Shown here: one piece after another, positions 1 to 64,000 of the stretch | How the letters are laid out: every line of letters starts with the position of its first letter | How positions within the stretch are numbered: position 1 is the first letter of the stretch | The notes under the pieces: generated by a model | Database searches by the model: none | Seen by the model: the letters and a program-made list of their open reading frames with translations, nothing else | Told to the model about the DNA's origin: nothing | Translations under genes and position numbers: made by a program | Assembly: GCA_965214905.1 (NCBI GenBank) | Contig: OZ243984.1 | Location: forward strand, 2,518,003-2,582,002 | Length of the DNA: 64,000 nucleotides | Direction: 5' to 3' | Origin: an uncultured Candidatus Binatia bacterium | Lineage (GTDB): Bacteria; Desulfobacterota; Binatia; UBA9968; JAJDTQ01

Positions 1-498
1 TTTGATCGGCTCCTTCTGGGTCAGCGACGCGATCAGGCTGATTCCCAGCAGCGCCATGAGGAAAAACTCCGGCGGCCCGAACGAGAACACCACGGAGCGC
101 ACCACCGGCAGGAGCAGCAGGAAGATCACGTAGCCGAACACCGACCCCAGAGCCGACGCCGTCGCGGAGATGGCCAACGCGTACCCGGCGCGTCCCTGCC
201 GCGCCAGCGGGTGGCCGTCGAACACCGTGGCGATGTTGGCCACGGTACCGGGAACATTGAGAAGGATGGCGGAGACGGACCCGCCGAAGGTGATGCCGCC
301 AATGGAGGCGGCGAAGACCATCATGGCCAGCGCCGGCTCCAGGGCCATGATGATGGGCAGGGACAGCGTCAGGATGACAATGCCGCCCAAGCCGGGGAGC
401 GCTCCGAAAAGCATGCTCACCGTGGTGCCGAACAGCACCACGAGGATGTTGGGAAACCCGAAAACGTTGACGAGCGCTACCCCGATGGCTTCAATCAC
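1..498 (-). CDS. tctA: tripartite tricarboxylate transporter permease TctA (5' part; gene continues beyond the window start)
   Basis: The minus-strand translation is hydrophobic and Gly-rich (VIEAIGVALVNVFGFPNILVVLFGTTVSMLFGALPGLGGIVILTL...), typical of a TctA N-terminus. It lies downstream of tctC on the same strand. The start is a GTG near 496, preceded by no obvious alternative. Confidence 0.6.
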   Translation of the reverse strand, partial: MIEAIGVALVNVFGFPNILVVLFGTTVSMLFGALPGLGGIVILTLSLPIIMALEPALAMMVFAASIGGITFGGSVSAILLNVPGTVANIATVFDGHPLARQGRAGYALAISATASALGSVFGYVIFLLLLPVVRSVVFSFGPPEFFLMALLGISLIASLTQKEPIK

Positions 499-533
499 GG
501 ATCGTCTCTTTTGGCGCGGCAGCCCGCATTTTC

Positions 534-633
534 ATGGAATACGCGGTCTTGGGCCGTGATGGAATACGCGGTCTTGGGCCGTGATGGAATACGCGGTCTT
601 GGGCCGTGATGGAATACGCGGGTCTCGGGCCGG
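534..633. repeat. tandem direct repeat, 25-bp unit x4 (atggaatacgcggtcttgggccgtg; 4th copy degenerate)
   Basis: Read directly from the sequence. There are three perfect copies, at 534-558, 559-583 and 584-608. A variant fourth copy occupies 609-633. The array lies in the tctC-tctA intergenic space. Confidence 0.9.
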
Positions 634-713
634 CCCGGACGCCCGCGGAACAAGGGGTCCGCGAGTCATCCGGGCCGAAGGGTACGGCGGGGGGCTCGAG
701 CCTGATTCAAAAC

Positions 714-1727
714 CTATTTCTTCTGCTGCGCCTTGTACAGAGCGATCAGGTTCGCGTAGTCCTTGATCAGGTTGTTCACGAGCATGGCCGTCTCCTTGCC
801 GGTGGCCGGCGAGTGGATGACCTGCGCCTTGCTCTCGATCTCCGCCTTGGACTCGGCGATGATCTGGTGCACGGCGTTGCTCAACACCTCCGCGACGGTC
901 TGCGGCATCTTGGGCGGCGCGGCCACGATGATGTACAGGATGCCGCCGGCCATGAGGTCCTTGCGTCCAAGGGCTTCGGCCGAAGGCACGTCGGGGAAGA
1001 ACGGATCCTTGTCCTTTTCCGAGGAGAGCTGCACCAGTCCGCGGACCTCGCCGGACTTGATGAAGGTGATCACGCCGCCGGTGGTCTTGATGGTGGTATC
1101 CACGTCGCCGCGGGCTACCGCCACCACCAGCGAACGCCCGCTCCTGTACCCGGTGACATCCTTCACCTGGATGCCCGTCTTGTCGATGATGTTGGCCAGC
1201 ACGAAGGAGCCGGCCGAGGCCGTGCCGGCGGAGGAGAACTTCAAGGGCTTTTTCTTTCCCGCTGCAATCAGGTGGTCCAGAGTGCCGATGGGGGAATCGC
1301 CTTTCACGAACAGGAAACGGGGAGCGGTAGTGATTTTCGCCAGGTAGGTGAATTTGGAAAGGTCGAAGCCGACATCCCGTATCGCCGATTGCGCCAGCCC
1401 GCCCGCCGGCAGCATGCTGCCGATGACGCTCCCGTCCGGCGGCGAGTCGAACAGCCTCTTCGTCCCCACGGTGCCGCCTGCCCCCGGCAGGCTCACCACC
1501 TTGACCTCCTTGACGCCGTTGCCTTCGAGCTTCTTCTGCAACTTCGGCGCCAGCAGCAGGGCCGAGGTCCCGGTGCCGCCCCCGAGTCCGAAGGGAACGA
1601 TCCAGGTGATCTTGCCCGGCAGTTTCTGGGCGACTGCGTTGGAGCCCGCGAGCAGACACAGAAGCATCGCCGCCGCGCCCGCGCCGGCCATCACAAAGGA
1701 CTTTCGCAAACTCGTTCTTCTCCGCAT
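714..1727 (-). CDS. tctC: tripartite tricarboxylate transporter substrate-binding protein (TctC/Bug family)
   Basis: The 337-aa ORF has an N-terminal signal peptide (MRRRTSLRKSFVMAGAGAAAMLLCLLAGSNAVA). Its body matches Bug/TctC periplasmic receptors, with motifs such as GGGTD-like GLGGGTGTS and a length of about 320 aa. Confidence 0.8.
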   Translation of the reverse strand: MRRRTSLRKSFVMAGAGAAAMLLCLLAGSNAVAQKLPGKITWIVPFGLGGGTGTSALLLAPKLQKKLEGNGVKEVKVVSLPGAGGTVGTKRLFDSPPDGSVIGSMLPAGGLAQSAIRDVGFDLSKFTYLAKITTAPRFLFVKGDSPIGTLDHLIAAGKKKPLKFSSAGTASAGSFVLANIIDKTGIQVKDVTGYRSGRSLVVAVARGDVDTTIKTTGGVITFIKSGEVRGLVQLSSEKDKDPFFPDVPSAEALGRKDLMAGGILYIIVAAPPKMPQTVAEVLSNAVHQIIAESKAEIESKAQVIHSPATGKETAMLVNNLIKDYANLIALYKAQQKK

Positions 1728-1889
1728 GGTTCACCTCCGTGGGAAACTTGCCAAACTCGAGTTACCGACCCCAGTGCTTTACGCGCGTTTCACGGACCTG
1801 TATCGCACACCCGCCGGGGTTATCACAGGAGCCCGGTCCATTGCAATTTCCATCCGGCTCCCCCTGGTCGCCTGTCGGACTTGGCAAGA

Positions 1890-1998
1890 ATCTACCGCGA
1901 GGCATGGAAATGGGTCCATTTTCAGTTGGATTTTCGTCAAATATTCCCGATATTTTCCTCACATCCGCCTGAAATGGCCTCCATTTCCATGCCTCGCG
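1890..1998. promoter_or_regulatory. 18-bp perfect inverted repeat (cgcgaggcatggaaatgg / ccatttccatgcctcgcg) flanking an AT-rich core; candidate operator/promoter region upstream of tctC
   Basis: The two arms sit at 1890-1907 and 1981-1998 and are exact reverse complements. The 73-bp spacer is conspicuously AT-rich for this genome. The feature lies in the 380-bp gap between the tctC start and the hyuB-like gene end. Confidence 0.5.
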
Positions 1999-2110
1999 CT
2001 ACGATTCGCCAAATCCGACGGACTCCTGGCGCGCCCGTCCCCACCGCTACGCCAAGCGCCCGTGTCGGCCGGTAGCGCGATGCGGGCACGGGCGGGTTTG
2101 AAACCCGCCC

Positions 2111-4360
2111 CTACATCGGGTGTCCGGGTTCTACGGCGTCGGCTGCCAGTCCCGAGCAGTCGAGCTGGATGTCCCAGAGGGGTCTCTGATCGTCCCGGTC
2201 CGGACAGAAGACGTCCACCTGCAGCAGCGTGGCGCATCCCGGGCAGACGTACCCCAGCAACACGCCGCGATAGGGGTCGCCCGAGGGCACGCGCTCGCCG
2301 GCCAATTCTTCCAGGTCCATGGCGATCTCGACCGCGGCGCGTTTGTAGTTGTCCTCGCCGTGGCCGAACCCGTGGGCGCACTTGCGGCATCGCACCATCA
2401 GGCGGCCGTCGACTCTGACGAGATCGAGGTAGGCGTGGAGGTGCAGCACGACCTCCCCGCCGGCCGGGCCGCCGGCGCTGCCGTCACCGGCGCCGTCGGC
2501 GGGGAGGGATCCCCGTGCCAAACGCTCCGCCCGAAGCTCCTTCCGGCGCTCGGCGGTGGCGGCATCGTCCACGACACCGGCGCCGTCGAGCCTCACGCCG
2601 TAGATCCGGTCGGCCACCTCGGCACTGGTCCGGCCCGTCCTGAGGTCGCGTTCCACCTGCGCGGGGCTCCGCTCCAGCGGGTCGCCGAACCCGCCGCCGC
2701 TCTGGGTGACGTCGGTGATGAATGCCAGCTCGGGGATCGGGACACGCGGCTGGAAGCCCTCGGGCAGGTCGATCCGGCACCAGTCGAGGCCCCGCAGTTC
2801 GTCGGCGCCCGTGGGATAGGCGCCCTCGCGCAGGCGCTGCAGCAGGCCGTCGGTGCGATAGACGGCCCGGTTGCCGCCGAAGCCCGCGGGATAGCCGCCG
2901 AACAGGCCGAACCCGTTGGGCACCGCGCCGTAGGGGCGGTAGTTGGCGGTCACGTCGGTGGAGCCGTAGACGAACAGCAGGCGCTCGCTGCCGTATCCGC
3001 CGCGGTGCCTGCCGAAGCCGGCGCCGTCCTTCACGTGCCTGCGGGAAAGGTAGAGGAACGGATACTGCATCTCGATGCGCTCGATGTCGGAGATGCCGCC
3101 GGACGGAATGTTCATGTGGCCGCCGGTGTCCACGCCGTCGCGGTCCGGCCTGGCGCCGAGGCCGCCGCCGTGCACGTCGTAGAGTCCCTGGGCGTTGGCC
3201 AGCCCCTCGCGGTTGTGGCCGCCGTACATGAAGCCCGGGCCGCCGGAGTACCAGGCGCCGGCCCAGCCCGCGTTGACGTCCTCCCTGCGCCCGGCCGCGT
3301 AGAGCATCTTGGCCAGGCATTCGCTGACCGCGGCCACGAACATCCCGCCGATCATGGGCGCCAGGCCGCAGGCTGCGGGGAAGGTGCAGTTCAGCACCGA
3401 ACCCTCGGGCACCGTCATGCGGATGGGCGCCAGCTTTCCGTCGTTCCAGGGGATGTCCCAGAAGAGCTGGTTGGTCAGCGCGATGTTGAGGTGCGCCACC
3501 GTGCTCGGCAGGGTCGAGTTGGTGTCTCCGGAGGTCTGGGGGCTGGTGCCGTCGAGGTCGATGTCCAGGGTGCCGCCCTTCTTGGTGACCGCGCAGACCA
3601 CCGCGATGATGTCGGCGTCGGACTGATCGGCCTCGCGCGCGGAATAGTAGACCCGCGAGCGCCAGACGCCGTCGGGCAGCGACCGCAGCTTGGCGCGGGC
3701 CATCTCCTCGGCGTCCGCCAGCGTCTTCCGGCCCGCCGCCTCGATGAACTCCAGGCCGAACTTGTCCACCAGGCTGAGGTAGCGGGCGGCGCACACGTTG
3801 TTGCCGGCGATCATCGCCTTGATGTCCAGCCCCACGTACCGGGGGTCGCGGCACTGCTCGGTGAGGGTCCGGAACACGTCCTCGCGGAACTCGCCCCGCT
3901 CCACCACCTTGACGCCCAGGATGCGGATGCCCTCGTGGAAGATCTCCTGGGCCGCGCCTCGCAGCACCCCGCCGGTGTCGGCGGTGTGGGTGCTGGTGGC
4001 GATCCAGGCGATCAGACGCTGGTCGAGGAAGATGGGCTTGACCACCATCATGTCGTAGGTGTGGGACCCGGCCACGTAGGGGTCGTTGAAGAAGAGCTGG
4101 TCGCCGTCGTGGAAGCCCGGGGAGGACTCGAACCACTCGATCATCTGCTTGATGGCGTCCGAGGTGGCCGCGGCGAAACGCAGGTGGCCGGAACAGGCCA
4201 GCACCATGGCGCCGGCCGCGTCATAGAACGAGCTCATGACCTCGCCGCCCTGAGCCACGATGGGCGAGGCGGTGACGCGCTGGAGGGTGGAGCGCCCCTC
4301 CTCGCCCACCGCCCACAGGCGATGGAGAAACATCTCGTAGCGGATCGGATCGACGTCCAT
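2111..4360 (-). CDS. hydantoinase B/5-oxoprolinase (HyuB) family protein with C-terminal Cys-rich zinc-ribbon extension (acetone-carboxylase-gamma-like)
   Basis: The 749-aa ORF has a HyuB-type body (…DPYVAGSHTYDMMVVKPIF…). Its C-terminal roughly 120 aa carry CRKCAHGFG…CPGCATLLQVDVFCP cysteine pairs. No HyuA-like partner is adjacent. Confidence 0.75.
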   Translation of the reverse strand: MDVDPIRYEMFLHRLWAVGEEGRSTLQRVTASPIVAQGGEVMSSFYDAAGAMVLACSGHLRFAAATSDAIKQMIEWFESSPGFHDGDQLFFNDPYVAGSHTYDMMVVKPIFLDQRLIAWIATSTHTADTGGVLRGAAQEIFHEGIRILGVKVVERGEFREDVFRTLTEQCRDPRYVGLDIKAMIAGNNVCAARYLSLVDKFGLEFIEAAGRKTLADAEEMARAKLRSLPDGVWRSRVYYSAREADQSDADIIAVVCAVTKKGGTLDIDLDGTSPQTSGDTNSTLPSTVAHLNIALTNQLFWDIPWNDGKLAPIRMTVPEGSVLNCTFPAACGLAPMIGGMFVAAVSECLAKMLYAAGRREDVNAGWAGAWYSGGPGFMYGGHNREGLANAQGLYDVHGGGLGARPDRDGVDTGGHMNIPSGGISDIERIEMQYPFLYLSRRHVKDGAGFGRHRGGYGSERLLFVYGSTDVTANYRPYGAVPNGFGLFGGYPAGFGGNRAVYRTDGLLQRLREGAYPTGADELRGLDWCRIDLPEGFQPRVPIPELAFITDVTQSGGGFGDPLERSPAQVERDLRTGRTSAEVADRIYGVRLDGAGVVDDAATAERRKELRAERLARGSLPADGAGDGSAGGPAGGEVVLHLHAYLDLVRVDGRLMVRCRKCAHGFGHGEDNYKRAAVEIAMDLEELAGERVPSGDPYRGVLLGYVCPGCATLLQVDVFCPDRDDQRPLWDIQLDCSGLAADAVEPGHPM

Positions 4361-4418
4361 GGTGAACCTCCGGTTGGTCAGCCGGGCCTTTGGCGTGGAG
4401 AAGGTTGTTCGGGGCGCT

Positions 4419-4470
4419 CCTCACTCGCCCTTCGGGCGCCCTCTCCCGGAGAGAGGGGTGGTGGCGCGCG
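4419..4470. repeat. dispersed REP-like palindromic element, copy A (cctcactcgcccttcgggcgccctctcccggagagagggg)
   Basis: It has the same prefix (cctcac…) and the same palindromic core (ccctctccc-N3/4-gggagaggg) as the copies at 5691, 8207, 13381 and 38740. It is intergenic. Confidence 0.7.
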
Positions 4471-4515
4471 CCGCGCCGCTTCCGCGAAAGAAGGCTCCCG
4501 CGACGCGGACCTTGC

Positions 4516-4803
4516 TCAGAGGGTCTCGGCGACGTAGTAGTCGCCGATGCCGGGCTTGGTCTGCCAGGGGTCGATGGTCTGGCGGAACTTCGTGTGCGGC
4601 GGCGTGCCGCGCCAGCGTTCGTGGTGCTCGCGGGTTTCCCAGTTGAGCAGAACCATGACCGCGGCGGGGTCCTCATCGCTGCACAGGATGAGGCCGCCGT
4701 GGCATCCAGCCTCCTTGCTGGACTGGATGGCTTCCTTGTAGGCCCTTACGTACTCGCTTCGCCGCTCCGGATCCACCGTCTGGAACCGCACTTCATAGAT
4801 CAT
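4516..4803 (-). CDS. antibiotic biosynthesis monooxygenase (ABM) domain protein
   Basis: The roughly 95-aa product (MIYEVRFQTVDPERRSEYVRAYKEAIQSSKEAGCHGGLILCSDEDP…) has ABM/ferredoxin-like fold signatures. An AGGAGG ribosome-binding site precedes the ATG at 4803. Confidence 0.6.
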   Translation of the reverse strand: MIYEVRFQTVDPERRSEYVRAYKEAIQSSKEAGCHGGLILCSDEDPAAVMVLLNWETREHHERWRGTPPHTKFRQTIDPWQTKPGIGDYYVAETL

Positions 4804-4918
4804 GGCATTGCCTCCTTTGTCCTTGGCGGTCCCGCAGGATTCCGCGCGTTGACTTTTCGCCGCCGTGCAATGATATAAGGACAAGGACCGTTTGTCTTGC
4901 GGAAAGGAGCCCTTTTCC

Positions 4919-5617
4919 ATGCGTATCGTCGATCTCAGCATGACCGTAGATGAGTGCGATTCGGCTCCCTTTGCTCCCGACGAGACCTACTTCAAGGTGA
5001 AACCCATCATCGACTGGGAAGACAAAGGGTTCGTCTCGAACCTCGTGGAGATGACCGTTCACGTCGGCACCCACATCGATTCGCCGCATCATTTCTTCCG
5101 TGACAAGCCGTCGGTGGAGCAGCTTCCGCTGGAGCCGTTGATGGGCACGGCGGTGGTTCTGGACCTTTCGTTCCGATGCCAGCCCGGAGCCCGCATCACG
5201 CCGGAGGATCTGGAGCGGGCGGAGGCGGCGCTGGCGGAGCAGGGGGTGAAGATCGAGCCCGAGGGCATCCTTCTGCTCCGCACCGACTGGCCCAAGGGGC
5301 ATCAGACCACCGATCCGTCCTGGTGGAACGACTCGCCGTTCCTGTCCCGGGAGGCGGCCCAGTGGGTCGTGGACAAGCAGCCCGCGGTGATCGGCTACGA
5401 CTTCGCCCAGGAAGAGAAGGGCGCGGACTACCAGCACGCCGACGAGATCCTCGACAGCGGCATGACGGTCCACCGCACCATCCTGCCCGCGGTCACCTGC
5501 CAGATCGAGAATCTCATCAACCTGGACCTGATCGGCGCCACCGCGAAGATCATTGCGTTGCCCGTCAAGTGGAAGACCGAATCCGCCCCGGCCCGGGTGG
5601 TGGCGTTGCTGGACTGA
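4919..5617 (+). CDS. cyclase family protein (kynurenine formamidase-like)
   Basis: The product begins MRIVDLSMTV and contains the HVGTHIDSPHHF metal-binding motif typical of the cyclase/arylformamidase family. Confidence 0.7.
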   Translation: MRIVDLSMTVDECDSAPFAPDETYFKVKPIIDWEDKGFVSNLVEMTVHVGTHIDSPHHFFRDKPSVEQLPLEPLMGTAVVLDLSFRCQPGARITPEDLERAEAALAEQGVKIEPEGILLLRTDWPKGHQTTDPSWWNDSPFLSREAAQWVVDKQPAVIGYDFAQEEKGADYQHADEILDSGMTVHRTILPAVTCQIENLINLDLIGATAKIIALPVKWKTESAPARVVALLD

Positions 5618-5690
5618 TGCCGGATCATCGTCGCAGCATTGCTTTGCCGAAGGCGCCGCCGGGCCCCCGGCACCGAGGGATTGATCCGTG

Positions 5691-5733
5691 GCGCCCTCAC
5701 CCCGACCCTCTCCCAGAGGGAGAGGGGGTCACG
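5691..5733. repeat. dispersed REP-like palindromic element, copy B (gcgccctcaccccgaccctctcccagagggagagggggtcacg)
   Basis: The core ccctctccc aga gggagaggg is a perfect palindrome. It is intergenic between the cyclase and qor-like genes. Confidence 0.8.
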
Positions 5734-5789
5734 TTCGCACAGGCTGCTGGGGTCTCGAAGCACGGCCGGCGGTTCGGGGTCTCCGCCCC

Positions 5790-6806
5790 ATGGTCGCCGG
5801 CGCGGAGCCGTCCGAGTTGAAGGCCGTCCGGGTGCACGAACCGGGCGGCCCCGAGGTGCTCCACTACGAAGAGGTGGAGGCGCCCGAGCCTGGGGCGGAT
5901 GAGGCGTTGGTGGAGGTCGCGGCCGCGGGGGTCAACTACCTGGACATCTACTACCGCTCGGGTTTCCACTGGGGCGGACACCACCGGCGGGCGCTCCCCT
6001 ATATCCCCGGCGCCGAGGGCGCGGGCACCGTGCTGGCGGTGGGGCGCGGGGTCTCCGAGTTCCGGGTCGGCGACCGGGTCGCGTACGGTATTTCCAACGG
6101 CCAGGGTTCCTACGCTGATTTGGCCGCGGTGCCCGAGCGGCACTTGGTGCGGCTGCCGGGCGCCGTGGATTTTCAGTCCGCGGCCGCGGCCATGCTCCAG
6201 GGCATGACCGCCCACTACCTCACCCGCGACACCTACCCCGTCGGACCCGAAGACACCGTGCTCGTGCACGCCGCCGCCGGCGGCACCGGACTGCTGCTGG
6301 TCCGGATGGCGAAGATGCGCGGCGCCCGGGTGTTCGGCACGGTATCGACGCCGGAGAAGGCGCGCATCGCCGAGGAGGCCGGCGCCGATGCGCTCATCGA
6401 CTACGCTCACGCGGACTTCGCCGCCGAGGCGCGCCGGCTCACCGGCGGCCGCGGCGTCAACGTCGTCTACGATTCGGTGGGAAAGAGCACTTTCGATCAG
6501 AGCCTGGACGCATTGGCGCCGCGCGGCTGCATGGTGCTCTTCGGCCAGTCCAGCGGCGCCGTACCGCCCTTCGACACCGCGGTGCTGAATGCCAAGGGTT
6601 CGCTTGCCCTCAGCCGCCCGAGCCTGACACACCACACCACTCACCGGGCCGAGATCCTGGCCCGGGCCGGAGACGTGCTGCAATGGATCGAGGCGGGAAA
6701 GCTCGCCATCCGCATCGGCGTCACGCTTCCGCTGTCCCAGGCCGCCGAGGCCCATCGGCTGCTGGCAGCCCGAAGGACCGCCGGCAAGATCCTGCTGATC
6801 CCGTAG
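5790..6806 (+). CDS. NADPH:quinone oxidoreductase / zinc-binding alcohol dehydrogenase (MDR) family
   Basis: The product reads …KAVRVHEPGGPEVLHYEEVEAPEPGADEALVEVAAAGVNYLDIYYRSG… and carries the AAGGTG Rossmann motif, as in Qor-like enzymes. The start is uncertain; ATG 5790 is the first in-frame Met. Confidence 0.75.
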   Translation: MVAGAEPSELKAVRVHEPGGPEVLHYEEVEAPEPGADEALVEVAAAGVNYLDIYYRSGFHWGGHHRRALPYIPGAEGAGTVLAVGRGVSEFRVGDRVAYGISNGQGSYADLAAVPERHLVRLPGAVDFQSAAAAMLQGMTAHYLTRDTYPVGPEDTVLVHAAAGGTGLLLVRMAKMRGARVFGTVSTPEKARIAEEAGADALIDYAHADFAAEARRLTGGRGVNVVYDSVGKSTFDQSLDALAPRGCMVLFGQSSGAVPPFDTAVLNAKGSLALSRPSLTHHTTHRAEILARAGDVLQWIEAGKLAIRIGVTLPLSQAAEAHRLLAARRTAGKILLIP

Positions 6807-6825
6807 CCGCTACATCGCCGCATTC

Positions 6826-6875
6826 CAAAAAATCGGCTTGGCGCTAAAGAACGGACGCGAGCAGCCGATTTCTAT
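6826..6875 (+). terminator. possible intrinsic terminator/hairpin after the qor-like gene
   Basis: The arms aatcggct … agccgatt form an inverted repeat, followed by a T-rich tract (tttctattctc). The loop is long, so confidence is low. Confidence 0.3.
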
Positions 6876-6962
6876 TCTCATGCTTGTTGACATTTCCGCC
6901 GTCTCCTGGTGTTGTATTTTCAACTCGGCGCCGCGCCGAGGATCGCTTTACAGGATGGGCCG

Positions 6963-7226
6963 ATGAGCCTGATCGTTTCAGAAGTCTACGATGCGCTGAT
7001 CGAAGCCGGAACTTCCGAGGAAAAGGCAAAGGCCGCGGCCGGCGCGATCCCCCTTGCCGACCGCTTGGCCACCAGGGAGGACATCGCCAGGCTGGATAAG
7101 GACATCGCCAAGCTGGATAAGAGCATCGCCAAGCTGGATAAGAGCATTGCGCTTCTCAATCTGGCGGTCTTCAGCTTCAGCCCGGCCATGCTGGCCTTAT
7201 TGGTCAAGCTGGCTTTCTTCCCGTAG
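6963..7226 (+). CDS. DUF1640-family coiled-coil protein with C-terminal transmembrane helix
   Basis: The product reads MSLIVSEVYDALIEAGTSEEKAKAAAGAIPLADRLATREDIARLDKDIAKLDKSIAKLDKSIALLNLAVFSFSPAMLALLVKLAFF. It contains an internal 21-nt triplicated repeat, catcgccaagctggataagag, at 7081-7143. Confidence 0.55.
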   Translation: MSLIVSEVYDALIEAGTSEEKAKAAAGAIPLADRLATREDIARLDKDIAKLDKSIAKLDKSIALLNLAVFSFSPAMLALLVKLAFFP

Positions 7227-7268
7227 CCGCGCATCGCCCTCTGCGTCTACATCGTCGGGGTGCCTGGG

Positions 7269-8090
7269 TCAGACTCTCATGAGGTCCCGTGCCACGACGA
7301 CCTCTCCCGAATAGTGGGCCGCGACCTCCGCCTTGAGCCGCTCCTCCTCCTTCTCCGACCAGAGGTGGGTGAGCACGAGCTTCCCGGCGTTGGCCTCCGC
7401 GGCGATCCTGCCCACCTGATACGGCTTGGTATGGCGCACGCGGTTGGCCCACTCGGGATGGATGAACTCCGGGTGCCGGCCGGCCGGCGCGCCCGTCTGC
7501 TCCAGCTCCGGCGAGAAGAGCACCTCGTGGATGAGGAGATCGCAATCCCTGGCCAGCCCCACCAGGGCCGGGCACGGCCGGGTGTCGCCGGAGAAGACGA
7601 TGGACCGGTCCCGAGTGTCCACACGGAAGCCGAGGCTGTCGGGTATGTGCACCACGCGGACCGCGTCGAGCTTCCATGTCGGCGTCTCCCACACCGGACC
7701 CTCGTCGATCTCCCGGGTGGAGACCTCGAATCGGGAGTTGGTGCCGGTGGCCCGGCGGCCCTGGATATCGATCTTGAATGCCTCCAGGAGCGCTTCCACG
7801 AAAGCGGTGGTCCCCGCCGGCCCGAACACCTCGACGCCGGTGCTGCGCCCCACCATCCAACTCCCCAGCAAGAGGTCCGGAAGCCCGATGATGTGGTCGT
7901 AGTGAAGATGGCTGAGAAACACCTGCTCCACTTGCGCCGGGTCGATGCCCGCGCGCACGAGCTGCGTAAGCGCCCCCCGGCCGCAGTCGAGCAGGATGGG
8001 CTTCTCGTCGATGATGACGGCGATACAGGAGCCCTGCCGGTTCGGGTTGGGCTCCGGGACTCCTGTCCCGATCATGATGACCTCGGTCAT
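7269..8090 (-). CDS. MBL-fold metallo-hydrolase (RNase Z/beta-lactamase superfamily)
   Basis: The HLHYDH (HxHxDH) motif is present, as are downstream His/Asp ligands. The product is 273 aa. Confidence 0.8.
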   Translation of the reverse strand: MTEVIMIGTGVPEPNPNRQGSCIAVIIDEKPILLDCGRGALTQLVRAGIDPAQVEQVFLSHLHYDHIIGLPDLLLGSWMVGRSTGVEVFGPAGTTAFVEALLEAFKIDIQGRRATGTNSRFEVSTREIDEGPVWETPTWKLDAVRVVHIPDSLGFRVDTRDRSIVFSGDTRPCPALVGLARDCDLLIHEVLFSPELEQTGAPAGRHPEFIHPEWANRVRHTKPYQVGRIAAEANAGKLVLTHLWSEKEEERLKAEVAAHYSGEVVVARDLMRV

Positions 8091-8206
8091 GACGGATCCT
8101 CCCTCAGCTTGAATTCAGTGCACGTTCCCTCGCCCCAGGCCTCTTTTTGTCGCGATCGAGTGTGGACGACCACGTCGCCCCTTGCCGGACAAAAACCGAC
8201 CCTGTC

Positions 8207-8278
8207 CCTCACCTGGACCCCTCTCCCGGAGGGAAAGGGGCTCTGCCCTGGCTCCGTCGCTTTCCGGGAGAGGGCCGG
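8207..8278. repeat. dispersed REP-like palindromic element, copy C (degenerate, duplicated core)
   Basis: The sequence reads ccctcacctggacccctctcccggagggaaagggg…ctttccgggagaggg. It is intergenic between the MBL hydrolase and the TRAP permease. Confidence 0.6.
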
Positions 8279-8291
8279 ACGAGGGCAACCG

Positions 8292-10226
8292 TCAAGCTAC
8301 TCGGCTGTCCCTGCCCCGGAAACCCCCCGTGGCCGCCAGAATGCCGACCAGACAGGCCCCGGCCACGTCCGTCCAGATGCCGTAGCCGACCCCTCCGGCC
8401 GGAAAGAACAACAGCGCTCCCGCGGCCAGAAACAGACCGCGGTGGACAGCGCCCAGAGGCTTTGCGAAAAAGCCCATGAAACCGGCCGACACCAGCCAGA
8501 CGCCGATGACGGCGGTGGCAGAGGTGTGAAGGATTTGAAGCGCCGAACCCTGCATGAGCAACTCCGGCGCCAGCACGAACAGGAACGGGACGACGTAGGC
8601 GGTCCAGCCGAAGTGGACCGCGGCGAACCCCGTGCGCATGAAATTGGCGCCGGCCACGGTGGCCGCGGTGAAGGCCGCCACCGCCACCGGCGGCGTGATC
8701 AGCGACAGCATGCCGAAGTAGAGGGCGAACAGGTGCGCCGCCATGGGCGGGATGCCGACCTCCACCATGGACGGGGTCACCAGCGTCGCCAGCAGCAGAT
8801 AGACCCCCAGGGTCGGCATGCCCATGCCGAGGACGATGGAGATCAGCGCCGCCAGCAGCAGGATCATGGCGGTCTGCCCCCCGGCCAGGTGGATGATGGC
8901 CTGGGTCAGGGCAAAGCCGAGGCCGGTGATGTTGAGGACCCCGATGATGATGCCGGCCATGCAGCTAATCATCAATAGCTGCACGCACAGGGCGCCGGTC
9001 TTGGCGAGGACGGTAAAGATGACCGTCCAGGACATGCGCTCGCCCTGGTAGCCGATGAACAGGCCGATGGGGACGAGGCTCCCGGCGGCCCACAGGGCCG
9101 AGGTCTCCGGCCTGAGGTTGAGGTAGAACAGGCACAGGATCACCACCGCGAACGGCGCCACGTAGGGCCAGCCGGCCCGGAACACCGGCCAGCGGGGCGG
9201 AATGGAGGCATCGTCGACGCGGGCGATATGTTCCCTTGCGGCGTAGAGATCCGCCTGGATGAACAGCGCCACGTAGTAGAGGATCGCCGGGATCAGCGCC
9301 GCCAGCACCACCTCCTGATAAGAGATCTGCAGGAATTCGGCCATGACGAAGGCGGCCGCGCCCATCATGGGCGGCATCAACTGGCCGCCGGTGGAAGCCA
9401 CGGCTTCGATGGCGCCCGCGGTATGGGCGGGGTATCCGCCCTTCTTCATCAGCGGGATGGTGATGACGCCGGTAGAGACCACGTTGGAGGTGGCGCTGCC
9501 GGAGATGGAGCCGAAAAGGGACGAGGCGGTGACCGCGATCTTGGCGGACCCGCCGCGGTACCGGCCCATGAGCGCGGTGGAAATGTCGGTGAAGAACCGG
9601 GAGCCGCCGGAGAGGTCGAGGAGGTTGCCGAAATAGATGAAGGCGATGACGATGGTGGTGGCCACCGTCAGGGGAATCCCCACCAGGGAGTTGGAGTCGA
9701 GGCTCAGATAGATCACCAGCCGGTCGATGTCGACGTCGCGCCCCTGGAACTGGCCGGGGATGAAGTGGCCCATAAGGCCCAGGGCGAAGAACGACAGCAG
9801 GAAGATGAACAGCACCGGGCCGGCGGTGCGGCGCACCCCCTCCGCCACCAGCACCAGGATCACCGCGCCTCCCACCAGGGCGTCACGGGGGCGCGTGTAG
9901 AGCTCCTCGAAGATCCGTTCGTAGTGCCAGCTCAGGTAGGCGCACACCAGCAAGCCGGCCGTTGCCGCCAGCGCGTCGAACCAGGGGACGCCGAGGCGTT
10001 TCGCCCCGTGCGTTGCCGGATTGAGGATATAGAGGGTTCCGAGCGCGAGGCCGAGCAACGCCAGCAGGCGCTGCTCGGCAAAGACCACGATGCCGACGGC
10101 CCGGTAGAGGTCGGCGGCCTCGGCCAGGGCCGCGGCCGTCAACAGTCCGCCGAGCAGGCGCCCGGCAATCCGCACCGTCCAGGACGCGGTCCCGGCCCGG
10201 ACGGTGTTTTCATCACCGCCGGTCAT
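8292..10226 (-). CDS. TRAP transporter fused permease (4TM/12TM fusion, TAXI-type system)
   Basis: The 644-aa product is highly hydrophobic and has a DctM-like C-terminal region. It is adjacent to a TAXI-family receptor gene. Confidence 0.85.
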   Translation of the reverse strand: MTGGDENTVRAGTASWTVRIAGRLLGGLLTAAALAEAADLYRAVGIVVFAEQRLLALLGLALGTLYILNPATHGAKRLGVPWFDALAATAGLLVCAYLSWHYERIFEELYTRPRDALVGGAVILVLVAEGVRRTAGPVLFIFLLSFFALGLMGHFIPGQFQGRDVDIDRLVIYLSLDSNSLVGIPLTVATTIVIAFIYFGNLLDLSGGSRFFTDISTALMGRYRGGSAKIAVTASSLFGSISGSATSNVVSTGVITIPLMKKGGYPAHTAGAIEAVASTGGQLMPPMMGAAAFVMAEFLQISYQEVVLAALIPAILYYVALFIQADLYAAREHIARVDDASIPPRWPVFRAGWPYVAPFAVVILCLFYLNLRPETSALWAAGSLVPIGLFIGYQGERMSWTVIFTVLAKTGALCVQLLMISCMAGIIIGVLNITGLGFALTQAIIHLAGGQTAMILLLAALISIVLGMGMPTLGVYLLLATLVTPSMVEVGIPPMAAHLFALYFGMLSLITPPVAVAAFTAATVAGANFMRTGFAAVHFGWTAYVVPFLFVLAPELLMQGSALQILHTSATAVIGVWLVSAGFMGFFAKPLGAVHRGLFLAAGALLFFPAGGVGYGIWTDVAGACLVGILAATGGFRGRDSRVA

Positions 10227-10255
10227 GGCGAGGACTCAAGCCGTTCATCCGAGCG

Positions 10256-11197
10256 CTACATGCCGGTTTCCTTGTAGTAGCGCTCGGCGCCGGGATGGTA
10301 CGGGACGCCCAGGTCGACGTGCATCTTCGCGGGATTGAACTGCTTGAACATGCCGTGGGACCCGATCAGTTTCTCCTTGTTGCCGTGCAGCGCCTTGACC
10401 ACCTTGTACACGACCTCGTCGGGTGTCGTCGTGCTTGCGTTGACGACGAAGGCCGCGGCAAACACGTTGGTGGGGCCCATGACGCCGGGATAGAGCTTCG
10501 CCGGATGGAGGGTCGCGATGCTCCCGGCCGGGACGATGCTCCGCAACGCCGCCAGCGCCTCCGGCGTGTTGTCCATGGACAGGACGCGGATGCCGCCGAC
10601 CGCGGCGTGGGCCTGACGGGTGATGCCCGAGGTCATGGAAAAGTAGGCCGCGTCGTTCTTCCCTTCCATGAAGTCGCGGACCCCGCGTACGCCGTTGGGG
10701 ACGGGCACGCCGACCACGTCCTCGAAGCTCAAGCCCACGGTGGCCAGCACCGACCGGGCGTTCAGGGCTACGATCTTCTGCTTGGTGAACTTCGTGGGAA
10801 GCCGTTTGCCCTTGAGGTCGCTCAGCGTCTTGATGTCCGAGTCGTTGCGCACGTAGAACATGCTGTAGAGCGGGAACAGCACGGCCACGAGCCGTACCTT
10901 CTCCTGCTTTCTTCCATCGAACATGGCCTGTCCGAGATAGGCGAACGAGGTGGCGGCTACGTTCGAGATGGTGAAATCCAGTTCGCCGTTGTCGAGCAAC
11001 GGCAAGGTGACCACGGGTCCGCCCTGGGGCACCACGCGCATGTTCACGCTCCCGGCCTCGATGGCGACCTTCGCGACCCCGGCCCCGGTGGCGTACGCCA
11101 GCGAGCCCTGGGGGTTGGTGCCGATGCTCACGGTCTGCGCATGAACGCCCTGGGCCAGAAACACCAACGCCAATACACCGATTGCGAACCTTGTCAT
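10256..11197 (-). CDS. TRAP transporter solute receptor, TAXI family
   Basis: The product has a signal peptide (MTRFAIGVLALVFLAQGVHAQ) and a TAXI-like periplasmic binding domain. It is directly upstream of the fused permease. Confidence 0.8.
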   Translation of the reverse strand: MTRFAIGVLALVFLAQGVHAQTVSIGTNPQGSLAYATGAGVAKVAIEAGSVNMRVVPQGGPVVTLPLLDNGELDFTISNVAATSFAYLGQAMFDGRKQEKVRLVAVLFPLYSMFYVRNDSDIKTLSDLKGKRLPTKFTKQKIVALNARSVLATVGLSFEDVVGVPVPNGVRGVRDFMEGKNDAAYFSMTSGITRQAHAAVGGIRVLSMDNTPEALAALRSIVPAGSIATLHPAKLYPGVMGPTNVFAAAFVVNASTTTPDEVVYKVVKALHGNKEKLIGSHGMFKQFNPAKMHVDLGVPYHPGAERYYKETGM

Positions 11198-11379
11198 GCT
11201 GTCCTCCTCTTTCCACGGCATCCGAGATTGATTCCCCTCTTCTCATTAAAACAGTGACGTTTGTCAAACGGTGCAAACGACCCGAAGGCCGCGGAGGTTG
11301 GCTTGTGGGCGCGGTTTCGTGTGTGATAGACGGGAAATCTGGCGCCCGCCATGTATTCGTGATCCGGAGGAGGTTGAAC

Positions 11380-12009
11380 ATGGACGAGACACGTCCCGCA
11401 GACCACTGGCGTATCGGCAAGGACAACACGGCGCTGATCGTCGTCGACATGCAGAACATGTGGGTTGACCCCAGGGGGACCCGCTATCTGCCGTCTTCGG
11501 AGGACATCATTCCCAAAATCCAGGACCTCCTCCAGGTGTGCCGCTCGTCGGACGTGCCGGTCATCTATCTCTACACTACCAAGCGCAAGGATCTGGCGGA
11601 TGTGGGCGTGTTCGCCGACCTGAAGCCGGTGACCCACCACACCGACGATCCCTGGACCAACATCGAAGGGGCTCCCGGCGCGCAGTTCTGCGACAGCGTG
11701 AAGCCCGAGCCGGACGAGATCACCATCAAGAAGTTCCGCTACAGCGGCTTCTATGGCACCAACCTGGAGAACGTGCTGCGGCGCCTGGGACGGGACGTGA
11801 TCGCCGTCACCGGCGTGGCCACCAACGTGTGCTGCGACAGCACCGCCCGGGACGGCGCCATGCGCGACTTCAAGGTGCTGTTCCTCTCGGACTGCAACGC
11901 CTGCTTTTCCGACGAGGAACAGGCGGCGACGCTCGAGAACTTCGACAAGCATTTCGGCGTCGTGATGGATTCGGCGAAGTTCCTGGAGAAGCTGCAACAG
12001 CAGGCCTGA
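11380..12009 (+). CDS. isochorismatase-family cysteine hydrolase
   Basis: The product reads MDETRPADHWRIGKDNTALIVVDMQN… and contains a VTGVATNVCCDSTARDG catalytic-Cys region. Confidence 0.75.
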   Translation: MDETRPADHWRIGKDNTALIVVDMQNMWVDPRGTRYLPSSEDIIPKIQDLLQVCRSSDVPVIYLYTTKRKDLADVGVFADLKPVTHHTDDPWTNIEGAPGAQFCDSVKPEPDEITIKKFRYSGFYGTNLENVLRRLGRDVIAVTGVATNVCCDSTARDGAMRDFKVLFLSDCNACFSDEEQAATLENFDKHFGVVMDSAKFLEKLQQQA

Positions 12010-12037
12010 CGGGCGGCGGGACCGCTTGGTCCCTTAT

Positions 12038-12075
12038 CCGTGAAGTAGTCCCCTTATCCGTGAAGTTCCGTGCAA
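12038..12075. repeat. 17-bp direct repeat x2 (cccttatccgtgaagt) upstream of the BNR-like gene
   Basis: The sequence reads tcccttatccgtgaagtagtccccttatccgtgaagttccgtg. It sits in the promoter-proximal region and may be a regulator binding site. Confidence 0.5.
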
Positions 12076-12177
12076 AATGACGAAGAAATCACAACGTTCG
12101 CCCTGAGCGAAGTCGAAGGGCGCCATTTTCGATTCCGGCTTCGGTTCCGGCTATGCCGGGTTTAGGAGGGACAGCAG

Positions 12178-13263
12178 TTGTCCGAGGCTCTCAGACTCTA
12201 CGCCGGGACCCAGGCCGGCATGGTGATCCTGCGCGGCGTGGGGGACATCTGGACCTCCATGCGGGGGTCGCGGGAATACACCAGCTTTTTCCCGGACCAG
12301 GTGGTGGACTCGGTCCGGGGGTGTCGCGCAACCCCCGAGGTGGTCTACGCGGGCGTGACCCGGGACGGCCTCTATCGCACCCGCGACGAGGGACGCCACT
12401 GGCAACGGGTGCTCGAAGGCGACATCCGCTGGGTTACGGTGGATCCCGCCGAAGACCGGGTGGTCTACGCCGGCACCGAGCCGGTGATGCTCTTCCGCAG
12501 CGAGGACGGCGGCGATTCCTGGGAAGAGCTGGACGGCCTTCGCGCACTCCCGCCCGAAGTGCAGCACCACTGGTGGTTTCCGTACCCGCCGCACCACGGC
12601 CACGTGCGCCACATCTACGTCGACCCCGACGATACCGACACGATCTATCTGGCGCTGGAGCACGGCGGCATCGTGCGCAGCTTCGACCGGGGCAAGACCT
12701 GGGAGGACGTGAGCGAGGGCATCGAGTACCCGGACGTGCACATGATCGTGCGCTCGCCCGCAAACCCCGCCGGCTTTTTCGCCGCCACCTCCCGGGGCTT
12801 CTTTCGCGGCGACCCTCCCGAGGCCGGATGGCAACGCGCCGAGCGGGGGATGGAGAGCGACTACTTCCACGACGTGGTGATGCTGCCGGGAGACCCGCCG
12901 GCGCTGTTCCTGGCCGGCGGACACGGCTCGCCCCAGTACTGGGACCGCCCCACCGGCGCCGACGGCCGGATCTATCGTAGCGAGGACTCCGGCCGGACTT
13001 GGCGGCAGGTGGGCGCCGGACTGCCGGTGACGCACCCCGGAATGTGCTGGCAACTGGCCCGCGACCCGTATGATGACAACGCGATCCTGGCGGCCTTCGG
13101 AGACGTGGCCCGAGGGCATACCGCCGGCCCGCCGGGCGAAGGAGACATCTGCCGGAGCCGCGACCGGGGCGACACCTGGGAGCGCATCGGACGGCAGAAG
13201 CGCGGCAGCAACTTCCTCGGCCTGCCCGCCATCCGTGTGCTCTGGGCGGCTGCCGAGGCGTAA
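12178..13263 (+). CDS. BNR/Asp-box repeat (sialidase-like / Ycf48-like beta-propeller) protein
   Basis: Repeated S-x-D-x-G-x-T-W motifs are present (SEDGGDSWEE, SFDRGKTWED, SEDSGRTWRQ, SRDRGDTWER). The start is a TTG at 12178 with an aggaggg ribosome-binding site. Confidence 0.6.
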   Translation: MSEALRLYAGTQAGMVILRGVGDIWTSMRGSREYTSFFPDQVVDSVRGCRATPEVVYAGVTRDGLYRTRDEGRHWQRVLEGDIRWVTVDPAEDRVVYAGTEPVMLFRSEDGGDSWEELDGLRALPPEVQHHWWFPYPPHHGHVRHIYVDPDDTDTIYLALEHGGIVRSFDRGKTWEDVSEGIEYPDVHMIVRSPANPAGFFAATSRGFFRGDPPEAGWQRAERGMESDYFHDVVMLPGDPPALFLAGGHGSPQYWDRPTGADGRIYRSEDSGRTWRQVGAGLPVTHPGMCWQLARDPYDDNAILAAFGDVARGHTAGPPGEGDICRSRDRGDTWERIGRQKRGSNFLGLPAIRVLWAAAEA

Positions 13264-13380
13264 CCGAGGCGTAAGAACCTGCCCGAGCAGTCGAATACAA
13301 CCCCGCTCTCTTCGGGAGAGAGTGGCCGGAGGCCGGGTGAGGGCGCCGCAATCACCCTGCCCCTTCCGTGGGGGGCGCCG

Positions 13381-13426
13381 GGGCGCCCTCACCCCGGCCC
13401 TCTCCCAGAGGGAGAGGGGGAGGACG
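13381..13426. repeat. dispersed REP-like palindromic element, copy D
   Basis: The sequence reads gggcgccctcaccccggccctctcccagagggagagggggagg. It is preceded by an inverted copy of the ggcgccctcaccc prefix at 13333-13348. Confidence 0.8.
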
Positions 13427-13436
13427 TGTAGCCGCC

Positions 13437-15749
13437 ATGAGCACCATCGGCGAGAACGCAGCGCGGGTGGACGGACCGGCGAAGGTGACCGGGGCGGCTC
13501 AGTACACCGGCGACCTGGAGTTTCCGGGGCTCACCTACGTGAAGGCGCTGAGAAGCGTCCACCCTCACGCGCGGCTGGTTTCCGTGGACGCAAGCGCGGC
13601 GGCGGCGCTGCCCGGCGTGGCGGCGGTGCTCACACGGGCCGATCTCTCCCAGGGAAACACCCATTTCGGGCCCGTGGTCAAGGACCAGCCTATCGTGGCG
13701 CTGGACCGGGTCCGCTACGCCGGTGAGGTGGTGGCCGCGGTGGCTGCGGAGGAGCCGGACATCGCCGAAGAGGCCGTCGATCTCATCCGGGTGGAGTACG
13801 AGCCGCTGACGCCGGTGCTGGACCCGGTGGCGGCCATGGCCCCTGGTGCGCCGATCCTCCACGAAACCCGGGTGCAGTCCGAGAGCCGTCTGGACAAGGG
13901 TCACTACCACTACGAGGACCGGGGCAACGTGCTGACCTCCTACAGCGTCGGCCGCGGCGACATCGAGGAGGGGCTCGCCGCCTCGGACCTGGTCTTCGAG
14001 GACGTCTACACCACCCCCAAGATCCAGCACGGCCACCTGGAGCCTCACGTGGTCACCGCGCTCTGGGATGCCGCGGGCAAGCTGACGGTCTATTCCGCCA
14101 CGCAGAACCCATCGTCCATACGGGTCCAGCTCGCGGAGTTGTTCGAGCTGCCCCAATCCATGGTGCGGGTGGTGGTCCCCTACGTCGGCGGCGGCTACGG
14201 CGGCAAGGTGCACCTGCGGCTGGAGCCTCTGGCTGCGGCCTTGGCCCGCAAGGCCCGCCGGCCCGTTCAGTGGAAGCTGACCCGGGAGGAAGTCTTCCTT
14301 ACCGGCCATTGCCACGCGTCGGTGGTGCGCATCAAGACCGGCGTGAAACGCGACGGCACGATCCTGGCGCGGGAGGTGGAAGCGGTCTACGACACCGGCG
14401 CCTACGCCCTCACCGGTCCCTCCACTTCGCGCAACGGCGGCGAGGTGTCGGGCGGACCCTACCGCATCCCGCACCAGCGCCTGACCTCCTGCTGCGTCTA
14501 CACCAACACCCCGCCCACCGGACCCTACCGGGGGTTCGGCGTTCCCCAGGTGTGCTGGGCCTACGAGGCTCAGATGGACGACATGGCGCGCCGGCTGGAC
14601 CTGGACCCGGTGGAGATGCGGCTCAGGAATCTGGTGCACGCCGGCGACCTGTTCGTCACCGGCGATACCCTGGAGGCGGTAGGGCTGGAGGATTGTCTCC
14701 GGGCCGCGGCCGAGGCGGTGGAGTGGCGGGGCAAGGCGGAGCAGGCGCCCCGGCCTCCGGCGCCGCTGGTGCGGGGCAAGGGCGTGGCGGTGATGATCAA
14801 GACCACCATGACGCCGTCCCATTCCTCGGCCAGCGTCCGGCTCAACGCCGACGGCTCGGCGACGCTGCTGGCCGGCAGCGTGGAGATCGGCCAGGGAGTC
14901 CAGACGAGCCTGGCGCAAATGGTGAGCGAGGTGCTTGGAGTGCCCCGGGAACGGGTCAGCGTCACTTTGCCCGATACCGACGTGACGCCCTTCGACCAGT
15001 CCACCAGCTCCAGCCGCACCGTCTTCAGCATGGGCAACGCCGCCATCCGGGCGGCCCGGGAGGTGGCCGGTCAGCTCCTGGACATCGGTGCGGGAGAGCT
15101 CGAGGCCGACACCGGAGACCTGGAGTTGCGGGACGGCTTCGTGCAGGTGGCCGGGGTGCCCGAGCGGCGGCTGCCCATCAGCGACCTTTTCCGCGCCCGT
15201 TTCGGCGGCGTGGTGGGAAGCCTCTTCGGCAGCGCCGGCTACCAGAGCCGAGGCGGCGTCGACCCCGCCACCGGCAAGGGCAAGGCCTCGGCCTTCTTCT
15301 TCCTGTCCGCCTGCGCCGCGGAGGTGGAGGTGGACACCGGGACCGGCAAGGTGCGGGTGGTGCGGCTGGTCACCGCGGTGGACGCCGGCAAGGCCATCAA
15401 CCCGCGCCAATGCCACCTGCAAAACGAGGGCTCCATGCTCATGTCCCTGGGCTCGTCCCTGTTCGAGGAGATGGTCTTCGACAACGGCCAGCCCGTCAAC
15501 TGCACCTTCCTGAGCTACCTCCCGCCGTCCATGCAGGACCACCCCGAGACCTTCACCTCCGTCCTGGTCGAGCACCCTCACCCCGACGGTCCCTTCGGCG
15601 CCAAGGGCATGGGCGAAGCCGCCCTCGGTCCGGTAGAGCCGGCCATCGGCAACGCCGTGGCCAACGCCCTGGGCGGCCTGCGAGTGAAGGATCTGCCGCT
15701 ACGACCGGAGCGGGTGGTGGCGGTGATGCGCACAGCATATCAGGGGTAG
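13437..15749 (+). CDS. xanthine dehydrogenase family molybdopterin-binding (large) subunit
   Basis: The roughly 770-aa product begins MSTIGENAARVDGPAKVTGAAQYTGDLEFPGLTYVKALRS… and ends with a GKGMGEAALGPVEPAIGNAVANALG motif. No adjacent FAD or 2Fe-2S subunit genes are present. Confidence 0.85.
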   Translation: MSTIGENAARVDGPAKVTGAAQYTGDLEFPGLTYVKALRSVHPHARLVSVDASAAAALPGVAAVLTRADLSQGNTHFGPVVKDQPIVALDRVRYAGEVVAAVAAEEPDIAEEAVDLIRVEYEPLTPVLDPVAAMAPGAPILHETRVQSESRLDKGHYHYEDRGNVLTSYSVGRGDIEEGLAASDLVFEDVYTTPKIQHGHLEPHVVTALWDAAGKLTVYSATQNPSSIRVQLAELFELPQSMVRVVVPYVGGGYGGKVHLRLEPLAAALARKARRPVQWKLTREEVFLTGHCHASVVRIKTGVKRDGTILAREVEAVYDTGAYALTGPSTSRNGGEVSGGPYRIPHQRLTSCCVYTNTPPTGPYRGFGVPQVCWAYEAQMDDMARRLDLDPVEMRLRNLVHAGDLFVTGDTLEAVGLEDCLRAAAEAVEWRGKAEQAPRPPAPLVRGKGVAVMIKTTMTPSHSSASVRLNADGSATLLAGSVEIGQGVQTSLAQMVSEVLGVPRERVSVTLPDTDVTPFDQSTSSSRTVFSMGNAAIRAAREVAGQLLDIGAGELEADTGDLELRDGFVQVAGVPERRLPISDLFRARFGGVVGSLFGSAGYQSRGGVDPATGKGKASAFFFLSACAAEVEVDTGTGKVRVVRLVTAVDAGKAINPRQCHLQNEGSMLMSLGSSLFEEMVFDNGQPVNCTFLSYLPPSMQDHPETFTSVLVEHPHPDGPFGAKGMGEAALGPVEPAIGNAVANALGGLRVKDLPLRPERVVAVMRTAYQG

Positions 15750-16055
15750 GGGGTCAAATCTTGGAGAATTACTCTATCCTCATTCCTGGTTGAGCCAGTT
15801 CGCCTCACAATGACGCCAGCCGTTCGGGTGCGGCAAACGCAGCGGTCTGGATGAAACGATGCCGATCTATGCGCTTCTTGCCTATGCGAGGGCGGCGCAA
15901 ACCGACCTGACACCCGATCAAAAGCGCGCGGTTTTGGCGCTCGCAGCCGCGCTTAAAGCTACACGGAAGGAGATGAAATGGGCAGATTTGGCGATGGCTT
16001 GATCTAGTCCCACCTCCAGCTATGAATCGATGGATTGTCCTTCCTATCCTCCATT

Positions 16056-17240
16056 TCAGAGGGCATCGTCGAGGCCCTCTGAAAAATCGGGAGTGGCTAT
16101 GATAGGAGAGCCGCCAATAGCCGACTGTACGGTTGTCTCGTTTATGTCGGACACCTCATCCTCTGCCGCTTTGCGGACAATGTTGCCGGCGGTTGAGAGA
16201 AGAAACCTCGGATGTAACATCCGTTGGTCTCCAAGCAAAACGCCCATACCAGCTTCCGTGAAGGGCTTTATGGTCCCTGCGTCGCTTTCGTTTATGCGAT
16301 AGTAGTCCAAGTGGGCGACTATAATGTCGCGGGCTTGGGTTTCGCTAGGCAAGGGCAATTCCACCGAATTAGGAGAAGTCGGGTCCAGGCGGGCGAAGGA
16401 CGATAATCCGGCTTCCCCCCAGGCCTGCGCCAAACCGACAGAAGCCTGCTGGTGGGTTGTCAGGACACTGGAAAAGAAGTTGTAAGACGTGTTGGCGTAG
16501 CCCGGTCGGACAGTGCAAAGCCCGAACTGTTTCGCGAATTCAATGCGATGCCGGCGTGCCATTTTGTCAACCAGGTTCTCGATATCGTCGATAAACAGAT
16601 AGCCGCCGGCGAATCCTGCCGCTCGCAAGTAATAAACCATGTCGTTGAAGAGCAACGAACGAGAGTAGTCCAGGCCTTTGGTATCTCGAGGAACGTAGAA
16701 GGGCTCAAGGCTCTCGTCTCTTCGCAAAGAGCGAAGGTAGTTCTCAAATTCGCCTTTAGCCAACTTCGTAGCCACGAGGGACCTTACTCCATCTTGCTGA
16801 AGCCGGGCTGCGATCTCAGCGTCCAGAGCGTCAGGCAAGATGCCCTTATCTTGCAAAATAGCATCGTCGAGTAAATTCTCGCCGCTCTGACTGCCGTCGG
16901 GGTTGGTCAGAACGGCACTGGCCTGCTCACTGGTCGGTGCACCCAACCGCAAGGCTGCCCTTGAAGATTTCAAGATAGCGTTTTTGCAGATATCAACCAA
17001 GGCAGACCAAGCCAGTTGCTCCATATGTCTGCGATCGACTTGAGAAGGGAAGGCAACGTAAATGACCGCCGCGGAGAATCGACTATTGAACTCGGTAGCT
17101 CCCCAGTCCTGGTTGATTCTATGCTGAAAGTAGCGGAGCAGGGCGATCTTACCCATCCCCCTCCCGCTCTGCTGGTCGCCTTTAGACCAGAGATAGGCCA
17201 GCCTTACTCGATTAGCGAAGTCGTCGGGGCAAATGAGCAA
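16056..17240 (-). CDS. hypothetical protein with P-loop-like motifs (noncanonical Walker A SGRGMGKIALL; Walker B-like YLFIDDIENL)
   Basis: The gene is visibly lower in G+C than the surrounding genome. A 71-aa ORF at 17204-17419 lies in another frame immediately upstream and overlaps it. This could mean a frameshifted single gene of about 455 aa. Confidence 0.45.
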   Translation of the reverse strand: MLICPDDFANRVRLAYLWSKGDQQSGRGMGKIALLRYFQHRINQDWGATEFNSRFSAAVIYVAFPSQVDRRHMEQLAWSALVDICKNAILKSSRAALRLGAPTSEQASAVLTNPDGSQSGENLLDDAILQDKGILPDALDAEIAARLQQDGVRSLVATKLAKGEFENYLRSLRRDESLEPFYVPRDTKGLDYSRSLLFNDMVYYLRAAGFAGGYLFIDDIENLVDKMARRHRIEFAKQFGLCTVRPGYANTSYNFFSSVLTTHQQASVGLAQAWGEAGLSSFARLDPTSPNSVELPLPSETQARDIIVAHLDYYRINESDAGTIKPFTEAGMGVLLGDQRMLHPRFLLSTAGNIVRKAAEDEVSDINETTVQSAIGGSPIIATPDFSEGLDDAL

Positions 17241-17418
17241 TCGTTCGATTTTTCAATTTCAGCCGCTACCGGCGACTCGGCATAGATGGCCCCGTTCCGA
17301 CGGGGATCGTCGCTGTAAGGGTCAGCCACGGGAGTAGCCGGGAAGGGCAAATCCTTTAGCCCCAGCAGTTTGTAAGGTGACTCGGTAGTTGTAGGATTTT
17401 GGATTGGCAGATTGACCA

Positions 17419-18513
17419 CTATGCCCTCCTCAACAGGTTGTATATCTGGCTTGACCCTCGGTTGCGAACCAGGGGTTTGCGCCGGCTGGAGATGTTCTCG
17501 TAGTTCAACCCCATAGTCAACGGCGCCGGCTGTAGATCCAGCAACTGGTTGACCCCTTCATCGAACACGGCTTCGGGAATGCGGAGTTCCTCGCAGACCG
17601 AGTCACGCACCTCGGGCAAGTCATAGTATCCGCCTCGAGGTGATAGCTTCTCGAAGATCTGGTCAATGACTTCCCAAAGCCTTTGTTGAGTCGCCTTGTC
17701 CGTCATATCCGGTTCACAAAAGTATATCGTGAAAGGGGAGGCGGAAGACGGTTCAATCGATAACTGCACATACCAGTCGTGCGGTGGAGAGTTGTCCACG
17801 CAGGGCGAATAGCTCTTCAAAAAATCGCACCCCTCGATGGTAGTAGAGTCTCTCGCGATGTTCAAAAGACGAAGGCTTACCAACCGATCAACGATAGACC
17901 TGAAAAGCGGTACCCTGATGCGGACACCCGGCAAGGCCCAATTTATCACCTTTTCTTGCAAGGCGTCCTCTATCTTCTTTGCCACTCCTCCCTGGAAACT
18001 TTCCCGGATGGTGTTTGCGATAGAGTCTGCCTTTTCGGCAAAGGTCGGTTCGAGCAGCCTTCGGAGGTACCCCTCCTGCTCAAGCTTGCCAGTTTCCACG
18101 GTGGGACGCCAAATACACCCTATCTCAAGGTGTTTCTGTACCACAGCTCGAAGGTTGTCGTAGGTCTCGATGTGAACGCTGGCCATAACACGCCGCAATT
18201 CCATGTGCTTACGGCTGTCCACCAGGTACATCACCTCTTTGCCTCGATCCGTAAGTTCGTATGCTCTTTTGGCCGAATTCGCGAACCCGAAATGAACCAA
18301 CTCACGGCAGACCTTTTCGCCAACGGTCTCGAAAGTTCCCCTCGGTTCAGGCAGTAGAAGCCGAAGAGCCTTGTTGCTGACGTATTTTCGAACGGAACGG
18401 GAGATAGTCTCCTCCTGTTCTTCTCTACGCGCGGTCAAGGGAAGACAGCCTAAGACCCTCAACCCGATGTAATGGTAACTTATATCGGAGATGTTGTAAC
18501 TAGATATGTTCAT
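17419..18513 (-). CDS. hypothetical protein (364 aa), possible winged-helix region
   Basis: No recognisable catalytic motif was found. The start overlaps the upstream gene stop (18510-18513) and the G+C is low. The stop TAG at 17419-17421 is immediately followed by GGAGGG-GTG of the next ORF. Confidence 0.45.
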   Translation of the reverse strand: MNISSYNISDISYHYIGLRVLGCLPLTARREEQEETISRSVRKYVSNKALRLLLPEPRGTFETVGEKVCRELVHFGFANSAKRAYELTDRGKEVMYLVDSRKHMELRRVMASVHIETYDNLRAVVQKHLEIGCIWRPTVETGKLEQEGYLRRLLEPTFAEKADSIANTIRESFQGGVAKKIEDALQEKVINWALPGVRIRVPLFRSIVDRLVSLRLLNIARDSTTIEGCDFLKSYSPCVDNSPPHDWYVQLSIEPSSASPFTIYFCEPDMTDKATQQRLWEVIDQIFEKLSPRGGYYDLPEVRDSVCEELRIPEAVFDEGVNQLLDLQPAPLTMGLNYENISSRRKPLVRNRGSSQIYNLLRRA

Positions 18514-19292
18514 CTTCGGCCGCTTGCCTCTCTAAACTTGGCCAGTAGATCCGTGCAGTCTCCGTTAAGCTGTCGCAGTTGTCGGCTCAAGGCCAAGGTC
18601 TGCAGGCCGCCGACGGCTTTCAGGACTATGGTATCTTCCGAGTGAAATCCACACCGGTTGGTTAGCCAAGTTTCGTTCAAGGCACGGGATAGACTGTTTA
18701 GTCCTACACAGAATTCCTCGAATTGATCCGTGGTTTCAGTAAGCAAGGGGATGCCTTTGTGAATTTCGGCGTTCATTCTCCAGGCGCTATCAATAAGAAC
18801 CGGCAGAGGCCGCACACCCGGCGCAATCGGATGGACGCCCAACCCTAAACAAGCGGCAAGCCCGCTTTCCTCAAAGGAAGTACTGGACATAAACGCAGGC
18901 AACACCTCTCGCATCAGTAGGGTAGGGTTAAAGGCCAGGTAATCCAGAATCTTGGCGAAGAAAATGACTATCTCATTTTTCTCCGTGGGATTTGCGGGGC
19001 GGTTTTTGATCTCCACAACGGCGACCAGATCCGAGGTTTGCGCCACGATGTCAACTTCGTGATGAACGCCAGACGCCGTGTCCAGCCCCTCCCCAAGCCA
19101 CATTTCTCGCTCTTGGGAGATTGTCCAATCCGAGAGGTTTTTCACACAGCTTTCCCGAAAGCGCATCTCGAACCCTTGGTCGCCCGTCGGTTCCCGGTTG
19201 ATATGTTGCCATTCCGAGTTGACGAACAAGTAACAGCGCTTCAAAAACTTAAGTGCCGTATCGGGAAGATAACTATCTTTCTGGATGTCCAC
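18510..19292 (-). CDS. hypothetical protein with PD-(D/E)xK nuclease-like motif (…HHEVDIVAQ…VAVVEIKN…)
   Basis: The product is 260 aa. A D…ExK motif sits on predicted beta-strands. It is the first gene of a three-gene low-G+C cassette at the trailer end of the CRISPR array. Confidence 0.45.
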   Translation of the reverse strand: MDIQKDSYLPDTALKFLKRCYLFVNSEWQHINREPTGDQGFEMRFRESCVKNLSDWTISQEREMWLGEGLDTASGVHHEVDIVAQTSDLVAVVEIKNRPANPTEKNEIVIFFAKILDYLAFNPTLLMREVLPAFMSSTSFEESGLAACLGLGVHPIAPGVRPLPVLIDSAWRMNAEIHKGIPLLTETTDQFEEFCVGLNSLSRALNETWLTNRCGFHSEDTIVLKAVGGLQTLALSRQLRQLNGDCTDLLAKFREASGRR

Positions 19293-19768
19293 TTGGAGAT
19301 CCCCTCATTTTTGGATCAGATGACACCGAAGATTTCACGGTACCGGGGTTGCTCCATCAGCATGTGGGCAAACTTCTCGACCAGTGGACGGAGTCGGTGC
19401 TCGGGCCAGTTCGGAATAGGCTCGTAGAGCATCGACCCTTGGCGAAATAGCGAGTGCGTGCGGCTCTTGACCGTGCTCGCCTTCAGCCACCGGTCATGGC
19501 CCAAGCTCTCGCCCGCTGCACCGAGCAACGTTAGCAAGGCAATCGACAGCGCGCTGAGAAGCAGCATGCGGTCGCGGCGCTGCGGCGCGCAAATCGCTCT
19601 GGAACCGGCTTGCGTCACCCGGAAGGGCCTACACCGACAGGACGCGAAATGTTCAGAATACAAATCGACGTTATATTCAGTAAGTTACGCATCTATTCTA
19701 AAGAAAATTATGAGGGGACCCCTAATATCGGGCTGCTGATCTGAAATTCTACAGCCAATATAACAGAA

Positions 19769-20232
19769 GTTCAATGTAGTCGATGGGTAGCGGGGGAGAG
19801 CGCTCGCACCCGGGCCTGAAGCCTCGCGACGGCCCCGTTTCAATCCGCTCCCCCCGCCGAAGCGGGGGGAGACACGGCGCCGCAGGCGGAAACGACGCCG
19901 GCAGAGACGTTTCAATCCGCTCCCCCCGCCGAAGCGGGGGGAGACACGGAGGCGGAGTGGGAGCGGCAGTTCGGGGCCGGGTTTCAATCCGCTCCCCCCG
20001 CCGAAGCGGGGGGAGACATCGAGGGTGACGTGTCGCTCTCGATGGAAGATCTGTTTCAATCCGCTCCCCCCGCCGAAGCGGGGGGAGACTGTTTTGGGTG
20101 GGTGCGGTTGGATGCCGGAAGTAGTTTCAATCCGCTCCCCCCGCCGAAGCGGGGGGAGACCGGTGATTACGGCGGTTACCGGGAAGCCGGGGTCGGTTTC
20201 AATCCGCTCCCCCCGCCGAAGCGGGGGGAGAC
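19769..20232 (-). CRISPR. CRISPR array, 37-bp repeat (minus-strand read: gtctccccccgcttcggcggggggagcggattgaaac), 7 repeats (trailer-most degenerate), 6 spacers of 34-35 bp
   Basis: Perfect repeats lie at 19837, 19909, 19981, 20053, 20124 and 20196. A degenerate repeat lies at 19769-19801. The repeat contains a 10-bp palindromic stem and ends …ATTGAAAC in the cas-gene orientation, as is typical for type I-C. An AT-rich leader sits on the cas2 side. Confidence 0.95.
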
Positions 20233-20413
20233 CCCACCCATTATAACTGGCAATATATCAAAAGGTTAGGTGTCCGGATGCGCGATCCGAGGAGATTGGG
20301 CGTCAGAGGACTCCTGTTCGATTGTCATGGAATGCAGTGATGCACTGTTATACAAGTCTTTACGAGTCGCGCGAAAGCAATGGCGAAACTCCCGCGCTGC
20401 ACGTTCGCGCAAG
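20233..20413 (-). promoter_or_regulatory. CRISPR leader (AT-rich) between cas2 and first repeat
   Basis: The sequence reads cccacccattataactggcaatatatcaaaaggttagg…. It is AT-rich relative to the locus and sits adjacent to the newest repeat. Confidence 0.6.
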
Positions 20414-20704
20414 CTACAAGATCAGCGGATCGTTCAAATTCACGGGCTCTTTTACCCCGTAGTGTTCCGTACTGTCCTTGACGTCTTCATCCAGATGATA
20501 GACTCTCAGGGAGTCCTGCTCGGGGTCGATCTCGTCCAGCAGGCGATTTTTGAGCGTAGCCCATTCGGTTCTTCCGACTTGACATTCAAAAACCGACTTT
20601 TGCACCCGGACCCCATAATCCTCGCACGCCCTTGCCACACGTCGGAGGCGTTTCTGCCCTACCTTGTCAGCGGTGGAGACGTCATAGGCGATCAGAATGA
20701 ACAT
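20414..20704 (-). CDS. cas2: CRISPR-associated endoribonuclease Cas2
   Basis: The product reads MFILIAYDVSTADKVGQKRLRRVARACEDYGVRVQKSVFECQV…, a classic Cas2 N-terminus. It begins 4 nt after the cas1 stop. Confidence 0.9.
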   Translation of the reverse strand: MFILIAYDVSTADKVGQKRLRRVARACEDYGVRVQKSVFECQVGRTEWATLKNRLLDEIDPEQDSLRVYHLDEDVKDSTEHYGVKEPVNLNDPLIL

Positions 20705-20708
20705 GGCG

Positions 20709-21788
20709 TTACTTGGGAATGAACGGGATATAATCGGGAATGTCGCCACGAAGCGTTCGGGCCAACAGCTTGGCCTGGATGCTGAACACCTGCCCGAGGC
20801 GGATGTTCCCCTTGAACAGAGCGTGCTTTATTTCCGTTTGCTTGCGACGCTGCCAGGTTTGGATAACTTCTTTTCTGCCTCGGTCGGTAAATTCCACTAC
20901 GCCTCCTTCTCGCTCTCGAAAGTGCCTGGGCTCGATTTGACGCCGGTTGATCAGGGTCAACGCCAATCGCTCCGCCAGACAGGGCCGGAACTCTTCCATC
21001 AGATCGAGGGCGCAGGCGGGCCTGCCCGCCCGCGTCGTATGGAGCCAGCCGACGTATGGGTCCAGTCCGGCGGTTGTCAATGCGGCCAGGCAATCGTGGC
21101 GGACCAGTGCATAGATGAAAGACAGCAGGCAGTTGATCCTGTCTCGTGGCGGCCGCCGGGTGCGGGTGAAGAATCGGAAGTCATTCCGTTGTTGCTTGAG
21201 CATGTGTTCGAACACGGAGAAATATACTTTGGCTCCGATGCCCTCCAGTCCCCGGATCGGGTCCAGCGTCGCCCGAAGGCTGGCACTTTGGTCGACCGGT
21301 GGGGCGTTTCCAGGCATGGACTTGGCCGCAAGTTGACGAATCAGTCGGGCAAGCTCGACCGCGGCGCCAGCCAATGCCACATGGTCCGATTCCTCATCCG
21401 CTTCCCGGGCGGACCGTAAGAGGTTGGAGCGCGAGTTTTGCAGCTTCCCGGCGACGATTTGCCGCGCGATGCGGGCCGCCTCCACGGGACTGTCAGCCGC
21501 CGCGTACTGAGCACGGCGCAGCAAGTAGCGCGTGTCGCCACTTCCCATCACCTGAGCCAGCAGGTAGCCGTTCTCCGTGTGGTAGTGGATCGCAACCTGA
21601 TGCTCCCAGCACAGGGCCATGGCGGGGGGCGTCACGACGACCTGTCCGAAGGCGCAGACGCTTTCCAGATGGTGGATCGGCAGGGTCAGGCGGGTTTGCT
21701 TTTCGACCTCGACCCGGAGCGTCAGATGATCCCGATGCACCACGGTTCCCGGCGTGGTCAGGTAGAGAGTGTTTTGAACGACGGCCAT
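20709..21788 (-). CDS. cas1: CRISPR-associated endonuclease Cas1 (type I-C-like)
   Basis: The 359-aa product begins MAVVQNTLYLTTPGTVVHRDHLTLRVE… and contains conserved Cas1 acidic and His residues. Confidence 0.9.
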   Translation of the reverse strand: MAVVQNTLYLTTPGTVVHRDHLTLRVEVEKQTRLTLPIHHLESVCAFGQVVVTPPAMALCWEHQVAIHYHTENGYLLAQVMGSGDTRYLLRRAQYAAADSPVEAARIARQIVAGKLQNSRSNLLRSAREADEESDHVALAGAAVELARLIRQLAAKSMPGNAPPVDQSASLRATLDPIRGLEGIGAKVYFSVFEHMLKQQRNDFRFFTRTRRPPRDRINCLLSFIYALVRHDCLAALTTAGLDPYVGWLHTTRAGRPACALDLMEEFRPCLAERLALTLINRRQIEPRHFREREGGVVEFTDRGRKEVIQTWQRRKQTEIKHALFKGNIRLGQVFSIQAKLLARTLRGDIPDYIPFIPK

Positions 21789-21829
21789 GGGGTGTCACGG
21801 GTCCGTGCAGGCCGTAAAGCCGCTGATCG

Positions 21830-22480
21830 CTACTCCCCGGTTTCGAACACTCCCCGAGAGAGCCGCGCCAGCATGGGTGGAGCGCTGGTGATCTCTGGAA
21901 GGCAGTGGTCGAAAAGTGAACATTCCGAACATTGGGGCTTGTGGATCGCTTTAGGGACCGTTTCCTGTTCGATGAGCCGGTGCACGGCTTCAATGGCCTG
22001 CTCGGTGAGGCACCGCAGTTCTTGGGTAAATTCCACCTCTCGGCGGCGCTTGCTCTTGGCGTGGAAGATGGCGCCTCTCGAAACCTCGATCCCGAACATT
22101 TCTTCCAGGCACAGAGCCTGGGCGCAAAGCTGGGCGTCGTCGTTGTCGAACTTGCGGCGTTTGCCTTTCTTGAACTCAACCGGGGTCAGCGAGCCATCGG
22201 AACGACGTTCGACAATGTCGCACTTGCCGCTGAGCCCGAGTCGGTCCGACCACACGGGCAAGGCACGCAACAGGGTCACACCCCTGACGGTTTCATAGCC
22301 GGAAGTATCGGTCTGTTCGTGAACGCTATCGCCGATAACCGTGTGCTCGTTGGCATCTCGCCATCCTTCGACTGCCTTCAACGCTGCCCTGCGATGGCAG
22401 TAGAGGAAATCGTTGATGAGCGAGAGGGGAAACATCTCCCGCTCGACAGTGTCTGAAGAGCCGTCGGGGCAACGCTGCAT
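21830..22480 (-). CDS. cas4: CRISPR-associated exonuclease Cas4 (RecB-like nuclease with C-terminal Cys cluster)
   Basis: The product reads …FLYCHRRAALKAVEGW… and carries a C-terminal CSECSLFDHC Fe-S Cys motif. An alternative start exists at 22435. Confidence 0.85.
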   Translation of the reverse strand: MQRCPDGSSDTVEREMFPLSLINDFLYCHRRAALKAVEGWRDANEHTVIGDSVHEQTDTSGYETVRGVTLLRALPVWSDRLGLSGKCDIVERRSDGSLTPVEFKKGKRRKFDNDDAQLCAQALCLEEMFGIEVSRGAIFHAKSKRRREVEFTQELRCLTEQAIEAVHRLIEQETVPKAIHKPQCSECSLFDHCLPEITSAPPMLARLSRGVFETGE

Positions 22481-22481
22481 T

Positions 22482-22886
22482 CTATTTTGCGGTTTTACCG
22501 GCGTCGAACCGCATTCTTCTGCCGGCCTTTAACAGAACAGCCGGCAATCGCTTCAGTTCCTCACTGCGTGGGTCCACCTCGAACCCACCGGATTCCAGGG
22601 CGGTAACGCCAAGTAACGGCTCCACCCCCTCATCGCCGTACACGACGGTCCCGCCAACGACTTCTCCTTGAAACTCGATCTCGGCGATGGTGATGTCCAA
22701 GGCGACGGACTTGCCATCCGCAAGCACGTACTCTCGGCGGCCTCTCGGTTCAAGCCCGATTGCTTCGAGGCAGGCTCTCGGTACAAGCGAGTCGAACGCA
22801 CCGGTACCAACTAGAAACTTGCTGGTCCAGCTCCGGCTCGGGTTCGCGGGATTGCGGATCGTGACATCAACGTAAGTCGCGCCCAT
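22482..22886 (-). CDS. hypothetical small protein, retropepsin-like (clan AA aspartyl-protease-like) fold candidate, translationally coupled to cas4
   Basis: The product is 134 aa: FLVGTGAFDSLVPRACLEAIGL…ADGKSV…LLGVTALESGGFEVDP. This resembles retropepsin-like domains, but with GTGA in place of DTGA. Its stop (22482-22484) lies 1 nt from the cas4 ATG (22478-22480). Confidence 0.45.
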   Translation of the reverse strand: MGATYVDVTIRNPANPSRSWTSKFLVGTGAFDSLVPRACLEAIGLEPRGRREYVLADGKSVALDITIAEIEFQGEVVGGTVVYGDEGVEPLLGVTALESGGFEVDPRSEELKRLPAVLLKAGRRMRFDAGKTAK

Positions 22887-23042
22887 TCTGGTTCCCTTCG
22901 GGTTGGTTACGGCTTCACCGAACCCCGTTGCGGTTGCAATCGCATTCTACGCCGACCTGAAATGACCGGAGAAAGGGTTGCTGAAACAGAACGAGGCAGC
23001 ATCGGGATCAGCGATACTTGGCCTTGAAATTCCAGATCAGCG

Positions 23043-25391
23043 TTACAGAATGATCCCTCCGTCACGCTGCGACTCCAGCAAGGGGAGCAGGCCCTTCCAG
23101 TAACCAAGAAACTCGTCGTAGCAGTTTGGTTGAATGCCTACCAACTCACTGTCACGACTCAGTGGTCGGGTGACGGGCAGATCGTTCTGTCTGGTTTTCC
23201 AGACCTGCACGCTATGACGCATGATTTCTGCGGGCGACGGAAACTCCTTGGGATCCCTCGCTTGAAATCGCTCTATCAAGTCCTGACTGACAAGCACCGT
23301 GAGTGTATCCTCGGCGATGATCCGGCAGCGGTTGGCAACTTCGGGATAGTCCCCATCTTCTTCGGCTTCAATGATATGCTGAGCCCCGATCTCGGTCCCG
23401 CCAAAACCCGAAATGACTTCTCGACGCAAGGCTTCGGTGCAGTGTTGCGGACTAAGAAGTTCGCCGTGTTCGATAAACATCTTGTCAAGCACCTTTCGCG
23501 AACTTTTGAACCCGGGGTGCAGGTTCAGAAAACCGGATTCGTCGTGTGCGAAATCCCATACCTCCGCTTGAGTGTATTCGCCGTTTCGATTGACCCGTCC
23601 GGCGACCTGGAGAAGGCTGGTCAGGCTGCAGCGTTCACGAAAGGCGGTACGAAAGGAAAAGTCCACCCCGGCTTCTATGCAACTCGTGGCTACCAGGATC
23701 CAGTCCCTGTCGCCTCTATTGCCGAGACGCTGCCTGATTCGGGAAACAATTGCCGATCGATGCGCAGGACAGATTGCCGTAGAGAGATGCTCTACTCGTG
23801 AGTCTGTCTCGCCCGTCCATTCACGACCTGGATAGAATCGACTCCACAGAAATTTGGCCAGGACAGCGGCAGATTGCACCGTGTTCAGAATTATCAACCG
23901 AGGCCCTGGTTTGTCCTTCTCAAGAACAAAGTCCGCCAACTTTTCGAGGGTCAACCGATCGTCGTGCCTCTTGAGAGATACCCGGTGGCCTTCGGAAGCG
24001 TCGGCCTGATCCTTCGATTCCCCAACGACGAGTGGAGGTACGGAGGGCCGTCGCTCAACCGGAACGAAGTCCTCCAGTTCCCAAAAACGTGGCAGCGAAC
24101 CACTGGCGAGGACGACGTGGCAGTTCCAGTCCTCGCATAGTTCTTGCAGCCAACGCCAGTGCTGAGGCCACAGCGGCGCCGGCACGGCTGCGTGTGCTTC
24201 GTCTACGAAGACTGCTGAACCCGGTACTTGATGGAGCTTGCGGAGCGCAGCGGTCCGATTCGCGGCGAGCGTCTCGAAAAACTGCACCGCCGTGGTCACG
24301 ACGATTGGCGCTTCCCAACGCTGCGCCAACTGCCGCAACTCTCTCCATTGTTCACCGCTGAACTCGACTCTGTGATGGTGAGCGGCAACCACCGATTCAG
24401 GGTCTTCACCGGGCAACACCAATGCCTTGCGATAAACGTCAACAGATTGATCGATGATGTTGGTGAACGGCAGGACCACGAACACCCGGCGCAAGCCGCG
24501 TTTATCAGCGACCCGCAGGAGATGTGCCATTACGGCAGAGGTCTTGCCGGTTCCGACCGGACTTTCACAGGCGACCATCCGTTCGCCGTTCTCAAGTTCC
24601 CGGTCGCGACAGGCTCGGTAGACGCTCTGTCGCAACCGAAGCCGTGTCGTCTCCGCTGGGGACGTGCTGGATTGGTTGCGTCCGAGGTTTTCTACGTAGC
24701 GGTCCAAGGCTTGTAAACGTTCGGCAGCTCTCAGTAGGGCGCCGTCCAACTCCCGCTCTTCCCGATAATGTTGCGCGGTGTCGCTATGATCTCCGTCCAC
24801 AAGACAGGATAGGGCTAGGCGACGGACCAAGCCGGTAAAGCAAGGTCGGGGATCGCCGGCGGGAGGGGGTTTGACGGGTTTGACGACATCGGCATGTTGA
24901 TGGAGATAGCCGTCAAGCAGTTTGTCCGTTCTCTCCCAGGACACTGCGTCCATGCCGTTCAGCTCTTTTCCGTCACGCAAGAAGAGGGATCGTTCTGTTC
25001 CTTCGTCATCAAATTTTGCTTTTGCTCTCTCCTTAGGCAGTGACGGCAAGCCAATGTGATGGCTGAAGCAGCATATCGCCGCTTCACCCAGCTTCCGCTT
25101 CAGCAGGTGAGCGGTGCCTGCCTCGACATGATTGAAACCTTCCTCATTGGGGCGGTTGCGGTACAGAATGTCCTGGAAGATTTCGTCCAACTTGCCGAGA
25201 TCGTGATAAGTGGCGGCCAATTCCACCACCGCCTGAAAAAATTCCCGCTCTGAATATGTCACCGCCGCTTCGCGAGCAAACTTGGCTGCAAGGCGGCGTA
25301 CGTTGGCTACATGTTCACGGTAGCTCTGCCCCGGTGAGCCTCGTCGGGCACTATGGGCCAGAGCGGAATGGTTGGAGGACGACATGCTCAT
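23043..25391 (-). CDS. cas3: CRISPR-associated helicase/nuclease Cas3 (HD domain + SF2 helicase)
   Basis: The 782-aa product has an N-terminal HD motif (…TYHDLGKLDE…) and a VFVDEAH DExH box. Its start overlaps the cas7 stop (TAATG). Confidence 0.9.
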   Translation of the reverse strand: MSMSSSNHSALAHSARRGSPGQSYREHVANVRRLAAKFAREAAVTYSEREFFQAVVELAATYHDLGKLDEIFQDILYRNRPNEEGFNHVEAGTAHLLKRKLGEAAICCFSHHIGLPSLPKERAKAKFDDEGTERSLFLRDGKELNGMDAVSWERTDKLLDGYLHQHADVVKPVKPPPAGDPRPCFTGLVRRLALSCLVDGDHSDTAQHYREERELDGALLRAAERLQALDRYVENLGRNQSSTSPAETTRLRLRQSVYRACRDRELENGERMVACESPVGTGKTSAVMAHLLRVADKRGLRRVFVVLPFTNIIDQSVDVYRKALVLPGEDPESVVAAHHHRVEFSGEQWRELRQLAQRWEAPIVVTTAVQFFETLAANRTAALRKLHQVPGSAVFVDEAHAAVPAPLWPQHWRWLQELCEDWNCHVVLASGSLPRFWELEDFVPVERRPSVPPLVVGESKDQADASEGHRVSLKRHDDRLTLEKLADFVLEKDKPGPRLIILNTVQSAAVLAKFLWSRFYPGREWTGETDSRVEHLSTAICPAHRSAIVSRIRQRLGNRGDRDWILVATSCIEAGVDFSFRTAFRERCSLTSLLQVAGRVNRNGEYTQAEVWDFAHDESGFLNLHPGFKSSRKVLDKMFIEHGELLSPQHCTEALRREVISGFGGTEIGAQHIIEAEEDGDYPEVANRCRIIAEDTLTVLVSQDLIERFQARDPKEFPSPAEIMRHSVQVWKTRQNDLPVTRPLSRDSELVGIQPNCYDEFLGYWKGLLPLLESQRDGGIIL

Positions 25392-26320
25392 TAGCCATCG
25401 AGCGCATAGTCTTGGTACTTGCCGCAGTTCGAGAATGTTCTACTGGACCCGAATCGGACAGGGTTGTCCTTGATTGCGTCCCATGTCGGAATTTCGTAGT
25501 CGTCCAGCGATTCGGAGGGCTTGTCCATCGCCGTCTTCTTGCGAGGCGTCAGGGCATCCAACAGGGCGAAATCGGACAACGAACCGCGTCGCTCATTGTG
25601 GGTGAAGACGTGAGCGTGAATGATCTCAACCATTGTTCGGACAACGGAGCGGGTGTGCGGATAAGCCAGAGGCAAAAGCTCAAGCATCAGCTTAACGTCG
25701 GTCTCCGTGCATCCCGTCTTGTGGGCCAAACCGGGATTGACAAAGAAAGGAACCGTATAAACTCCATGTTTGACGACGCGAAACGCCATGGGCGCCATGC
25801 CGCGGTCCTTGCCTGTTTCAACGCCTGATTTGCTCGTCCATGTTGAATACTCGATGTCTATCGGAGCCACGGAAACGCCGACACCAAAGTGTGCCACCCC
25901 GGTACGGATTGTGTCTCCACTGCCTTCTTCGAGGAAGGTGTTCCCAAACAGGCGTCCGTCCCAATAGGCTTCCTTGAACCCTTGAGAAAGTCGATGGTTA
26001 CCTTCCTTTTCCATGAGCTTGCGAATTTCTTCGCGGTTTCGCCCTCGCTGCTCGAGAATCTTAAATTCGTCGTCCGCCTGAATCTCCAACTTTTCTTTGA
26101 CTTCCTGCCACACCACGCCCTCCTTTTCCAGAACAAGATCGCGGAGCTTCCGTTTGAAAGACACCGGCGAGATCTCGCCCTTACCGTCCGGGCGCTGGCG
26201 AGGGGAGCCTTCGCGCTCGGGGTCGCCGTTGGGGTTGGATTTCCGTACCTCGATCACAAGCAGGCCAGTGATGCGAGGGACTTGCGTTTCGGTCCTGGTA
26301 CCGTGTTCCTGTGTGGACAT
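25391..26320 (-). CDS. cas7: Cas7 (Csd2/Cas7c family, type I-C)
   Basis: The product reads MSTQEHGTRTETQVPRITGLLVIEVRKSNPNGDPEREGSPRQ…PVSFKRKLRDLV, matching the Csd2 N-terminal signature NPNGDP…. Confidence 0.8.
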   Translation of the reverse strand: MSTQEHGTRTETQVPRITGLLVIEVRKSNPNGDPEREGSPRQRPDGKGEISPVSFKRKLRDLVLEKEGVVWQEVKEKLEIQADDEFKILEQRGRNREEIRKLMEKEGNHRLSQGFKEAYWDGRLFGNTFLEEGSGDTIRTGVAHFGVGVSVAPIDIEYSTWTSKSGVETGKDRGMAPMAFRVVKHGVYTVPFFVNPGLAHKTGCTETDVKLMLELLPLAYPHTRSVVRTMVEIIHAHVFTHNERRGSLSDFALLDALTPRKKTAMDKPSESLDDYEIPTWDAIKDNPVRFGSSRTFSNCGKYQDYALDG

Positions 26321-26324
26321 AGGG

Positions 26325-28514
26325 TTAGGCTTCCGTTTCGGTTTTCGGATGATCGGCGAGGTAGCCGAGAAGGAGTTGAGCCTTGTGAACGTCTTCCATG
26401 CGATCCGGCAGTTCGGCAACGTCGATGTGGCGTTCACGCTCGCCCATCTGACGAACAAACCAGTGAATCAATCCTGCGTCCTTACCCGAGTAGGTGTCTG
26501 CCCAGCCTTTGTACGGCCGGACGCGCTCGGCGAGGCGAGCAAGCGCCGACAGCGGATTGTCGAGGGCAAGGTTGAACAGTGAGTTTCCAAGCAACTCGGA
26601 TGGCGCTTCGACGTCGCCATTTTTTCGCTTCTGATCCGGGGTACGAACCCACTTGCAGTACTGCAGATGCAGGCCGTCGGCCAAGGCTAGCAGTCGCCCT
26701 ATCTGATAGGTCGAGTCTTGCATAAACTGATCCTTTGAATGTCCGAGTTGTTGAAGGAGAATGCCGATAAGCGAGATCGTCTTCCTGCACTGCCAACGAA
26801 CGTTGTCGCTCAGGTCTTTCCAACGACAACTGGTCTTGACACTTCCAAGGCCGACAAGAACCGGAGATGTCCGATGCAAAAGGAGCGAGAAACACAGGCA
26901 TGTCTTGTTCCGTGATATCGGCCCATCGGAAAAGAACAGGTCGTAGGCATCCGATGTGGTGACAGCACGTTGAAAGGATGAGGCGAAGCCGTTTTTGGCA
27001 TCTGATCTCCAGACACGATTAATGACTGACGTCAGGTCGAGCGGATGAGGCACAAAATGAGACTTCCAGTCGGCCTTCATTTCTTTCTTGTTAGGAAACC
27101 AGATGGAAACAGGCGGTGTGTTGGCGGCTCCAGTCTTCCATTCCTGAGCCGCGCGAATGATGTCCTGCACACGGAACTGGCGATGCAGGCTGACTTGCTT
27201 GCGTCCCTTGTCGATTTCACATAGAGTCAGAAGTCGAGCCGTCAAGTTCGGTTGTTCCTGTAATTTGCCCTCAAGGGCGTTAAGCACGGACCGTGTTCGT
27301 TCGGCAAAATCCGCATCTCCAAATCTTTGTGCCTCGCCACCGAATAGTTCGGCCAACTGTTCCTGGAAGTCTGGCGCTTGCTCCAGGTAGGCGATCAGCA
27401 GGTCGTTCCGGTTTCTGCCTGGAATTCCTCGCCATGTCAAACCTTCCTCTCTCTTCTCGTCGCCGAGGTAAAGCAGTGCGTTGTTCATTCTCTGTACGAC
27501 CGGTGTAGATGCCGGAAACTGCATGGATCCCTTCAGTCCGTAGCGACGAAGTGCCTTGATCTCGTCCGTGTTTACAGAGAAAAGCTTCACGTCACCGAGG
27601 TTTGCGACTTTGGGGGTCGGGTATTTGTCTTGCAAGAGACCTTGGTTTCCAAATGCGTCCAATTCACCCTGGTCGGATTGAGGTTTGACTGTATCGTGTC
27701 TGAGCATGAACTCGTTTATTGCCTTGCTGGTGTCCGGGTGAGCGACGGCTTTATGATTGAGATCGATCTTGGCCACATCGAAATATACGGGTTGGTTGGT
27801 GTTCTTAGCGTTCTTATCTTGCTTGGTCTTTTCCGACCAGTAGGCGTCCGAGCCCAGCTTGGCCATGCGCTTTCTCCAGTCGAGCACACCGAACAAGCCT
27901 TGTTGTATCAGGCAGAGATCCTCGCGATCAGCGGTTGCTGACGTGTGGAGAAAGGTGTCGGTCAGATTCCGGCTGAACCGATTCAGATCGAGTTCGGTGC
28001 GCCCCGCTACGTCCAGCAGTCGTGTAAAGTTGCTCAGTCCCGGTGTTGCCGTGCCAAGCATTTTTTGAAGCTCGTGAACCAACTTGACGACCGAGCGCCT
28101 GAACTGGCTGCACTGGGAGCTCGTGAACGGACGCGGCTGGGATAACTCGACCATCTTCGCAAGGGCATTGCAAATCTGCCTGGTCGGTGGGTTCTTTTCC
28201 TTCCACAAACCACAAAGCCGTTCCAAAACGGGGGTTAATCGGGTAGATGTGGATGTCGAATCAAGATGGCGAAGCGGTGTTGGGATGTTGAGTCCGGGAA
28301 AGCTGGAGCCCGATGAGCCGTGCTCCACGCGAAATAGACGGGCCGCCTTGTCACCTGGAACGAACTCCACTTCGGCTGGTCCGGCATCGTCGTTCAGTCG
28401 CACGATCAACAATTTCCTGGTTTTTGCCATCGGCTTGATACGCGGGTGTCGCGATGGCGGAACGATGCCCACTCGATCCATAGCCTGCGAGACGAGATAG
28501 AGCTCGTTAAGCAT
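26325..28514 (-). CDS. cas8c: Cas8c (Csd1-like large subunit)
   Basis: The product is 729 aa. It sits between cas5 and cas7 with the overlapping and coupled junctions typical of Cascade operons. Confidence 0.7.
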   Translation of the reverse strand: MLNELYLVSQAMDRVGIVPPSRHPRIKPMAKTRKLLIVRLNDDAGPAEVEFVPGDKAARLFRVEHGSSGSSFPGLNIPTPLRHLDSTSTSTRLTPVLERLCGLWKEKNPPTRQICNALAKMVELSQPRPFTSSQCSQFRRSVVKLVHELQKMLGTATPGLSNFTRLLDVAGRTELDLNRFSRNLTDTFLHTSATADREDLCLIQQGLFGVLDWRKRMAKLGSDAYWSEKTKQDKNAKNTNQPVYFDVAKIDLNHKAVAHPDTSKAINEFMLRHDTVKPQSDQGELDAFGNQGLLQDKYPTPKVANLGDVKLFSVNTDEIKALRRYGLKGSMQFPASTPVVQRMNNALLYLGDEKREEGLTWRGIPGRNRNDLLIAYLEQAPDFQEQLAELFGGEAQRFGDADFAERTRSVLNALEGKLQEQPNLTARLLTLCEIDKGRKQVSLHRQFRVQDIIRAAQEWKTGAANTPPVSIWFPNKKEMKADWKSHFVPHPLDLTSVINRVWRSDAKNGFASSFQRAVTTSDAYDLFFSDGPISRNKTCLCFSLLLHRTSPVLVGLGSVKTSCRWKDLSDNVRWQCRKTISLIGILLQQLGHSKDQFMQDSTYQIGRLLALADGLHLQYCKWVRTPDQKRKNGDVEAPSELLGNSLFNLALDNPLSALARLAERVRPYKGWADTYSGKDAGLIHWFVRQMGERERHIDVAELPDRMEDVHKAQLLLGYLADHPKTETEA

Positions 28515-29157
28515 AGAACAGCATTCCCTTATGGACTTTGATCCCCTGGCTGAAGCTTGGCTTTACGCGACCTTGCTGCGGGCGGTCGAATACCATGCGC
28601 AACATCGATGGCAGCTCATGACTCTCGGTCTCGCACACCCGTGTTCCCGAGCGAAACGGTCCTACGTAATCCGGGACGAATTCCTTCCATCCAAGGCAGG
28701 GCGTACAAAACCACCGGCCGTTCCCCAATCGACGGTTGAAGACATCCTGAAAGGCATGGGGCGAACATTGACCGTCCGGTGCCTTTGCTCGTTCGCCGTT
28801 TGGCCCGCGATTCCAGTCCACCTCGGCGTAGAGCCGATAGCAAACGTTCACCAGGACCATAGCGAATAACTGGAACGATGCGCGTTTTCTTCTTGCGTCA
28901 GATGCACGCAAGGGTCCTCCATAGTTGGTAACGTAATGATGAAACTGGACCGGCCGACAAATTTCTACCTTGACCGGCCTCACGTTGACGGATTTCCAAC
29001 GAAGGACGGACTCGAAGATGCCTTTCGCGGCGCTGAAGGTGGGCGCTACATAGGAAACCGGGGAGGAACCGGTATCCGGCCGGGTCCACATCGCGGTTGG
29101 GCCGGAGATTTCGAATTGGACTGCGTAGGATTTCATCGTTTCTCCATATGCATGCAT
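28507..29157 (-). CDS. cas5: Cas5 (Cas5c/Cas5d-like, type I-C)
   Basis: The 216-aa product reads …FEISGPTAMWTRPDTGSSPVSYVAPTFSAAKGIFESVLRWKSV…, matching the Cas5d N-terminal pattern. No cas6 is present in the locus. Confidence 0.75.
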   Translation of the reverse strand: MHAYGETMKSYAVQFEISGPTAMWTRPDTGSSPVSYVAPTFSAAKGIFESVLRWKSVNVRPVKVEICRPVQFHHYVTNYGGPLRASDARRKRASFQLFAMVLVNVCYRLYAEVDWNRGPNGERAKAPDGQCSPHAFQDVFNRRLGNGRWFCTPCLGWKEFVPDYVGPFRSGTRVCETESHELPSMLRMVFDRPQQGRVKPSFSQGIKVHKGMLFYA

Positions 29158-29205
29158 TTTTACCAGTCCGGTTGGAAACGCTCAACGCGCCTCTCATGAT
29201 GGCGT

Positions 29206-30120
29206 TCACGTCGGGACAGGCACCGACCCGGGGGAAGGGATCAAATGCTCGTTGAACCACTCCACGGACAGGTCCAGCAGCCGGCTGAGGTGGGGCTCCT
29301 TGTAGATGCCGTGATGGTCGACGTCGGGCATGATCACGTAGTGTTTGGGCTCGGGTGAGTTCTCGTAGAGGCCCACCTGCTCGTCGAGAGGGGTCAGGGC
29401 GTCGAGTTCGGCGGAGACGTACAGCGCCGGGCAGGTCATCTCGTGGATGGCGCTTTCGGGCTTGTACTCGATGATGGCGTCGGCGCATTCCAGGGGCATT
29501 TCCACTTCGCCTCTTTCCGGGTTGGCCGCCACGGTCTCCTTCCAGAACTCCCAGCCTTCCGGGGTGGTCTCCATGATGTGGTAGGGGTGGACGCGCCGGG
29601 ATTGGCCGCTCACGACCCGCTGGTTGCGGTCCTCTTGCAGTTCCTTCAGGAACGCCCGCCACTCCCATTCGCGGCGCAGGCAACGGAGCCAGCGCTCGCC
29701 GTTGCCTATCCCTACGACGCTGACGATGCATCGAACCCGAGCATCGACGGCGGCCGCGTAGGCCGCGTGGGCGCCGCCGAAGCTGGTGCCCCAGATGGCC
29801 AGGCGCTCGGGGTCCACCTCGTCGCGCACGCCTAGGCAAGTGAGGCCGTTGCGGATGTCCTCGATCTGCTCCAGGGGGATCAGGCGGTGGCGCGGCCCCT
29901 GGCTCTCGCCGAAGCCGCGGTAGTCGAATCGGAGCGTCACGTACCCTTCGGCGGACAAACGCGCGGCCACCTCGGGCATCAACGCCTCCTTGAGGCCGGC
30001 GTAGCCCTGGCACAGGATGACGCCGGGATGGCGTTCCGAGGCGTCGCGAGCGTCGGGGATGGAGATCACCGCGGACAGGCTGTAGCCGGGGCCGCTGTAG
30101 AAACGGACTGCTTCTTCCAT
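29206..30120 (-). CDS. alpha/beta-fold hydrolase
   Basis: A GTSFGG nucleophile elbow (GxSxG) is present, along with a downstream Asp/His. The product is 304 aa. Confidence 0.75.
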   Translation of the reverse strand: MEEAVRFYSGPGYSLSAVISIPDARDASERHPGVILCQGYAGLKEALMPEVAARLSAEGYVTLRFDYRGFGESQGPRHRLIPLEQIEDIRNGLTCLGVRDEVDPERLAIWGTSFGGAHAAYAAAVDARVRCIVSVVGIGNGERWLRCLRREWEWRAFLKELQEDRNQRVVSGQSRRVHPYHIMETTPEGWEFWKETVAANPERGEVEMPLECADAIIEYKPESAIHEMTCPALYVSAELDALTPLDEQVGLYENSPEPKHYVIMPDVDHHGIYKEPHLSRLLDLSVEWFNEHLIPSPGSVPVPT

Positions 30121-30196
30121 GATCCTGGTCCTTTCTTCCGGAAACAGCCCCGTGTCGGCTGCCTGGAATCCGTAGCCGGACGGGTCCCGCCCGATT

Positions 30197-31318
30197 TCAC
30201 CGTCGCAGCCAACGGGTGGCGCCGACGTAGATGTGCTGGGTGCCCATGTTCACTACCACGACCCGGGCCAGATGAAAGGCAATGACCGCAGGAACGCCGA
30301 TCTGCAGCGCCTGGGCGGTGATGGCCATCTCCGCCAGGCCGCCGGGCGAAGTGGCGATGATCATGGTGGCGATGGGGAGCCGGAAGACCCACGCCAGGAC
30401 CCCGGCCAGCACCATCGAGGCGGCCAGCACGAAGAACGAGTTCAGCAATGCGAACGGGATGAACAGCTTGTAGCGGGCAAAGAACGCGCGTTCGTAGCGC
30501 GCCCCGAGCACCAGGCCGAACATGAGCTGCGCAAGGTTCGTCATCCATTGCGGCACGGACGAGAGCTGGACCTCGGTCACCGTGAAAGCTGCGCCGAAGA
30601 AGATCGGCATGAGCAGATAGCCGTTGTGCATGTGCAGGCGCTCGGAGACCTCGCCCAGCACGAACCCGGCCAGCAGCCAGGGGATCAGCACGGCGACGTC
30701 CAGCGGCACTGCCGGGCGGTAGTCGCCGGTCTCCAGCGGGATGCCGCCGTAGGTCAGGGCGAACGGGATGACCAGGACGAGGATGGAGACCCGCAGGCTG
30801 TGGGCCACCGCCACCGGCGCGATCTGCGCGCCGTAGCGATGCGCCAGGTTGGCCATGGCCATGGCGCCGCCGGGGATGGACGCGAAAAACGTCGAGCGGG
30901 TCTCGACTCCGGATACCCGGCTCAGGATCACCGCCCCCAGGGCGCCGATCAGAAAAGTCGCCAGGGTCGCGAGCACGATGGGCATCCAGTTGGCGGCGAG
31001 CGCCGCCACCACCGGCGGCGTGAAGTACAGGGATATCCCCGAGCCGAGCAGCACCTGCCCCAGTTGCCGCGCGTAGGGCGGCGAATCCATGGGGACGCCC
31101 AGCAGGTTGAGCGCGGCAACGGCCACCATCGGCCCGATCATCCAGGGGATGGGCAGGTCCAGCCAGTGGCACAGGTATCCGGCGGGAATGCCGGCCGCCA
31201 GAGCGGTGAGAATGGCCGGTGCCCGCACGCGCAGGTCGTGGACGCTCCGGCGCAGCTTCGCCCGTGTGCGAGCGCTCCGGCTCGTGGACGCCGGGCTCAT
31301 GTGCGACGGCTGCGGCAC
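30197..31318 (-). CDS. AbrB-family (duplicated AbrB-type) membrane transporter
   Basis: The product is a 373-aa polytopic membrane protein with internal duplication, as in PF05145-like proteins. Confidence 0.55.
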   Translation of the reverse strand: MPQPSHMSPASTSRSARTRAKLRRSVHDLRVRAPAILTALAAGIPAGYLCHWLDLPIPWMIGPMVAVAALNLLGVPMDSPPYARQLGQVLLGSGISLYFTPPVVAALAANWMPIVLATLATFLIGALGAVILSRVSGVETRSTFFASIPGGAMAMANLAHRYGAQIAPVAVAHSLRVSILVLVIPFALTYGGIPLETGDYRPAVPLDVAVLIPWLLAGFVLGEVSERLHMHNGYLLMPIFFGAAFTVTEVQLSSVPQWMTNLAQLMFGLVLGARYERAFFARYKLFIPFALLNSFFVLAASMVLAGVLAWVFRLPIATMIIATSPGGLAEMAITAQALQIGVPAVIAFHLARVVVVNMGTQHIYVGATRWLRR

Positions 31319-31334
31319 GGGGACGCGGCGCCCG

Positions 31335-32516
31335 TCATACGATGTTTCTCTCGCGAAGGGATCGGATCTCTTGCGGGCTGTACCCCAACCCGGCGAGGGT
31401 CTCTTCGTTGTGCTCGCCCAGCGTCGGCGGCCGGAGCCGCAGCGTAATCGGGGTGTCCAGCAGGTTCAGGCCGTTGCGCACCAGCCTGAACGGACCGAAG
31501 TCGGGATGGTCCACCTCCATCAGCCGATCCAGGAACCGGACCTGCGGGTCCTCGAAGACCTCGGCGAAGTTGTTGATGGGTGCGCACGGGACGTCACGGG
31601 CGCGCAACTCCTCGAGCCAGTGCTCGCGGGGCGCCGACTGCACCACCGCGCCGAAGGTCTCGGAGATGAAGTCGTAGTTCTGCGCCCGCGCCGGCCGGTC
31701 CCTGGTGCGTTCGTCGGTCTGGAAGTCCGGCCGCCCCATGACCTCGGTGACGCCGATCCAGAACTTGGGCGGATGCGACAGGTGGATGACGAAAGGCTTG
31801 CCGTCCCCTGCCACCAGCGCGTAGACGCCGGCGGTTTTGATGCGGCTGCGCATGCTCGGCACCTCGCCGCTGAACAGGTACTGGGTCATGCCGAGCCCCA
31901 GAAAGCAGATGGTGGATTCCAGGAGCGACGTCTCCACCTTCTGGCCCGCGCCGGTGCGTTCCCGCGCGGCCAGCGCCGCCAGCACGCCGTAGCAGCCGAA
32001 GAGGCCGCCGAGATGATCGGAGAAGGCCGCCCCCGGGCCGTGGGGCTCGGCAAGGTCGGTGAGGACGCTCAAGAGCCCGCTCAGGGACTGCCCGATGGTG
32101 TCGTAGCCGGGCCGCTTCCGGTACGGGCCGTCCTGGCCGAAGGCGGAGATGGAACAGTAGATGATGCGCGGATTCGTCTCGCGCACCACGTCGTAGCCGA
32201 TGCCCAGCCGGTCCACCACTCCGGGCCGGAGGTTCTCGACGATGACGTCCGCGTCCCGGGCCAGCCGCAGGAAGACCTCCTTGCCCTCGGGCGCCTTCAT
32301 GTCCAGGGTCAGGCTCTTCTTGTTGCGGTTGAGGGCGCAGAAGCTCGGGCTGTAGTCCCTGGGCTCCTTGTCCCAGGTGCGGAACGGATCCCCCTTGCCG
32401 GGGGTCTCGATCTTGGTCACCTCCGCGCCCAGGTCGGCCAGCAGCAGCGAGGCGTAGGGGCCGGCGATGTAGTTGGTGAGGTCGAGGATCCTGATACCTT
32501 CCAGGGCTCCGGTCAT
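31335..32516 (-). CDS. CoA-transferase family III (CaiB/BaiF)
   Basis: The product begins MTGALEGIRILDLTNYIAGPYASLLLADLGAEVTKIE, the classic CaiB/BaiF N-terminus. Confidence 0.85.
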   Translation of the reverse strand: MTGALEGIRILDLTNYIAGPYASLLLADLGAEVTKIETPGKGDPFRTWDKEPRDYSPSFCALNRNKKSLTLDMKAPEGKEVFLRLARDADVIVENLRPGVVDRLGIGYDVVRETNPRIIYCSISAFGQDGPYRKRPGYDTIGQSLSGLLSVLTDLAEPHGPGAAFSDHLGGLFGCYGVLAALAARERTGAGQKVETSLLESTICFLGLGMTQYLFSGEVPSMRSRIKTAGVYALVAGDGKPFVIHLSHPPKFWIGVTEVMGRPDFQTDERTRDRPARAQNYDFISETFGAVVQSAPREHWLEELRARDVPCAPINNFAEVFEDPQVRFLDRLMEVDHPDFGPFRLVRNGLNLLDTPITLRLRPPTLGEHNEETLAGLGYSPQEIRSLRERNIV

Positions 32517-32622
32517 GGGGCGATTACCTCTCTGGCGGATACTCTCCGCTTTCGGGCAGCCGCCGAACCGACGAAGGGTTTCGAGCCGGTGACTGCCGTC
32601 GGCCTTGGGCCGAGCGCGGGCG

Positions 32623-32913
32623 TCAGCGGGTGCGGTTGTACTCGTAGTCCTCGCGCTCGGTGGCGCCGCCGCGAAGCTCGGGCCGCAACGGCGGACGCGT
32701 GGTGTTCACTTGCGCGTGAACGTCCAGCGCGGCCTGGTCGATCCAACGCTCGACCAGCACCATCTTGTCCGGGTTCACCACGCTGCGGAAAACCTCGAAC
32801 TGCTCGCACCCCGGCTCCTTCATGACTTCTTCGCAGCGCCCCCGATACGCATCGGCAAGCTCGGCGCCTTTCCCCTCGACGGCGTTGATGGTGACGATGA
32901 GTCGAACGGACAT
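32623..32913 (-). CDS. antibiotic biosynthesis monooxygenase (ABM) family protein
   Basis: The 96-aa product reads VRLIVTINAVEGKGAELADAYRGRCEEVMKEPGCEQFEVFRSV. Confidence 0.6.
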   Translation of the reverse strand: MSVRLIVTINAVEGKGAELADAYRGRCEEVMKEPGCEQFEVFRSVVNPDKMVLVERWIDQAALDVHAQVNTTRPPLRPELRGGATEREDYEYNRTR

Positions 32914-33380
32914 GTCGGTTCCTCCCCGTTGGTGTGCGTGGGCCTTCGGTTATGCAGCGTCCCGCGACACAGGGTCCCGCGACGGGACTTTCTCTGTGTA
33001 GCAGATCGGACGATGGCTCGCGAGACGGTCCCCGGTCATCGCCAGGACCATTTCACGCTGGCTGAGCATCCGCTCTGGATGGGCCGAAGCACTCTCATCC
33101 GTGCCGTCACGGCAGGCTGTGGACTCCGTGGGAGCCGCGGGTCGGCCGGATCTCGTCCGGGTCTCGCCATCCGAGCGATTGAATCCGATTTGGAACCGTA
33201 GCGTGAAATGATCCCGGTCATCGCGGCCCTCTCCTGCGTCCCGGCGCCCTCCGCCCCGACGTTCTCTCCGTCTCCCGGGTATCCCATCGAGTCCGACGTG
33301 TCCCCGTCACTACGATTCGACGTTCCCTCCGTCTCCCGGGCATCCTCTCCGTCATCCCGGACCCGGTCCGGGATCCGATG

Positions 33381-33523
33381 GGGTGTCCTGAATCAACCGT
33401 GCGGGTCCTTCAGGCCGTCGGCTGCGTGGCTCCGCCTCGCGTGGGACCGGCCGCGGCTCGTGGTCGCGCCTTGCCGACGACAAAGGTCCCGCGCATCCGG
33501 TCCACGGTTGATTCAGGACACCC
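33381..33523. mobile_element. MITE-like element copy 1 (143 bp) with 21-bp terminal inverted repeats gggtgtcctgaatcaaccgtg
   Basis: The terminal inverted repeats lie at 33381-33401 and 33503-33523. The internal roughly 70-nt GC-rich core is shared with the elements at 59471-59622 (inverted) and 58724-58880. Confidence 0.75.
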
Positions 33524-33574
33524 GCCAGGAAGGCCCGGAAGGGGTTATGAGGCGTGCTCGAACCGCCGGTGTCC

Positions 33575-34327
33575 TCACACCGGCTCCGGCATCTCGGCCA
33601 GAAGCCGTCCATAGCCGGGAATCGGCTGCCGCACGCCCAGACGCATCTGCGTCTCCCAGCAACGCGCCGGCAGTGCGTGCACCACCGGCACCCCCAGGTC
33701 CATCTCCAGCGGCTCGATGATGTCCAGCGTCTTCCAGGCGGACCCCAGCATGTAGAGGCATTCGCCCCCGGGATGCCGGGCGAACATCGCCGCGAGTTGC
33801 CGCCGGATCCCGGAGGACGGGACCTTCGGGACGTCGGCGAACGGCACGTCGATGCCCTCCATGCCCAGCACCTCGAAGCCGGCACCGGTCAGGTAGGCGC
33901 GGAAGAGAGCGTTCAACTCTTCCGGAAAGTAGCTCGCGCCCACGATCCGCCGTACCCCCAGGGTGCGGAACGCGCGCACGTGGTTCTGCCCCGAGGTTAC
34001 CATGGGGATGCCGTACCGGCTCTCCCAGGAGTCGAGGGTGGCGCGCTCGCCCTCGTAGCCCAGCAGCATGAAAGGCGGGGCGCCGATGGTGCGGATCAGG
34101 TCCGGCTTCAGCGCCGCCAGTTCGGCCACCTTGGCCTCGTAGCCCGGTATGGAGGCCCGGAACTCGGTCTGGGTTCCCCGGGTGAACTCCATGCTCAGAT
34201 GCACGAACCGGATGCTCGGCGGCAGCTTCGGGTCCAGTTCCTTGTCACCGAGCACTCCGGTCCGGTTCGTGGGCCACACCGAGCCCACCAGATACTCCGT
34301 TCTGGAACGTCGTTTTTCGTTCACCAT
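33575..34327 (-). CDS. Asp/Glu/hydantoin racemase family protein (arylmalonate decarboxylase/maleate isomerase-like)
   Basis: The product is about 250 aa. Family signature regions …IGAPPFMLLGYEGERA… and …VVHALPARCWE… are present. Confidence 0.55.
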   Translation of the reverse strand: MVNEKRRSRTEYLVGSVWPTNRTGVLGDKELDPKLPPSIRFVHLSMEFTRGTQTEFRASIPGYEAKVAELAALKPDLIRTIGAPPFMLLGYEGERATLDSWESRYGIPMVTSGQNHVRAFRTLGVRRIVGASYFPEELNALFRAYLTGAGFEVLGMEGIDVPFADVPKVPSSGIRRQLAAMFARHPGGECLYMLGSAWKTLDIIEPLEMDLGVPVVHALPARCWETQMRLGVRQPIPGYGRLLAEMPEPV

Positions 34328-34458
34328 GAGGCCCTCTGTAGAGGTAGGATTCCCCAAGGGTATCGGCCAAATTTACATGGCATAATTACATGTTACAAGA
34401 ATCGACCCCTTCCAGCCGGAGCCGCCAGCGGGTCTGCTTGCAGGGCCGGCCCCGGAGA

Positions 34459-34791
34459 CTATTTCGCGCTGACGTGGGCGCCACCGAAGGCTTCGGGGCG
34501 GTTGCCGTAGAGGAGCAGACGGCCCGTGCCCACGTTGGTGATCTGATAGTAATCCCTGGCGTCGAAGAAGACGACGTCGCCCTGCTCGATGATGCGCTCG
34601 TCCCCGTCGATCCCCTTGACACCGGCTTTGCCTTCGACCACCAGGAAGCTTTCCGGCTCCGTGTGGTAGTGCATATCGGTGTGATCACCGGGCTTGAAGT
34701 GAAGCATCCAGGTGCAGAATTTTCCGGTTCCATAGAGCCGCGTGAACCGCTGCCCTTTGTCCGCCTTCTCCGCGAGAGTCACGAATTCCAT
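34459..34791 (-). CDS. cupin domain protein
   Basis: The product contains a cupin motif, HYHTEPESFLVVEGKA…GDVVFFDA. Confidence 0.65.
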   Translation of the reverse strand: MEFVTLAEKADKGQRFTRLYGTGKFCTWMLHFKPGDHTDMHYHTEPESFLVVEGKAGVKGIDGDERIIEQGDVVFFDARDYYQITNVGTGRLLLYGNRPEAFGGAHVSAK

Positions 34792-35037
34792 GGACGCCTC
34801 CCATCTCCGAGGGTGTTTTGTCCGGCACCGGGGTATTCCAGGGTATTCCATCCAGCCCCCAAGCCATTAGCACAAAACCGTCAGGGGTAGACAGTGGCGC
34901 GCCAGGTGCTTCCCGGCCCCACCCCGTCCGGCTCCCGGGTCGAGCCCGGGAGCCGGGGAGGCTCGGGTTGCCTTGTTGCCCGGCGGCGTGATACGGGCGT
35001 TGGACAAAACCTTTCGGGAGAGAACAGGAGAGAGCTT

Positions 35038-36054
35038 ATGCGAGGCGTGATGTTCAATGGAAACCGAGTGGCCGAGATACGGGAGTTCCCCGACCCCCAT
35101 GCCGGACCCGGCGAGGCGGTGGTGAAGATCCGCGCCTCCGGCATGTGCGGCACCGATCTCCACCGGTACCGCGGGACCGTGGCCATCAACGCGATCACCG
35201 GACACGAACCGTGCGGCGTCATCGCGGAGTTGGGGGCCGGCGCCCCGGCCGGGCTTGCGGTCGGCGACCGTGTGGTCGTCCACCATTATGCCGGGTGCGG
35301 CATCTGCGAGATCTGCGCCATGGGCTTCGAGCAGGCCTGCCCCCACGGCCACGTGACCTTCGGCGGCGTGGACGCCCACGGCGCCAACGCCGACTACATC
35401 CTGGTGCCGTCGCGCCTCCTGGTTCATCTGCCCGACGAGTTGTCCTTCGAAGGCGGGGCCGCCATCTCCTGCGGCACCGGCACGGCCTGGAACGGTCTCA
35501 AGAAGATGAACGTGGCCGGCGGCGACGTGGTGGCGGTCTTCGGACAGGGGCCGGTGGGTCTGAGCGGGACCCTGTGCGCCAAAGCCATGGGCGCCCGGGT
35601 CATCGCCGTCGACGTGGTGCCGGAGCGGCTGGAACTGGCGCGCCGGTACGGCGCGGACCATGTCATCGACGCCGGCGACACCGACCCGGTGGCGGCCGTC
35701 AGGGAGTTGACCGGCGGTTTGGGATCGACCGCGGCGCTGGAGACTTCCGGCAACCCGGAAGCCCGCGGACAGATCCTCAAGGCCATGCGCACCTTCGGGC
35801 GCTGCTGTTACGTGGGCATGGGCGCCCCGTCCACCATCAACTTCAGGGACGACGTCATCTTCAAGGTGGCCACCATCTTCGGCTCCTGGACCTTCAGCAA
35901 GTCGGAGCTCATCGAGATCTGCCGTTTCATGGTGGAGGAGAAGGTGCCGCTGGACGACCTGATCACGCACCGCTTCGACCTCGACGACGCGGTCGACGCG
36001 TTCCGCATCTTCGACGGCGCGACCACCGGCAAATGCGTGTTCATGCTGGACTGA
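35038..36054 (+). CDS. zinc-dependent alcohol dehydrogenase (MDR family)
   Basis: A GMCGTDLH Zn-binding motif is present, along with a structural-Zn Cys cluster (CGICEICAMG) and a Rossmann GQGPVG. Confidence 0.85.
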   Translation: MRGVMFNGNRVAEIREFPDPHAGPGEAVVKIRASGMCGTDLHRYRGTVAINAITGHEPCGVIAELGAGAPAGLAVGDRVVVHHYAGCGICEICAMGFEQACPHGHVTFGGVDAHGANADYILVPSRLLVHLPDELSFEGGAAISCGTGTAWNGLKKMNVAGGDVVAVFGQGPVGLSGTLCAKAMGARVIAVDVVPERLELARRYGADHVIDAGDTDPVAAVRELTGGLGSTAALETSGNPEARGQILKAMRTFGRCCYVGMGAPSTINFRDDVIFKVATIFGSWTFSKSELIEICRFMVEEKVPLDDLITHRFDLDDAVDAFRIFDGATTGKCVFMLD

Positions 36055-36114
36055 CGCCGCACGAGTTCCGGCGGTCGAGGCGAACTCCGCCCTGCGCGCA
36101 AGAAGGCGTCCCGG

Positions 36115-37155
36115 ATGGAGAAATGGGTCACCAACCTGCTGAGCAGGCTGTTTCGACGGAGGCGACGGGCGGCAGTCACGGATCACGAACGGAATCGCGA
36201 ACTTGCCGGCAAGGCGCTGGATCGCCTCCGCGAGGGTCTCGCGCCCTTTGTTGCGCGTGAGCTGAAAGGTAAAAACGTAGACGACGGCTCCCCTTCGGCC
36301 GACAGGCGCTCCTCGTGGGCCGACAGGCCCGTGGCCGAGCGAGATACAGCGGGCCTGCTCAAGCTGATATGGGACAAGTGGCAATGGGTGTTTCGGAACA
36401 TCCTGGGACAGACGGAGCGCAGTTTGGTGTCGGAACTGCGCGACTGGCGCAACCGATGGGCGCATCAGGAAACTTTATCCAGCGACGATGCCTACCGGAT
36501 TCTGGACTCCGCGAGTCGCCTGCTGGCCGCGGTGTCGGCACCGCAGTCGGAAGACCTCGATAAGCTCAAGCAGGAGCTGTTACGTACCCGTTTCGACGAA
36601 CAGACCCGTGGGGAACGCCGCCAGCAGGTGCGGAATTCCACCAGCAGAGTGGGCGCCGCCATCAGGAGCCGGGTTCGACCCCTGGATGAATTCCGCATGT
36701 TCGTACCGCCCTGCGGTCGATCCTTCGACCACAACATGGAATATCGCCTCTACCACTGTCCGTCTACCTATAGCCATAAGCAGGATGCCGCGTTCCTCGG
36801 CATGTATATCGACAAATCGGTCCGGGGTATCGGGCGGATCGAACGTGGGTATGACCCGGTGAGCCGAACCGGCGCAGTGAAGGCAAGCCGCTGGAAAGCA
36901 GGTGCTTCGCCAGTGGCACGTTTCGCCGGCGGTATGGATGGAGTATATACCGTGAGATGTTCATCGAGCGTGTGGTCGCCTGCCTGCAGCGGGAAGGAGT
37001 GCGCTTCGCCATCGCCGGGGGTTACGCGGTGGCATTGCACGGAGCGGTGCGCGGCACGGTGGACGTCGATCTGGTGCTGGCCTTGTTCAGGAAGAACCTC
37101 GTTGCGGCGGAATCGGCGCTCAACCGCATGGGCCTGCGGTCGCGCCTGCCGCTGA
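36115..37155 (+). CDS. HEPN-domain protein (Swt1-like Rx4H motif: RNRWAH); 3' end uncertain (ORF overruns next gene start by about 200 nt)
   Basis: The N-terminal roughly 160 aa carry the Rx4HxxE-type HEPN signature (LRDWRNRWAHQE). The distal part of the ORF overlaps the following nucleotidyltransferase gene in another frame. Confidence 0.5.
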   Translation: MEKWVTNLLSRLFRRRRRAAVTDHERNRELAGKALDRLREGLAPFVARELKGKNVDDGSPSADRRSSWADRPVAERDTAGLLKLIWDKWQWVFRNILGQTERSLVSELRDWRNRWAHQETLSSDDAYRILDSASRLLAAVSAPQSEDLDKLKQELLRTRFDEQTRGERRQQVRNSTSRVGAAIRSRVRPLDEFRMFVPPCGRSFDHNMEYRLYHCPSTYSHKQDAAFLGMYIDKSVRGIGRIERGYDPVSRTGAVKASRWKAGASPVARFAGGMDGVYTVRCSSSVWSPACSGKECASPSPGVTRWHCTERCAARWTSIWCWPCSGRTSLRRNRRSTAWACGRACR

Positions 37156-37421
37156 AGGCGGAAGAGGTTTTCGACTTCCGGGAAGAATACATCCGCAACC
37201 GGAACCTCATCGCCTGGAGCTTCGTCAACCCGGCAGATCCCACGGAGCTCGTGGACATCGTACTCACCGAGGACTTGGTGGCCATGCAGGTGGACATGAT
37301 TTCGGCAGGAAGGCTGCGGCTGCCGGTGGTAGCAGTGCCCGACCTGATCCGCATGAAGGAAAAAAGCGCCCGGGCACAGGATATCGAGGACATCCAGGCA
37401 TTGAGGCGGATCGGCTCATGA
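36957..37421 (+). CDS. nucleotidyltransferase-fold protein (MNT-like partner of HEPN)
   Basis: The product reads …GVRFAIAGGYAVALHGAVRGTVDVDLVL…, a minimal nucleotidyltransferase G[GS]…D.D motif. Confidence 0.6.
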   Translation: MFIERVVACLQREGVRFAIAGGYAVALHGAVRGTVDVDLVLALFRKNLVAAESALNRMGLRSRLPLKAEEVFDFREEYIRNRNLIAWSFVNPADPTELVDIVLTEDLVAMQVDMISAGRLRLPVVAVPDLIRMKEKSARAQDIEDIQALRRIGS

Positions 37422-37714
37422 GACCTGTACAGTTCTTTTCGGACGAGTATCTCGATCAGTGCAGGCGGATGAAGCCGGCCGACGTCCTGCGGTTTCTCGA
37501 CGAGTTTCGCAGGCTTTACGCGCCCGCGCAGCGAATTGCCTTCAACGTCACCGGCCACCCGGCCCTCTCCCGGCTTTACGCGCCCGCGCGGCGAACGGAC
37601 GGCCGTCTCGTCAGCCTCGAGGTTCCCGAGGACCTGCCGGAGGCATTCAAGGCCGGGGCCCGCTTGCACGACGTGCGCTATCAGACCCGGATCAGACCCG
37701 GATCGAACGGTTGA
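37418..37714 (+). CDS. hypothetical protein (98 aa), start overlaps upstream stop (ATGA)
   Basis: It is translationally coupled to the nucleotidyltransferase gene. It contains an internal 26-nt direct repeat, gctttacgcgcccgcgcRgcgaa. Confidence 0.4.
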   Translation: MRPVQFFSDEYLDQCRRMKPADVLRFLDEFRRLYAPAQRIAFNVTGHPALSRLYAPARRTDGRLVSLEVPEDLPEAFKAGARLHDVRYQTRIRPGSNG

Positions 37715-37949
37715 TGACGGAGTGGCGGGTGGGACGTCCCACGGACACGGCTGCCGAGCTTCGCCGGCCCCTCGTCGCCGGCGAAGCTCGGGGAGCAGCG
37801 TGTAAGCACGGAGCTGTCGCCATGGACCTGCCCATTCTCGCCGAGCCGGTCGTCGTCGAAGGTCGGCGAAGCTCGGGGAGCCGTGTGCAGGGGCGGGTCT
37901 CGGGCCCGCTCCCGCCAGCACCGACCCCACCAACCGGTCAGGAGGATCA

Positions 37950-38705
37950 TTGATGCCCATATGGCAAGAGCTGAGCTGGCCCAGGATCAGGGAATGCGCC
38001 GGGAAGGGTTGCGTGGTGGTCATTCCCATAGGCGTCATCGAGCAGCACGGCCATCACCTGCCGCTGGATACCGACGCGTTCATCGCGCAGGAAATCGCTC
38101 GGGCAGCCGCCAGGCGGGATACGGAGATCCTGGTGGGGCCGACGGTGCCCTTCGGGTTCACCCCGAGCAACAAGAACTTCCCCGGCAGCATCAGCCTCAC
38201 CGCGGCCACCTGGTCGGCGCTCATCCGTGAGATCGTGCGTTCGGTGGCGCGGCACGGCTTCACCCGCATCGCCCTGTTCAACGGGCACGGAGGCCAGGTC
38301 TCGCTGTCGCGGGCGGTGGTGTCGGCCCTTCAGGACGAGGAGGGGATCCGCGTGGTGGTGCTGAACTGGTTCGGCTTGGTGGACAAGGACATGGACCGGC
38401 TGTTCCCGGACGAAAAGATGCCCGGCGGCCGCGTCGGCCACGCCGGCGCGGTGGAGACGTCCATGAACCTGCACCTGCGCGGCGAGTTGGCCTCCCAGGG
38501 CAGCCTGGTAACCCATCTCGGCCCGCAGATGCCGGACTTCGTCAGAAAAGTCGGGGGCTACGTTCAGACGCCGCGCGAGGACCTGTCGCCGTCGGGGGTG
38601 ATGGGCGACCCGAATCTCGCCAGTGCCGAGAAAGGCGGCGAGTTGTTCGGGCTATGCGTGGAACGGCTGTGCGCGTTCGCGCAGGAGTACCGCCGGGCCG
38701 AATAG
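37950..38705 (+). CDS. creatininase-family amidohydrolase
   Basis: The product reads …VVIPIGVIEQHGHHLPLDTD…, a creatininase metal-binding signature. Confidence 0.8.
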   Translation: MMPIWQELSWPRIRECAGKGCVVVIPIGVIEQHGHHLPLDTDAFIAQEIARAAARRDTEILVGPTVPFGFTPSNKNFPGSISLTAATWSALIREIVRSVARHGFTRIALFNGHGGQVSLSRAVVSALQDEEGIRVVVLNWFGLVDKDMDRLFPDEKMPGGRVGHAGAVETSMNLHLRGELASQGSLVTHLGPQMPDFVRKVGGYVQTPREDLSPSGVMGDPNLASAEKGGELFGLCVERLCAFAQEYRRAE

Positions 38706-38739
38706 ACGTGGGTGGCCGCCGCAGGCGGGAATGGTCGCC

Positions 38740-38797
38740 GCGCCCCTCACCCGGCCTTCGGCCACCCTCTCCCACAGGGAGAGGGGGTTGCTCGCGT
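38740..38797. repeat. dispersed REP-like palindromic element, copy E
   Basis: The sequence reads cgcgcccctcacccggccttcggccaccctctcccacagggagagggggttgc. Confidence 0.75.
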
Positions 38798-38890
38798 GCC
38801 TTTGCCGCAGCAGTGCCAGCAGAGCAATGCCAGCAGGCTCCCGGCCACGGCCTCGGGGTCCCGGAGAGGGTTCTGTCGGCGTGCTTCCGG

Positions 38891-39868
38891 TCAACGCAGC
38901 AGCGACCGGGCAGTGGCCTCGATACGCTCGGCGGTGGGCGTCACGTAATCCTCCAGCGGCGCCGCGAAGGGCACGGGCACGTGCGGGATGGCGACCCGCT
39001 TGATGGGCGCCTTCAGGCTGTCGAACGCCAGGTCCGCCATGAGCGCCGCCAGACCCGCGGCCACGCCGCAGTTGTCGTGGCTCTCGTCGGTGACCACCAG
39101 TCGGCCGGTCTTCCTCACCGAGGCCAGCAGGGTTTCGGTGTCCAACGGCTCCAGGGTCCTCGGGTCCACCACCTCCGCGGAGAGGCCGTCTCTGGCCAGG
39201 GCGTCGGCCGCCGCCAATGCCCGTGGCACCTGGACGCCGGCGGCGACGATGGTGACGTCGTTCCCCGGGCGCGCCACGGACGCCTTTCCGAACTCCGTTT
39301 CGCAGTCCCCGTCGGGCACCGGCCCGCGCTCGTTCAGCAGCCGCTCGTGGGCGAAGAAGATGGTCGGGTCCCGGCTCTTGAGGAGCGCGGTGCGGAGCAG
39401 CCCCTTGGCGTCCGCGGGAGTGGCGGGCATGGCCACCTGCAGGCCGGGCGTATTCCAGTACCAGGGCTGCGGGCTGCCCGAGTGCTGCACGCCCCCGCCC
39501 CCGCGGATGCCGTAGCGCATGAAGTAGGTGACCGGCACGTTGGTCCGGCCGCCGGAGTTCGAGTACGCCACCGCGGCCTCGTTGTTGATCTGCGGAATGG
39601 CCTCGTAGGAGAAGGTCGCGGTGCCGACGTCCACCAGCGGCCGCAACCCGGCCATGGCCGCTCCCGCGGCGATGCCGCAATAGCCCAGCTCGGCGATGGG
39701 AGGGGACTTGATGCGGCGGCCGTGCCGCTGGCGCACCGAGGCGAACCGCGCTCGGGCGGGACCCGAGCTCACCAGTCCGCCGCCGATCAATATCACCCGC
39801 CGGTCCTGCTCCATGGCCTCGGCCAATCCCTCGACCAGGGCCTCTCCCAGGGTCATCTCCTGCGGCAT
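38891..39868 (-). CDS. 2-oxoacid dehydrogenase E1 component beta subunit (transketolase-like)
   Basis: The 325-aa product has an E1-beta/transketolase C-terminal domain pattern. It overlaps the E1-alpha stop (ATGA). Confidence 0.8.
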   Translation of the reverse strand: MPQEMTLGEALVEGLAEAMEQDRRVILIGGGLVSSGPARARFASVRQRHGRRIKSPPIAELGYCGIAAGAAMAGLRPLVDVGTATFSYEAIPQINNEAAVAYSNSGGRTNVPVTYFMRYGIRGGGGVQHSGSPQPWYWNTPGLQVAMPATPADAKGLLRTALLKSRDPTIFFAHERLLNERGPVPDGDCETEFGKASVARPGNDVTIVAAGVQVPRALAAADALARDGLSAEVVDPRTLEPLDTETLLASVRKTGRLVVTDESHDNCGVAAGLAALMADLAFDSLKAPIKRVAIPHVPVPFAAPLEDYVTPTAERIEATARSLLR

Positions 39869-39871
39869 GGC

Positions 39872-40893
39872 TCAATCACCCCTTCCCGCGTAGGCATATC
39901 GGAGGGCCGCCTCGGGTGCGGGCAGCGGGCTGGTCAGCGCGAACCGCGCCGCCGCGTCGGCCTCCCGGCGTACCTCCTCGTCCAGCCGCACGATGGTGTC
40001 CCGGTCGCATCCCTCGCTGTCCGCCAGCTCCCGCGCGTAGGCCAGGATGCCGTCTCCCTCGGCGTACCAGGGGCGCACCTTCTCGGGAACGGGGCTGGGG
40101 TCCCAGGCCCAGTTGATGTCGGTGAGTCCGGCCACGAGCGTGGGGTGGTCGCCGTCGTTTCCCGGCCAGGGATGGGTGCGGGCCTCGACGAAGAACGGGC
40201 CTTCACCCGCGCGCGTCCGCCGCGCCAGCTCCAGGAGGGCGCCGTACACCTGGCCGACGTCGCCTCCGTCCACCGCGATGGTTTCCACGTTGAGGGCGCG
40301 AGGAATGTTGGTCAGGTCGTCGGCGCTGTGCCCGGTGTTGACCCTTCCGGCCCGCCGGTAGTTGTTCTCCATCAGGAAGATCAGCGGCAACTCCCACAGC
40401 CTGGCCATGTTGAGGCTTTCGTAGAACACGCCCTCATCCATGGCGCCGTCGCCGAAGAACACCACCGTGACGGCGTTGGTCTCCAGCAACCGGGCCGCCA
40501 AAGCGGCGCCCGAGGCCAGGGCCGTGCTGCCGCCGACGATGGCGGAGGTGTGCGGGATGTTCAGGTCCGGGGCCGCCACGTGGAACGTCCCGCCCCTTCC
40601 GAGGCAGTAGCCGGTCTCGCGTCCGATGATCTCCGCCAGCACCTTGCCGGGGTCGCCCCCCTTGGCGATGACGTGGCCGTGGTTTCGATGGGTGCTGAAG
40701 AGGTAATCTTCCGGCGCGAGCGCGGCGCAGACCCCGACCCCGGTGGCCTCCTGGCCGATATAGATGTGGAAGTGGCCGCGGACGAGGCCCTCGTGCTCTT
40801 CATTGAACCGGACCACGTGCTCTTCCGCCCGCCGGATCATGAGCATTTTCCGCAGCATCTCGAGCCGCTGATCTCGTGACATGTCGGGTAGCA
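39872..40893 (-). CDS. 2-oxoacid dehydrogenase E1 component alpha subunit (TPP-dependent)
   Basis: A TPP-binding region (GDGAMDEG…NN) is present. A GGAGG ribosome-binding site precedes the ATG at 40893. No E2 or E3 genes are nearby. Confidence 0.8.
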
Positions 40894-40932
40894 TCCTGCC
40901 TCCAATTCCCCCGGCTCCGCATCGCGCCGCGG

Positions 40933-41058
40933 TCATCGCAACCGCGGAAGAACCTCTTGGCGAGTCAGAATGACGACGGGCCGTTGCTTGTCGGGAGCCT
41001 TGAAGCGGTACTGCCATATCTCCCCGCCACGCAGCTCCGGCGTCAACTCTCCGGCCAT
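40933..41058 (-). pseudogene. truncated MazF/PemK-like toxin remnant (42 codons)
   Basis: The product reads MAGELTPELRGGEIWQYRFKAPDKQRPVVILTRQEVLPRLR, resembling a MazF/PemK N-terminus (GxIW…RPxVVL). It overlaps the antitoxin 3' end by 14 nt in another frame and then terminates. Confidence 0.4.
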
Positions 41059-41264
41059 ACGCCCTCGCCTGTCCATCCTTCGAGTTCGTCGCCTACCGCG
41101 GTAACGTCGCGGTACCTGCGGGCGATGTCTTCGGCGTCCTTGCGCTTCAGGTAGGCGGCGGCGGCCTCACGCAACACGGCAGACCGGCCTCGCTCCCGCA
41201 CCGCCGGATGTCGGTCGAGCTTGTCGAGCAGCTCCTCGTCGAAGGTGACCTGGACCGCTTTCAT
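41043..41264 (-). CDS. CopG/ribbon-helix-helix family antitoxin-like protein
   Basis: The 73-aa product begins MKAVQVTFDEELLDKLDRHPAVRERGRSAVLREAAAAYL…, matching the RHH fold pattern. Confidence 0.6.
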   Translation of the reverse strand: MKAVQVTFDEELLDKLDRHPAVRERGRSAVLREAAAAYLKRKDAEDIARRYRDVTAVGDELEGWTGEGVWPES

Positions 41265-41323
41265 GTACAGACATATATGGCATTCTCATCAACATAGCTA
41301 CATCGCATCCATCTCCGGACGGC

Positions 41324-42499
41324 TCAGGCGCCTGCGCCGTCGTCGAGGCGGAAGAACCCGACGGCGTTGCCGGCCACCATGCGGCGCCGCTCGTCGTCTG
41401 AGACGTCCTTCATCTGCGAGTCCAGCAACTCCATGGAGTGGGGCCAGCGGGTGACGATGTGCGGAAAATCGCTGCCCCACATCATCCGGTCGACGCCCAC
41501 TTCGTGGCGCAGACGGACCCCCACGTGGTCCTCGAAGAACCCCCAGTAGGCGTGCTCCCGGAGATACTCGCTGGGCAGCCGCTTCAACCGCGGCAGGCCC
41601 ATCTGCCGCTCCGCCCAGAACCGGTTGATGGAGTATTCGTGGTCCATCTGCTCGTAGAAGTACGGCAGCCAGCCGACGTTGTTCTCGGCCCAGTAGATGC
41701 GCAGCTTCGGGAACCGGTCGAATATCCCGGCCACCACCATCTGGCTGGCCTCCACCGATCCCGAGTGATACGGACCCTGCCGGGCGAGCCGCTGGACGAA
41801 GTCCGTGGGCGGGCGGCGCTCGCCCGGAGGCTCCCGGGGATACTGGAACAGCGGCGTTTCCCGGGCGCCGACCCGGGTCGGGAAGGAGGTGTGCACCACC
41901 AGCGGCACGTCGAGGTCCAGGGCCGCGGCCCAGAAGCGGTCGTCCTCCGCCGTGGGATGGCTCTTGCCGCTGGGGTAGGTGCTGAGCCACGCCGCCCTGA
42001 GCCCCAGGCGCTTGCAGTGCTCCATCTCGGCGATGTCGTCCTCGGCGCCGCGGTTGGGAAGGATGCCCACGCCGATCAACCGCTCCGGGTCCACGGCACA
42101 GTACTCCTCCGCCATGAACTGGTTGAAGTGGTGGATGATGCCGACGAAGGCATCCCGGTCGCGGATGGCGGGATTGCGGATCTCCAGGGCGAACAGCACT
42201 TCGGCGTCGATGCCGTCCTGATCCTGTTCGCGCAGCCGCTGCGCCGCCGAGCCGCACCCGGGCGTGTGGTCGAAGTCGATGACCGCGGGGTTGAACTCTT
42301 CCGGCGGGCGGCCGCCGTAGAAGCTGGTGCCGCCGTACACCAGGGGCCGGCCCTCCCGTTGCAGCGCGTCGTGCCCGTTGGGCAGGCGGATCCTTCTGGA
42401 GGCTCGGTCCCGGTACTTTGCGGGAATGCGATGGCGCCACAAGTCCGGCGGCGCCTCGAAATGGCTGTCCGCGGAAACGTGCCGGTAGGCTCTGGCCAT
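41324..42499 (-). CDS. amidohydrolase-2 (ACMSD-like) family protein
   Basis: Metal-ligand His/Asp motifs are present (HVSADSHF…, …WGSDFPH). The start is chosen at MARAYRH. Confidence 0.7.
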   Translation of the reverse strand: MARAYRHVSADSHFEAPPDLWRHRIPAKYRDRASRRIRLPNGHDALQREGRPLVYGGTSFYGGRPPEEFNPAVIDFDHTPGCGSAAQRLREQDQDGIDAEVLFALEIRNPAIRDRDAFVGIIHHFNQFMAEEYCAVDPERLIGVGILPNRGAEDDIAEMEHCKRLGLRAAWLSTYPSGKSHPTAEDDRFWAAALDLDVPLVVHTSFPTRVGARETPLFQYPREPPGERRPPTDFVQRLARQGPYHSGSVEASQMVVAGIFDRFPKLRIYWAENNVGWLPYFYEQMDHEYSINRFWAERQMGLPRLKRLPSEYLREHAYWGFFEDHVGVRLRHEVGVDRMMWGSDFPHIVTRWPHSMELLDSQMKDVSDDERRRMVAGNAVGFFRLDDGAGA

Positions 42500-42516
42500 G
42501 GCCGGGTCCTTGCGCG

Positions 42517-43362
42517 CTACGCGGATTCGGGGAGCGGCCAGTCGAGCCATTCGGCGATGGCCCGTCCCAGTATCCACTCCTTCTCGGTGGCGGTGAGGTT
42601 GTCCAGTTCCTCGGTGAACAGCGTCAGCGCCTGCCGGTAGGGACAGGGAAGGTGGGAAAGGTCGGTGCCCCAGAACACGCGTTGGGGTCCGAAGGCGTCC
42701 ACCACCCGGCGGACCTGCGGGTGGAGCGACGGGTAGGGGTAGCTCTCGGTGGAATAGCACGGCAGGGCCGAGGCCTTCACGACGACGTTCGGCAAGGCCG
42801 CCAGCTTGATCAGGCCGTCGATGATGGGTTCCAGCGGCTTGCCGATCAGGCTGGAGTTGAGCCCCATGTGATCGATGGCCAGCCGAAGACCGGGGTGGCG
42901 CGCGGCCACCTCGCCGAGCCGGGGCAGCGCGTGCGGCGCCAGCGCCATGACCGGGACGTCGTAGCGCTCCGCCGCCGCCCAGAACCAGTCGATGGCGCCG
43001 TCATCGAGCCATGTCCGGTAACGGCCGCGGTGGAACGTCAGGCGAATCCCCAACATGCCGGGTTGATCCTTCCACGAGGCCATGCGTTCCCGGCTTTCGG
43101 GCGCGTCGAGGGTCAGCCGCCCCATGACCGCGAACCGTTCCGGGTGGAGTCGGGCCGCCTCCAGGGAGGTGTCGTTCCGGTCGGCCTCCCAGGTGGGCGG
43201 CACCAGCACCGCGCGGGCAACGCCGGCGCCGTCCATCTCGCGCAGCAGTTCCTCATGCCCGAGCGGCTCGGGGCGGTGGGGCTTGGCGGCGTCCACCCGA
43301 TCCCAAGGCTTGTCGGGGGTCTCAGGCGCCCAGATGTGTACCTGGGAATCGATGATCTGCAT
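42517..43362 (-). CDS. amidohydrolase-2 family protein
   Basis: The product begins MQIIDSQVHIW… and ends …FWGTDLSH, matching the PF04909-like pattern. Confidence 0.75.
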   Translation of the reverse strand: MQIIDSQVHIWAPETPDKPWDRVDAAKPHRPEPLGHEELLREMDGAGVARAVLVPPTWEADRNDTSLEAARLHPERFAVMGRLTLDAPESRERMASWKDQPGMLGIRLTFHRGRYRTWLDDGAIDWFWAAAERYDVPVMALAPHALPRLGEVAARHPGLRLAIDHMGLNSSLIGKPLEPIIDGLIKLAALPNVVVKASALPCYSTESYPYPSLHPQVRRVVDAFGPQRVFWGTDLSHLPCPYRQALTLFTEELDNLTATEKEWILGRAIAEWLDWPLPESA

Positions 43363-43392
43363 GGCCGGGCGTATCCTTGCGGCGCACGGTCG

Positions 43393-44565
43393 TTACCGCG
43401 CCGCCTGCGGCTCGGCATCCCTGTAGGTCCACTGGAACTCGCGATCGCGGTAGACCTCGTCCGGCATCAGAGTGGTGAGCGCCCGCTTGTCCAGCTCGGC
43501 CTCGAAGCGCTCGCGAATCCACGGATCCTCGTCGGCGTACTCGATCTGGTCCCTGGCGCGGTCCTCGATCTTCTCGGCGTGGCCGCGGAACTGCCGGGGC
43601 GGATGGAGCGCCAGGTAGCGCGCGGGCGTGCCCCCGGCGTTGAAGTGCTGGTGAAACCACTTGCCGGGAGGAACGAACATGCTGGCCTCGTGCCACGGCG
43701 CCACCACCTTCTCCTTACCCTCCTCCCAGAGGATGGAGTAGCCTTCGCCGGCGGGAATGACGATGACCCGGCCCGGGCCGTGCCGGTGGGCCTTCTTGTA
43801 GGTTCGGGAGGGGAACACCGACATGTGGCAGGACATCTCGGAGTTGGGGAACGTCATGAGCACGCTGTGACCGCCCGCGCCTCTGCGGCTGCTGCGGTTG
43901 AGCTTGTTCCAGGAGCCCATGTCGGGGAAGAAATTGCCGTACCAGAAGATGCCGCTGCGGCCGCCCCAGGTTCTGGCGGGGTCGCCGTCGCGCACGAGCT
44001 TCGCCTCGGAGTAGAGCTGGCCGCCGTTGGACAGGAAATCCTCTCCCTCATGGTGGTTGTTGAAGAAGAACGACGGGTCGGTGTTGAGCGACATCGCCAG
44101 CGGCAGATAGCTGTAGCGCAGGAGCCGCACGGGCTGGTCGCCGCGCATGTTGCTCATGGTGTGATGATAGTTGTGCGGGATCTGGAACAGACTCCGGGGC
44201 TGCCATTCGAAGCTGTTCCTGCGACCGCTCTCGCCCGGCCACACCGTGGTCACGCCCTGGCCCTGCAGCACGTAGACCATCTCGTCGAGGGCGAACTTCA
44301 GCGGCGGGAGCGTCTCTCCGGGAGGGATCTCCTGCACCATGGCGGAGGTGACTCCTTCCTGTCCCACGAGCTGGATGAAGGCGCTCTCGCACCCGCGCTC
44401 CTCCCACCAGCCCAGCTCGACGGTGCGCAAGTCCTCGATGAAGTAGCCCCGATGGATCGGCACGCCGACGGAGGCCATCCAGTCATCGTAGGTGTATTCC
44501 TTGACCTCCAGCTCGGGAGCAACGGAATCGTCGGAACTCGTATCGGTCTGAACCTGCGTCATCAA
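43393..44565 (-). CDS. bicupin dioxygenase-like protein (gentisate 1,2-dioxygenase-like)
   Basis: The 390-aa product contains two cupin motifs (…HRHGPGRVIV…, …HNYHHT…). Confidence 0.55.
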   Translation of the reverse strand: MMTQVQTDTSSDDSVAPELEVKEYTYDDWMASVGVPIHRGYFIEDLRTVELGWWEERGCESAFIQLVGQEGVTSAMVQEIPPGETLPPLKFALDEMVYVLQGQGVTTVWPGESGRRNSFEWQPRSLFQIPHNYHHTMSNMRGDQPVRLLRYSYLPLAMSLNTDPSFFFNNHHEGEDFLSNGGQLYSEAKLVRDGDPARTWGGRSGIFWYGNFFPDMGSWNKLNRSSRRGAGGHSVLMTFPNSEMSCHMSVFPSRTYKKAHRHGPGRVIVIPAGEGYSILWEEGKEKVVAPWHEASMFVPPGKWFHQHFNAGGTPARYLALHPPRQFRGHAEKIEDRARDQIEYADEDPWIRERFEAELDKRALTTLMPDEVYRDREFQWTYRDAEPQAAR

Positions 44566-44668
44566 TCGCTTCTCCTTGGATAGTGACAGTCGTGCGGAGG
44601 GCGCTGCGCCCTTCCGTGAACCAATGGAGCGTCCGGTATGAACGCTCCTGTAGAACGCGGTGCGCGTG

Positions 44669-45094
44669 TTACGAGCCGGCCACCTCGTCGAACGACGGCT
44701 CGGGCATTCCGTCCTTCCACGTCGGGTCGCGAAGCTCGAGCCGGTTGCCGCTGGGATCCGAGAAATAGAGCTCCCGGCCCGGGAAATAGCCGCCCTTGCG
44801 GTAGTAGAGCTCCACCACCGGCACGTTCTTTTCCTTGAACACCTTGCAGGCCTCGTTCAGGGTCTCCGGGCTGACCGTGAAGGAATGATGGACGCGGTCG
44901 TCCTCCGCCTGCGTGGGGACTTCCCTGCGCTCGCACAGGAGGATATTGTGATCGCCCACGTTGAAGCACGCCATGACGTCGTTGGCGAGCCGGCCCAGCG
45001 ACTTGAGGCCGAGCAGGTCGCCGTAGAACTTCTCCGCCTCGCCCAAGTCGTTCACGGGAATCGACCAATGCGTAACCCCTTCAATCTTGAGCAT
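44669..45094 (-). CDS. VOC (glyoxalase/bleomycin resistance/dioxygenase) family protein
   Basis: The product begins MLKIEGVTHWSIPVNDLGEAEKFYGDLLGL… and ends …ELYFSDPSGNRLEL. Confidence 0.75.
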   Translation of the reverse strand: MLKIEGVTHWSIPVNDLGEAEKFYGDLLGLKSLGRLANDVMACFNVGDHNILLCERREVPTQAEDDRVHHSFTVSPETLNEACKVFKEKNVPVVELYYRKGGYFPGRELYFSDPSGNRLELRDPTWKDGMPEPSFDEVAGS

Positions 45095-45249
45095 GTGCCT
45101 GTCTCCTTTCCTGGTTGCCAAGGACTCTCGTGACCTGGACGAGATCAACCCTACCTGACCTCCTGCTCTCCGATCAAGGGCATTGCCTTTCCACGACGGC
45201 GTACCTACAATTCATCGGCCCGTAGAGCGAACCGGACGGAACGTGCCGA

Positions 45250-45280
45250 GTACATCCGAGTACATCCGAGTACATATCAG
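45250..45280. repeat. 10-bp tandem repeat x3 (ccgagtacat) immediately upstream of ubiD-like start
   Basis: The sequence reads gtgccgagtacatccgagtacatccgagtacatatcag. It ends 9 nt before the ATG at 45289. Confidence 0.6.
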
Positions 45281-45288
45281 GTGGAGCA

Positions 45289-46803
45289 ATGAGAGATAAC
45301 GACGACTTCTCGAAGGGCAAGCGCAATTCGCATGCAAAGCATCTCAGGAATACGCCCTGCGAAACGTTTGACGGCCTGCAGGAGTTCGTGGAGGCGTGCA
45401 AGCAGGTGGACGACTGGCGGGAGATCGAGAACGCGGACTGGGACGAGGAGATCGGCGCGCTGCGGGAGGTGACGGGGGAGTTGATCCCGGATCCTCCCAT
45501 GCTGCTGTTCGACAACATCAAGGGATATCCGGCGGGCTTCCGCGTGGTGGGGCTGCTGACCGCCTCCTACAAGCGCGCCGCTCTGGCCCTCGGGCTGCCG
45601 GTCCATGAACCCAGAGCAAAGCTCAGCGAGCTGGCGTCGCAAAAGATGCGGGAGGTGGAGCCGATCCCTCCGGTGGAGGTGGCGGACGGGCCGGTGATGC
45701 AGAACGTCATGACCGGGGAGGACGTGGACCTGTTCCGCTTCCCGGCGCCCCGCTACCACGCCATGGACGGAGGCCGCTACATCGGCACCGGCGACTGCGT
45801 CATCAACCAGGATCCGGAGACCGGTTTCGTGAATGCGGGGACCTACCGCATGCAGGTTCACGACCGCGCTCTGCTGGGTCTCTGGATGAGTCCGGGACAG
45901 CACGGAAGACAGATCTGCCAGCGCCATTGGGAGCGGGGCCGGAGTTGCCCGGTGGTGGCGACCTTCGGCGGCGATCCGTTGATCTTCATCGCGTCGCACA
46001 ACCGGATCCCCTGGGGCCGGGGCGAGCTGGACTTCGCCGGGGGTCTGCGGCGACGACCGGTGGAGGTCATCAAAGGCCCGGTGACGGGCCTGCCCATACC
46101 GGCCCATGCGGAGGTGGCCGTGGAAGGCGAGGCGCCGCCGCCGGGGGTGGAGTCACGGGACGAAGGGCCGTTCGGCGAATGGCCGGGATACTACTCGGGC
46201 GGAACCATCGGCACCGGCGAGCCCCAACCGGTGATCCGGGTCAAGGCCGTCTACCACAGGCACAATCCCATCATCCACGGAGACGCGCCCATGTGGCCCG
46301 GCGCGCGTCGAGGCGGCCTGGAGATGGGCGCGGGCCGCGGCGGCGTCGCCGACCTGGCGCGGGCCGGCATCCAGGACGTGGTGGGGGTCGGCAGGCACTT
46401 GGGCTACATTCGCGTGGTGGCCATCCGCCAACGCTACCCGGGGCACGCGCAACAGGCGGCGCGGGCGGTGGCCGCGGCCACGCGCAACGGCCGCTGGATT
46501 GTCATCGTGGATGAAGACATCGACCCCACGAACTTCACCGAGGTGCTGTGGGCCATGACCACCCGGGCCGAGCCGTCCCAGGACATCGAGATCCTCGAAA
46601 ACTGCTGGAGCACGCCGCTGGACCCGCTCATGCCGCCGGAGAAACGGGACTCCGGCGACCATACCAACTCGCTGGCGGTCTTCTACGCGGTGCGCCCGTT
46701 TCACCGGCGGGACCAGTTCCCGAAAGTCAGCCGCAGCCCCCGTGAGCTGCGCGAGAGGATGATCGAGAAGTACCGGTCGATCCTCCCGTTTCCTGCATCC
46801 TGA
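45289..46803 (+). CDS. UbiD-family (prFMN-dependent) decarboxylase
   Basis: The 504-aa product has a UbiD signature around …GRYIGTGDCVINQDPETGFVNAGTYRMQ…. Confidence 0.8.
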   Translation: MRDNDDFSKGKRNSHAKHLRNTPCETFDGLQEFVEACKQVDDWREIENADWDEEIGALREVTGELIPDPPMLLFDNIKGYPAGFRVVGLLTASYKRAALALGLPVHEPRAKLSELASQKMREVEPIPPVEVADGPVMQNVMTGEDVDLFRFPAPRYHAMDGGRYIGTGDCVINQDPETGFVNAGTYRMQVHDRALLGLWMSPGQHGRQICQRHWERGRSCPVVATFGGDPLIFIASHNRIPWGRGELDFAGGLRRRPVEVIKGPVTGLPIPAHAEVAVEGEAPPPGVESRDEGPFGEWPGYYSGGTIGTGEPQPVIRVKAVYHRHNPIIHGDAPMWPGARRGGLEMGAGRGGVADLARAGIQDVVGVGRHLGYIRVVAIRQRYPGHAQQAARAVAAATRNGRWIVIVDEDIDPTNFTEVLWAMTTRAEPSQDIEILENCWSTPLDPLMPPEKRDSGDHTNSLAVFYAVRPFHRRDQFPKVSRSPRELRERMIEKYRSILPFPAS

Positions 46804-46825
46804 ACCGGCGGCGTCTCCGGAATCG

Positions 46826-48727
46826 CTATCCTTTCGGGTACCCCAAACGGCTCAGGTCCTCCCTGATCTCGTCGAGTATGGCCGGGTCGTCGATGGTGGC
46901 CGGGGGTTTGTACGGCGTGCCGTCCGCCATGCTTCGCACCGTGCCCCGGAGGATTTTGCCGGACCGCGTCTTGGGCAGCCGCTTCACCAGCAGGGCCTGC
47001 TTGAAGTCCGCCACCGGGCCGATCTGTTCGCGCACGAGGCTCACCAGCTCCGGCACCAGCGCTTTCTCCGTGGTCTCGACCCCCGCCTTGACCACGATCA
47101 GCCCCAGCGGCAGTTGCCCCTTGAGTGCGTCGGCCACCCCGAGCACGGCGCATTCCGCGACCGCCGGATGGGCGGCGAGCACCTCCTCCATGGCGCCGGT
47201 GGAGAGCCGGTGTCCGGCGACGTTGATGACGTCGTCGATGCGCCCCATGATCCACAGGTAGCCGTCTTCGTCGCAATAACCCCCGTCCGAGGTGACATAG
47301 TAGCCCGGATGCTGCTCAAGGTAAGCCTTGCGATAGCCCTCCTCGTTGTTCCACAGCGTCGGCAGGCACCCCGGCGGCAACGGCAGCTTCACCGTGATGC
47401 TGCCCATCTCGCCGCGGGGCAGTTCCCGCCCCCCGTCGTCCAGCACCCGGACGTCGTAACCCGGCACCGTCCGGGTGGGTGAGCCGGGCTTCACCGGGAG
47501 CGGCTCGATGCCCATGCAGTTGGCCGCGATGGGCCAGCCGGTCTCGGTCTGCCACCAGTGGTCGATGACCGGCGCCTGCAGGAGGTCCCGAGCCCACACC
47601 AGCGTGTCGGGATCGCAACGTTCGCCGGCGAGGAACAGGGTCCGGAAGCGGCTCAGGTCGTGCTTCTTCACGTATTCGCCTTCGGGGTCCTCCTTCTTGA
47701 TGGCGCGGAACGCGGTGGGCGCGGTGAACAGCACGCTGACGCCGTGCTGGCTGAGGACCCGCCAGAAAGCTCCGGGGTCCGGAGTCCCCACGGGCTTGCC
47801 TTCGTAGAGGACGGTGGTGCAGCCCTTCAGCAGCGGCCCGTAGACGATATAGGAATGGCCCACCACCCAGCCCACGTCGGAGGCCGCCCAGTACACCTCG
47901 CCGGCATCCACGTCGTAGATGTTCTTCATGCTCCACTTGAGCGCCACGGCATGGCCGCCGTTGTCGCGCACGATGCCCTTGGGCTGCCCCGTGGTGCCGG
48001 AGGTGTAGAGGATGTACAGCGGGTCGGTGGCGGCCACGGAGACGCACGGAACCGGGCCGGCCGCGGCCACCGCGTCGTTCCAGTCCACGTCCCGACCGTC
48101 CACCATGGACGCCCGCGCCTGGGGCCGTTGCAGCACCAGGCAGGCCGCAGGCTTGTACTGCGCCAGCCGGATGGCCTCGTCCAGCAGCGGCTTGTACTCG
48201 ATGACGCGGTTGACCTCGATGCCGCAGCTCGCGCTCACGATGACCTTGGGCCGGGCGTCGTCGATCCGCGTCGCGAGCTCGTTGGCGGCAAAGCCGCCGA
48301 ACACCACGGAGTGGACCGCGCCGAGACGGGCGCACGCCAGGATGGCCACCACGGCCTCGGGTACCATGGGCATGTAGACGATCACCCGGTCGCCCACCCC
48401 CACGCCGTGATTCCGAAGCGCGCCGGCGAAGGTCGCCACCGCGTCCCGCAACTCCAGGTACGTAAAGACCTTGACGCTGTCCGTCACCGGGCTGTCGTGG
48501 ATCAACGCCGGCCGGCCGCCGTTGCCCTGTTCCACGTGCACGTCCAGGGCGTTGTAGCAGGTGTTGAGGGCGCCGCCGGTGAACCACCGGTAAAACGGCG
48601 GCCGCGAGTCGTCCAGCACCCGGTCCCAGCGCTTGTCCCAGTGAATGTCCCTGGCGGCCTCGGCCCAGAAACCATCCGGGTCGTTCAGCGCCCTTTGGTA
48701 AACCTCGGTGTAACCCTTGTCGCTCAT
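46826..48727 (-). CDS. AMP-forming acyl-CoA synthetase (acetyl/propionyl-CoA synthetase-like)
   Basis: The product begins MSDKGYTEVYQRALNDPDGFWAE… and contains an AMP-binding motif, YTSGTTGQPKG. Confidence 0.85.
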   Translation of the reverse strand: MSDKGYTEVYQRALNDPDGFWAEAARDIHWDKRWDRVLDDSRPPFYRWFTGGALNTCYNALDVHVEQGNGGRPALIHDSPVTDSVKVFTYLELRDAVATFAGALRNHGVGVGDRVIVYMPMVPEAVVAILACARLGAVHSVVFGGFAANELATRIDDARPKVIVSASCGIEVNRVIEYKPLLDEAIRLAQYKPAACLVLQRPQARASMVDGRDVDWNDAVAAAGPVPCVSVAATDPLYILYTSGTTGQPKGIVRDNGGHAVALKWSMKNIYDVDAGEVYWAASDVGWVVGHSYIVYGPLLKGCTTVLYEGKPVGTPDPGAFWRVLSQHGVSVLFTAPTAFRAIKKEDPEGEYVKKHDLSRFRTLFLAGERCDPDTLVWARDLLQAPVIDHWWQTETGWPIAANCMGIEPLPVKPGSPTRTVPGYDVRVLDDGGRELPRGEMGSITVKLPLPPGCLPTLWNNEEGYRKAYLEQHPGYYVTSDGGYCDEDGYLWIMGRIDDVINVAGHRLSTGAMEEVLAAHPAVAECAVLGVADALKGQLPLGLIVVKAGVETTEKALVPELVSLVREQIGPVADFKQALLVKRLPKTRSGKILRGTVRSMADGTPYKPPATIDDPAILDEIREDLSRLGYPKG

Positions 48728-48777
48728 TGGCGTCTCCCCGAATGCGAGATCCTCGTTGATGGTAATCGCGATATGCT

Positions 48778-49173
48778 TCACTTTTTATCTGCTGCTCCGT
48801 CGTTGTCCGTTCTCAGGCGCTCATATGTCGTCCGGATCATCTCCTCAAGGGCAACCGCTCCTTCGGAATTCAGGCGGGGATCGCGATGGATGATGGAGGA
48901 GATTTGAGCAAGGGGGCTAGCTGCCCCGAACTGTTCACTAGTGTCCGCGCGCATGAAGTGGTCTGCGGACATCCCGAGCCACGCGGTCAGGGCGGCCAAG
49001 CTGTTGACGTCGGGCCGGCGGCCTTGAGACAGGCGCGTAAGCGTTGATGCACTGACGCCCGACTCCGCTGCTACATCCTTCCAGGTGAGGCGCCGAGAGC
49101 GGCGCTCGGAGTCCATCGCGGCATGCAGCGCGCCGACATCGAACCGATCTACTCGATTTTCCGGTGGTTTCAC
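48778..49173 (-). CDS. XRE-family helix-turn-helix transcriptional regulator
   Basis: The product reads …LTWKDVAAESGVSASTLTRLSQGRRPDVNSLAALTAWLG…, a Cro/C1-type HTH. It is divergent from the Ubl operon. Confidence 0.75.
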   Translation of the reverse strand: MKPPENRVDRFDVGALHAAMDSERRSRRLTWKDVAAESGVSASTLTRLSQGRRPDVNSLAALTAWLGMSADHFMRADTSEQFGAASPLAQISSIIHRDPRLNSEGAVALEEMIRTTYERLRTDNDGAADKK

Positions 49174-49204
49174 ACTTGAAATCCTCCGTCACTATCGCTA
49201 CATT

Positions 49205-49232
49205 GCATAATAGCAATCAGCAGCCAGATTTG
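49205..49232. promoter_or_regulatory. near-palindromic operator-like site (ATTGC-N6-GCAAT) in divergent promoter region
   Basis: The sequence reads ctacattgcataatagcaatcagc, with a GGGG ribosome-binding site before the ATG at 49247. The region is AT-rich. Confidence 0.45.
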
Positions 49233-49246
49233 AAAGGGGTGACGAC

Positions 49247-49516
49247 ATGGCTACTACCGAGAACGCGAAGGACCGGATCCACGACGGGAAGATCGAGATT
49301 GCGGTCAACGAGAAGCCGGTGGTGCTTGACGGTCCGAAGCAGACGGGTGCAAGCATCAAGAAGGCGGCGACCGAGCAGGGCGTGAACATCAAGGAGGACT
49401 TCGTGCTGAGCATCGAGCTCGGCGGCGGGAAGACGCGTCTCGTCGGTGACGACGAGTTCATCGAGGTGAAGCCCGGTGAGCGATTCCTCGCGATCGAGAA
49501 CGACGACAACTCATGA
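49247..49516 (+). CDS. ubiquitin-like beta-grasp protein of the 'Multiubiquitin' type (single repeat)
   Basis: The 89-aa product reads KIEIAVNEKPVVLDGPKQTGASIKKAATEQGVNIKEDFVLSIELGGGKTRLVGDDEFIEVKPGERFLAIE. It is the first gene of an operon with E2-like and JAB-E1 genes. Confidence 0.6.
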   Translation: MATTENAKDRIHDGKIEIAVNEKPVVLDGPKQTGASIKKAATEQGVNIKEDFVLSIELGGGKTRLVGDDEFIEVKPGERFLAIENDDNS

Positions 49517-49905
49517 GCTCGATTGTTCCTGCGGTGACGGAGGCCATCGAGGAGATCCGCCGCACGTTCGACTCGTGTGTCGTGGAGGTGGTCCCCGATG
49601 GTTCCGGGGGGGCAGAGGTGGTGGTGAGGGGCATCCCGATGGGATGCCCCTATGTGCAGCCCGAGGTCTGGTTAGGCTTCCGGATGACCTTCCAGTATCC
49701 GTATGCCGATGTGTATCCGCACTTCACGAACCCGGAGTTGGTTCGCGCGGACGGCGCTACCCTCGGAGGCGGCTTCGGAACGGCGACATTTCAGGGTCAA
49801 CCGGCCATCCAGATCTCTCGTCGATCAAACAGGCTGAACCCCGAGACGGACACCGCGGTGTTGAAGTTGTTGAAGGTCCTCCGCTGGATGAAGGAGCCGA
49901 CATGA
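49513..49905 (+). CDS. E2/UBC-like protein (prokaryotic E2 family candidate)
   Basis: The 130-aa product has a central YPHF (HPN-like) flap motif and Cys in GCPY. Its stop overlaps the next start (ATGA) and its start overlaps the Ubl gene stop. Confidence 0.5.
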   Translation: MSSIVPAVTEAIEEIRRTFDSCVVEVVPDGSGGAEVVVRGIPMGCPYVQPEVWLGFRMTFQYPYADVYPHFTNPELVRADGATLGGGFGTATFQGQPAIQISRRSNRLNPETDTAVLKLLKVLRWMKEPT

Positions 49906-51323
49906 ATCCTTGGCGGCTGACGATTCCCGAGGGGCTGTACGCCGAGCTTCATGGCCACCTGTTTCCCGGAGATGGCGACGAACACGGAGCGGTGATCCTT
50001 GCGGGCACTTGCGAGTCCGATCGTGGCCTTCGGCTCATTGCGCGGGAACTCCATCTGGCGAAGGACGGTGTGGACTACGGACCCGGGAAGCGTGACTATC
50101 GCATGCTGAAGGCCGAGTTCATCCAGGGTAAGATCCTCCGTGCGAGAGACAAGCGATTGGCGTACCTCGCCATTCACAATCATGGCGGGACTGACTCGGT
50201 GGCGTTCTCGGGACCCGACATGGCGTCGCACGAACGGGGCTACCCCGCGCTACTCGACATCGCCCGGGGCATGCCGGTCGGCGCATTGGTCTTCGCCCGG
50301 TCCGCAGCGGCTGGCGACCTGTGGTTTCCCGGCTACAACCGTGCCGCACTGAGCCATGCGACGGTCATCGGGCCTCGACGACGGATGCTGTTCCCCAAGC
50401 CGGAGCGCAACGCGGCGGTGGTGGGCATGTATGACCGTCAGAGTCGCCTGTTCGGGGACGCGGGTCAGGAACTGTTGCGACGCACGCGGGTGGGCATTGT
50501 CGGCCTCGGCGGAGCTGGGTCCATACTGGCAGAGCTCCTGGCGCGGCTCGGTGTGGGAGAGTTCGTTCTCGCAGATCCCGATAGGGTGGAGGCGACGAAC
50601 CTGCCCCGCCTTGTCGGGGCTCGGCTACGCGATGCGGTTGTCCCTTCATGGGTGCCGAAGGCCATCGCCGACCGATTGCGACGGCCCAAGGTCAGGGTGG
50701 CGTTACGAAACGTCCGTCGTGCGAACCCCAATGTGCAGGTCGAGACGATGGCGCGTGACTTCCTCGAGGAGGAGGTGGCGGCTCGCTTCACGGACTGTGA
50801 CTTCCTCTTCCTTGCCGCGGATACGATGAGCGCGCGGCTTCTCTTCAACGCGATCGTGCACCAGTACGGGATCCCTGGAATCCAGGTCGGCGCAAAGATT
50901 CCGGTTGAAGGGGACGGGACGGTCGGGGACGTGTTCTGCGTCAGCCGCATGGTGACGCCGGAGCAAGGATGTCTATGGTGTAACGGGCTCATCAGCCCGG
51001 CTCGGTTGCAGGACGAGGCCGTGCCCGAGGCAGCCAAACGCGGATACGCGTACGTAGATGATCCGGGAGTGGCAGCTCCGAGCGTAGTTACCATGAATGC
51101 AGTCGCCTGCGCACATGCCGCTGACGACTTCCTGTTCCACCTGACGGGTCTCAAGTACGCGGACGCCGAGACCGCATGGTTTCGATGGAACTCCCGTCGC
51201 GGGGTGGCGGGTTACGACGTGCCGCGGTCCGACGCCGGTTGCATCGAGTGTTCGTTAACTGCGAGTAGCCGTTGGGGCATGGGTGACAATGGGAGCCTTC
51301 CGACGAAACCGCGCATGCGCTAG
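49902..51323 (+). CDS. JAB/JAMM metallopeptidase - E1 (ThiF/MoeB-like) fusion protein with C-terminal CxxC pairs
   Basis: The N-terminus carries a JAMM motif, E…HNHGGTDSVAFSGPD. The middle carries an E1 Rossmann motif, VGIVGLGGAGSILAELLARLGVGEFVLADPDRVE. The C-terminus carries CLWC…CIEC cysteine pairs. Confidence 0.75.
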   Translation: MNPWRLTIPEGLYAELHGHLFPGDGDEHGAVILAGTCESDRGLRLIARELHLAKDGVDYGPGKRDYRMLKAEFIQGKILRARDKRLAYLAIHNHGGTDSVAFSGPDMASHERGYPALLDIARGMPVGALVFARSAAAGDLWFPGYNRAALSHATVIGPRRRMLFPKPERNAAVVGMYDRQSRLFGDAGQELLRRTRVGIVGLGGAGSILAELLARLGVGEFVLADPDRVEATNLPRLVGARLRDAVVPSWVPKAIADRLRRPKVRVALRNVRRANPNVQVETMARDFLEEEVAARFTDCDFLFLAADTMSARLLFNAIVHQYGIPGIQVGAKIPVEGDGTVGDVFCVSRMVTPEQGCLWCNGLISPARLQDEAVPEAAKRGYAYVDDPGVAAPSVVTMNAVACAHAADDFLFHLTGLKYADAETAWFRWNSRRGVAGYDVPRSDAGCIECSLTASSRWGMGDNGSLPTKPRMR

Positions 51324-52906
51324 AGGCGCTTCTCCCTGCATTCGTACAACGCGTCGTTCTCGATCAGGTCCAGTTGCTCTGGATCCTCCTGCGCATCGAT
51401 ATCCTTGGTGAACAGCAGACCTGGAAGATGCAGCACTAGCAGGCCGTCGCCGTCTCTTCCGGTAGAAGTCGCATCGAGAACCGTATGGCCGAAGATTCTT
51501 CGCAAGCCTCGGGATGAGTGGTTGTAGGAGTCGATCGTCGCGATCTCGGTGATCCAGGTGAAGTGCGGAAGGTGAAGATCGAGCAAGGCGTCCTTGAGAT
51601 CATCACAGGCCGTTCCGCCAAGGATGTAGCGGCGGTACCCCGCGGCAGACGTCAAGTACGTTCGCAGCACGATCTGGTTGGCTCTGTGCGCTGCCTGCAG
51701 GTCGTCCAGCAACCGTGCATTGACGGAAAATCCCCATTTCTCGAGCAGCGGACGCATCGTTGGCATGCCGCGAAAGGCTTCGTCGATGCGGTCCCGAGCG
51801 GAGACTTCGGCGGTGGCGGCCGTCGAGAAGACCCTGGGCGACATGAGAGCGACTGCGAAGGTCGCGTGTTGGCAAACATTCAACTCGGTGAGACCAGCGG
51901 GCGTATCACGCCTGATCGTCTCCTCGGCGAAGGAGTATGTCGTGCTGGCCTTGTTGTCCATTGGCAGCCATCTGTATGGGCCACTCTGATCGTCGTGGAC
52001 GATGTAGGCGGGTACGTAGTCGATTGCCTGTTGCGTTGGATGCCGCTGTCTGGCCAACACGCGCCCGATGACGGTGACCGCGTGACCCAGCCCTCCACCG
52101 AACTGTAGTCCAAGGATTACCGGAATACCGGATTCGACATACGGCAGGATGTCGCGGTCGATCGCCGTGCCACGGAAACAAAGCGGTTGATAACCCGCTT
52201 CACTGATAGCACGAATCATCCGTTCGGAGGTCAGGAAGTCCGAACCTGCGGGAAGGGAGACGCCCTCGTGCGCGGTCGTCGGTCTGGCGAGTCGCGTGAG
52301 GTCCGCCACAGAAACCCAGTCGTAGTTGTACCGGGCGTGCATGTGTCGCATGCCGGCCCAGATCGCAACCTGGGCGCATGCGCCCACACGGGCGTCTTGT
52401 TGGAGGAAAGCCGTGCCGCCGACTTCAAGGTCGACGCCAAGCAGGTTCGCCTTGAAGTCGGCGCGGCAGGTAATCGTTGCCTCTCTGTCGAAGCCGCCGC
52501 TGACCCGCGCAGTGAGCACCGTTCTGCCGATCGGAGCGGTTGGCAAGGGACGAACGACGCAGAAGCCACAATAGGCTTTGCCTGCAGCGGCCTGAAATTC
52601 GCGCAGCCCTTCTGTTGTTAGCGGCCGCTTGAGCAGAGGGGACATGTCGATAGAGAAGAAATGGATGCGCTTGCAGTGGCGTTGGTGTGTCCGGAACGTT
52701 CGAGCATGGAATTCCACGTAGTCCGCCGAGTAGTCGCGATCGATATAGGGATCTTCGATTACGTACGACTTCGCCTGGAGTACCTTGAGATGACGAACTG
52801 TGTTGCATACGACTGGGAGGTTCCCACTCCCACCACTGAGCGTTTCAGTCAGGCGAGACCATGTGTCCTCACCGTCAAGCGGTTCGACGGTGTATTCGAT
52901 CTTCAT
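51320..52906 (-). CDS. hypothetical protein (528 aa), convergent with Ubl operon; possible Cys-His-Asp triad
   Basis: No confident family could be assigned. The motifs GACAQVAIW … GHAVTVIG … VHDDQSGPY are suggestive of a papain-like arrangement. G+C is lower than in the host genes. Confidence 0.4.
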   Translation of the reverse strand: MKIEYTVEPLDGEDTWSRLTETLSGGSGNLPVVCNTVRHLKVLQAKSYVIEDPYIDRDYSADYVEFHARTFRTHQRHCKRIHFFSIDMSPLLKRPLTTEGLREFQAAAGKAYCGFCVVRPLPTAPIGRTVLTARVSGGFDREATITCRADFKANLLGVDLEVGGTAFLQQDARVGACAQVAIWAGMRHMHARYNYDWVSVADLTRLARPTTAHEGVSLPAGSDFLTSERMIRAISEAGYQPLCFRGTAIDRDILPYVESGIPVILGLQFGGGLGHAVTVIGRVLARQRHPTQQAIDYVPAYIVHDDQSGPYRWLPMDNKASTTYSFAEETIRRDTPAGLTELNVCQHATFAVALMSPRVFSTAATAEVSARDRIDEAFRGMPTMRPLLEKWGFSVNARLLDDLQAAHRANQIVLRTYLTSAAGYRRYILGGTACDDLKDALLDLHLPHFTWITEIATIDSYNHSSRGLRRIFGHTVLDATSTGRDGDGLLVLHLPGLLFTKDIDAQEDPEQLDLIENDALYECREKRL

Positions 52907-52960
52907 TGCCTGTCCGACACCCGGAGGGCCTGTATCCTTCGGTGAAGGACCATCGACGGC

Positions 52961-53155
52961 TCATCGCCAAGCGAACTTCTGGTCATCCTGCGCCGCCTTG
53001 ATTGCCTCTTCTTCAATCCTGTCGATCTCCTTCATCGCCTTCTCGCTGATCGTGAGCGTGAAGTCCACCTCGCGGGCCGGGATCGTCTTTCTCCTGCCAT
53101 GGCGAGGGGGCGTTCGAGTCGTCTTCGCTTTGTCACGAGTCTCCCGTGATGGCAT
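52961..53155 (-). CDS. small RHH/CopG-like protein (64 aa) upstream of the 528-aa gene
   Basis: The product reads MPSRETRDKAKTTRTPPRHGRRKTIPAREVDFTLTISEKAMKEIDRIEEEAIKAAQDDQKFAWR. An AGGAGA ribosome-binding site precedes the ATG. Confidence 0.45.
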   Translation of the reverse strand: MPSRETRDKAKTTRTPPRHGRRKTIPAREVDFTLTISEKAMKEIDRIEEEAIKAAQDDQKFAWR

Positions 53156-53459
53156 GTGTTTCTCCTGGGTCGTGCGACATGGGCACGGAGGCAAGGGACA
53201 TTGTGGGGACAGTGCTCTGTCACGGCGCTGATGGACATTAACACAATCCGGTTGTGGCGGCGAACGAGTTGCGCCGCTCGCTGTCCCGCCTCGCCGACAA
53301 CAAGAACTCCCGCATGGTTCCACGGTTTGTTCAGGACATCACGCTGGTGTGGTGTCCTTCGGTATGGTAGGACTCCGTTCGGGTGCGTGACCGGACTCCG
53401 GTGACAGGACTCCGGACTCCGCGATACCCGTGTCGGAGATACCACACGACGAACCACCC

Positions 53460-55214
53460 ATGAGCTACAAGACCATCCATCACCAGGCCGACGTGCTGGT
53501 CATCGGCGGCGGCGCGGCCGGCGCCATGGCGGCCATCCGCGCTCGGGAGGCGGGAGCGGACGTGCTGCTGGTGGACAAGTCCGTGTTCGGCCGGAGCGGC
53601 TGCGCGGCGCTGGCTTCCGGGGCCTACATCACCTACATGCCGGGCGACGACATCATGATCCATCTCGGCGGCCGCGGCGTGCTCACCAACCAGACCAAAG
53701 CCATCGAGGCGATCTACGCCACCCACGACGTGCTCAAGATCCTCGACGGCTGGGGTGTGAAGTTCGTCAGGGAGCGCGGCGAGATCTGGCGCGGCAAGGG
53801 CGGGTCCGGGGCCGCCGCCAGCGGCGGGCTGGCCGCGGGGCTGGTGGGCGGCGGCACCGCGATGATGAAGGTGGTGCGGGGCGTGGCCTTGCGCGCGGGC
53901 GTCCGGGTGCTCAACCGGGTTTCGGTCACCGACCTGCTGACCTCGGACGGCAGGCACCCCACCGGCGGCCGCGTGGTGGGCGCGCTGGGGGTCTCCGGAC
54001 GGGAGCGCGAGGTCCACGTGTGCGAGGCCAGGTCCGTGGTCATGTGCGCGGGCGGTTTCAACTTCGGCTACAAGCAGCCGGGACAGTGGTTCGCCGGCAT
54101 GCCCCTCAACATCACCAGCGACGGCGTCGCCATGCAGCTCAGGGCCGGCGCGGTGATGGGCAACATGGCGGTGGGCAGCAAGTACCTCCAGACCATGGAG
54201 TTCATGTGCGCTCCCGGCATCGAGCACTTCACCACCATGGGCACCAGCTATTTCAACCGCCTGGGGGAAGACGTGATGAAGCGGTTCTCGGAATCCGAGG
54301 CCGAGTTCACCCGGCGGCTGTCGCTGGGACAGGCGGTGGCGCTGGAGATGCTGGAAGGCAAGGGCCCCGTGTACCTCGACTGCACCCGGCTCCCGCCGGA
54401 GAACATCCGGCTGCTGTACGAAGTCATCCCCATCATCATGAACACCTTCGAGGCTGCCGGATACGAGGTCAGCAAGGAGCGGATTCCCTATCTGCCGGTG
54501 CTGGCGGCCACCTACGGCTCCAGCCACGGCGGCGGCGCGGTGGTGGACGACCGGTGCAGGACCTCGCTGCCGGGTCTGTTCGCCGCCGGCGCCAGCAGCG
54601 ACGGCATGAACATCTCGCCGAACCTGAACCTCTCCTGGTGCATGGTGCTGGGCTGGTGGGCCGGGCTGCACGCCGCGGACTACGCCAGGAGTGCAGACCC
54701 CGGCGGGGGCGCCGTCGGGCGGCAGGTGGAGTCGCTCACCCGGAGCGCCACCCGGTACCTCAAGCCGGAGGGGATCGCCTTTGCCGAGATCCACGGCAGG
54801 GCCGCCGACCTGCTGCACGAACTGGGGGTCATCCTCAGCGACGAGAAGATCGCCCGGGTGCGGCAGGGGCTCATGGAGATCCTGGAAACCTATGATGACG
54901 TCATGGCGAAGGACCCCCACGACCTGGTGAAGGTCCTGGGGCTGCGGAACTCCATCGAGGCCCTGACCGCGGTGCTGGACTACCTGCTGCACCGGCAGGA
55001 AAGCCGCGGTTCGGTGATCAATCGCGATCATCCCGAGACCGACAACGAGAAGTGGCTGGTGTTGAGCAAGTCGATCATCGAGAACGGCGCGCTGAAGATC
55101 TGGGACGAGCCCATCCCCCGCGACGAGTTCTACGTGCGCTACCGGCCGAGGCCCGGGAAGGCCATGCACCCCTTCTTCAAGATCGCCGGTCGGACGGTGG
55201 AGGCGGGGGAGTAG
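53460..55214 (+). CDS. FAD-binding oxidoreductase, fumarate reductase/succinate dehydrogenase flavoprotein family
   Basis: A DVLVIGGGAAGAMAA dinucleotide-binding motif is present. The product is about 585 aa. Confidence 0.75.
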   Translation: MSYKTIHHQADVLVIGGGAAGAMAAIRAREAGADVLLVDKSVFGRSGCAALASGAYITYMPGDDIMIHLGGRGVLTNQTKAIEAIYATHDVLKILDGWGVKFVRERGEIWRGKGGSGAAASGGLAAGLVGGGTAMMKVVRGVALRAGVRVLNRVSVTDLLTSDGRHPTGGRVVGALGVSGREREVHVCEARSVVMCAGGFNFGYKQPGQWFAGMPLNITSDGVAMQLRAGAVMGNMAVGSKYLQTMEFMCAPGIEHFTTMGTSYFNRLGEDVMKRFSESEAEFTRRLSLGQAVALEMLEGKGPVYLDCTRLPPENIRLLYEVIPIIMNTFEAAGYEVSKERIPYLPVLAATYGSSHGGGAVVDDRCRTSLPGLFAAGASSDGMNISPNLNLSWCMVLGWWAGLHAADYARSADPGGGAVGRQVESLTRSATRYLKPEGIAFAEIHGRAADLLHELGVILSDEKIARVRQGLMEILETYDDVMAKDPHDLVKVLGLRNSIEALTAVLDYLLHRQESRGSVINRDHPETDNEKWLVLSKSIIENGALKIWDEPIPRDEFYVRYRPRPGKAMHPFFKIAGRTVEAGE

Positions 55215-55220
55215 GCTGCC

Positions 55221-55448
55221 ATGGCTCGAGATCTGCATCTGCCGAAGGTCGAGATCAGCAAGGAGGCCTGCATCTCCTGCACGGCATGTGATGATGCCTG
55301 CCCGACGGACGTGATCCGGATGGGCGGGGACGGCTATCCGTTCGCCATGTACGAGGAAGACTGCCAGGGCTGCTTCATCTGCGAGTGGGACTGTCCCGTC
55401 GGGGCCATCAGGATTCGCGTCGCGCGCTGGTACGAGGCGGGACAGTAA
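55221..55448 (+). CDS. 2[4Fe-4S] ferredoxin
   Basis: Two Cys motifs are present (CISCTACDDACP and CQGCFICEWDCP). The gene begins 7 nt after the flavoprotein stop. Confidence 0.8.
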   Translation: MARDLHLPKVEISKEACISCTACDDACPTDVIRMGGDGYPFAMYEEDCQGCFICEWDCPVGAIRIRVARWYEAGQ

Positions 55449-55548
55449 GTGTCCCGGCCGCCGGCTCGCCTGCCTGCGGACCCGCTCGCCTCCGCTCCAC
55501 GGACGCGGGCGGGCGGGAAGTCCAAGTCCCGTCCACGGTTCCTCCTCC

Positions 55549-56419
55549 GATGAGCATATTGTACGCCTTGATCGCGTCGCTGGGCTTCGCGACCTCGCAC
55601 ATCCTGATCCGCCGCGGCCTGGCCCGGTCCAATCCCCTGGCCGGGTTCGCCATCTCCATCGTCATCTCGGCGCTGACCCTCTGGTCCATGGTGGCGGCCA
55701 CCCTGCCCCTGACGGTTTTCCGGACCCACGCCATCTGGTATTTCGCGGTCGGCGGTCTGTTCGCGTCCGGGCTGGGCCGCTGGCTGGTCTATGTTTCCAT
55801 CGACCGGCTGGGCGTGGCGCGCTCCATCCCGGTGGTGAGCACGACGCCCATGTTCGCCTCGATCCTGGCCGTGCTCCTCGTCGGGGAGCACTGGACCCTG
55901 GGCGCGTTCTTCGGCACCGTGCTGATCATCTGCGGCGTCATCGTCATCTCGCGCACCCACGAGCAGACGGCCGAGTGGCGCCGCCGGGACTTGATCTTCC
56001 CTCTTCTGGGGGCGTTGTCGTTTTCCTTCTCCGCCAGTGTCCGGAAGCTCGGCTTTTTCATCGACAATCTGCCGCTGATGGCGTCATGCGTGAACGCCAC
56101 CACGGGGCTGGTGCTGGCCATCCTGATGATCTACGGCCAGGGCGGCCCGCGCAAGGTGCTGCCCATGTCCCGTTCGGTGTTCGCCTGGTTCGTGGGCGCG
56201 GGGATCTGCAACACCGCCGGGATGCTGGCCAACTTCTACGCCCTCTCCACCGGCGACATCGTCATCGTGGAGCCGCTCATCAGCACCAACCCGGTGTTGA
56301 CCGTGGTGCTCACGGCGATCTTCCTGCGGGACGTGGAGACCGTGAACCTGCGGGTGGCGGTGGGCGTCGGGTTCACCTTCGTCGGCACCCTGCTGCTGGT
56401 CTACGGCCGGGCGGGATAG
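55549..56419 (+). CDS. EamA/DMT-superfamily transporter
   Basis: The product has 10 predicted transmembrane helices with two EamA-like halves. Confidence 0.7.
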
Positions 56420-56636
56420 TCCCCCGGGCCTGTCCCCCTGCCGCCGACACACCGCTCCCGTCCGTGTCCTTTCCCTTCCGGCTCCGATAGAATGACCTGG
56501 AAGCCTGCGCCGTGGAACGCTGGTCGTGGAACGCCGCAGAAAGCTCGGCCAACAACAGGTATCCGCCTGATCGAATGATAACCACTATCCATAGTGTAGC
56601 TCGGGGCTCCGAACCGTTCCGTCGCGCAGGCTGCTA

Positions 56637-57809
56637 GTGCGTACCGGACTGGAAAGGCTTCTCGACGCACCGCGCCGCTGGCTCGGCTGCTCGCGCGTCG
56701 GGCTGGTGGCCAACCCCACCACGGTGGATCGCCGGCTGGCCCACGCCGCCGACCTGCTGCACCGGCATCCGGACGTGGACCTGCGCTGCCTGTTCGGACC
56801 CGAGCACGGGCTGCGCGGGTCGGCTCAGGACATGGTGGCGGTGCCGGACGGGGTCGACCGGGCCACGGGCCTGCCGGCGGTGAGCCTCTACGGCGCCACC
56901 TTCGAGTCCCTGTCGCCCACCCCGGAACAGCTTTCCGACGTCGACGTGTTGCTGTTCGACATCCAGGACGTGGGCGCGCGTTACTACACCTACGCCGCCA
57001 CCCTGGCCCTGTGCCTGCGCGCGGCCAAGGCTTCCCGGGTCAGGGTCGTAGTCCTCGACCGGCCCAATCCCATCGGCGGCGTGGCGGTGGAAGGAGGCGG
57101 TCTGGACCAGGGTCTGGAGAATTTTTGCGGCCTGTACCCGGTGCCGCAGCGGCACGGAATGACCCTGGGCGAACTGGCCCGGCTCTACAACGACACCTTC
57201 GGCATCGGCTGCGAGCTGGACGTGGTGGCGTGCGAGGGCTGGTCCCGAAACGCCTACCACGACGAGTGCGGCCTGCCCTGGGTGATGCCGTCGCCCAACA
57301 TGCCGACCCTGGAGACGGCGCTGGTCTATCCGGGCATGTGCCTGCTCGAGGGCGCCAACCTGTCCGAGGGCCGGGGCACCACGCGCCCCTTCGAGCTCTT
57401 CGGGGCGCCGTTCATCGACGGCGACGGGCTGGCCCGTGAGCTTCGGCGCCATGACCTCCCCGGGGTCCTGTTCCGCCCCTGCGTCATCGAGCCGGCGTTC
57501 CACAAGTTCAAGGGTCGGCGTTGCGGCGCGCTGCAGTTGCACGTGAGCGACCGGCGAGCCTTTCGGCCCTATCGAACGGGCCTTGCCGTGCTCGTCGCGG
57601 TGAGAAAGCTGTGGCCGGAATCGTTTGCCTGGCGGAGCGAGCCTTACGAGTTCCGGGCCGACGTTCCGGCCATCGACCTCTTGACCGGGCGCCCCGCGGT
57701 CAGGGAAGCCGTTGACGGCGGGGCGGACCTCGATGACGTGGTGCGGATTGCCTGCGACGGCACGGAGCTTTACGATGCCGGTCGCGGTCAGGCACTACTG
57801 TACGATTAG
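56637..57809 (+). CDS. DUF1343 family protein (NamZ-like exo-acting glycosidase family)
   Basis: The product reads …VGLVANPTTVD…LFGPEHGLRG…DVLLFDIQDVGARYYTY…, a DUF1343 hallmark. Confidence 0.75.
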   Translation: MRTGLERLLDAPRRWLGCSRVGLVANPTTVDRRLAHAADLLHRHPDVDLRCLFGPEHGLRGSAQDMVAVPDGVDRATGLPAVSLYGATFESLSPTPEQLSDVDVLLFDIQDVGARYYTYAATLALCLRAAKASRVRVVVLDRPNPIGGVAVEGGGLDQGLENFCGLYPVPQRHGMTLGELARLYNDTFGIGCELDVVACEGWSRNAYHDECGLPWVMPSPNMPTLETALVYPGMCLLEGANLSEGRGTTRPFELFGAPFIDGDGLARELRRHDLPGVLFRPCVIEPAFHKFKGRRCGALQLHVSDRRAFRPYRTGLAVLVAVRKLWPESFAWRSEPYEFRADVPAIDLLTGRPAVREAVDGGADLDDVVRIACDGTELYDAGRGQALLYD

Positions 57810-57983
57810 TTCGTTGCCGGTGAAGTCCTGCGCAAGCGGTCGAGGACCTGGATCGTCAATGACTCATCGTGAAATCCGTAATCCGGTTCAGCGCAACGGG
57901 GCCGGATCCCGGAACGGGATCCCCGGTAACGAGTTCACAGTCCGAGATCCGACCCTGTTCAGGCAACACGAGGAGGGAAAGTC

Positions 57984-58676
57984 ATGGCAGATCAAGAAGT
58001 TGCAGTGGTGGTGGGGGGAGGCCCGGGGCTGAGCGCCGCGCTCGTGCGGCGGTTCACCCGCGAAGGCATGAAGGCGGCCATTGCGGCCCGCAACCCGGAT
58101 AAGCTCCAGGCGTTGTCGGAGCGCACGGGTTGCCGCGCCTACCGGTGTGACGCGGTTGTCCCCGAGGAAGTGAACGACCTGTTCGCCCGGGTGTCGCAGG
58201 ACCTCGGAGCCCCCGACGTGGTGGTCTACAACGCCAGCGCGCGGGTCCGCGGTCCGATCACCGAGCTGGATCCGGGCGCGGTCAGGGACGCCGTCATGGT
58301 GACCTGCTACGGCGGTTTCCTGGTGGGACAGGCCGCCGCCGCCAGCATGCTCCGCAGCGGCAGAGGGACCATCCTGTTCACCGGCGCCTCGGCGAGCGTC
58401 AAGGGTTACGCCAACTCCGCATCCTTCGCCATGGGCAAGTTCGGGCTCAGCGGCCTGACCCAGAGCATGGCGCGGGAGCTTCAGCCGCAGAACATCCACG
58501 TGGCGCAGATCGTCATCGACGGCGGCATCGCTTCGCCCCGGCGAGACTCCGGCCGGGGCCCGGACACATGGCTGAGCCCGGACAGCATCGCGGAGACCTA
58601 TCTGCAGCTTCACCGCCAGCACCGGAGCGCCTGGGCGTCGATCATCGAGCTGCGACCCTGGGTGGAGAAGTTCTGA
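57984..58676 (+). CDS. SDR-family oxidoreductase
   Basis: A VVGGGPGLSAAL Rossmann motif is present, along with a YxxxK catalytic pair (YANSASFAMGK). Confidence 0.8.
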   Translation: MADQEVAVVVGGGPGLSAALVRRFTREGMKAAIAARNPDKLQALSERTGCRAYRCDAVVPEEVNDLFARVSQDLGAPDVVVYNASARVRGPITELDPGAVRDAVMVTCYGGFLVGQAAAASMLRSGRGTILFTGASASVKGYANSASFAMGKFGLSGLTQSMARELQPQNIHVAQIVIDGGIASPRRDSGRGPDTWLSPDSIAETYLQLHRQHRSAWASIIELRPWVEKF

Positions 58677-58723
58677 AGCCGACCGTTTCCTCGACCGTGA
58701 ACGGGGAGGGGCGAGGGACCGTG

Positions 58724-58880
58724 CCCGTGTCGTGTCACGGGAATATGTGGGCCAGGGTGCGGGTCTGTCGGCTGCATGGCTCCTCCTCGCGTGGTACGGG
58801 CCACTGCTCGTCGTCGCGCCTTGTCGACCCCGGAAATCCGGCAGGCTCCTGGCGCAGGTATTTCCGAGACACGACACGGC
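58724..58880. mobile_element. MITE-like element copy 3 (shares about 70-nt core with copies 1 and 2, different terminal inverted repeats: ccgtgtcgtgtcacgggaata / tatttccgagacacgacacgg)
   Basis: The core ggctcctcctcgcgtggtacgggccactgctcgtcgtcgcgccttgtcgac aligns with the copy-1 core. The terminal inverted repeats are about 21 bp. Confidence 0.6.
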
Positions 58881-58919
58881 TAAAGGATTCGCCGTTGCTG
58901 CCGATCTTCCAGAAGTGGA

Positions 58920-59459
58920 GTGAAACGACAGGATACACGGTCGCCGGTCCGGGGTGAGGATTTTCGTAATGGGTGTCTTCGTGATGGGTCTCTTCTCGGG
59001 GGCGAGGAAGGGATCGTCCTCCCGTCGGTCCTCATGCTGATCGCGGTCCTGGCCGTGGTGAGCGCCACGAGCATGACCGCGACCCTGACCGAGTTGAGGA
59101 TCGCCGACGCCTACTACAAGAGCGTGGCCGTGTTCCACATCGCCGAAGCCGGACTTGCCCACGCCCGGCATGAAGTTTCGGACGAGGACGGCGACAGGGA
59201 TTTTGCCGCCATCCTGACGCCCACCACGCTCTTCAACGGCCGGGGGCTCCACCGCGGCAGCTATACCGTCGTCGCCGCCCCCGTCGTCGGCGTCACACCG
59301 GCCAGGCTCCGGCTGCGATCCTCCGCCTGCTACCCGGCCGGAGACCCCTGCCCGCGCGCCAATGCAAGGGCCGCCCTCGAAGCCCTGCTGGAGCATGACC
59401 CCGCCGGCGCCACCCCCCGGGACCGTGTCCGTCTGGTAGCCTGGAGGTCGCTGGACTGA
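58920..59459 (+). CDS. PilX N-terminal domain (type IV pilus minor pilin-like) protein
   Basis: A hydrophobic segment is followed by a TLTELRIADAYY-type PilX_N motif. The start is uncertain. The gene is flanked by two MITE-like copies. Confidence 0.5.
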   Translation: MKRQDTRSPVRGEDFRNGCLRDGSLLGGEEGIVLPSVLMLIAVLAVVSATSMTATLTELRIADAYYKSVAVFHIAEAGLAHARHEVSDEDGDRDFAAILTPTTLFNGRGLHRGSYTVVAAPVVGVTPARLRLRSSACYPAGDPCPRANARAALEALLEHDPAGATPRDRVRLVAWRSLD

Positions 59460-59470
59460 CGCCGCCGGTG

Positions 59471-59622
59471 GGGTGTCCTGAATCGACCGTGGCCAGGATG
59501 CGCGGGAATTCGGGTCGTCGGCAAGGCGCGACCACGAGCCGTGCCCGATACCCCGCGAGGCGGAGCCACGCCGCCGACGGCGAAAAGGACCCGCAGACGA
59601 TCCACGGTCGATTCAGGACACC
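59471..59622. mobile_element. MITE-like element copy 2 (152 bp; inverted relative to copy 1; same 21-bp terminal inverted repeats gggtgtcctgaatcgaccgtgg)
   Basis: The reverse complement aligns end-to-end with 33381-33523, with a 9-nt insertion. Confidence 0.8.
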
Positions 59623-59907
59623 TCGCCGGGTGCGGACCCTCTCATTGCCGCGGAGGTGCCGGTTCCGGGCGAGGATGCTCCGCGCAGCACTTGGCGCAGC
59701 AGCGCTGCATACATCCGGGAAGCCTGTCGCGCCACCCGAAAGCGGGGAGGCGATCCTTCTCATTGAACGATCCTTCTCATTGGACAACCAGGGTTCTATA
59801 TAGGAGATGAACCCGGTGGTATCCTGCGCCTTCGATTCGTGGGCGCAGCGCCAACGGAAGACACTACCGCAAACTACCGCACGACCGGGAGACGGAAGGA
59901 TGAATCC

Positions 59908-61290
59908 ATGCTGAGGCGATTACGTATTCTCACCACCATGGGGCTCGCATTGGTGCTTTTGCCATCCATCGCGTTTGCGCTGGACGGCAGGATCGACGGG
60001 AAGCCGGTGCCGGAGTTGCAGGTAACGGTGGCCACCTTGTCGACCGCCATCGCGGGTATTCTGGTGTTCATCATGCAGGCGGGCTTCGCCATGGTCGAGG
60101 GCGGGTTTACCCGCGCCAAGAACGCGGTCAACATCATGATGAAGAACATCGGAGACTTCTCCATGGCCTCCCTGGGCTTCTGGATACTGGGTTTCGGCAT
60201 CATGTTCGGCAATGGCAACAGCTTCCTGGGAACCACGGGCTTCTTCGTTTCGCCGGACACGGGCGACCTGTATCCGTCTCTGAGCTGGACGTCGATTCCG
60301 ACCTTGATGGCGTGGTTCTTTCAACTGATGTTCTGCGCCACCGCCGCCACCATCGTCTCCGGCGCCATGGCGGAGCGCACCCGATTCGTGAGCTTCCTGA
60401 TATTCAGCTTCTTCATCTCGCTTATCTTCTATCCCATGGTGGGGCACTGGATCTGGGGCGGCGGATGGCTTGCGGAGCTGGGCATGCTGGACTTTGCCGG
60501 CTCCACGGTGGTGCACTCCACCGGTGCGTGGTTCGCTCTGGCGGGCGTGATCGTGCTCGGTCCCAGGCTCGGCCGGTACAGCGCTTCCGGCAGGCCTCTG
60601 GCCCTTCCGGGTCACAACCTGATGCTGGCCACGCTCGGGGCGTTGATCCTGTGGTTCGGCTGGTTCGGCTTCAACACGGGGAGCACCATGGGCGCGGCCC
60701 AGGGCGACCTGGCGCTTATCGCTGCAAACACCAACCTTGCGGCTGCCGCAGCCGCCATCGGCGCCACCGTGTCCGCGTGGTTTCTGTTCGGTAAACCCGA
60801 CCTCACGATGACTCTCAATGGCGCCCTCGCCGGTCTTGTGGCCGTCACCGGCTCATGCGCCTTCGTGGAGCCTTGGGCAGCCATCCTCTTTTTCGGCTTT
60901 CTGCCGGGAGTCGTGGTGGTCTTCTCCGTGCTGATGTTCGATCGCATTCACATCGACGACCCGGTGGGGGCGATATCCGTCCATGGTGTGTCCGGCGCGT
61001 CGGGGACGGTTCTGTTGGGGCTGTTTCACACGGAGTCCGGGCTGCTCTACGGCGGCGGCGCCGCCTTGCTGCTGGCCCAGGTGGTGGGCGTGGTGTCTGT
61101 CTTCGTTTTCTGCATGCTGTGCGGTCTGGCGATGTTCAACGTCATCAAGGGAGTGGTCGGCCTGCGTGTGTCGCCTGAAGCGGAGATAGCCGGTCTGGAC
61201 GCCACGGAGCATGGCAACGAGGCCTATCCGGAATTCGGTGTCTCGGAAATGGCGCGGCCCCGGGAGCGTAGTCCGAAGCCCCGGCCCTGA
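59908..61290 (+). CDS. amt: ammonium transporter (Amt family) with signal peptide
   Basis: The product reads …QAGFAMVEGG…DFAGSTVVH…, the Amt signature. An 11-TM topology is predicted. The product is about 460 aa. Confidence 0.85.
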   Translation: MLRRLRILTTMGLALVLLPSIAFALDGRIDGKPVPELQVTVATLSTAIAGILVFIMQAGFAMVEGGFTRAKNAVNIMMKNIGDFSMASLGFWILGFGIMFGNGNSFLGTTGFFVSPDTGDLYPSLSWTSIPTLMAWFFQLMFCATAATIVSGAMAERTRFVSFLIFSFFISLIFYPMVGHWIWGGGWLAELGMLDFAGSTVVHSTGAWFALAGVIVLGPRLGRYSASGRPLALPGHNLMLATLGALILWFGWFGFNTGSTMGAAQGDLALIAANTNLAAAAAAIGATVSAWFLFGKPDLTMTLNGALAGLVAVTGSCAFVEPWAAILFFGFLPGVVVVFSVLMFDRIHIDDPVGAISVHGVSGASGTVLLGLFHTESGLLYGGGAALLLAQVVGVVSVFVFCMLCGLAMFNVIKGVVGLRVSPEAEIAGLDATEHGNEAYPEFGVSEMARPRERSPKPRP

Positions 61291-61542
61291 AGTCGCAAGG
61301 GCCGGGAGGGAGCAACGCCGTCAGCGCCTTCTCTGGACGGCACAATGGTCCGGCGCATGGACACTCTGGAGCAGATGGCGGAGATTGCGCGTGGTTTCGT
61401 CGGAAAGCGGCTTCGCTACACGGACTTGGCAGCTACTCCGGATGCGGCCATTCCGCAGGTTGGAAGCGACGTGTTCTGATGTCTATCCCCGACGAAAGGA
61501 GGGCACACACCATGGAAAGGGAGGGGAAGTCGTGAGCCTCTA

Positions 61543-61786
61543 CGCTGTGGTCTTGAACAATCCGGACGAGAGTGTCATGGCCCGAGCCAAAAAGGAACTT
61601 GGCAACCGCATGTACGTCGTGACGGACCATCTGGCCCTTGTTTCGCCCGAGCAGACGGTGCTCACCGATAACGTGTCGGATATGTTCGGCATCGATAAGG
61701 ACACCACGGGATTGGTGATCGAGATCGAGAACTACAGCGGCTTCAACCAGAAAGCCTTGTGGGAATGGATGGAGAAGTTTTCATGA
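61543..61786 (+). CDS. hypothetical small protein (81 aa, GTG start)
   Basis: The product reads SLYAVVLNNPDESVMARAKKELGNRMYVVTDHLALVSPEQTVLTDNVSDMFGIDKDTTGLVIEIENYSGFNQKALWEWMEKFS. Its stop overlaps the next start (ATGA). Confidence 0.4.
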
Positions 61787-62208
61787 GTCGCAACCCGCCC
61801 AATGGTGGCGACGCCCCTTCTCGGCCGGGCGCCTCTCACAGAAGCTCCGACAGCAATGGTAACGGCAGCGTTACCGGGTATCGTCTTCAGGAGTTGGAGC
61901 GACGCGTTGGCGCCCTTGAGGGCAAGGTAGACGACATCAGCAAGTTGTGCATCGAGATCAAGACGAAGCTCGAAGGGATTGCCACCAAGGGATTCGTATG
62001 GATGGTCGTCGCCAGCGTTTTGCTGGTCAGCATCGGGTCCCTGGTGGGCCACCTACTAATACGCGGCGCCGCCCATTGGCGCGGCACGTCCTGCAAGGCG
62101 TTCGGGTCGGTGTCGGCCATCACCCGGCACAACGTCGAGTCCGACGGCGCTACCCAGCGCCGGGTCTTCGGGTCGCGCCAAGCCCCCAGGGCGCGTAACT
62201 CATCCTGA
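61783..62208 (+). CDS. XhlA-like coiled-coil membrane protein
   Basis: The product reads …YRLQELERRVGALEGKVDDISKLCIEIKTKLEGIATKGFVWMVVASVLLVSIGSLVGHLL. It has a coiled coil plus a single TM helix, as in haemolysin-XhlA/DUF1640-like proteins. Confidence 0.5.
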   Translation: MSRNPPNGGDAPSRPGASHRSSDSNGNGSVTGYRLQELERRVGALEGKVDDISKLCIEIKTKLEGIATKGFVWMVVASVLLVSIGSLVGHLLIRGAAHWRGTSCKAFGSVSAITRHNVESDGATQRRVFGSRQAPRARNSS

Positions 62209-62507
62209 CCGAGCTGGTTCGCCAACCGCTCCGTCGCCACCGGCCCGCTCGGCCCCGAGCAGCGCGCCAACGCGCACACCGCCAGCACCGCCGACAACCG
62301 GGTGCTTGCGCCCCTGGCCGCCGCAATCCCCGACCGCAAACTGGGTCAAACTGAGTCGTCGTTTAATTTTCAAACGTGCTGAAATTTGATATGTTGCCTT
62401 GGTCGCCGAGTTCGCGCGAGGGCCGCTGAGGGCGGTTGCAGGCGCAAGTCCCGTCGAGCGGCGTTTTCGTCCGACACTCGGGTTCCTGCTCCAGGGAGTA
62501 CAAAGAG

Positions 62508-64000
62508 ATGGAAGACAAAGACAACGGGCCGGACTCGATTCGCCTGAACGAGACCTCCGCTCCGGCGCCGGATCCCGAGGATGCATCGGACGAGAGTTTC
62601 CTCGGTGCTCCCTGGTGGGAGGTGGGGGCGGCGGCCGAGGACGAGCCCGAGGTCGAGGAGCCGGCTCCTGGTGCGCCCCGTATGTACAGAGGGGTGCGGT
62701 ACGGCGAGGCCGTTCCCGAGCCCGGGTCCCGGACGCCGCAAGAGCCGGACCGCGGCCATGAGCTGGCGGACCCGTCCGTGCTGGCCGCGATGTCGGAGGA
62801 CCGAACGGCCGTCCCTTCCGCGGCGGGAGGGGAGGCGCAGGAACCCGTCCCCGGTGCTCCCTGGTGGGAGGTGGGGGCGAGGCCCGAGGCGGCGGCCAAG
62901 GACAAGCCCGAGTCCGGTGCCGTTCCCGAGTCCGAGGTTGAGGTCGATGCCGGGGAAGGTCGCGGGGAGCCGGCCTTGGGTGCGTCCTATATGCACAGGG
63001 GGGTGTGGTACGGCGAGGCCGTTCCCGATGCCGGGTCCCGGACGCCGCAAGAGCCGGACCGCGGCCATGAGCCGGCGGACCCGTCGGTGCCGGCCGCGAT
63101 GTCGGAGGACCGAACGGCCGTCCCTTCCGCGGCGGGAGGGGAGGCGCAGGAACCCGTCCCGGATCCTCCCTGGTGGGAGGTGGGGGCGACGGCCGAGGCG
63201 GCGGCCGTGGACAAGCCCGAGCCCGATGCCGTTCCCGAGTCCGAGGTTGAGGTCGATGCCGGGGGAGGTCGCGGGGAGCCGGCCTTGGGCGCGTCCTATA
63301 TGCACAGGGGGGTGTGGTACGGCGAGTCCGTTCCCGATGCCGGGTCCCGGACGCTGCAAGAGCCGGACCGCGGCCATGAGCCGGCGGACCCGTCGGTGCC
63401 GGCCGCGATGTCGGAGGACCGAACGGCCGTCCCTTCCGCGGCGGGAGGGGAGGCGCAGGAACCCGTCCCCGGTGCTCCCTGGTGGGAGGTGGGGGCGACG
63501 CCCGAGGCGGCGCCCGAGGACAAGCTCGATGCCGATGCCGATGTCGTTCCCGAGCCCGATGCCGATGCCGTTCCCGATGCCGAGCCCGAGTCCGAGTCTG
63601 TTCCCGAGTCCGAGGTTGAGGAGGTGGGGGCGACGCCCGAGGACAAGCTCGATGCCGATGCCAATGTCGTTCCCGAGCCCGATGCCGTTCCCGAGTCCGA
63701 GATCGAGCCCGATGCCGGGGAAGATCACGGGGAGCCGGCCCTGGAGCCTCCTGCTTCTCAGGCCGACTTGCCCGCGGCGGCGGAAGCGCTTCCCGAAGGT
63801 CCGCCCGCCGACCTGATTCGCTCGATTGTCGCCGAGGTCTGTCCCGGCGAGATGCTGCTGGTGGACACGGCCGAGGCTCCCTTGCCGGAGTGGGCTCGCG
63901 CGGCCGTGACCATGGCCCGGAACGACCTGGACCGGCGCCTGGCCGAGCGCAGGCCCATCGATGTGAATGAACATCTACGGCTGGCCATCGTCGAGAACGT
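62508..64000 (+). CDS. repeat-rich acidic Pro/Glu/Ala protein with reiterated GAPWWEVGA motifs (3'-partial; continues beyond window)
   Basis: The frame-3 ORF runs from ATG 62508 with no stop to the window end. This is why it is absent from the complete-ORF track. It carries roughly 103-aa tandem repeats and then a non-repetitive C-terminal region (…DLIRSIVAEVCPGEMLLVDTAEAPLPEWARAAVTMARNDLDRRLAERRPIDVNEHLRLAIVEN). Confidence 0.6.
   Translation, partial: MEDKDNGPDSIRLNETSAPAPDPEDASDESFLGAPWWEVGAAAEDEPEVEEPAPGAPRMYRGVRYGEAVPEPGSRTPQEPDRGHELADPSVLAAMSEDRTAVPSAAGGEAQEPVPGAPWWEVGARPEAAAKDKPESGAVPESEVEVDAGEGRGEPALGASYMHRGVWYGEAVPDAGSRTPQEPDRGHEPADPSVPAAMSEDRTAVPSAAGGEAQEPVPDPPWWEVGATAEAAAVDKPEPDAVPESEVEVDAGGGRGEPALGASYMHRGVWYGESVPDAGSRTLQEPDRGHEPADPSVPAAMSEDRTAVPSAAGGEAQEPVPGAPWWEVGATPEAAPEDKLDADADVVPEPDADAVPDAEPESESVPESEVEEVGATPEDKLDADANVVPEPDAVPESEIEPDAGEDHGEPALEPPASQADLPAAAEALPEGPPADLIRSIVAEVCPGEMLLVDTAEAPLPEWARAAVTMARNDLDRRLAERRPIDVNEHLRLAIVEN
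62606..63600. repeat. tandem DNA repeat, roughly 310-bp unit x about 3.3, inside the acidic-protein gene
   Basis: The anchors ccctggtgggaggtggggg recur at 62606, 62856, 63167 and 63477. Flanking sequence is near-identical between units. Confidence 0.85.

What the first reader, a model, noticed from the sequence alone, without database searches (positions are those of the whole stretch)
16056..19292. Uncharacterised three-gene low-G+C cassette at the trailer end of the CRISPR array (P-loop-like protein, unknown 364-aa protein, PD-(D/E)xK-motif protein)
Three co-directional, overlapping or abutting genes with clearly foreign base composition lie between the host XDH gene and the CRISPR trailer. 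One product carries a D…ExK restriction-endonuclease-like motif (HHEVDIV…VAVVEIKN). Another carries ORC/STAND-like spacing of a degenerate Walker A (SGRGMGKIALL) and a Walker B (YLFIDDIENL). None matches a defence-system family I can recognise (not Gabija, Septu, PARIS, Hachiman, Wadjet, Lamassu or Shedu by architecture). Nuclease plus NTPase plus unknown partner next to CRISPR-Cas is the typical signature of an undescribed defence or cas-accessory module.
Basis: partly seen in the sequence, partly recalled or inferred. Interest (0 to 1): 0.75.

Follow-up and report, generated by a model that had tools for sequence, protein, structure and literature searches.

The report
Uncharacterised nuclease–winged-helix–ATPase gene trio
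Three tightly linked genes next to a CRISPR array form a horizontally spreading cassette (DNA-cutting enzyme, DNA-binding protein, ATP-driven motor) seen in at least nine bacterial lineages and one archaeal class; it matches no catalogued system, probably attacks foreign DNA, is not tied to CRISPR, and its motor gene is broken here.

Summary
Three co-directional, overlapping minus-strand genes lie at 16056-19292 and have low G+C.

- A (260 aa) is a NERD/YraN-like PD-(D/E)xK nuclease.
- B (364 aa) is a tandem (about three) winged-helix protein. Its nearest multi-domain structural match is the FokI recognition domain.

In this window C carries a 1-nt deletion (about 17248) and a Walker A Thr-to-Ile change (17145-17147). 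Sister-strain contigs that are 95-97% identical have neither lesion.

The A-B-C order is kept in 55 of the 60 loci fetched from other species' genomes (57 close relatives and 3 distant ones), including an archaeal one. Flanks differ between loci and there is no fourth conserved gene. No cas gene or CRISPR array lies nearby in any other locus. G+C is below the flanks in 48 of 49 loci. Cassettes 83-94% identical sit between unrelated genes.

None of the three proteins reaches a curated threshold or a significant E-value in Pfam, NCBIfam, PADLOC, PHROGs or PDB sequences.

Best reading (about 0.55): a stand-alone ATP-dependent DNA-targeting nuclease system, probably anti-mobile-element and without a methyltransferase. 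The closest prior art is a computationally predicted kind of operon: Orc/Cdc6 ATPase, restriction-type nuclease and triple winged helix. Linkage to CRISPR is incidental.

The parts
18510..19292 (-). Gene A: 260-aa NERD/YraN-like PD-(D/E)xK endonuclease, followed by a C-terminal region of about 130 aa whose fold was not determined
   Evidence: ORF. 277 homologues, none with a Pfam domain. Weak NERD in 9 of 30 members, UPF0102 in 5 of 30, Hjc in 1. YraN E=8e-4. E63, H78, E79, D81, E94 and K96 are invariant.
19005..19061 (-). Catalytic core of A: H78-E79-x-D81 ... E94-x-K96
   Evidence: Read from the sequence. The columns are invariant in 30 sequences.
17419..18513 (-). Gene B: 364-aa tandem (about three) winged-helix protein, the predicted DNA-recognition or adaptor subunit
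16056..17419 (-). Gene C: ORC/Cdc6-clade AAA+ ATPase, 454 aa when intact. Here it is split into a 71-aa ORF (17419..17204) and a 394-aa ORF (17240..16056)
17247..17250 (-). Site of the 1-nt (T) deletion that frameshifts gene C
   Evidence: Alignment with sister contigs L065 and L066: GAAAAATTCGAG there, GAAAAA-TCGAAC in the window. The intact translation reads ...EIEKFERLLICPDDF....
17145..17165 (-). Walker A of C: GRGMGKI. The Ile codon ATC (17147..17145) replaces the Thr codon ACC
   Evidence: GKT is invariant in 33 homologues. T92I is the only deviation at 133 invariant columns. The sister contigs have ACC.
16578..16601 (-). Walker B of C: YLFIDDIE
   Evidence: Y274, L275, F276, D278, D279, I280 and E281 are invariant.
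19316..19663 (-). IS4-family transposase C-terminal fragment between the CRISPR trailer and gene A. It ends 24 nt before the start of A. It is context, not part of the cassette.
   Evidence: NCBIfam transpos_IS4_2, E=1.4e-8, covering profile positions 259-322 of 340.
19836..20232 (-). CRISPR array: 6 repeats of 37 nt (GTCTCCCCCCGCTTCGGCGGGGGGAGCGGATTGAAAC) with 71-72-nt spacing, next to the type I-C cas operon at 20414-29157. It is context, not part of the cassette.
   Evidence: Cas5 and Cas7 match I-C structures.

Best explanation
The three genes are one autonomous, horizontally exchanged operon. It most likely encodes a three-subunit, ATP-dependent DNA-targeting nuclease that acts against foreign DNA, that is, a restriction-like or defence system without a methyltransferase.

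Proposed mechanism:
1. B, the tandem winged-helix protein, recognises a DNA feature.
2. [quoted passage not shown]
3. This licenses A, the NERD-type PD-(D/E)xK endonuclease, to cut.

The cassette carries no modification enzyme. Self/non-self discrimination would therefore have to be Type IV-like (reading a modification or a structure found only on invaders) or be triggered by infection.

What is shown: the gene order, the coupling of the genes, the domain identities, the conservation of the catalytic residues, the horizontal mobility and the absence of linkage to CRISPR.

What is inferred: complex formation, the order of events, the target and the defence role.

In this window the ATPase is inactivated by a frameshift and a Walker A T92I change, so the locus is probably non-functional. 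Its position beside the CRISPR array is incidental.
For: Obligate unit:
- A-B-C order is kept in 55 of 60 other loci, and the B-C and A-B junctions are 0-44 nt.
- The order is kept even in distant versions, where C is 32-37% identical: Bathyarchaeia L062 and Chloroflexi L063.
- There is no conserved fourth gene.
- Start and stop codons overlap, consistent with translational coupling.

Domains:
- A is a PD-(D/E)xK nuclease with an invariant triad.
- B is a confident tandem winged-helix model with FokI, MukF, JetA, Cdt1 and Mrr_N resemblance.
- C is an ORC/Cdc6-like AAA+ ATPase with invariant Walker A and B motifs.

Horizontal, accessory lifestyle:
- It occurs in about 60 of 185,579 species genomes, across Chloroflexota, Binatia, Entotheonella, Verrucomicrobiota, Planctomycetota, Latescibacterota, Acidobacteriota, Pseudomonadota, Thermodesulfobacteriota and Bathyarchaeia.
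- Trio G+C is lower than the flanks in 48 of 49 loci, median -8.8 points.
- Cassettes 83-94% identical at the nucleotide level sit between totally unrelated genes. Homology runs from about -40 nt to about +20 nt around the coding block.
- Decay is recurrent: 5 of the 57 close loci besides the window.
- Two divergent copies occur in one genome (L046 and L057).

Precedent: operons of Orc/Cdc6 ATPase, restriction-type nuclease and DndG-like triple winged helix, and the SspB (triple winged helix) / SspC (Orc/Cdc6) pair, are described as counter-invader systems (PMC10853773).

Window lesions.
Against: - There is no experimental evidence of any kind.
- The defence-island signal is weak. Of 107 nearest-neighbour ORFs, most are metabolic (SDR, luciferase-like, amidase, enolase). 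Few are mobile or defence-like: DDE transposase 4, PIN 3, Uma2 2, Eco57I 2, Snf2-type helicase 2.
- The proteins are unusually conserved for a defence system (median 50%, 53% and 61% identity to the window copy across phyla). The presumed recognition subunit B does not evolve faster than the nuclease.
- No PADLOC model is hit.
- A's C-terminal half was not modelled.
- The frameshift could be a long-read assembly error. The T92I substitution is harder to explain that way.
Confidence: 0.55

Rival explanations
1. The trio is a self-mobilising or selfish element. It would use its own nuclease (TnsA-like role), AAA+ ATPase (TnsC/MuB/TniB-like target selector) and winged-helix protein to move as a precise 3.3-kb unit, or it would persist by post-segregational killing.
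For: - Near-identical cassettes lie in unrelated sites, with homology ending within about 40 nt and about 20 nt of the coding block.
- G+C is always foreign to the host.
- No separate mobility genes accompany the cassette.
Against: - No terminal inverted or direct repeats above the shuffled expectation.
- No conserved end motifs.
- No DDE, serine or tyrosine recombinase.
- The copies within one genome are divergent, not identical (L046 and L057).
- Absent from plasmid, phage and viral collections.
- tRNA adjacency in only 2 of 53 loci.
Confidence: 0.1
2. The trio is an accessory DNA repair, replication-restart or chromosome-maintenance module. An ORC/RFC/RuvB-like loader would work with a structure-specific Hjc/NERD-like nuclease and a kleisin- or Cdt1-like winged-helix adaptor on the host's own DNA.
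For: - High conservation and strong purifying selection on all three proteins.
- Mostly metabolic, non-defence neighbours.
- Structural matches of B to MukF, JetA, Cdt1 and TubR, and of C to Cdc6, DnaA, RFC and RuvBL.
- One Hjc hit for A.
Against: - Very rare and patchy: about 0.03% of species.
- Compositionally foreign nearly everywhere.
- Frequently pseudogenised.
- Moved between unrelated sites.
- Matches to single winged-helix and AAA+ domains are generic.
Confidence: 0.15
3. The trio is a CRISPR-Cas accessory module that cooperates functionally with the adjacent type I-C system.
For: It lies about 540 nt beyond the last repeat of the array. It shares the low-G+C island with the cas operon. 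The same arrangement is seen in sister-strain contig L065.
Against: - No cas gene and no CRISPR array lies within 10 kb of the trio in any of the other loci.
- An IS4 fragment separates it from the array.
- L065 is the same population, not an independent case.
Confidence: 0.03

Closest known systems
Orc/Cdc6 + REase(-ASCH) + DndG-like triple-winged-helix operons, predicted computationally as counter-invader systems (PMC10853773, NAR 2024)
   Same: [quoted passage not shown] They occur in mobile gene neighbourhoods.
   Different: In that description the nuclease is fused to an ASCH modified-DNA reader. No ASCH or other reader domain is detectable in A by sequence, and its C-terminal half looks helical by eye. 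I could not establish whether the families are the same: no accession overlapped in the one supplementary file held as text. Neither system has been tested experimentally.
SspB-SspC of the SspABCD phosphorothioate system
   Same: It pairs a triple-winged-helix DNA-binding subunit with a Cdc6/Orc-clade AAA+ ATPase, as described in PMC10853773.
   Different: There is no SspA (cysteine desulfurase) or SspD (PAPS-reductase-like) gene here. B and C hit no PADLOC, Pfam or NCBIfam model at the thresholds used, and I take those libraries to include SspB/DUF4007 and SspC models. The partner here is a nuclease, not a modification enzyme.
FokI (type IIS restriction enzyme) and Mrr (type IV)
   Same: A winged-helix recognition module drives a nuclease. 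FokI's three-winged-helix recognition domain is the best multi-domain structural match of B. The Mrr_N winged helix is the only recurrent Pfam hit of B.
   Different: In FokI and Mrr, recognition and cleavage are in one polypeptide and need no ATPase. The FokI cleavage domain and Mrr_cat are different PD-(D/E)xK families from NERD. The similarity of B to FokI is not statistically significant (E=0.033, TM 0.28).
McrBC-type (type IV) restriction
   Same: The same logic: an AAA+ NTPase motor plus a separate PD-(D/E)xK nuclease, no methyltransferase, and a DNA-reader domain.
   Different: McrB is a GTP-specific AAA+ protein of a different clade. There is no sequence match to McrB or McrC models.
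Tn7-family TnsA/TnsC; BREX BrxC

Membership tests
PD-(D/E)xK nucleases, NERD (PF08378) / YraN (UPF0102) type, for protein A | Catalytic motif E...(P)D...(D/E)xK on the conserved core | tested here: met
   E63, D81, E94 and K96 (plus H78 and E79) are invariant in 30 sequences and present in the window copy.
PD-(D/E)xK nucleases, NERD (PF08378) / YraN (UPF0102) type, for protein A | Score above the curated family threshold | tested here: not met
   Best NERD E=0.017 (9 of 30 members) and best UPF0102 E=0.023. YraN scores 19.7 bits against a cutoff of 124. The superfamily is supported; membership of a named family is not.
ORC/Cdc6-clade AAA+ ATPases (PF24389, PF13191), for protein C | Canonical Walker A GxxxxGK[ST] and Walker B hhhhD[DE] | tested here: met
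   GRGxGKT and YLF(I/V)DDIE are invariant in 33 homologues. In the window copy itself Walker A is GKI, and the gene is frameshifted.
ORC/Cdc6-clade AAA+ ATPases (PF24389, PF13191), for protein C | Profile or fold match specific to the initiator clade | tested here: inconclusive
ORC/Cdc6-clade AAA+ ATPases (PF24389, PF13191), for protein C | C-terminal winged-helix domain after the AAA+ lid | tested here: inconclusive
   The model shows only helices at residues 389-435 and a disordered tail, all at low confidence. Winged helices may be supplied in trans by B.
FokI/DndG/SspB-type triple-winged-helix modules, for protein B | Three consecutive winged-helix units forming one compact module | tested here: met
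FokI/DndG/SspB-type triple-winged-helix modules, for protein B | Sequence membership of DUF4007/SspB or DptG/DndG families | tested here: not met
   No such hit in Pfam (30 members at E up to 5), NCBIfam or PADLOC.
Orc/Cdc6 + REase-ASCH + triple-winged-helix operons (PMC10853773) | Co-operonic Orc/Cdc6 ATPase, restriction-type nuclease and triple-winged-helix protein | tested here: met
Orc/Cdc6 + REase-ASCH + triple-winged-helix operons (PMC10853773) | ASCH domain fused to the nuclease | tested here: not met
   No ASCH hit in 30 A-family members at E up to 5.
SspABCD phosphorothioation system | SspA cysteine desulfurase and SspD ATP-pyrophosphatase next to SspB and SspC | tested here: not met
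The conserved unit has only three genes and no recurrent neighbour.
Tn7-like / Tn5053-like transposons | DDE transposase (TnsB/TniA) and terminal inverted repeats with target-site duplication | tested here: not met
   No transposase in the unit. No inverted or direct repeat above shuffled controls in 48 loci. No conserved end motif.
CRISPR-Cas accessory genes | Recurrent genomic linkage to cas genes or arrays | tested here: not met
   No tblastn hit with seven Cas proteins and no CRISPR array in the other loci.
Catalogued defence systems (PADLOC-DB v2.0) | Significant match to any system's protein models | tested here: not met
   No hit for the window proteins. For 10 members of each family there were only two isolated weak hits: PglW at 0.0046 and LmuC at 0.014. 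DefenseFinder and later catalogues were not available.

The most novel reading that the evidence does not exclude
The trio is a new kind of autonomous mobile element with no canonical transposase or recombinase. Its nuclease, AAA+ ATPase and winged-helix protein would themselves move the 3.3-kb cassette, which would explain why near-identical copies sit between unrelated genes with homology ending about 40 nt before and about 20 nt after the coding block. A less radical novel reading, that it is a new, experimentally unexplored family of ATP-dependent defence nuclease without a methyltransferase, is my best explanation (about 0.55).
Probability: 0.08. Interest if true: 0.9.

Novelty: new variant of a known kind. 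Interest (0 to 1): 0.55.

Why it matters
If the defence reading is right, this is an uncatalogued three-component immune system. It pairs an ORC/Cdc6-type ATPase with a FokI-like recognition module and a NERD nuclease.

It spreads among uncultured Chloroflexota, Binatia, Entotheonella, Planctomycetota, Verrucomicrobiota, Acidobacteriota and even Bathyarchaeia. These lineages are barely represented in defence catalogues built from cultured bacteria.

It would give an experimental handle on the computationally predicted class of Orc/Cdc6, nuclease and triple-winged-helix systems. It would also help show how ORC-like ATPases license nucleases without a methyltransferase.

The cassette's sharply delimited mobility is unexplained and worth a look in its own right.

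For annotating this window, the practical message is more modest. The cassette is not a CRISPR accessory, and its ATPase is probably dead here.

Tried and rejected
1. Pfam, NCBIfam and PADLOC on the window proteins, then on 18-30 members of each family, plus PHROGs. Only sub-threshold hits.
2. Profile searches of PDB sequences for A, B and C. Nothing meaningful.
3. Exhaustive profile search with A against 1.84 billion representatives. It gave a small family (143 hits), and the distant members also lack Pfam domains, so it provided no bridge to a named family.
4. My first frameshift junction, at the C-run near 17228, was wrong. Alignment to homologues and to the sister contigs moved it to the T at about 17248.
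5. Structure of C. The model was of low confidence (65.8), probably because the alignment is shallow and too similar, so the fold matches only support 'initiator-clade AAA+' loosely.
6. AFDB Foldseek for B was unavailable. PDB Foldseek gave no significant hit.
7. Transposon hypothesis. No terminal repeats, no end motifs and no tRNA targeting.
8. CRISPR linkage. None found. The one CRISPR-like k-mer signal, in L055, is a 68-nt tandem repeat.
9. Phage, plasmid and viral origin. No relatives in INPHARED, PLSDB or IMG/VR.
10. Looking up the window genome's own record through P0001 gave nothing, so the host organism is unidentified.
11. Literature searches found no description of this family. The supplement of PMC10853773 that is held as text has no overlapping identifiers.
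Full report
**Observation**

A and B overlap by 4 nt. The B stop overlaps a GTG at 17419.

The trio has 53.4% G+C, against 66-67% in the host flanks. The neighbouring array and cas operon are also low, at 57%.

The array has six 37-nt repeats (19836-20232). Its Cas5 and Cas7 match type I-C (Dvulg/Csd2) structures. An IS4 transposase fragment (19316-19663) lies between the array trailer and gene A.

**The third gene is damaged here**

The GTG at 17419 opens a 71-aa ORF that ends at 17204, in a different frame from the 394-aa ORF. Joining the two gives a 454-aa protein that aligns end to end with 451-456-aa homologues.

Two short-read contigs from a sister population, L065 and L066, are 95-97% identical. 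L065, which reaches far enough upstream, shows the same CRISPR / IS4 / trio arrangement. They read GAAAAATTCGAG where the window reads GAAAAA-TCGAAC. In them the ORF continues uninterrupted. The window has therefore lost one T at about 17248.

The 'degenerate' Walker A is GRGMGKT in every homologue and in the sister contigs. The window has ACC changed to ATC (Thr92Ile, 17147..17145). This is the only deviation at 133 columns that are invariant in 33 homologues.

A and B are intact, with one and three conservative deviations respectively. Two independent lesions in the ATPase suggest real inactivation. The indel alone could be an assembly error.

**What the proteins are**

- **A.** There is no family-level hit. 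NERD (9 of 30 members), UPF0102/YraN (5 of 30) and Hjc (1) recur weakly. E63, H78, E79, D81, E94 and K96 are invariant. A is a PD-(D/E)xK nuclease. Its family is tiny: 143 representatives among 1.84 billion.

No significant hit was found in PADLOC, NCBIfam or PHROGs. PDB sequence searches also found nothing.

**Conservation as a unit**

A scan of one genome per species returned 60 loci: 57 close relatives and 3 distant ones. A-B-C in the same order and orientation, nearly abutting, is found in 55 of them. In four of the other five the contig ends inside or just beside the cassette. In L028 gene A is deleted.

The hosts are mostly Dehalococcoidia. Others are further Chloroflexota, Binatia, Entotheonella, Verrucomicrobiota, Planctomycetota, Latescibacterota, Acidobacteriota, Pseudomonadota and Thermodesulfobacteriota.

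Two distant versions, in which C is 32-37% identical, keep the order: a Bathyarchaeia contig and Chloroflexi 54-19. There is no recurrent fourth gene.

**Lifestyle**

- Trio G+C is lower than that of its flanks in 48 of 49 loci, with a median difference of -8.8 points.
- Cassette pairs that are 83-94% identical at the nucleotide level have no homologous flanking ORFs: L033/L034, L020/L021, L037/L054, L010/L011 and L012/L056. Homology starts about 40 nt before A and ends about 20 nt after C.
- There are no terminal inverted or direct repeats above chance, no conserved end motif, and tRNA adjacency in only 2 of 53 loci.
- There are no relatives in phage, plasmid or viral collections.
- Five other loci carry degraded copies, with frameshifts, insertions or deletions. 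Three of the five hit C.
- One genome has two divergent copies (L046 and L057).

**Neighbourhood**

No cas gene or CRISPR array lies within 10 kb of the trio in any other locus. The nearest neighbours are mostly metabolic genes. A minority are transposases, PIN, Uma2, Eco57I-type methylases and Snf2 helicases.

The CRISPR adjacency in this window is therefore incidental, and guilt by association gives only weak support for defence.

**Interpretation**

Three features fit an ATP-dependent DNA-targeting complex best: an obligate pairing of a nuclease, a multi-winged-helix DNA binder and an ORC-like ATPase; conserved catalytic sites in both enzymes; and a rare, patchy, compositionally foreign, frequently lost cassette.

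In that model B recognises DNA, C assembles on it or remodels it, and A cuts. With no modification gene, discrimination would be Type IV-like or triggered by infection.

The domain assignments and the genomic behaviour are shown. The complex, its target and the defence role are inferred. I give this reading 0.55.

The rivals are:
- a repair or maintenance module (0.15), favoured by the high conservation and the metabolic neighbours;
- a self-mobilising or selfish element (0.10), favoured by the sharp boundaries but lacking ends and a recombinase;
- a CRISPR accessory (0.03), effectively refuted.

**Comparison with what is known**

The nearest description is computational. PMC10853773 notes mobile operons that combine an Orc/Cdc6 ATPase, a restriction-type nuclease fused to ASCH, and a DndG-like triple-winged-helix protein. 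It relates the triple-winged-helix module to FokI and SspB, with SspC being a Cdc6/Orc ATPase.

The present trio shares that architecture. It differs in three ways: no ASCH is detectable; B and C do not match any Pfam, NCBIfam or PADLOC model, which I take to include those for SspB/DUF4007, DptG and SspC; and none of the sulfur-modification genes is present.

It works like McrBC or Mrr-type restriction in its logic, but it is not a member of those families. I file it as a new variant of a known, purely predicted kind.

**Verdict**

This is a real, conserved and so far uncharacterised three-gene system of moderate interest (0.55). The copy in this window is probably inactive, and the link to CRISPR-Cas is coincidental.

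Noticed in passing
window 15750-29200: The whole block is a low-G+C island (53-57%) inside a genome of 66-70% G+C. The block comprises the trio, the IS4 fragment, the CRISPR array and the type I-C cas operon. Its edges lie at about 15800 and about 29200, so the cas operon also looks horizontally acquired.
   Followed up: partly
window 20414-29157 (minus strand): The gene order of the type I-C operon is cas5-cas8c-cas7-cas3-(134-aa ORF)-cas4-cas1-cas2-array. From my own knowledge, cas3 usually comes first in I-C operons; here it sits after cas7. The Cas8c candidate has no match among PDB sequences.
   Followed up: partly
window 22482-22886 (minus strand): A 134-aa ORF is wedged between cas3 and cas4. 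It has a weak match to the ApRick retropepsin-like aspartic protease (E=0.03). Where the catalytic D-T/S-G-A motif would be expected, the sequence reads V-G-T-G-A, so the protein may be inactive.
   Followed up: partly
window 19316-19663 (minus strand): This is a C-terminal fragment of an IS4-family transposase, ending 24 nt before the start of gene A. It has replaced whatever native upstream region the cassette had. A promoter-like site (TTGAAC-17-TAGAAT, 19774..19746) lies just upstream, but such sites are no more frequent here than in shuffled sequence.
   Followed up: partly
L015, L016, L049, L061, L028: These loci hold degraded copies of the trio in other species. L015 has a frameshift in C near residues 80-91. 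L016 has a 2.4-kb insertion in B. L049 has an A-B fusion deletion plus a 1.1-kb insertion in C. L061 has C broken at residue 250. L028 has lost A and has a truncated B. Some of the frameshifts may be long-read assembly errors.
   Followed up: partly
L033:8085-11370 vs L034:8086-11370, and similar pairs: Cassettes 83-94% identical at the nucleotide level lie in unrelated contexts. Homology starts about 40 nt upstream of A and ends about 20 nt after C. In L033 a TCATTG hexamer occurs at both junctions but not in L034, so this is probably chance. How such a bare unit moves is unexplained.
   Followed up: partly
L046 and L057 (both on OY282456.1): One Dehalococcoidia genome carries two divergent copies of the trio at different sites. 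No nucleotide alignment between them of at least 75% identity over at least 1,500 nt was found.
   Followed up: no
L055:3172-3376: Three tandem copies of a 68-nt repeat, with no spacers, lie about 4.7 kb upstream of the trio. This is not a CRISPR array.
   Followed up: yes
record titles of L007, L008, L015, L029 and others: Several host MAG names point to marine-sponge symbionts: Candidatus Entotheonella, 'SB0662_bin_28', 'APA_bin_2' and SAR202. That reading comes from my own knowledge of these naming schemes and was not checked. If it is right, the cassette may circulate within sponge microbiomes, which would help explain the high identity across phyla.
   Followed up: no
The drop in G+C begins here.
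   Followed up: no

Follow-up and report, generated by a model that had tools for sequence, protein, structure and literature searches.

Type I-C CRISPR-Cas systems are characterised by DNA interference and a 5'-TTC PAM. The canonical systems of D. vulgaris, B. halodurans and N. lactamica contain Cas5c, Cas8c, Cas7c, an HD-helicase Cas3, Cas4, Cas1c and Cas2, with cas3 heading the operon, a hairpin repeat ending in ATTGAAAC, a Cas11c inside cas8c and no Cas6. In type I-B, cas3 is located between the Cascade genes and cas4-cas1-cas2, and the systems contain Cas6b, Cas8b and a cas5 gene situated after cas7. Type I-G systems show Csx17/Cas8u as well as Cas5-Cas6 and Cas4-Cas1 fusions, and have a similar repeat of 36-37 nt, also ending in ATTGAAAC. 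Two retropepsin-like proteins are relevant to an additional gene of the locus described here. Rickettsia APRc (PDB 5c9b) is a protease anchored in the membrane and is not known to be linked to defence. The archaeal Asp_prot (Saci_1895), of about 100 amino acids and with a retropepsin domain, is a non-core, CRISPR-locus-specific protein described for type III-D loci of Sulfolobales (Vestergaard et al. 2014, PMC3973734). In the literature, we found no paper describing a retropepsin-like gene linked to cas operons in bacteria.

The locus analysed here is found on the minus strand of a 64,000-nt stretch (the window) of contig OZ243984.1, from an uncultured Candidatus Binatia bacterium, and is a complete type I-C CRISPR-Cas locus. 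It shows the same set of seven Cas proteins as canonical I-C systems, the hairpin repeat with the same end, no Cas6 and a probable Cas11c inside cas8c, and it can be said to exchange both adaptation module and repeat with them. However, its cas3 is placed after cas7 and not at the head of the operon, its effectors share only 23-30% identity with the canonical loci compared and fall under the curated cutoffs, its Cas8c is about 120 amino acids longer, the repeat has 37 nt, and a retropepsin-like gene, here called asp, precedes cas4.

An earlier note on this DNA had proposed the minus-strand order cas5, cas8c, cas7, cas3, a 134-aa ORF, cas4, cas1, cas2, leader and array, and every ORF of that list was found in its place. 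cas5c, of the Cas5d type (28507..29157), probably has its true start at M8 (position 29136), as judged from a 209-aa homologue in the related locus L063. Its stop is overlapped by 8 nt by the start region of cas8c (26325..28514). cas7c (25391..26320), which encodes 309 amino acids from M47, starts 4 nt past the cas8c stop; the start given in the ORF list, a TTG further upstream at 26458, is spurious, and homologue alignments begin at M47. cas3 (23043..25391) overlaps the cas7 stop by 1 nt (TAATG). Overlaps had been claimed for both ends of cas3, and only the one at its start holds, as a 156-nt spacer (22887..23042) follows its stop. The 134-aa ORF (asp, 22482..22886) lies 1 nt from the ATG of cas4 (21830..22480), which is separated by 41 nt from cas1 (20709..21788), the two being independent ORFs. 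cas2 (20414..20704), which encodes 96 amino acids from its true start at M16, starts 4 nt past the cas1 stop, and a 181-nt leader (20233..20413) separates it from the first repeat of the array (19769..20232). All seven cas genes are full-length ORFs with coupled junctions. No cas6 was detected between an alpha/beta-hydrolase gene and the array, and the related loci show no additional conserved gene; the absence pointed out in the earlier note is therefore real but no anomaly, as type I-C normally lacks cas6. The GC content of the locus is 57%, compared to 64-66% in its flanks, which suggests a horizontal acquisition.

The Cas5 sequence obtained 72.5 bits with the PADLOC Cas5c model, a score above the cutoff with Pfam Cas_Cas5d, and 42.8 bits, below the cutoff, with the NCBIfam Cas5c model. 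All its PDB matches are I-C Cas5c or chains annotated as crRNA-processing (8g9t, 3vzi, 8dej, 7kha, 3kg4, 4f3m and 9w6c), and by analogy the cas5c product is presumed to be the pre-crRNA endonuclease. Window positions aligned with the catalytic residues of B. halodurans Cas5d are not clearly conserved; these positions likewise differ in the Cas5 of N. lactamica, whose annotation is that of the processing endonuclease.

The 729-aa large subunit belongs to a divergent Cas8c lineage that is already covered by a full-length PADLOC profile labelled CAS-I-C (PDLC01562, E = 3.9e-121, profile positions 1-649 of 658). NCBIfam Csd1 gave just 20 bits against a cutoff of 219 bits, no Pfam match was obtained (the Csd1 model misses it), and a profile search of PDB sequences was empty. 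In the AlphaFold2 model analysed with Foldseek, the best four matches are D. vulgaris I-C Cas8c chains, with E = 2e-5 compared to E = 0.1 for I-B Cas8. A total of 210 Cas8c homologues was found. The ATG of M598 is invariant in 35 of 35 cas8c sequences (34 from related loci plus that of the window), and in many of them it is preceded, at a distance of 6-11 nt, by a purine-rich stretch resembling AAGGA; the C-terminal domain of the model matches the Cas11c chain 8dex_J (Foldseek probability 0.93, TM 0.65). Codon and model together suggest a candidate internal cas11c cistron of 132 amino acids, which would be translated from M598 to the cas8c stop (26325..26723).

Cas7 is of the Csd2 type and shows the NPNGDP motif reported in the earlier note. 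It scored 156 bits with Pfam Cas_Cas7 and 116 bits with NCBIfam Csd2 (I-C, TIGR02589), its best subtype model although below the 182-bit cutoff, while the I-B model Csh2 gave 43 bits. Cas3 is a single ORF with an HD nuclease (residues 25-206) fused to an SF2 helicase core (residues 275-608); the NCBIfam HD domain model was above its cutoff and PADLOC Cas3c gave E = 3.4e-110. PADLOC Cas3b models also scored well (255 bits), and the top NCBIfam match was a partial one to an I-G (Cas3g) model. Since Cas5, Cas7 and Cas8 all score below the cutoffs of their curated I-C models in NCBIfam and Pfam Csd1 missed Cas8, the effector module is far from the characterised I-C systems. These low scores, the two Cas3 results and the I-B-like position of cas3 before cas4 could indicate an effector module of another subtype, I-B without cas6 or I-G, that is merely similar to I-C. 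We regard this as very improbable, because profile searches found neither Cas6b nor Cas8b, no Cas8u/Csx17 or Cas5-Cas6 fusion is present, cas4 and cas1 are unfused, and cas5 does not follow cas7. Furthermore, the Cas7 scores and the Cas8 model both favour I-C over I-B, the structural matches of Cas5 are restricted to the I-C Cas5c type, and the repeat is shared with canonical I-C loci. In addition, the I-B genes of locus L054 were not detected with the window proteins as queries. All seven core proteins are closest to I-C by PADLOC and NCBIfam profiles and by the Cas8 model, which agrees with the subtype proposed in the earlier note, and no other subtype has a canonical order that fits cas5-cas8-cas7-cas3-cas4-cas1-cas2.

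Related architectures were compared in a scan of 185,579 species genomes, which provided 36 related loci, 31 of them informative, mainly from metagenome-assembled genomes of Verrucomicrobiota, Planctomycetota and Latescibacterota. cas3 lies directly after cas7 in 31/31 informative loci, 24 loci keep the same order through cas2, and cas3 was found upstream of cas5 in none of the 36. L053 and L063 also show the gene order of the window. Neither the window nor any informative related locus has cas3 first, an order that is usual in I-C but is no defining feature of the subtype. Because it is conserved in all of these, the position of cas3 after cas7 is a fixed architecture of a divergent I-C lineage and not a local rearrangement. 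The standard operon of this lineage comprises cas5c, cas8c (probably harbouring an internal cas11c), cas7c, cas3, cas4, cas1 and cas2, followed by leader and array. A single event in this genome that shifted cas3 downstream of cas7 in a canonical I-C locus is hardly conceivable; canonical I-C loci of related genomes (L037, L047, L057 and L060) do begin with cas3, but such an event is refuted by the identical order of all informative related loci, which come from several phyla, and the low identity of the window effectors to the canonical loci compared also opposes it. The lineage is an old one and separate from canonical I-C. The description of the locus as a rearranged I-C variant in the earlier note is thus retained for the variant and dropped for the rearrangement.

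The array contains six perfect copies of a 37-nt repeat, GTCTCCCCCCGCTTCGGCGGGGGGAGCGGATTGAAAC, separated by five spacers of 34-35 nt; a sixth spacer of 35 nt sits before a degenerate terminal repeat (about 19801-19769), and its location opposite to the leader fixes the polarity of the array. The 3' end ATTGAAAC is as first read. The repeat RNA is predicted to fold in a stem of 10-11 bp that is capped by a UUCG loop and leaves the 10 nt of its 3' tail free (-24.4 kcal/mol, z = -3.7), that is, the hairpin and unstructured 3' handle of I-C repeats. The canonical I-C loci L047, L057 and L060 have repeats of almost the same sequence. Two spacers scanned against viral contigs gave zero matches, hence no protospacer or PAM was obtained. 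The array is a short one, and its trailer borders directly on a fragment of an IS4 transposase.

The adaptation proteins score well with curated models: Cas4 has 124.8 bits with NCBIfam (above cutoff) and 223 bits with PADLOC Cas4c, Cas1 has 412.7 bits with TIGR03640 Cas1c (cutoff 385 bits), and Cas2 has 67.9 bits with TIGR01573 (above cutoff) and 130 bits with PADLOC Cas2c. Adaptation module and repeat are canonical I-C. In comparison with L053, the window effectors show identities of 28% (Cas8), 44% (Cas3) and about 53% (Cas5 and Cas7), whereas asp is 88%, Cas4 81%, Cas1 85% and Cas2 72% identical. The canonical I-C locus L047, which shares the near-identical repeat, shows similar values for Cas4 (82%), Cas1 (84%) and Cas2 (72%). 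Cas4 and Cas1 being 81-85% identical despite very different effectors, the sequences point to a shuffling of effector and adaptation modules, with recombination upstream of cas4. Traces are retained at two loci: the L053 junction contains 16 nt of a repeat as well as the remnant of a cas4, and L001 a cas3 N-terminal remnant ahead of the variant cas5. The asp gene is located exactly at this junction. In Verrucomicrobiota loci, toxin-antitoxin genes or a transposase take the place of asp between cas3 and cas4. The genes recorded in this gap outside the window are of the ParE/RelE type, Phd-like or PIN genes, or encode an IS200-like transposase.

The asp product has 72 bits with NCBIfam TIGR03698 (above cutoff) and a match to Pfam gag-asp_proteas. 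Its monomer model is confident for residues 1-95, with low confidence for the C-terminal 40 residues, and has a Foldseek probability of 1.0 to SIV, HIV and FIV proteases; by profiles and model, Asp is a protein with the retropepsin-like (clan AA) fold. It resembles Saci_1895 as described (retropepsin domain and small size) and differs in being bacterial and linked to type I systems. APRc has the same fold as the asp family and also its hydrophobic-hydrophobic-D-T-G-A motif, in a weak match (E = 0.006); however, the window copy shows G in place of the catalytic D (D27G) and reads LVGTGAF, with GTG instead of DTG. Among the 11 homologues aligned, ten show LVDTGAF and one ETG, and the closest relative, P0242, keeps the catalytic D. 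With its catalytic Asp lost, the window copy is probably inactive as a protease. Family members are about 75-90% identical to each other, with a dN/dS of 0.04-0.12 that indicates strong purifying selection. At the DNA level, conservation covers no more than the ORF and a short stretch with the promoter/5' UTR. The last ~25 nt of the 156-nt cas3-asp spacer resemble the conserved 5' UTR of the family, and no significant promoter or repeat remnant was found in that spacer.

In uncultured bacteria, close asp homologues adjoin cas genes or arrays in ~13 distinct loci of ~22 informative contexts, in a sample formed by the best matches to the window copy and not at random. The linked systems are variant I-C, canonical I-C, I-B, I-E and I-G, as well as array ends. 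In these five effector types asp keeps the same orientation and lies at operon heads or right before cas4: in Latescibacterota/Gemmatimonadota-type genomes it either opens a type I cas transcription unit as first cistron or is immediately upstream of cas4, and the canonical I-C locus L057 contains copies both before cas3 and before cas4. Furthermore, WYL regulators, which are known defence regulators, are also flanked by or co-occur with asp homologues. From this linkage, asp is read as a putative CRISPR-linked accessory or regulatory gene. It is possible, if somewhat doubtful, that asp is instead an unrelated passenger without CRISPR role that lands in permissive junctions of cas loci. The other genes found in the cas3-cas4 gap fit such hitch-hiking, cas neighbours are missing from several copies (L056, L041, L049 and the second ones of L001 and L002), decay is seen in some of the cas-linked copies (the pseudogenes of L001b and L047), and the window copy carries D27G. 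Against a passenger stand the recurrence with five effector types at constant positions and orientation, with both positions occupied in L057, the purifying selection, the co-occurrence with WYL regulators, the lack of transposon ends, as conservation stops at the ORF, and the absence of the family from the phage and plasmid collections searched.

By analogy, the locus should work like canonical I-C. Cas5c would cut the pre-crRNA at the foot of the repeat hairpin, on its 3' side, and leave a ...AUUGAAAC handle on the next crRNA; a Cascade of Cas5, Cas8, Cas7 and Cas11 would find PAM-flanked DNA and recruit the HD-helicase Cas3, and Cas4-Cas1-Cas2 would add newly acquired spacers to the array at its leader end. 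The asp gene may act as a CRISPR-linked accessory or regulatory gene, in the window through a copy without the catalytic aspartate. A decaying, non-functional remnant is very unlikely: an array of just six spacers, the IS4 fragment, the residue lost in asp and a cas4-cas1 deletion in the related sequence P0241 would agree with decay, but none of the seven cas ORFs is truncated, their junctions are coupled, the six repeats are all perfect and a leader is present. We consider it highly probable that the locus combines an I-C system of a divergent lineage, a cas3 position that is a trait of that lineage, recombination between modules and a CRISPR-linked asp. Its I-C core is ordinary, and the accessory asp gene is the interesting lead.

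The CRISPR locus of the window shows eight successive ORFs and a CRISPR array on the minus strand, from 29157 to 19769, as the earlier note had described. In transcription order they are cas5 (28507-29157, with the start probably at M8, position 29136), cas8 (26325-28514), cas7 (25391-26320; the homologue starts correspond to M47 and the upstream TTG at 26458 is spurious), cas3 (23043-25391), a 134-aa ORF named asp (22482-22886), cas4 (21830-22480), cas1 (20709-21788) and cas2 (20414-20704), followed by a leader of 181 nt (20233-20413) and the array (20232 to about 19769). The cas5 and cas8 genes overlap by 8 nt, the cas7 start is located 4 nt after the cas8 stop, and a TAATG is common to the cas7 end and the cas3 start. 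Overlaps had been claimed on both sides of cas3: the one with cas7 is present, but the downstream side shows a gap of 156 nt. The asp stop is separated by 1 nt from the cas4 ATG, and the cas4-cas1 and cas1-cas2 intergenic regions have 41 and 4 nt, respectively. A scan of the locus for promoters and terminators gave counts not above those of shuffled sequence, with no promoter called in the cas3-asp interval. A possible repeat remnant in this interval was rejected, as 44% of shuffles score equally.

The array contains six perfect copies of the repeat GTCTCCCCCCGCTTCGGCGGGGGGAGCGGATTGAAAC, spacers of 34-35 nt and a degenerate repeat at the leader-distal end. The only Rfam match is CRISPR-DR9, which is sub-threshold. 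No spacer target was found when two spacers were compared with viral contigs and all six with the window itself; therefore, no PAM could be assigned. The GC content of the locus is 57%, compared to 64-66% in the flanks, and the locus lies within a low-GC island of about 16000-29200. The degenerate terminal repeat adjoins a C-terminal fragment of an IS4-family transposase (19316-19663, minus strand; NCBIfam NF033591, E = 1.4e-8). The same island contains three successive minus-strand ORFs (16056-19292) of 394, 364 and 260 aa, without Pfam or PADLOC matches, whose sole NCBIfam match is a sub-threshold YraN-like one for the 260-aa ORF (19.7 bits). These ORFs may be a cargo or defence module co-acquired with the CRISPR locus.

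All core proteins are nearest to subtype I-C according to NCBIfam, Pfam and PADLOC. Cas1 matches TIGR03640 (I-C) with 412.7 bits (cutoff 385), Cas8 is matched end to end by a PADLOC profile labelled CAS-I-C (E = 3.9e-121), Cas3 by PADLOC Cas3c (E = 3.4e-110) and Cas5 by PADLOC Cas5c (72 bits), and the top PADLOC matches of Cas4 and Cas2 are Cas4c and Cas2c. Cas7 scores 116 bits with Csd2 (I-C) against 43 bits with Csh2 (I-B). Cas5, Cas7 and Cas8 are all below the cutoffs of the curated NCBIfam I-C models and Cas8 has no Pfam match; therefore, the effector is remote from characterised I-C systems. A search of the PDB with Cas5 retrieved I-C Cas5c structures, and the Cas8 family profile found no PDB match by sequence. 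The AlphaFold2 model of Cas8 (mean pLDDT of 70.8) has the four I-C Cas8c chains of D. vulgaris as best Foldseek matches (E = 2e-5 to 7e-3, probability 1.0), followed by an I-B Cas8 (E = 0.1), and Foldseek finds that its C-terminal helical domain resembles Cas11c. An internally translated Cas11c has been reported for I-C. The M598 codon of cas8 is ATG in 35 of the 35 sequences compared (window and 34 related loci), and in many of them an AAGGA-like stretch precedes this ATG by 6-11 nt, a pattern as expected if a 132-aa Cas11c were translated internally from cas8.

The repeat RNA folds into a GC stem of 10-11 bp capped by a UUCG loop, and a tail of 10 nt, ending in AUUGAAAC, stays free. The locus has no cas6, correctly pointed out before, although this lack is the norm for I-C. 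No canonical order of another subtype fits, because I-B requires cas6 and cas8b, and I-G requires csx17 and a fused cas4-cas1. The I-C assignment is thus upheld, given that neither profiles nor structures type the effectors to another subtype with a fitting canonical order. In an I-C mechanism, Cas5c would process the crRNA, Cascade would include the internally translated Cas11c, Cas3 would degrade the target and Cas4-Cas1-Cas2 would carry out adaptation. The Cas5 residues aligned to the catalytic positions of B. halodurans Cas5d do not show a clear conservation, and they also differ in N. lactamica Cas5, annotated as the processing endonuclease.

Cas8 has 210 detectable homologues. A scan of 185,579 species, each represented by one genome, gave 36 loci, found in Verrucomicrobiota, Planctomycetota and Latescibacterota MAGs and a few under other labels, onto which the proteins of the window were mapped. 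The cas7 gene is followed by cas3 in 31 of 31 informative loci, the complete cas5-cas8-cas7-cas3-cas4-cas1-cas2 order is present in 24, and cas3 is never upstream of cas5 among the mapped loci. All these lineage loci have repeats of 37 nt with the form GTCGCCCCG...hairpin...GCGGATTGAAAC. The location of cas3 after cas7 is a trait of this lineage, hereafter variant I-C. The locus had been called a rearranged I-C variant: I-C with an unusual order stands, but a local rearrangement does not, since the order is fixed in all the informative loci. The overall reading is supported, with corrections in the cas3 overlap and the lineage-wide order, and the comparison of locus architecture in relatives that the earlier note had proposed gave a uniform order.

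Variant I-C shares with canonical I-C, where cas3 is first, the same type of cas5-cas8-cas7 block, whereas its cas3 position is I-B-like; such an arrangement could represent an intermediate state, between I-B and canonical I-C. No paper describing the variant I-C gene order was found. The lineage is covered by a PADLOC-DB profile labelled I-C, and therefore it is catalogued, even if not discussed. Within this catalogued, little-described lineage, the I-C core of the window is divergent but ordinary. Annotation pipelines may leave its Cas8, Cas7 and Cas5 unnamed, because they are below the NCBIfam cutoffs. Some lineage loci show a cas5 duplicated upstream of cas8, in tandem or partially (L028 and L032, 8793-9981; L035, 176-478 and 1854-2480). 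Locus L020 (13145-14547) is a decayed member, in which cas3 has a large internal deletion, cas4-cas1-cas2 are missing and the array follows directly.

The extra small gene that had been noticed is present and its product can now be placed in a retropepsin-like family: it scores above the cutoff of TIGR03698 (clan AA aspartic protease; 72 bits) and also matches Pfam gag-asp_proteas. The structure model of asp, confident over residues 1-95, has SIV, HIV and FIV proteases as matches (probability 1.0), and the family profile weakly matches Rickettsia APRc over the catalytic motif. The search retrieved about 1,600 homologues; its top 120 are 77-100% identical and belong to uncultured bacteria, Latescibacterota and Gemmatimonadota among them. 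Clustered at 50%, the wider family comprises about 1,900 representatives. Most members have 123-131 aa, with identities of about 75-90%. The motif FLVDTGAFDS is found in 10 of 11 aligned homologues, whereas asp of the window shows FLVGTGAFDS (D27G), with the GGT codon at 22808-22806, and is probably catalytically dead; its closest relative retains the catalytic D, and one asp copy of L002 has E at this position. The gene is under purifying selection (dN/dS of 0.04-0.12, with near-saturated synonymous sites). Conservation of the DNA is limited to the ORF and a short upstream region, and a location within an IS or MITE was ruled out on this basis. L063, the nearest relative of the window, contains a second, divergent retropepsin-like gene of 135 aa with a DSG motif (3977-4384, minus strand), in opposite orientation between an alpha/beta hydrolase gene and cas5, which is absent from the window.

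Two more variant I-C loci, L063 and L053, carry asp between cas3 and cas4 exactly as the window, on the same strand. In L063, Cas8 is 82% identical to that of the window and the flanks are syntenic. In L053 the effectors are distant (Cas8 28%, Cas3 44%, Cas5 53% and Cas7 54% identity), while the downstream block is close (asp 88%, Cas4 81%, Cas1 85% and Cas2 72%). The canonical I-C locus L047, with the order cas3-cas5-cas8c-cas7-cas4-cas1-cas2, shows the same split: Cas4, Cas1 and Cas2 are 82, 84 and 72% identical to those of the window, its effector proteins just 23-30%, and its repeat differs at 3 positions. Essentially the same repeat is used by two very different effector sets. The cas3-asp interval of L053 (5872-5965) contains the remnant of a cas4 N-terminus and a repeat fragment of 16 nt without mismatch (GGGGAGCGGATTGAAA); it is a recombination scar where effector and adaptation modules meet. 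In L001, a decayed asp with a DAG motif and frameshifts (8817-9172) is followed by a promoter copy (9185-9215) and, just before the variant cas5, by a short ORF similar to the Cas3 N-terminus (MEYYAHEGQSLVEHLRAVA; 9240-9365), which looks like what is left of a canonical I-C module after its replacement. These remnants and the identity split indicate that effector and adaptation modules recombined among related loci; between the two I-C lineages, such modules appear to have been swapped without a change of repeat. On a 1.7-kb ENA contig, the asp homologue P0241 is a 201-aa product in which asp, with an intact DTG, is joined to Cas2 fragments, which indicates that cas4, cas1 and the greater part of cas2 were deleted from a locus closely related to that of the window.

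Other lineage loci also show small genes in the cas3-cas4 gap (L004, L009, L014, L026, L022, L011 and L033) or the cas4-cas1 gap (L003, L012 and L032). According to translations read by eye alone, those of Verrucomicrobiota encode ParE/RelE-like proteins with RHH partners, Phd-like and PIN/DUF433-like proteins, an IS200-like transposase and four-helix-bundle proteins of the 23S-rRNA-intervening-sequence type, and they appear selfish. Given this variety the junctions are permissive insertion sites, and the main rival to a CRISPR-related role is that asp is a passenger in such a junction.

The asp gene is also found in other CRISPR contexts, on the same strand as the cas genes: between cas7 and cas4 (L057/58/59, L060) or directly before cas3 (L037/38, L047/48 and a second copy in L057/58) in canonical I-C, directly before cas5 in variant I-C (L001, decayed, and L002), upstream of an I-B operon (L054, and L066 at 6 kb with an adjacent WYL regulator) and between a WYL regulator and an I-E operon (L061). 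In L043 it is divergent from an I-G gene (Cas_GSU0053), 340 nt apart, and in L045, L051 and L052 it lies 90-230 nt past the last repeat of long arrays. Remaining copies are accompanied by WYL genes or fragments only (L064/65, L067, L039) or have no cas neighbour (L056, L041, L049 and second copies in L001 and L002). The asp gene adjoins cas genes or arrays in roughly 13 of 22 informative contexts, far above random placement, in a sample biased to relatives of the window's copy and partly non-independent. An HMM found no asp in the Verrucomicrobiota and Planctomycetota loci, which rejects it as a trait of the whole variant I-C lineage. That asp is a phage, plasmid or anti-CRISPR gene was also rejected, with no match in viral contigs (pattern scan) or in the phage and plasmid collections searched. 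The Gemmatimonadota-type contigs L054 and L064-L067 share the synteny ctpB-ftsX-ABC-lactamase_B-ybjQ-asp, followed by a variable island, in which some genomes have a WYL regulator together with I-B cas genes, and others just WYL/WCX fragments along with Nmad3 and further genes.

Where asp heads a unit, it is preceded by a conserved promoter-like region, CTTGCA-N17-CACTATAAT, with the palindrome GTGAACAAAATTTCAC inside the 17 nt and a conserved 5' UTR after CACTATAAT; the window retains the 5' UTR part only. This element lies just upstream of asp in L037, L047, L061, L062 and L002, and precedes asp or cas operons, often close to WYL regulators. It is a candidate operator.

To our knowledge, all proteases so far described as CRISPR partners belong to type III systems. 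There is no PADLOC model for asp, the accessible surveys of CRISPR-linked genes do not mention an aspartic protease, and a literature search for a bacterial CRISPR-linked one found none. The sole precedent found is archaeal: Asp_prot, a retropepsin-domain protein listed for Sulfolobales type III-D loci as non-core and specific to CRISPR (PMC3973734). We infer for asp an accessory or regulatory role linked to CRISPR. That the family is a genuine component of this kind in bacterial type I systems (I-B, I-C, I-E and I-G), as the first cistron of an effector or adaptation unit behind an operator-bearing promoter and often beside WYL, is a reading we put forward tentatively and at less than even confidence.

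The core I-C result is tidy but unsurprising, and the module exchange and asp are more useful. The exchange implies that very different Cas5/Cas8/Cas7 sets can use one repeat type. The asp gene is a testable candidate type I accessory factor and the part of the locus worth following up. If its role were confirmed, asp would be the first protein of protease fold with a functional tie to type I systems, and the levels of Cas proteins, adaptation or a response to infection might be under its control.

Follow-up and report, generated by a model that had tools for sequence, protein, structure and literature searches.

A cas locus with an additional gene between cas3 and cas4

The 64-kb window (the whole stretch of DNA analysed here) carries a type I CRISPR locus, along which the elements follow the minus-strand order cas5, cas8c, cas7, cas3, an open reading frame (ORF), cas4, cas1, cas2 and the CRISPR array (Table 1). 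The placement of cas3 after cas7 is unusual for a I-C locus. The effector genes are divergent, and the Cas5c, Cas7/Csd2 and Cas8c models all score under their cut-offs (42.8 for cas5 against the Cas5c model). The Cas8c-like large subunit has no match in Pfam, and is 66% identical to the gene at the same position in a related locus, L078. The cas3 product contains the Pfam domains Cas3-like_C_2, DEAD and HD; its top full-length match is the I-G-type Cas3g model at 123 bits, under the cut-off of that model. For cas7 the listed ORF extends to 26458, while the start is probably the ATG of MSTQEHG at 26320. Read on the minus strand, the 3′ end of the CRISPR repeat is ATTGAAAC. The GC content is 52–63% across ~16 to 29.2 kb compared with 65–71% in the flanks, and GC3 is 0.60–0.75 in this stretch compared with 0.88–0.91 in the adjacent host genes. 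Since both values lie below those of the surroundings, we regard this stretch as an acquired island.

Table 1. Features of the cas locus, in positions of the window. Scores are given in comparison with the cut-off of each model.
Feature	Position	Strand	Details
CRISPR array	19837..20232	-	6 identical 37-nt repeats and 5 spacers of 34-35 nt
cas2	20414..20749	-	111 aa; TIGR01573, 67.9 bits vs cut-off 24.5
cas1, type I-C	20709..21788	-	359 aa; TIGR03640, 412.7 bits vs cut-off 385
cas4	21830..22480	-	216 aa; TIGR00372, 124.8 bits vs cut-off 65
Junction TAG-A-ATG	22478..22484	-	protease stop, one base, cas4 start
Retropepsin-like gene (clan AA, TIGR03698)	22482..22886	-	134 aa; ATG start, TAG stop
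Codon 27, GGT (Gly), at the catalytic Asp position	22806..22808	-	plus strand reads 'acc'
Spacer, cas3 stop to protease start	22887..23042	-	156 nt
cas3	23043..25391	-	782 aa, HD domain and helicase; TIGR01596, 49.8 vs 43.45
cas7 (Csd2-like), probable start	25391..26320	-	TIGR02589, 116 bits, under cut-off 182
Large subunit, divergent Cas8c	26325..28514	-	729 aa; weak TIGR01863 match, 20 bits
cas5	28507..29157	-	216 aa; TIGR02593, 26.8 vs 17.8

The preliminary description had placed the short gene between cas3 and cas4 with its stop codon 1 nt from the cas4 start, and this is what we find. The minus strand reads AAA TAG A ATG CAG at the junction, with the stop at 22484–22482 and the cas4 ATG at 22480–22478, separated by a single nucleotide. 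The latter is the true cas4 start, because the N-terminal extension to which it leads (MQRCP...ERE.FPLS) is conserved in two related loci, L007 and L037, where the gap between the protease stop and cas4 is 20 and 5 nt, respectively. There is no promoter or terminator signal above that of shuffled controls between the protease gene and either cas3 or cas4. Most likely the gene shares a transcript with cas4, and the translation of the two is coupled.

The spacer on the cas3 side holds the sequence 'GCGATTGCAAC', resembling the 3′ end of the repeat, and so a CreTA-like element or mini-array was considered. This was ruled out by a blastn-short search with the repeat, which gave only chance matches of ≤10 nt outside the array and none within 22887–23042. 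The idea is further weakened by the spacer region not being conserved at other loci.

The encoded protein and its catalytic position

The 134-aa product had been described as retropepsin-like, and the profile searches bear this out. The NCBIfam model TIGR03698 (clan_AA_DTGF, 107 positions) matches residues 5–110 at 72.0 bits against a cut-off of 57.35, and the Pfam models PF13975 (31.3 against 28.2) and PF13650 (24.4 against 24.3) also score above theirs. An AlphaFold2 model made from 22 homologues has a mean pLDDT of 65, with ~68–90 over residues 1–94 and a poorly modelled C-terminus. When this model was compared with the PDB using Foldseek, the top matches were the SIV, HIV-1 and FIV proteases (probability 1.00, E = 5e-5 to 4e-4), with target-normalised TM scores of 0.55–0.70 for the retroviral proteases; thus the predicted fold is that of a retropepsin, as had been proposed. 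By sequence the only solved structure found is that of the Rickettsia retropepsin ApRick (PDB 5c9d, E = 0.004), with its DTGA motif aligned. The conserved core comprises residues 1–120, while the last 14 residues at the C-terminus are variable. Judged from its sequence and predicted fold, 22482–22886 genuinely encodes a small soluble protein of the retropepsin-like kind, of clan AA and TIGR03698 type.

The clan AA proteases of TIGR03698, PF13975 and PF13650 share with this protein their size and single domain, and have DTG(A) in nearly all relatives. The window copy differs from the TIGR03698 family in its GTGA motif, and its subfamily adds a conserved tail, (K/R)RLPAVLLK, beyond the stretch of the protein that matches the model. 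Although the fold is that of the retroviral proteases, these are only 13–22% identical to the window protein, and they are part of a polyprotein whereas the window protein is free-standing, with no viral or plasmid context. APRc of Rickettsia is attached to a membrane-anchored protein, unlike the window protein. The TIGR03698 family is catalogued, yet it is without an assigned biological role. Retropepsin-fold proteins work as homodimers, with one catalytic aspartate in each subunit, and we would expect typical members of this family to dimerise in the same way and to be active proteases.

The gene has a large number of relatives. Among 5.8 billion proteins searched there were 1578 homologues, of which the best 120 are 77–100% identical and 120–140 aa in length; a profile of more distant members gave at least 6882 clusters, and a library at 50% identity gave 1798 representatives at E ≤ 0.001. 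Within the subfamily the proteins are 70–91% identical across Latescibacterota, Gemmatimonadota, Binatia, Gammaproteobacteria and others. For 16 copies dN/dS is 0.04–0.12 (median 0.077) where dS is about 1–2 (~1.3), and with a ratio of ~0.08 at such high dS the conservation of the amino acids results from selection and not from recent transfer. Compared with other cas loci, the dN of the protease (0.06–0.13) equals that of Cas1, and is lower than those of Cas4 and Cas2; the effector proteins at the compared loci are often <30% identical. Could the ORF have arisen by chance, or be a shadow frame of a GC-rich region? Only its small size speaks for this. The profile scores above cut-off, the match of the fold, the thousands of homologues and the low dN/dS together exclude a random ORF, and we give the idea practically no credence. 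The preliminary description would have accepted such an explanation if the predicted structure had shown no similarity to retropepsins and the ORF were conserved in no related cas locus; the predicted fold is that of a retropepsin, and the ORF is conserved in many such loci.

The substitution of GTGA for the DTGA motif that had been noted at the outset is confirmed. Codon 27, GGT here and GAT in relatives, aligns with the catalytic aspartate of the homologues and of 5c9d, and the differing base is at plus-strand position 22807, where there is C in place of the T expected for Asp. Since the enzyme would be a homodimer, the D27G protein is predicted to be proteolytically dead. Thus the window protein would be a member of clan AA by descent, but one that is predicted to be inactive.

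The substitution is not a trait of the family. DTGA was found in 21 out of 21 homologues of the first alignment, and Asp is kept in 84 of the 90 full-length copies of the fetched loci (see below), the others having G (three), N, E or Y; two more of the 90 carry DAG or DTE. The triad is an intact DTG in 109 of the 120 closest clusters; the 11 in which it is disrupted fall into different sub-lineages. In the sister clade (55–69% identical) DTG is present in all of 120 clusters, and the difference between 11/120 and 0/120 is significant (Fisher p = 7.7e-4). All three Asp-less variants for which the context was fetched are linked to cas genes: an ETG variant lies between cas4 and cas1 in a degraded I-C locus, an NTG variant lies upstream of cas3 in a complete I-C locus and a GTS variant lies upstream of a I-B locus. 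Within the subfamily Asp has been lost in ~5/42 CRISPR-linked copies compared with 3/48 unlinked copies, numbers too small for any claim of enrichment. As the aspartate has been lost recurrently from copies in intact cas loci, a CRISPR locus can be kept without catalysis by the protease.

The closest comparison is provided by L122, an independent short-read contig with a Cas1 that is 100% identical and the same TAG-A-ATG junction, in which codon 27 is GAT. The members of the 90% cluster of the window protein also carry Asp. The protease genes of the window and L122 have nine differences in ~395 nt, consisting of D27G, E58K and K73Q together with six synonymous changes. Given that L122 retains GAT, the D27G change of the window is very recent and specific to the strain.

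A single A-to-G difference, set against the Asp of L122 and the cluster members, might also be an error of assembly or sequencing, in which case the true codon is GAT and nothing sets the protein apart from the active members of the family. The gene differs from L122 at eight other positions, however, six of them synonymous, and similar substitutions have arisen independently in other assemblies. The accompanying synonymous differences indicate that the window is a distinct haplotype, and thus a pure assembly error, while possible, is in our judgement very unlikely indeed.

Alternatively, the Asp-less copies might be selected pseudo-enzymes, kept as non-catalytic binders or as dominant-negative subunits, inactivating a functional paralogue with which they form heterodimers. 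Independent losses to G, N, E, A and Y have occurred in full-length ORFs that are otherwise well conserved, and in some cases an intact copy is present at the same locus or in the same genome as a dead one. L078 has an E variant as well as a D copy, and L052 (G) comes from the same genome; L045 (DTE) lies opposite L033 (DTG) across one locus. The tandem copies of L063 both lack Asp and are yet intact. Against this, the change in the window is so recent (L122, with Asp, differs at 9 of ~395 nt) that no time for selection can be demonstrated, and a profile search of all ORFs found no second protease copy within the 64-kb window. Moreover, the losses are scattered at the tips and form no old conserved clade, which fits sporadic inactivation. 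On balance we consider a selected pseudo-enzyme improbable.

Relatives at CRISPR loci and elsewhere

How general is the association of this gene with CRISPR loci? Scanning one genome per GTDB species gave 159 encoded relatives. The 79 loci that were fetched belong to Latescibacterota, Gemmatimonadota, Binatia, Gammaproteobacteria/Pseudomonadales, Thermodesulfobacteriota, Spirochaetia, Acidobacteriota and Opitutales, and their proteases are 70–89% identical to that of the window. Two copies in one genome were often seen among the scanned relatives. A locus was taken as linked if cas genes or an array lay within 10 kb, as detected by an array finder and by tblastn with the Cas proteins of the window, L001, L003, L005 and L030. 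By this measure 34 of the 79 loci (43%) are CRISPR-linked, 28 of them with cas genes (18 of which also have an array) and six with an array only; compared with a generous background of 3% the binomial p is ~1e-30. Further CRISPR-linked examples were found in metagenomes. The linked systems are I-C with the order cas3-5-8-7-4-1-2, I-C with the order of the window, I-B, and I-D, the last assigned from the signatures Cas10d, Csc2 and Cas3′. Of the 28 loci with cas genes, 26 have the protease in the cas orientation, and it is separated from the cas genes by 1–54 nt in the window, L007, L037, L008, L078 and L003.

The position of the gene within these loci falls into a small number of classes. In ~13 loci (L006, L009, L045, L063 and L078 among them) it is immediately 5′ of the first cas gene, a class that includes copies 1–2 kb 5′ of I-D and I-B operons, and in four loci it is 3–8 kb upstream. 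It can also be found inside the operon at the junction of effector and adaptation genes, as cas7|cas4 in L007 and L037, cas4|cas1 in L008 and cas3|cas4 in the window. In a further ~10 loci (such as L014, L020, L025, L026, L054 and L062) it lies 0.1–2 kb past the last repeat of the array. Three loci are flanked on both sides by directly oriented copies (L045 with L033, L030 with L014, and L044, where the second copy is a fragment), in another (L016 with L008) the two copies lie upstream of and within the operon, and L063 and L035 have tandem copies. Thus the protease subfamily is strongly, though not exclusively, linked to type I-B, I-C and I-D loci, at the boundaries of their modules. The association with cas genes that had been noted in the window thus recurs, with cas genes or an array, in 34 loci; the other 45 of the 79 are without a CRISPR link, and cas loci are not the only setting of the gene.

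Comparison of the closest systems shows that the cas modules have been differently combined. A block of protease, cas4, cas1 and cas2 is common to the window, L007 and L037, as seen from the similarity of the downstream flanks and the cas4 N-terminus, whereas the effector module of the window is closest to those of L078 and L021, in both of which the protease precedes cas5. The position of the protease therefore shifts between closely related systems. The gene might be maintained as a portable stretch of homology, its conserved 360 nt driving the exchange of cas modules or cassettes by homologous recombination at the junctions. The positions at module boundaries, the three loci with copies in direct orientation at both ends and the joining in the window of an L007/L037-type adaptation block to an L078-type effector module would all be explained in this manner. 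Yet the DNA of copies from the same genome is just 72–80% identical (93% in the exceptional case of L008 and L016), and the similarity stops at the ends of the coding sequence. With synonymous sites near saturation and a conserved protein, selection must be acting on the protein and not on the DNA, and we therefore view a main role as portable homology as very unlikely.

The limits of the DNA similarity bear on mobility too. Between paralogues of one genome it is confined to the 120-codon coding sequence and ~20 nt in the region of the ribosome-binding site. The gene is thus not a small mobile element, and a mobile cassette with conserved ends was rejected on this basis. An origin in a phage or plasmid, or as an anti-CRISPR, was rejected also, there being no homologues among phage, plasmid and viral sequences in IMG/VR patterns, PLSDB and INPHARED. 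PADLOC gave no match to a known defence component for the protease, for a 179-aa neighbour in L003 or for two unknown genes of the window.

The unlinked loci are the larger group (57%), and their surroundings are mostly metabolic. Nearby genes encode carboxyltransferases, solute-binding proteins, amidohydrolases, oxidoreductases and, in occasional cases, WYL regulators, and no conserved partner gene was found among them. A universal neighbour was also sought by clustering all ORFs within 5 kb, but none emerged, the top clusters being shadow frames of the protease gene itself. In one group of loci the protease lies in synteny with YbjQ, and a I-B or I-C locus comes next in some genomes while unrelated genes do so in others. 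In this group the protease has the appearance of a resident gene of the chromosome, with a variable region next to it.

It had also been suggested that homologues should be sought at the same position in other I-C loci. Copies at the effector/adaptation junction do exist in L007 and L037, but most I-C loci are without the gene. A metagenome search with the Cas1 of the window gave 27 I-C loci. The protease is present in just one of the four having a Cas1 79–84% identical (L093, upstream of cas3), and in none of the ~20 in which Cas1 is 38–56% identical. The protease is thus dispensable for I-C systems, absent from most of them and not a core component.

These observations give rise to the main rival to an accessory role, that the gene is a passenger. 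It would have a cellular role unrelated to CRISPR, flank hot spots of integration or recombination and be carried with the cas cassettes between co-habiting symbionts. The metabolic neighbours of the unlinked majority, the YbjQ synteny with or without cas genes downstream, the boundary positions with copies at both ends in three loci, the absence from most I-C loci, the repeated loss of the catalytic Asp in cas-linked copies and the foreign base composition of the cas island (GC 0.52–0.63 compared with 0.65–0.71 in the flanks) are all in keeping with this. A passenger does not account for repeated independent placement in the same orientation in three subtypes with gaps of 1–50 nt, for sites within operons (cas7|cas4, cas4|cas1 and cas3|cas4) or for purifying selection on the cas-embedded copies as strong as that on Cas1. 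Nor does it account for the occurrence of the sister clade in defence islands. We therefore rate it as unlikely, yet as an explanation that carries real weight.

CRISPR genes are reported to be enriched in sponge symbionts and have been proposed to be laterally transferred among them (Robbins et al. 2021, PMC8163846). From the names of the metagenome-assembled genomes (RHO, IRC, COS, APA, 'ROBB21') we infer a match to the sponge hosts of that study. Even as a passenger the gene would remain a useful marker of the shuffling of cas modules among co-living microbial symbionts.

For the sister clade three members were looked up. One (L084–L087) lies among HicA/HicB toxin–antitoxin pairs. A second (L088) lies between a 7TM-transglutaminase/ATP-grasp pair and an ATPase matching the PADLOC candidate PDC-M07A, and the third (L089) shares an island with HmaA, a TIR protein and a HEC-01A-like ATPase, the last of these followed directly by another copy of the protease. 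Fusions occur in single cluster representatives, to an AbiJ_NTD4-like region (below cut-off) in one case and to a HATPase_c_4 domain in another. From this small sample the association of the wider family with defence islands is suggestive.

A possible role and its relation to known systems

The reading that we prefer, to which we give about an even chance of being correct, is that type I CRISPR loci have taken up this protease gene as an accessory, and that the copy in the window is proteolytically dead, as predicted from D27G. A slowly evolving subfamily of clan AA would have been recruited repeatedly as an accessory of I-B, I-C and I-D loci that contain Cas4. In the window the gene heads a block of protease, cas4, cas1 and cas2, joined to a different, L078-like module of cas5, cas8, cas7 and cas3. 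Typical members would be active proteases that perform limited proteolysis in trans, and their target might be a conserved non-Cas protein, either a host factor or a protein of the invader. The protease is 80–90% identical next to effectors that are <30% identical and to Cas1 proteins of differing type, and this makes a conserved host or invader protein a likelier target than a rapidly evolving Cas subunit. The D27G copy would then have lost its function only recently or, with lower probability, would serve as a subunit that is non-catalytic or dominant-negative.

A stronger version of the accessory role can be envisaged, in which the gene is a true functional component of the Cas4-containing type I systems. 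It would provide a minimal dimeric protease that adds a proteolytic step, either cleaving an inhibitor encoded by the invader or a conserved host regulator, or tuning the adaptation complex, and Asp-less subunits would be dominant-negative through the formation of heterodimers. We regard this as doubtful.

How would such a protease compare with known CRISPR-associated proteins? Type III CRISPR systems include the proteases Csx29/TPR-CHAT (Craspase) and the Lon-SAVED protein CalpL, with caspase-like and Lon folds that are unrelated to the retropepsin fold. The likeness lies in a protease being encoded within the CRISPR locus, suggesting a proteolytic output or a regulatory layer. Craspase and CalpL differ in having sensor domains, by which they are linked to the effector or to cyclic oligoadenylate, whereas the window protein is a bare 120-aa domain with no sensor. 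We know of no second messenger in type I loci. A fusion of Lon to CARF has been mentioned in addition (bioRxiv 10.1101/270033).

The earlier suggestion that such a component belongs to no described type I system holds as far as the literature was searched; for CRISPR or defence together with retropepsin, aspartic protease or PF13975 we found nothing on type I systems. A retropepsin at CRISPR loci is not wholly new, however. In the archaeal Sulfolobales a retropepsin-domain protein of ~100 aa has been listed as an accessory encoded within or beside interference cassettes of type III-D and of variant type III (PMC3973734). That protein (Asp_prot, Saci_1895) is archaeal and associated with type III, whereas the subfamily of the window is bacterial and associated with I-B, I-C and I-D; the two are compared here by their descriptions. 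The same paper reports that evidence for type I-specific non-core genes is minimal (PMC3973734).

The accessory proteases of type III create signalling outputs, and almost no accessory genes are known for type I systems. A 120-aa protease gene that is conserved like Cas1, lies repeatedly at the module junctions of I-B, I-C and I-D loci and has a sister clade in other defence islands is a concrete and cheaply tested candidate for adding a layer of proteolysis to type I immunity, or more generally to defence islands. The Asp-less alleles, and the Asp-bearing sibling strain with the same locus, constitute ready-made natural controls.

A different kind of partnership is known for the RimB-type retropepsin-like proteases, which partner ATP-grasp RimK ligases. 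There is no ATP-grasp gene beside the CRISPR-linked copies or in the cas island of the window, and in this the present gene differs from RimB. The likeness is found in the sister clade, where L088 comes directly after the 7TM-transglutaminase and ATP-grasp genes.

The effector module and the genes past the array

The effector module of the window is an atypical I-C variant. Its genes run in the order cas5-cas8-cas7-cas3, and the encoded proteins score far under the cut-offs of all three of the Cas5c, Csd2 and Csd1 models. No match was returned for Cas8 in a Pfam search, and for Cas3 the top-scoring full-length model is that of the I-G type. The nearest relatives of the module are found in L078 and L021, two of the fetched loci that carry homologues of the protease.

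Just past the trailer end of the array, within the low-GC island of the cas locus, lie two genes that overlap by 4 nt. The product of the first, of 260 aa, has a faint YraN/PD-(D/E)xK-like motif, and that of the second, of 364 aa, is without a family match; neither gene found a match in Pfam, NCBIfam or PADLOC. Together they may form a two-gene module, so far uncharacterised, that serves in defence or as a cas accessory. A 124-aa ORF over the repeats, taken from a mechanical ORF list, was rejected as a gene, being merely translated CRISPR repeats in which SPRFGGGSGLK recurs.

Positions of the features discussed, in the window and in fetched loci
Feature	Sequence	Position	Strand
364-aa gene	window	17419-18513	minus
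260-aa gene	window	18510-19292	minus
Overlapping gene pair	window	17419-19292	minus
124-aa ORF (rejected)	window	19685-20059	minus
Effector module	window	23043-29157	
179-aa protein	L003	10388-10927	
HTH-WYL-WCX regulator	L015/L019	10433-11533	
HTH-WYL-WCX regulator	L121	7735-8712	
Sister-clade protease and adjoining ATPase	L089	8001-16423	
Sister-clade protease and adjoining ATPase	L088	8001-10234	

Duplicated, rearranged and degraded protease loci

Two copies of the protease in direct orientation are present in four CRISPR-Cas loci. In three of these (L045+L033, L030+L014 and L044) there is one copy at each end of the locus, the second copy of L044 being a fragment; in the fourth (L016+L008) one copy is upstream and the other within the operon. 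Tandem copies lie upstream of the operon in L063 and L035.

A close relative of the protease (P0271, at least 90% identical, with the Asp present) is encoded on an ENA contig of 1711 bp, and its reading frame continues into fragments of Cas2 (…DKVGQKRFRRVARACED…NDPLIL). This read-through points to a variant of the window-type locus that lost cas4, cas1 and the greater part of cas2 to a deletion immediately 3′ of the protease gene. L117/L118 is a degraded I-C locus lacking cas5, cas8 and cas7, in the order cas3-cas4-protease(ETG)-56 aa-cas1-cas2, with several transposase genes around it.

Neighbours and fusions of the protease

In L003 a 179-aa protein, with no match in Pfam or PADLOC, is encoded between the protease and cas6b, and versions 58-65% identical to it occur upstream of the cas genes in L023 and L027. 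HTH-WYL-WCX regulators directly adjoin the protease in L015/L019 and in L121, where the order is WYL, transposase, protease and I-B operon.

Within the sister clade of the protease, AAA_15/AAA_21 ATPases that match the PADLOC candidates HEC-01A and PDC-M07A immediately adjoin the protease in the setting of an Hma/TIR island (L088, L089), and ATPase plus retropepsin may be an unrecognised pairing there. In a few rare, long proteins the protease domain is N-terminal and is followed in P0164 by an HATPase_c_4 domain and in P0124 by an AbiJ_NTD4-like region (29 bits, under its cut-off).
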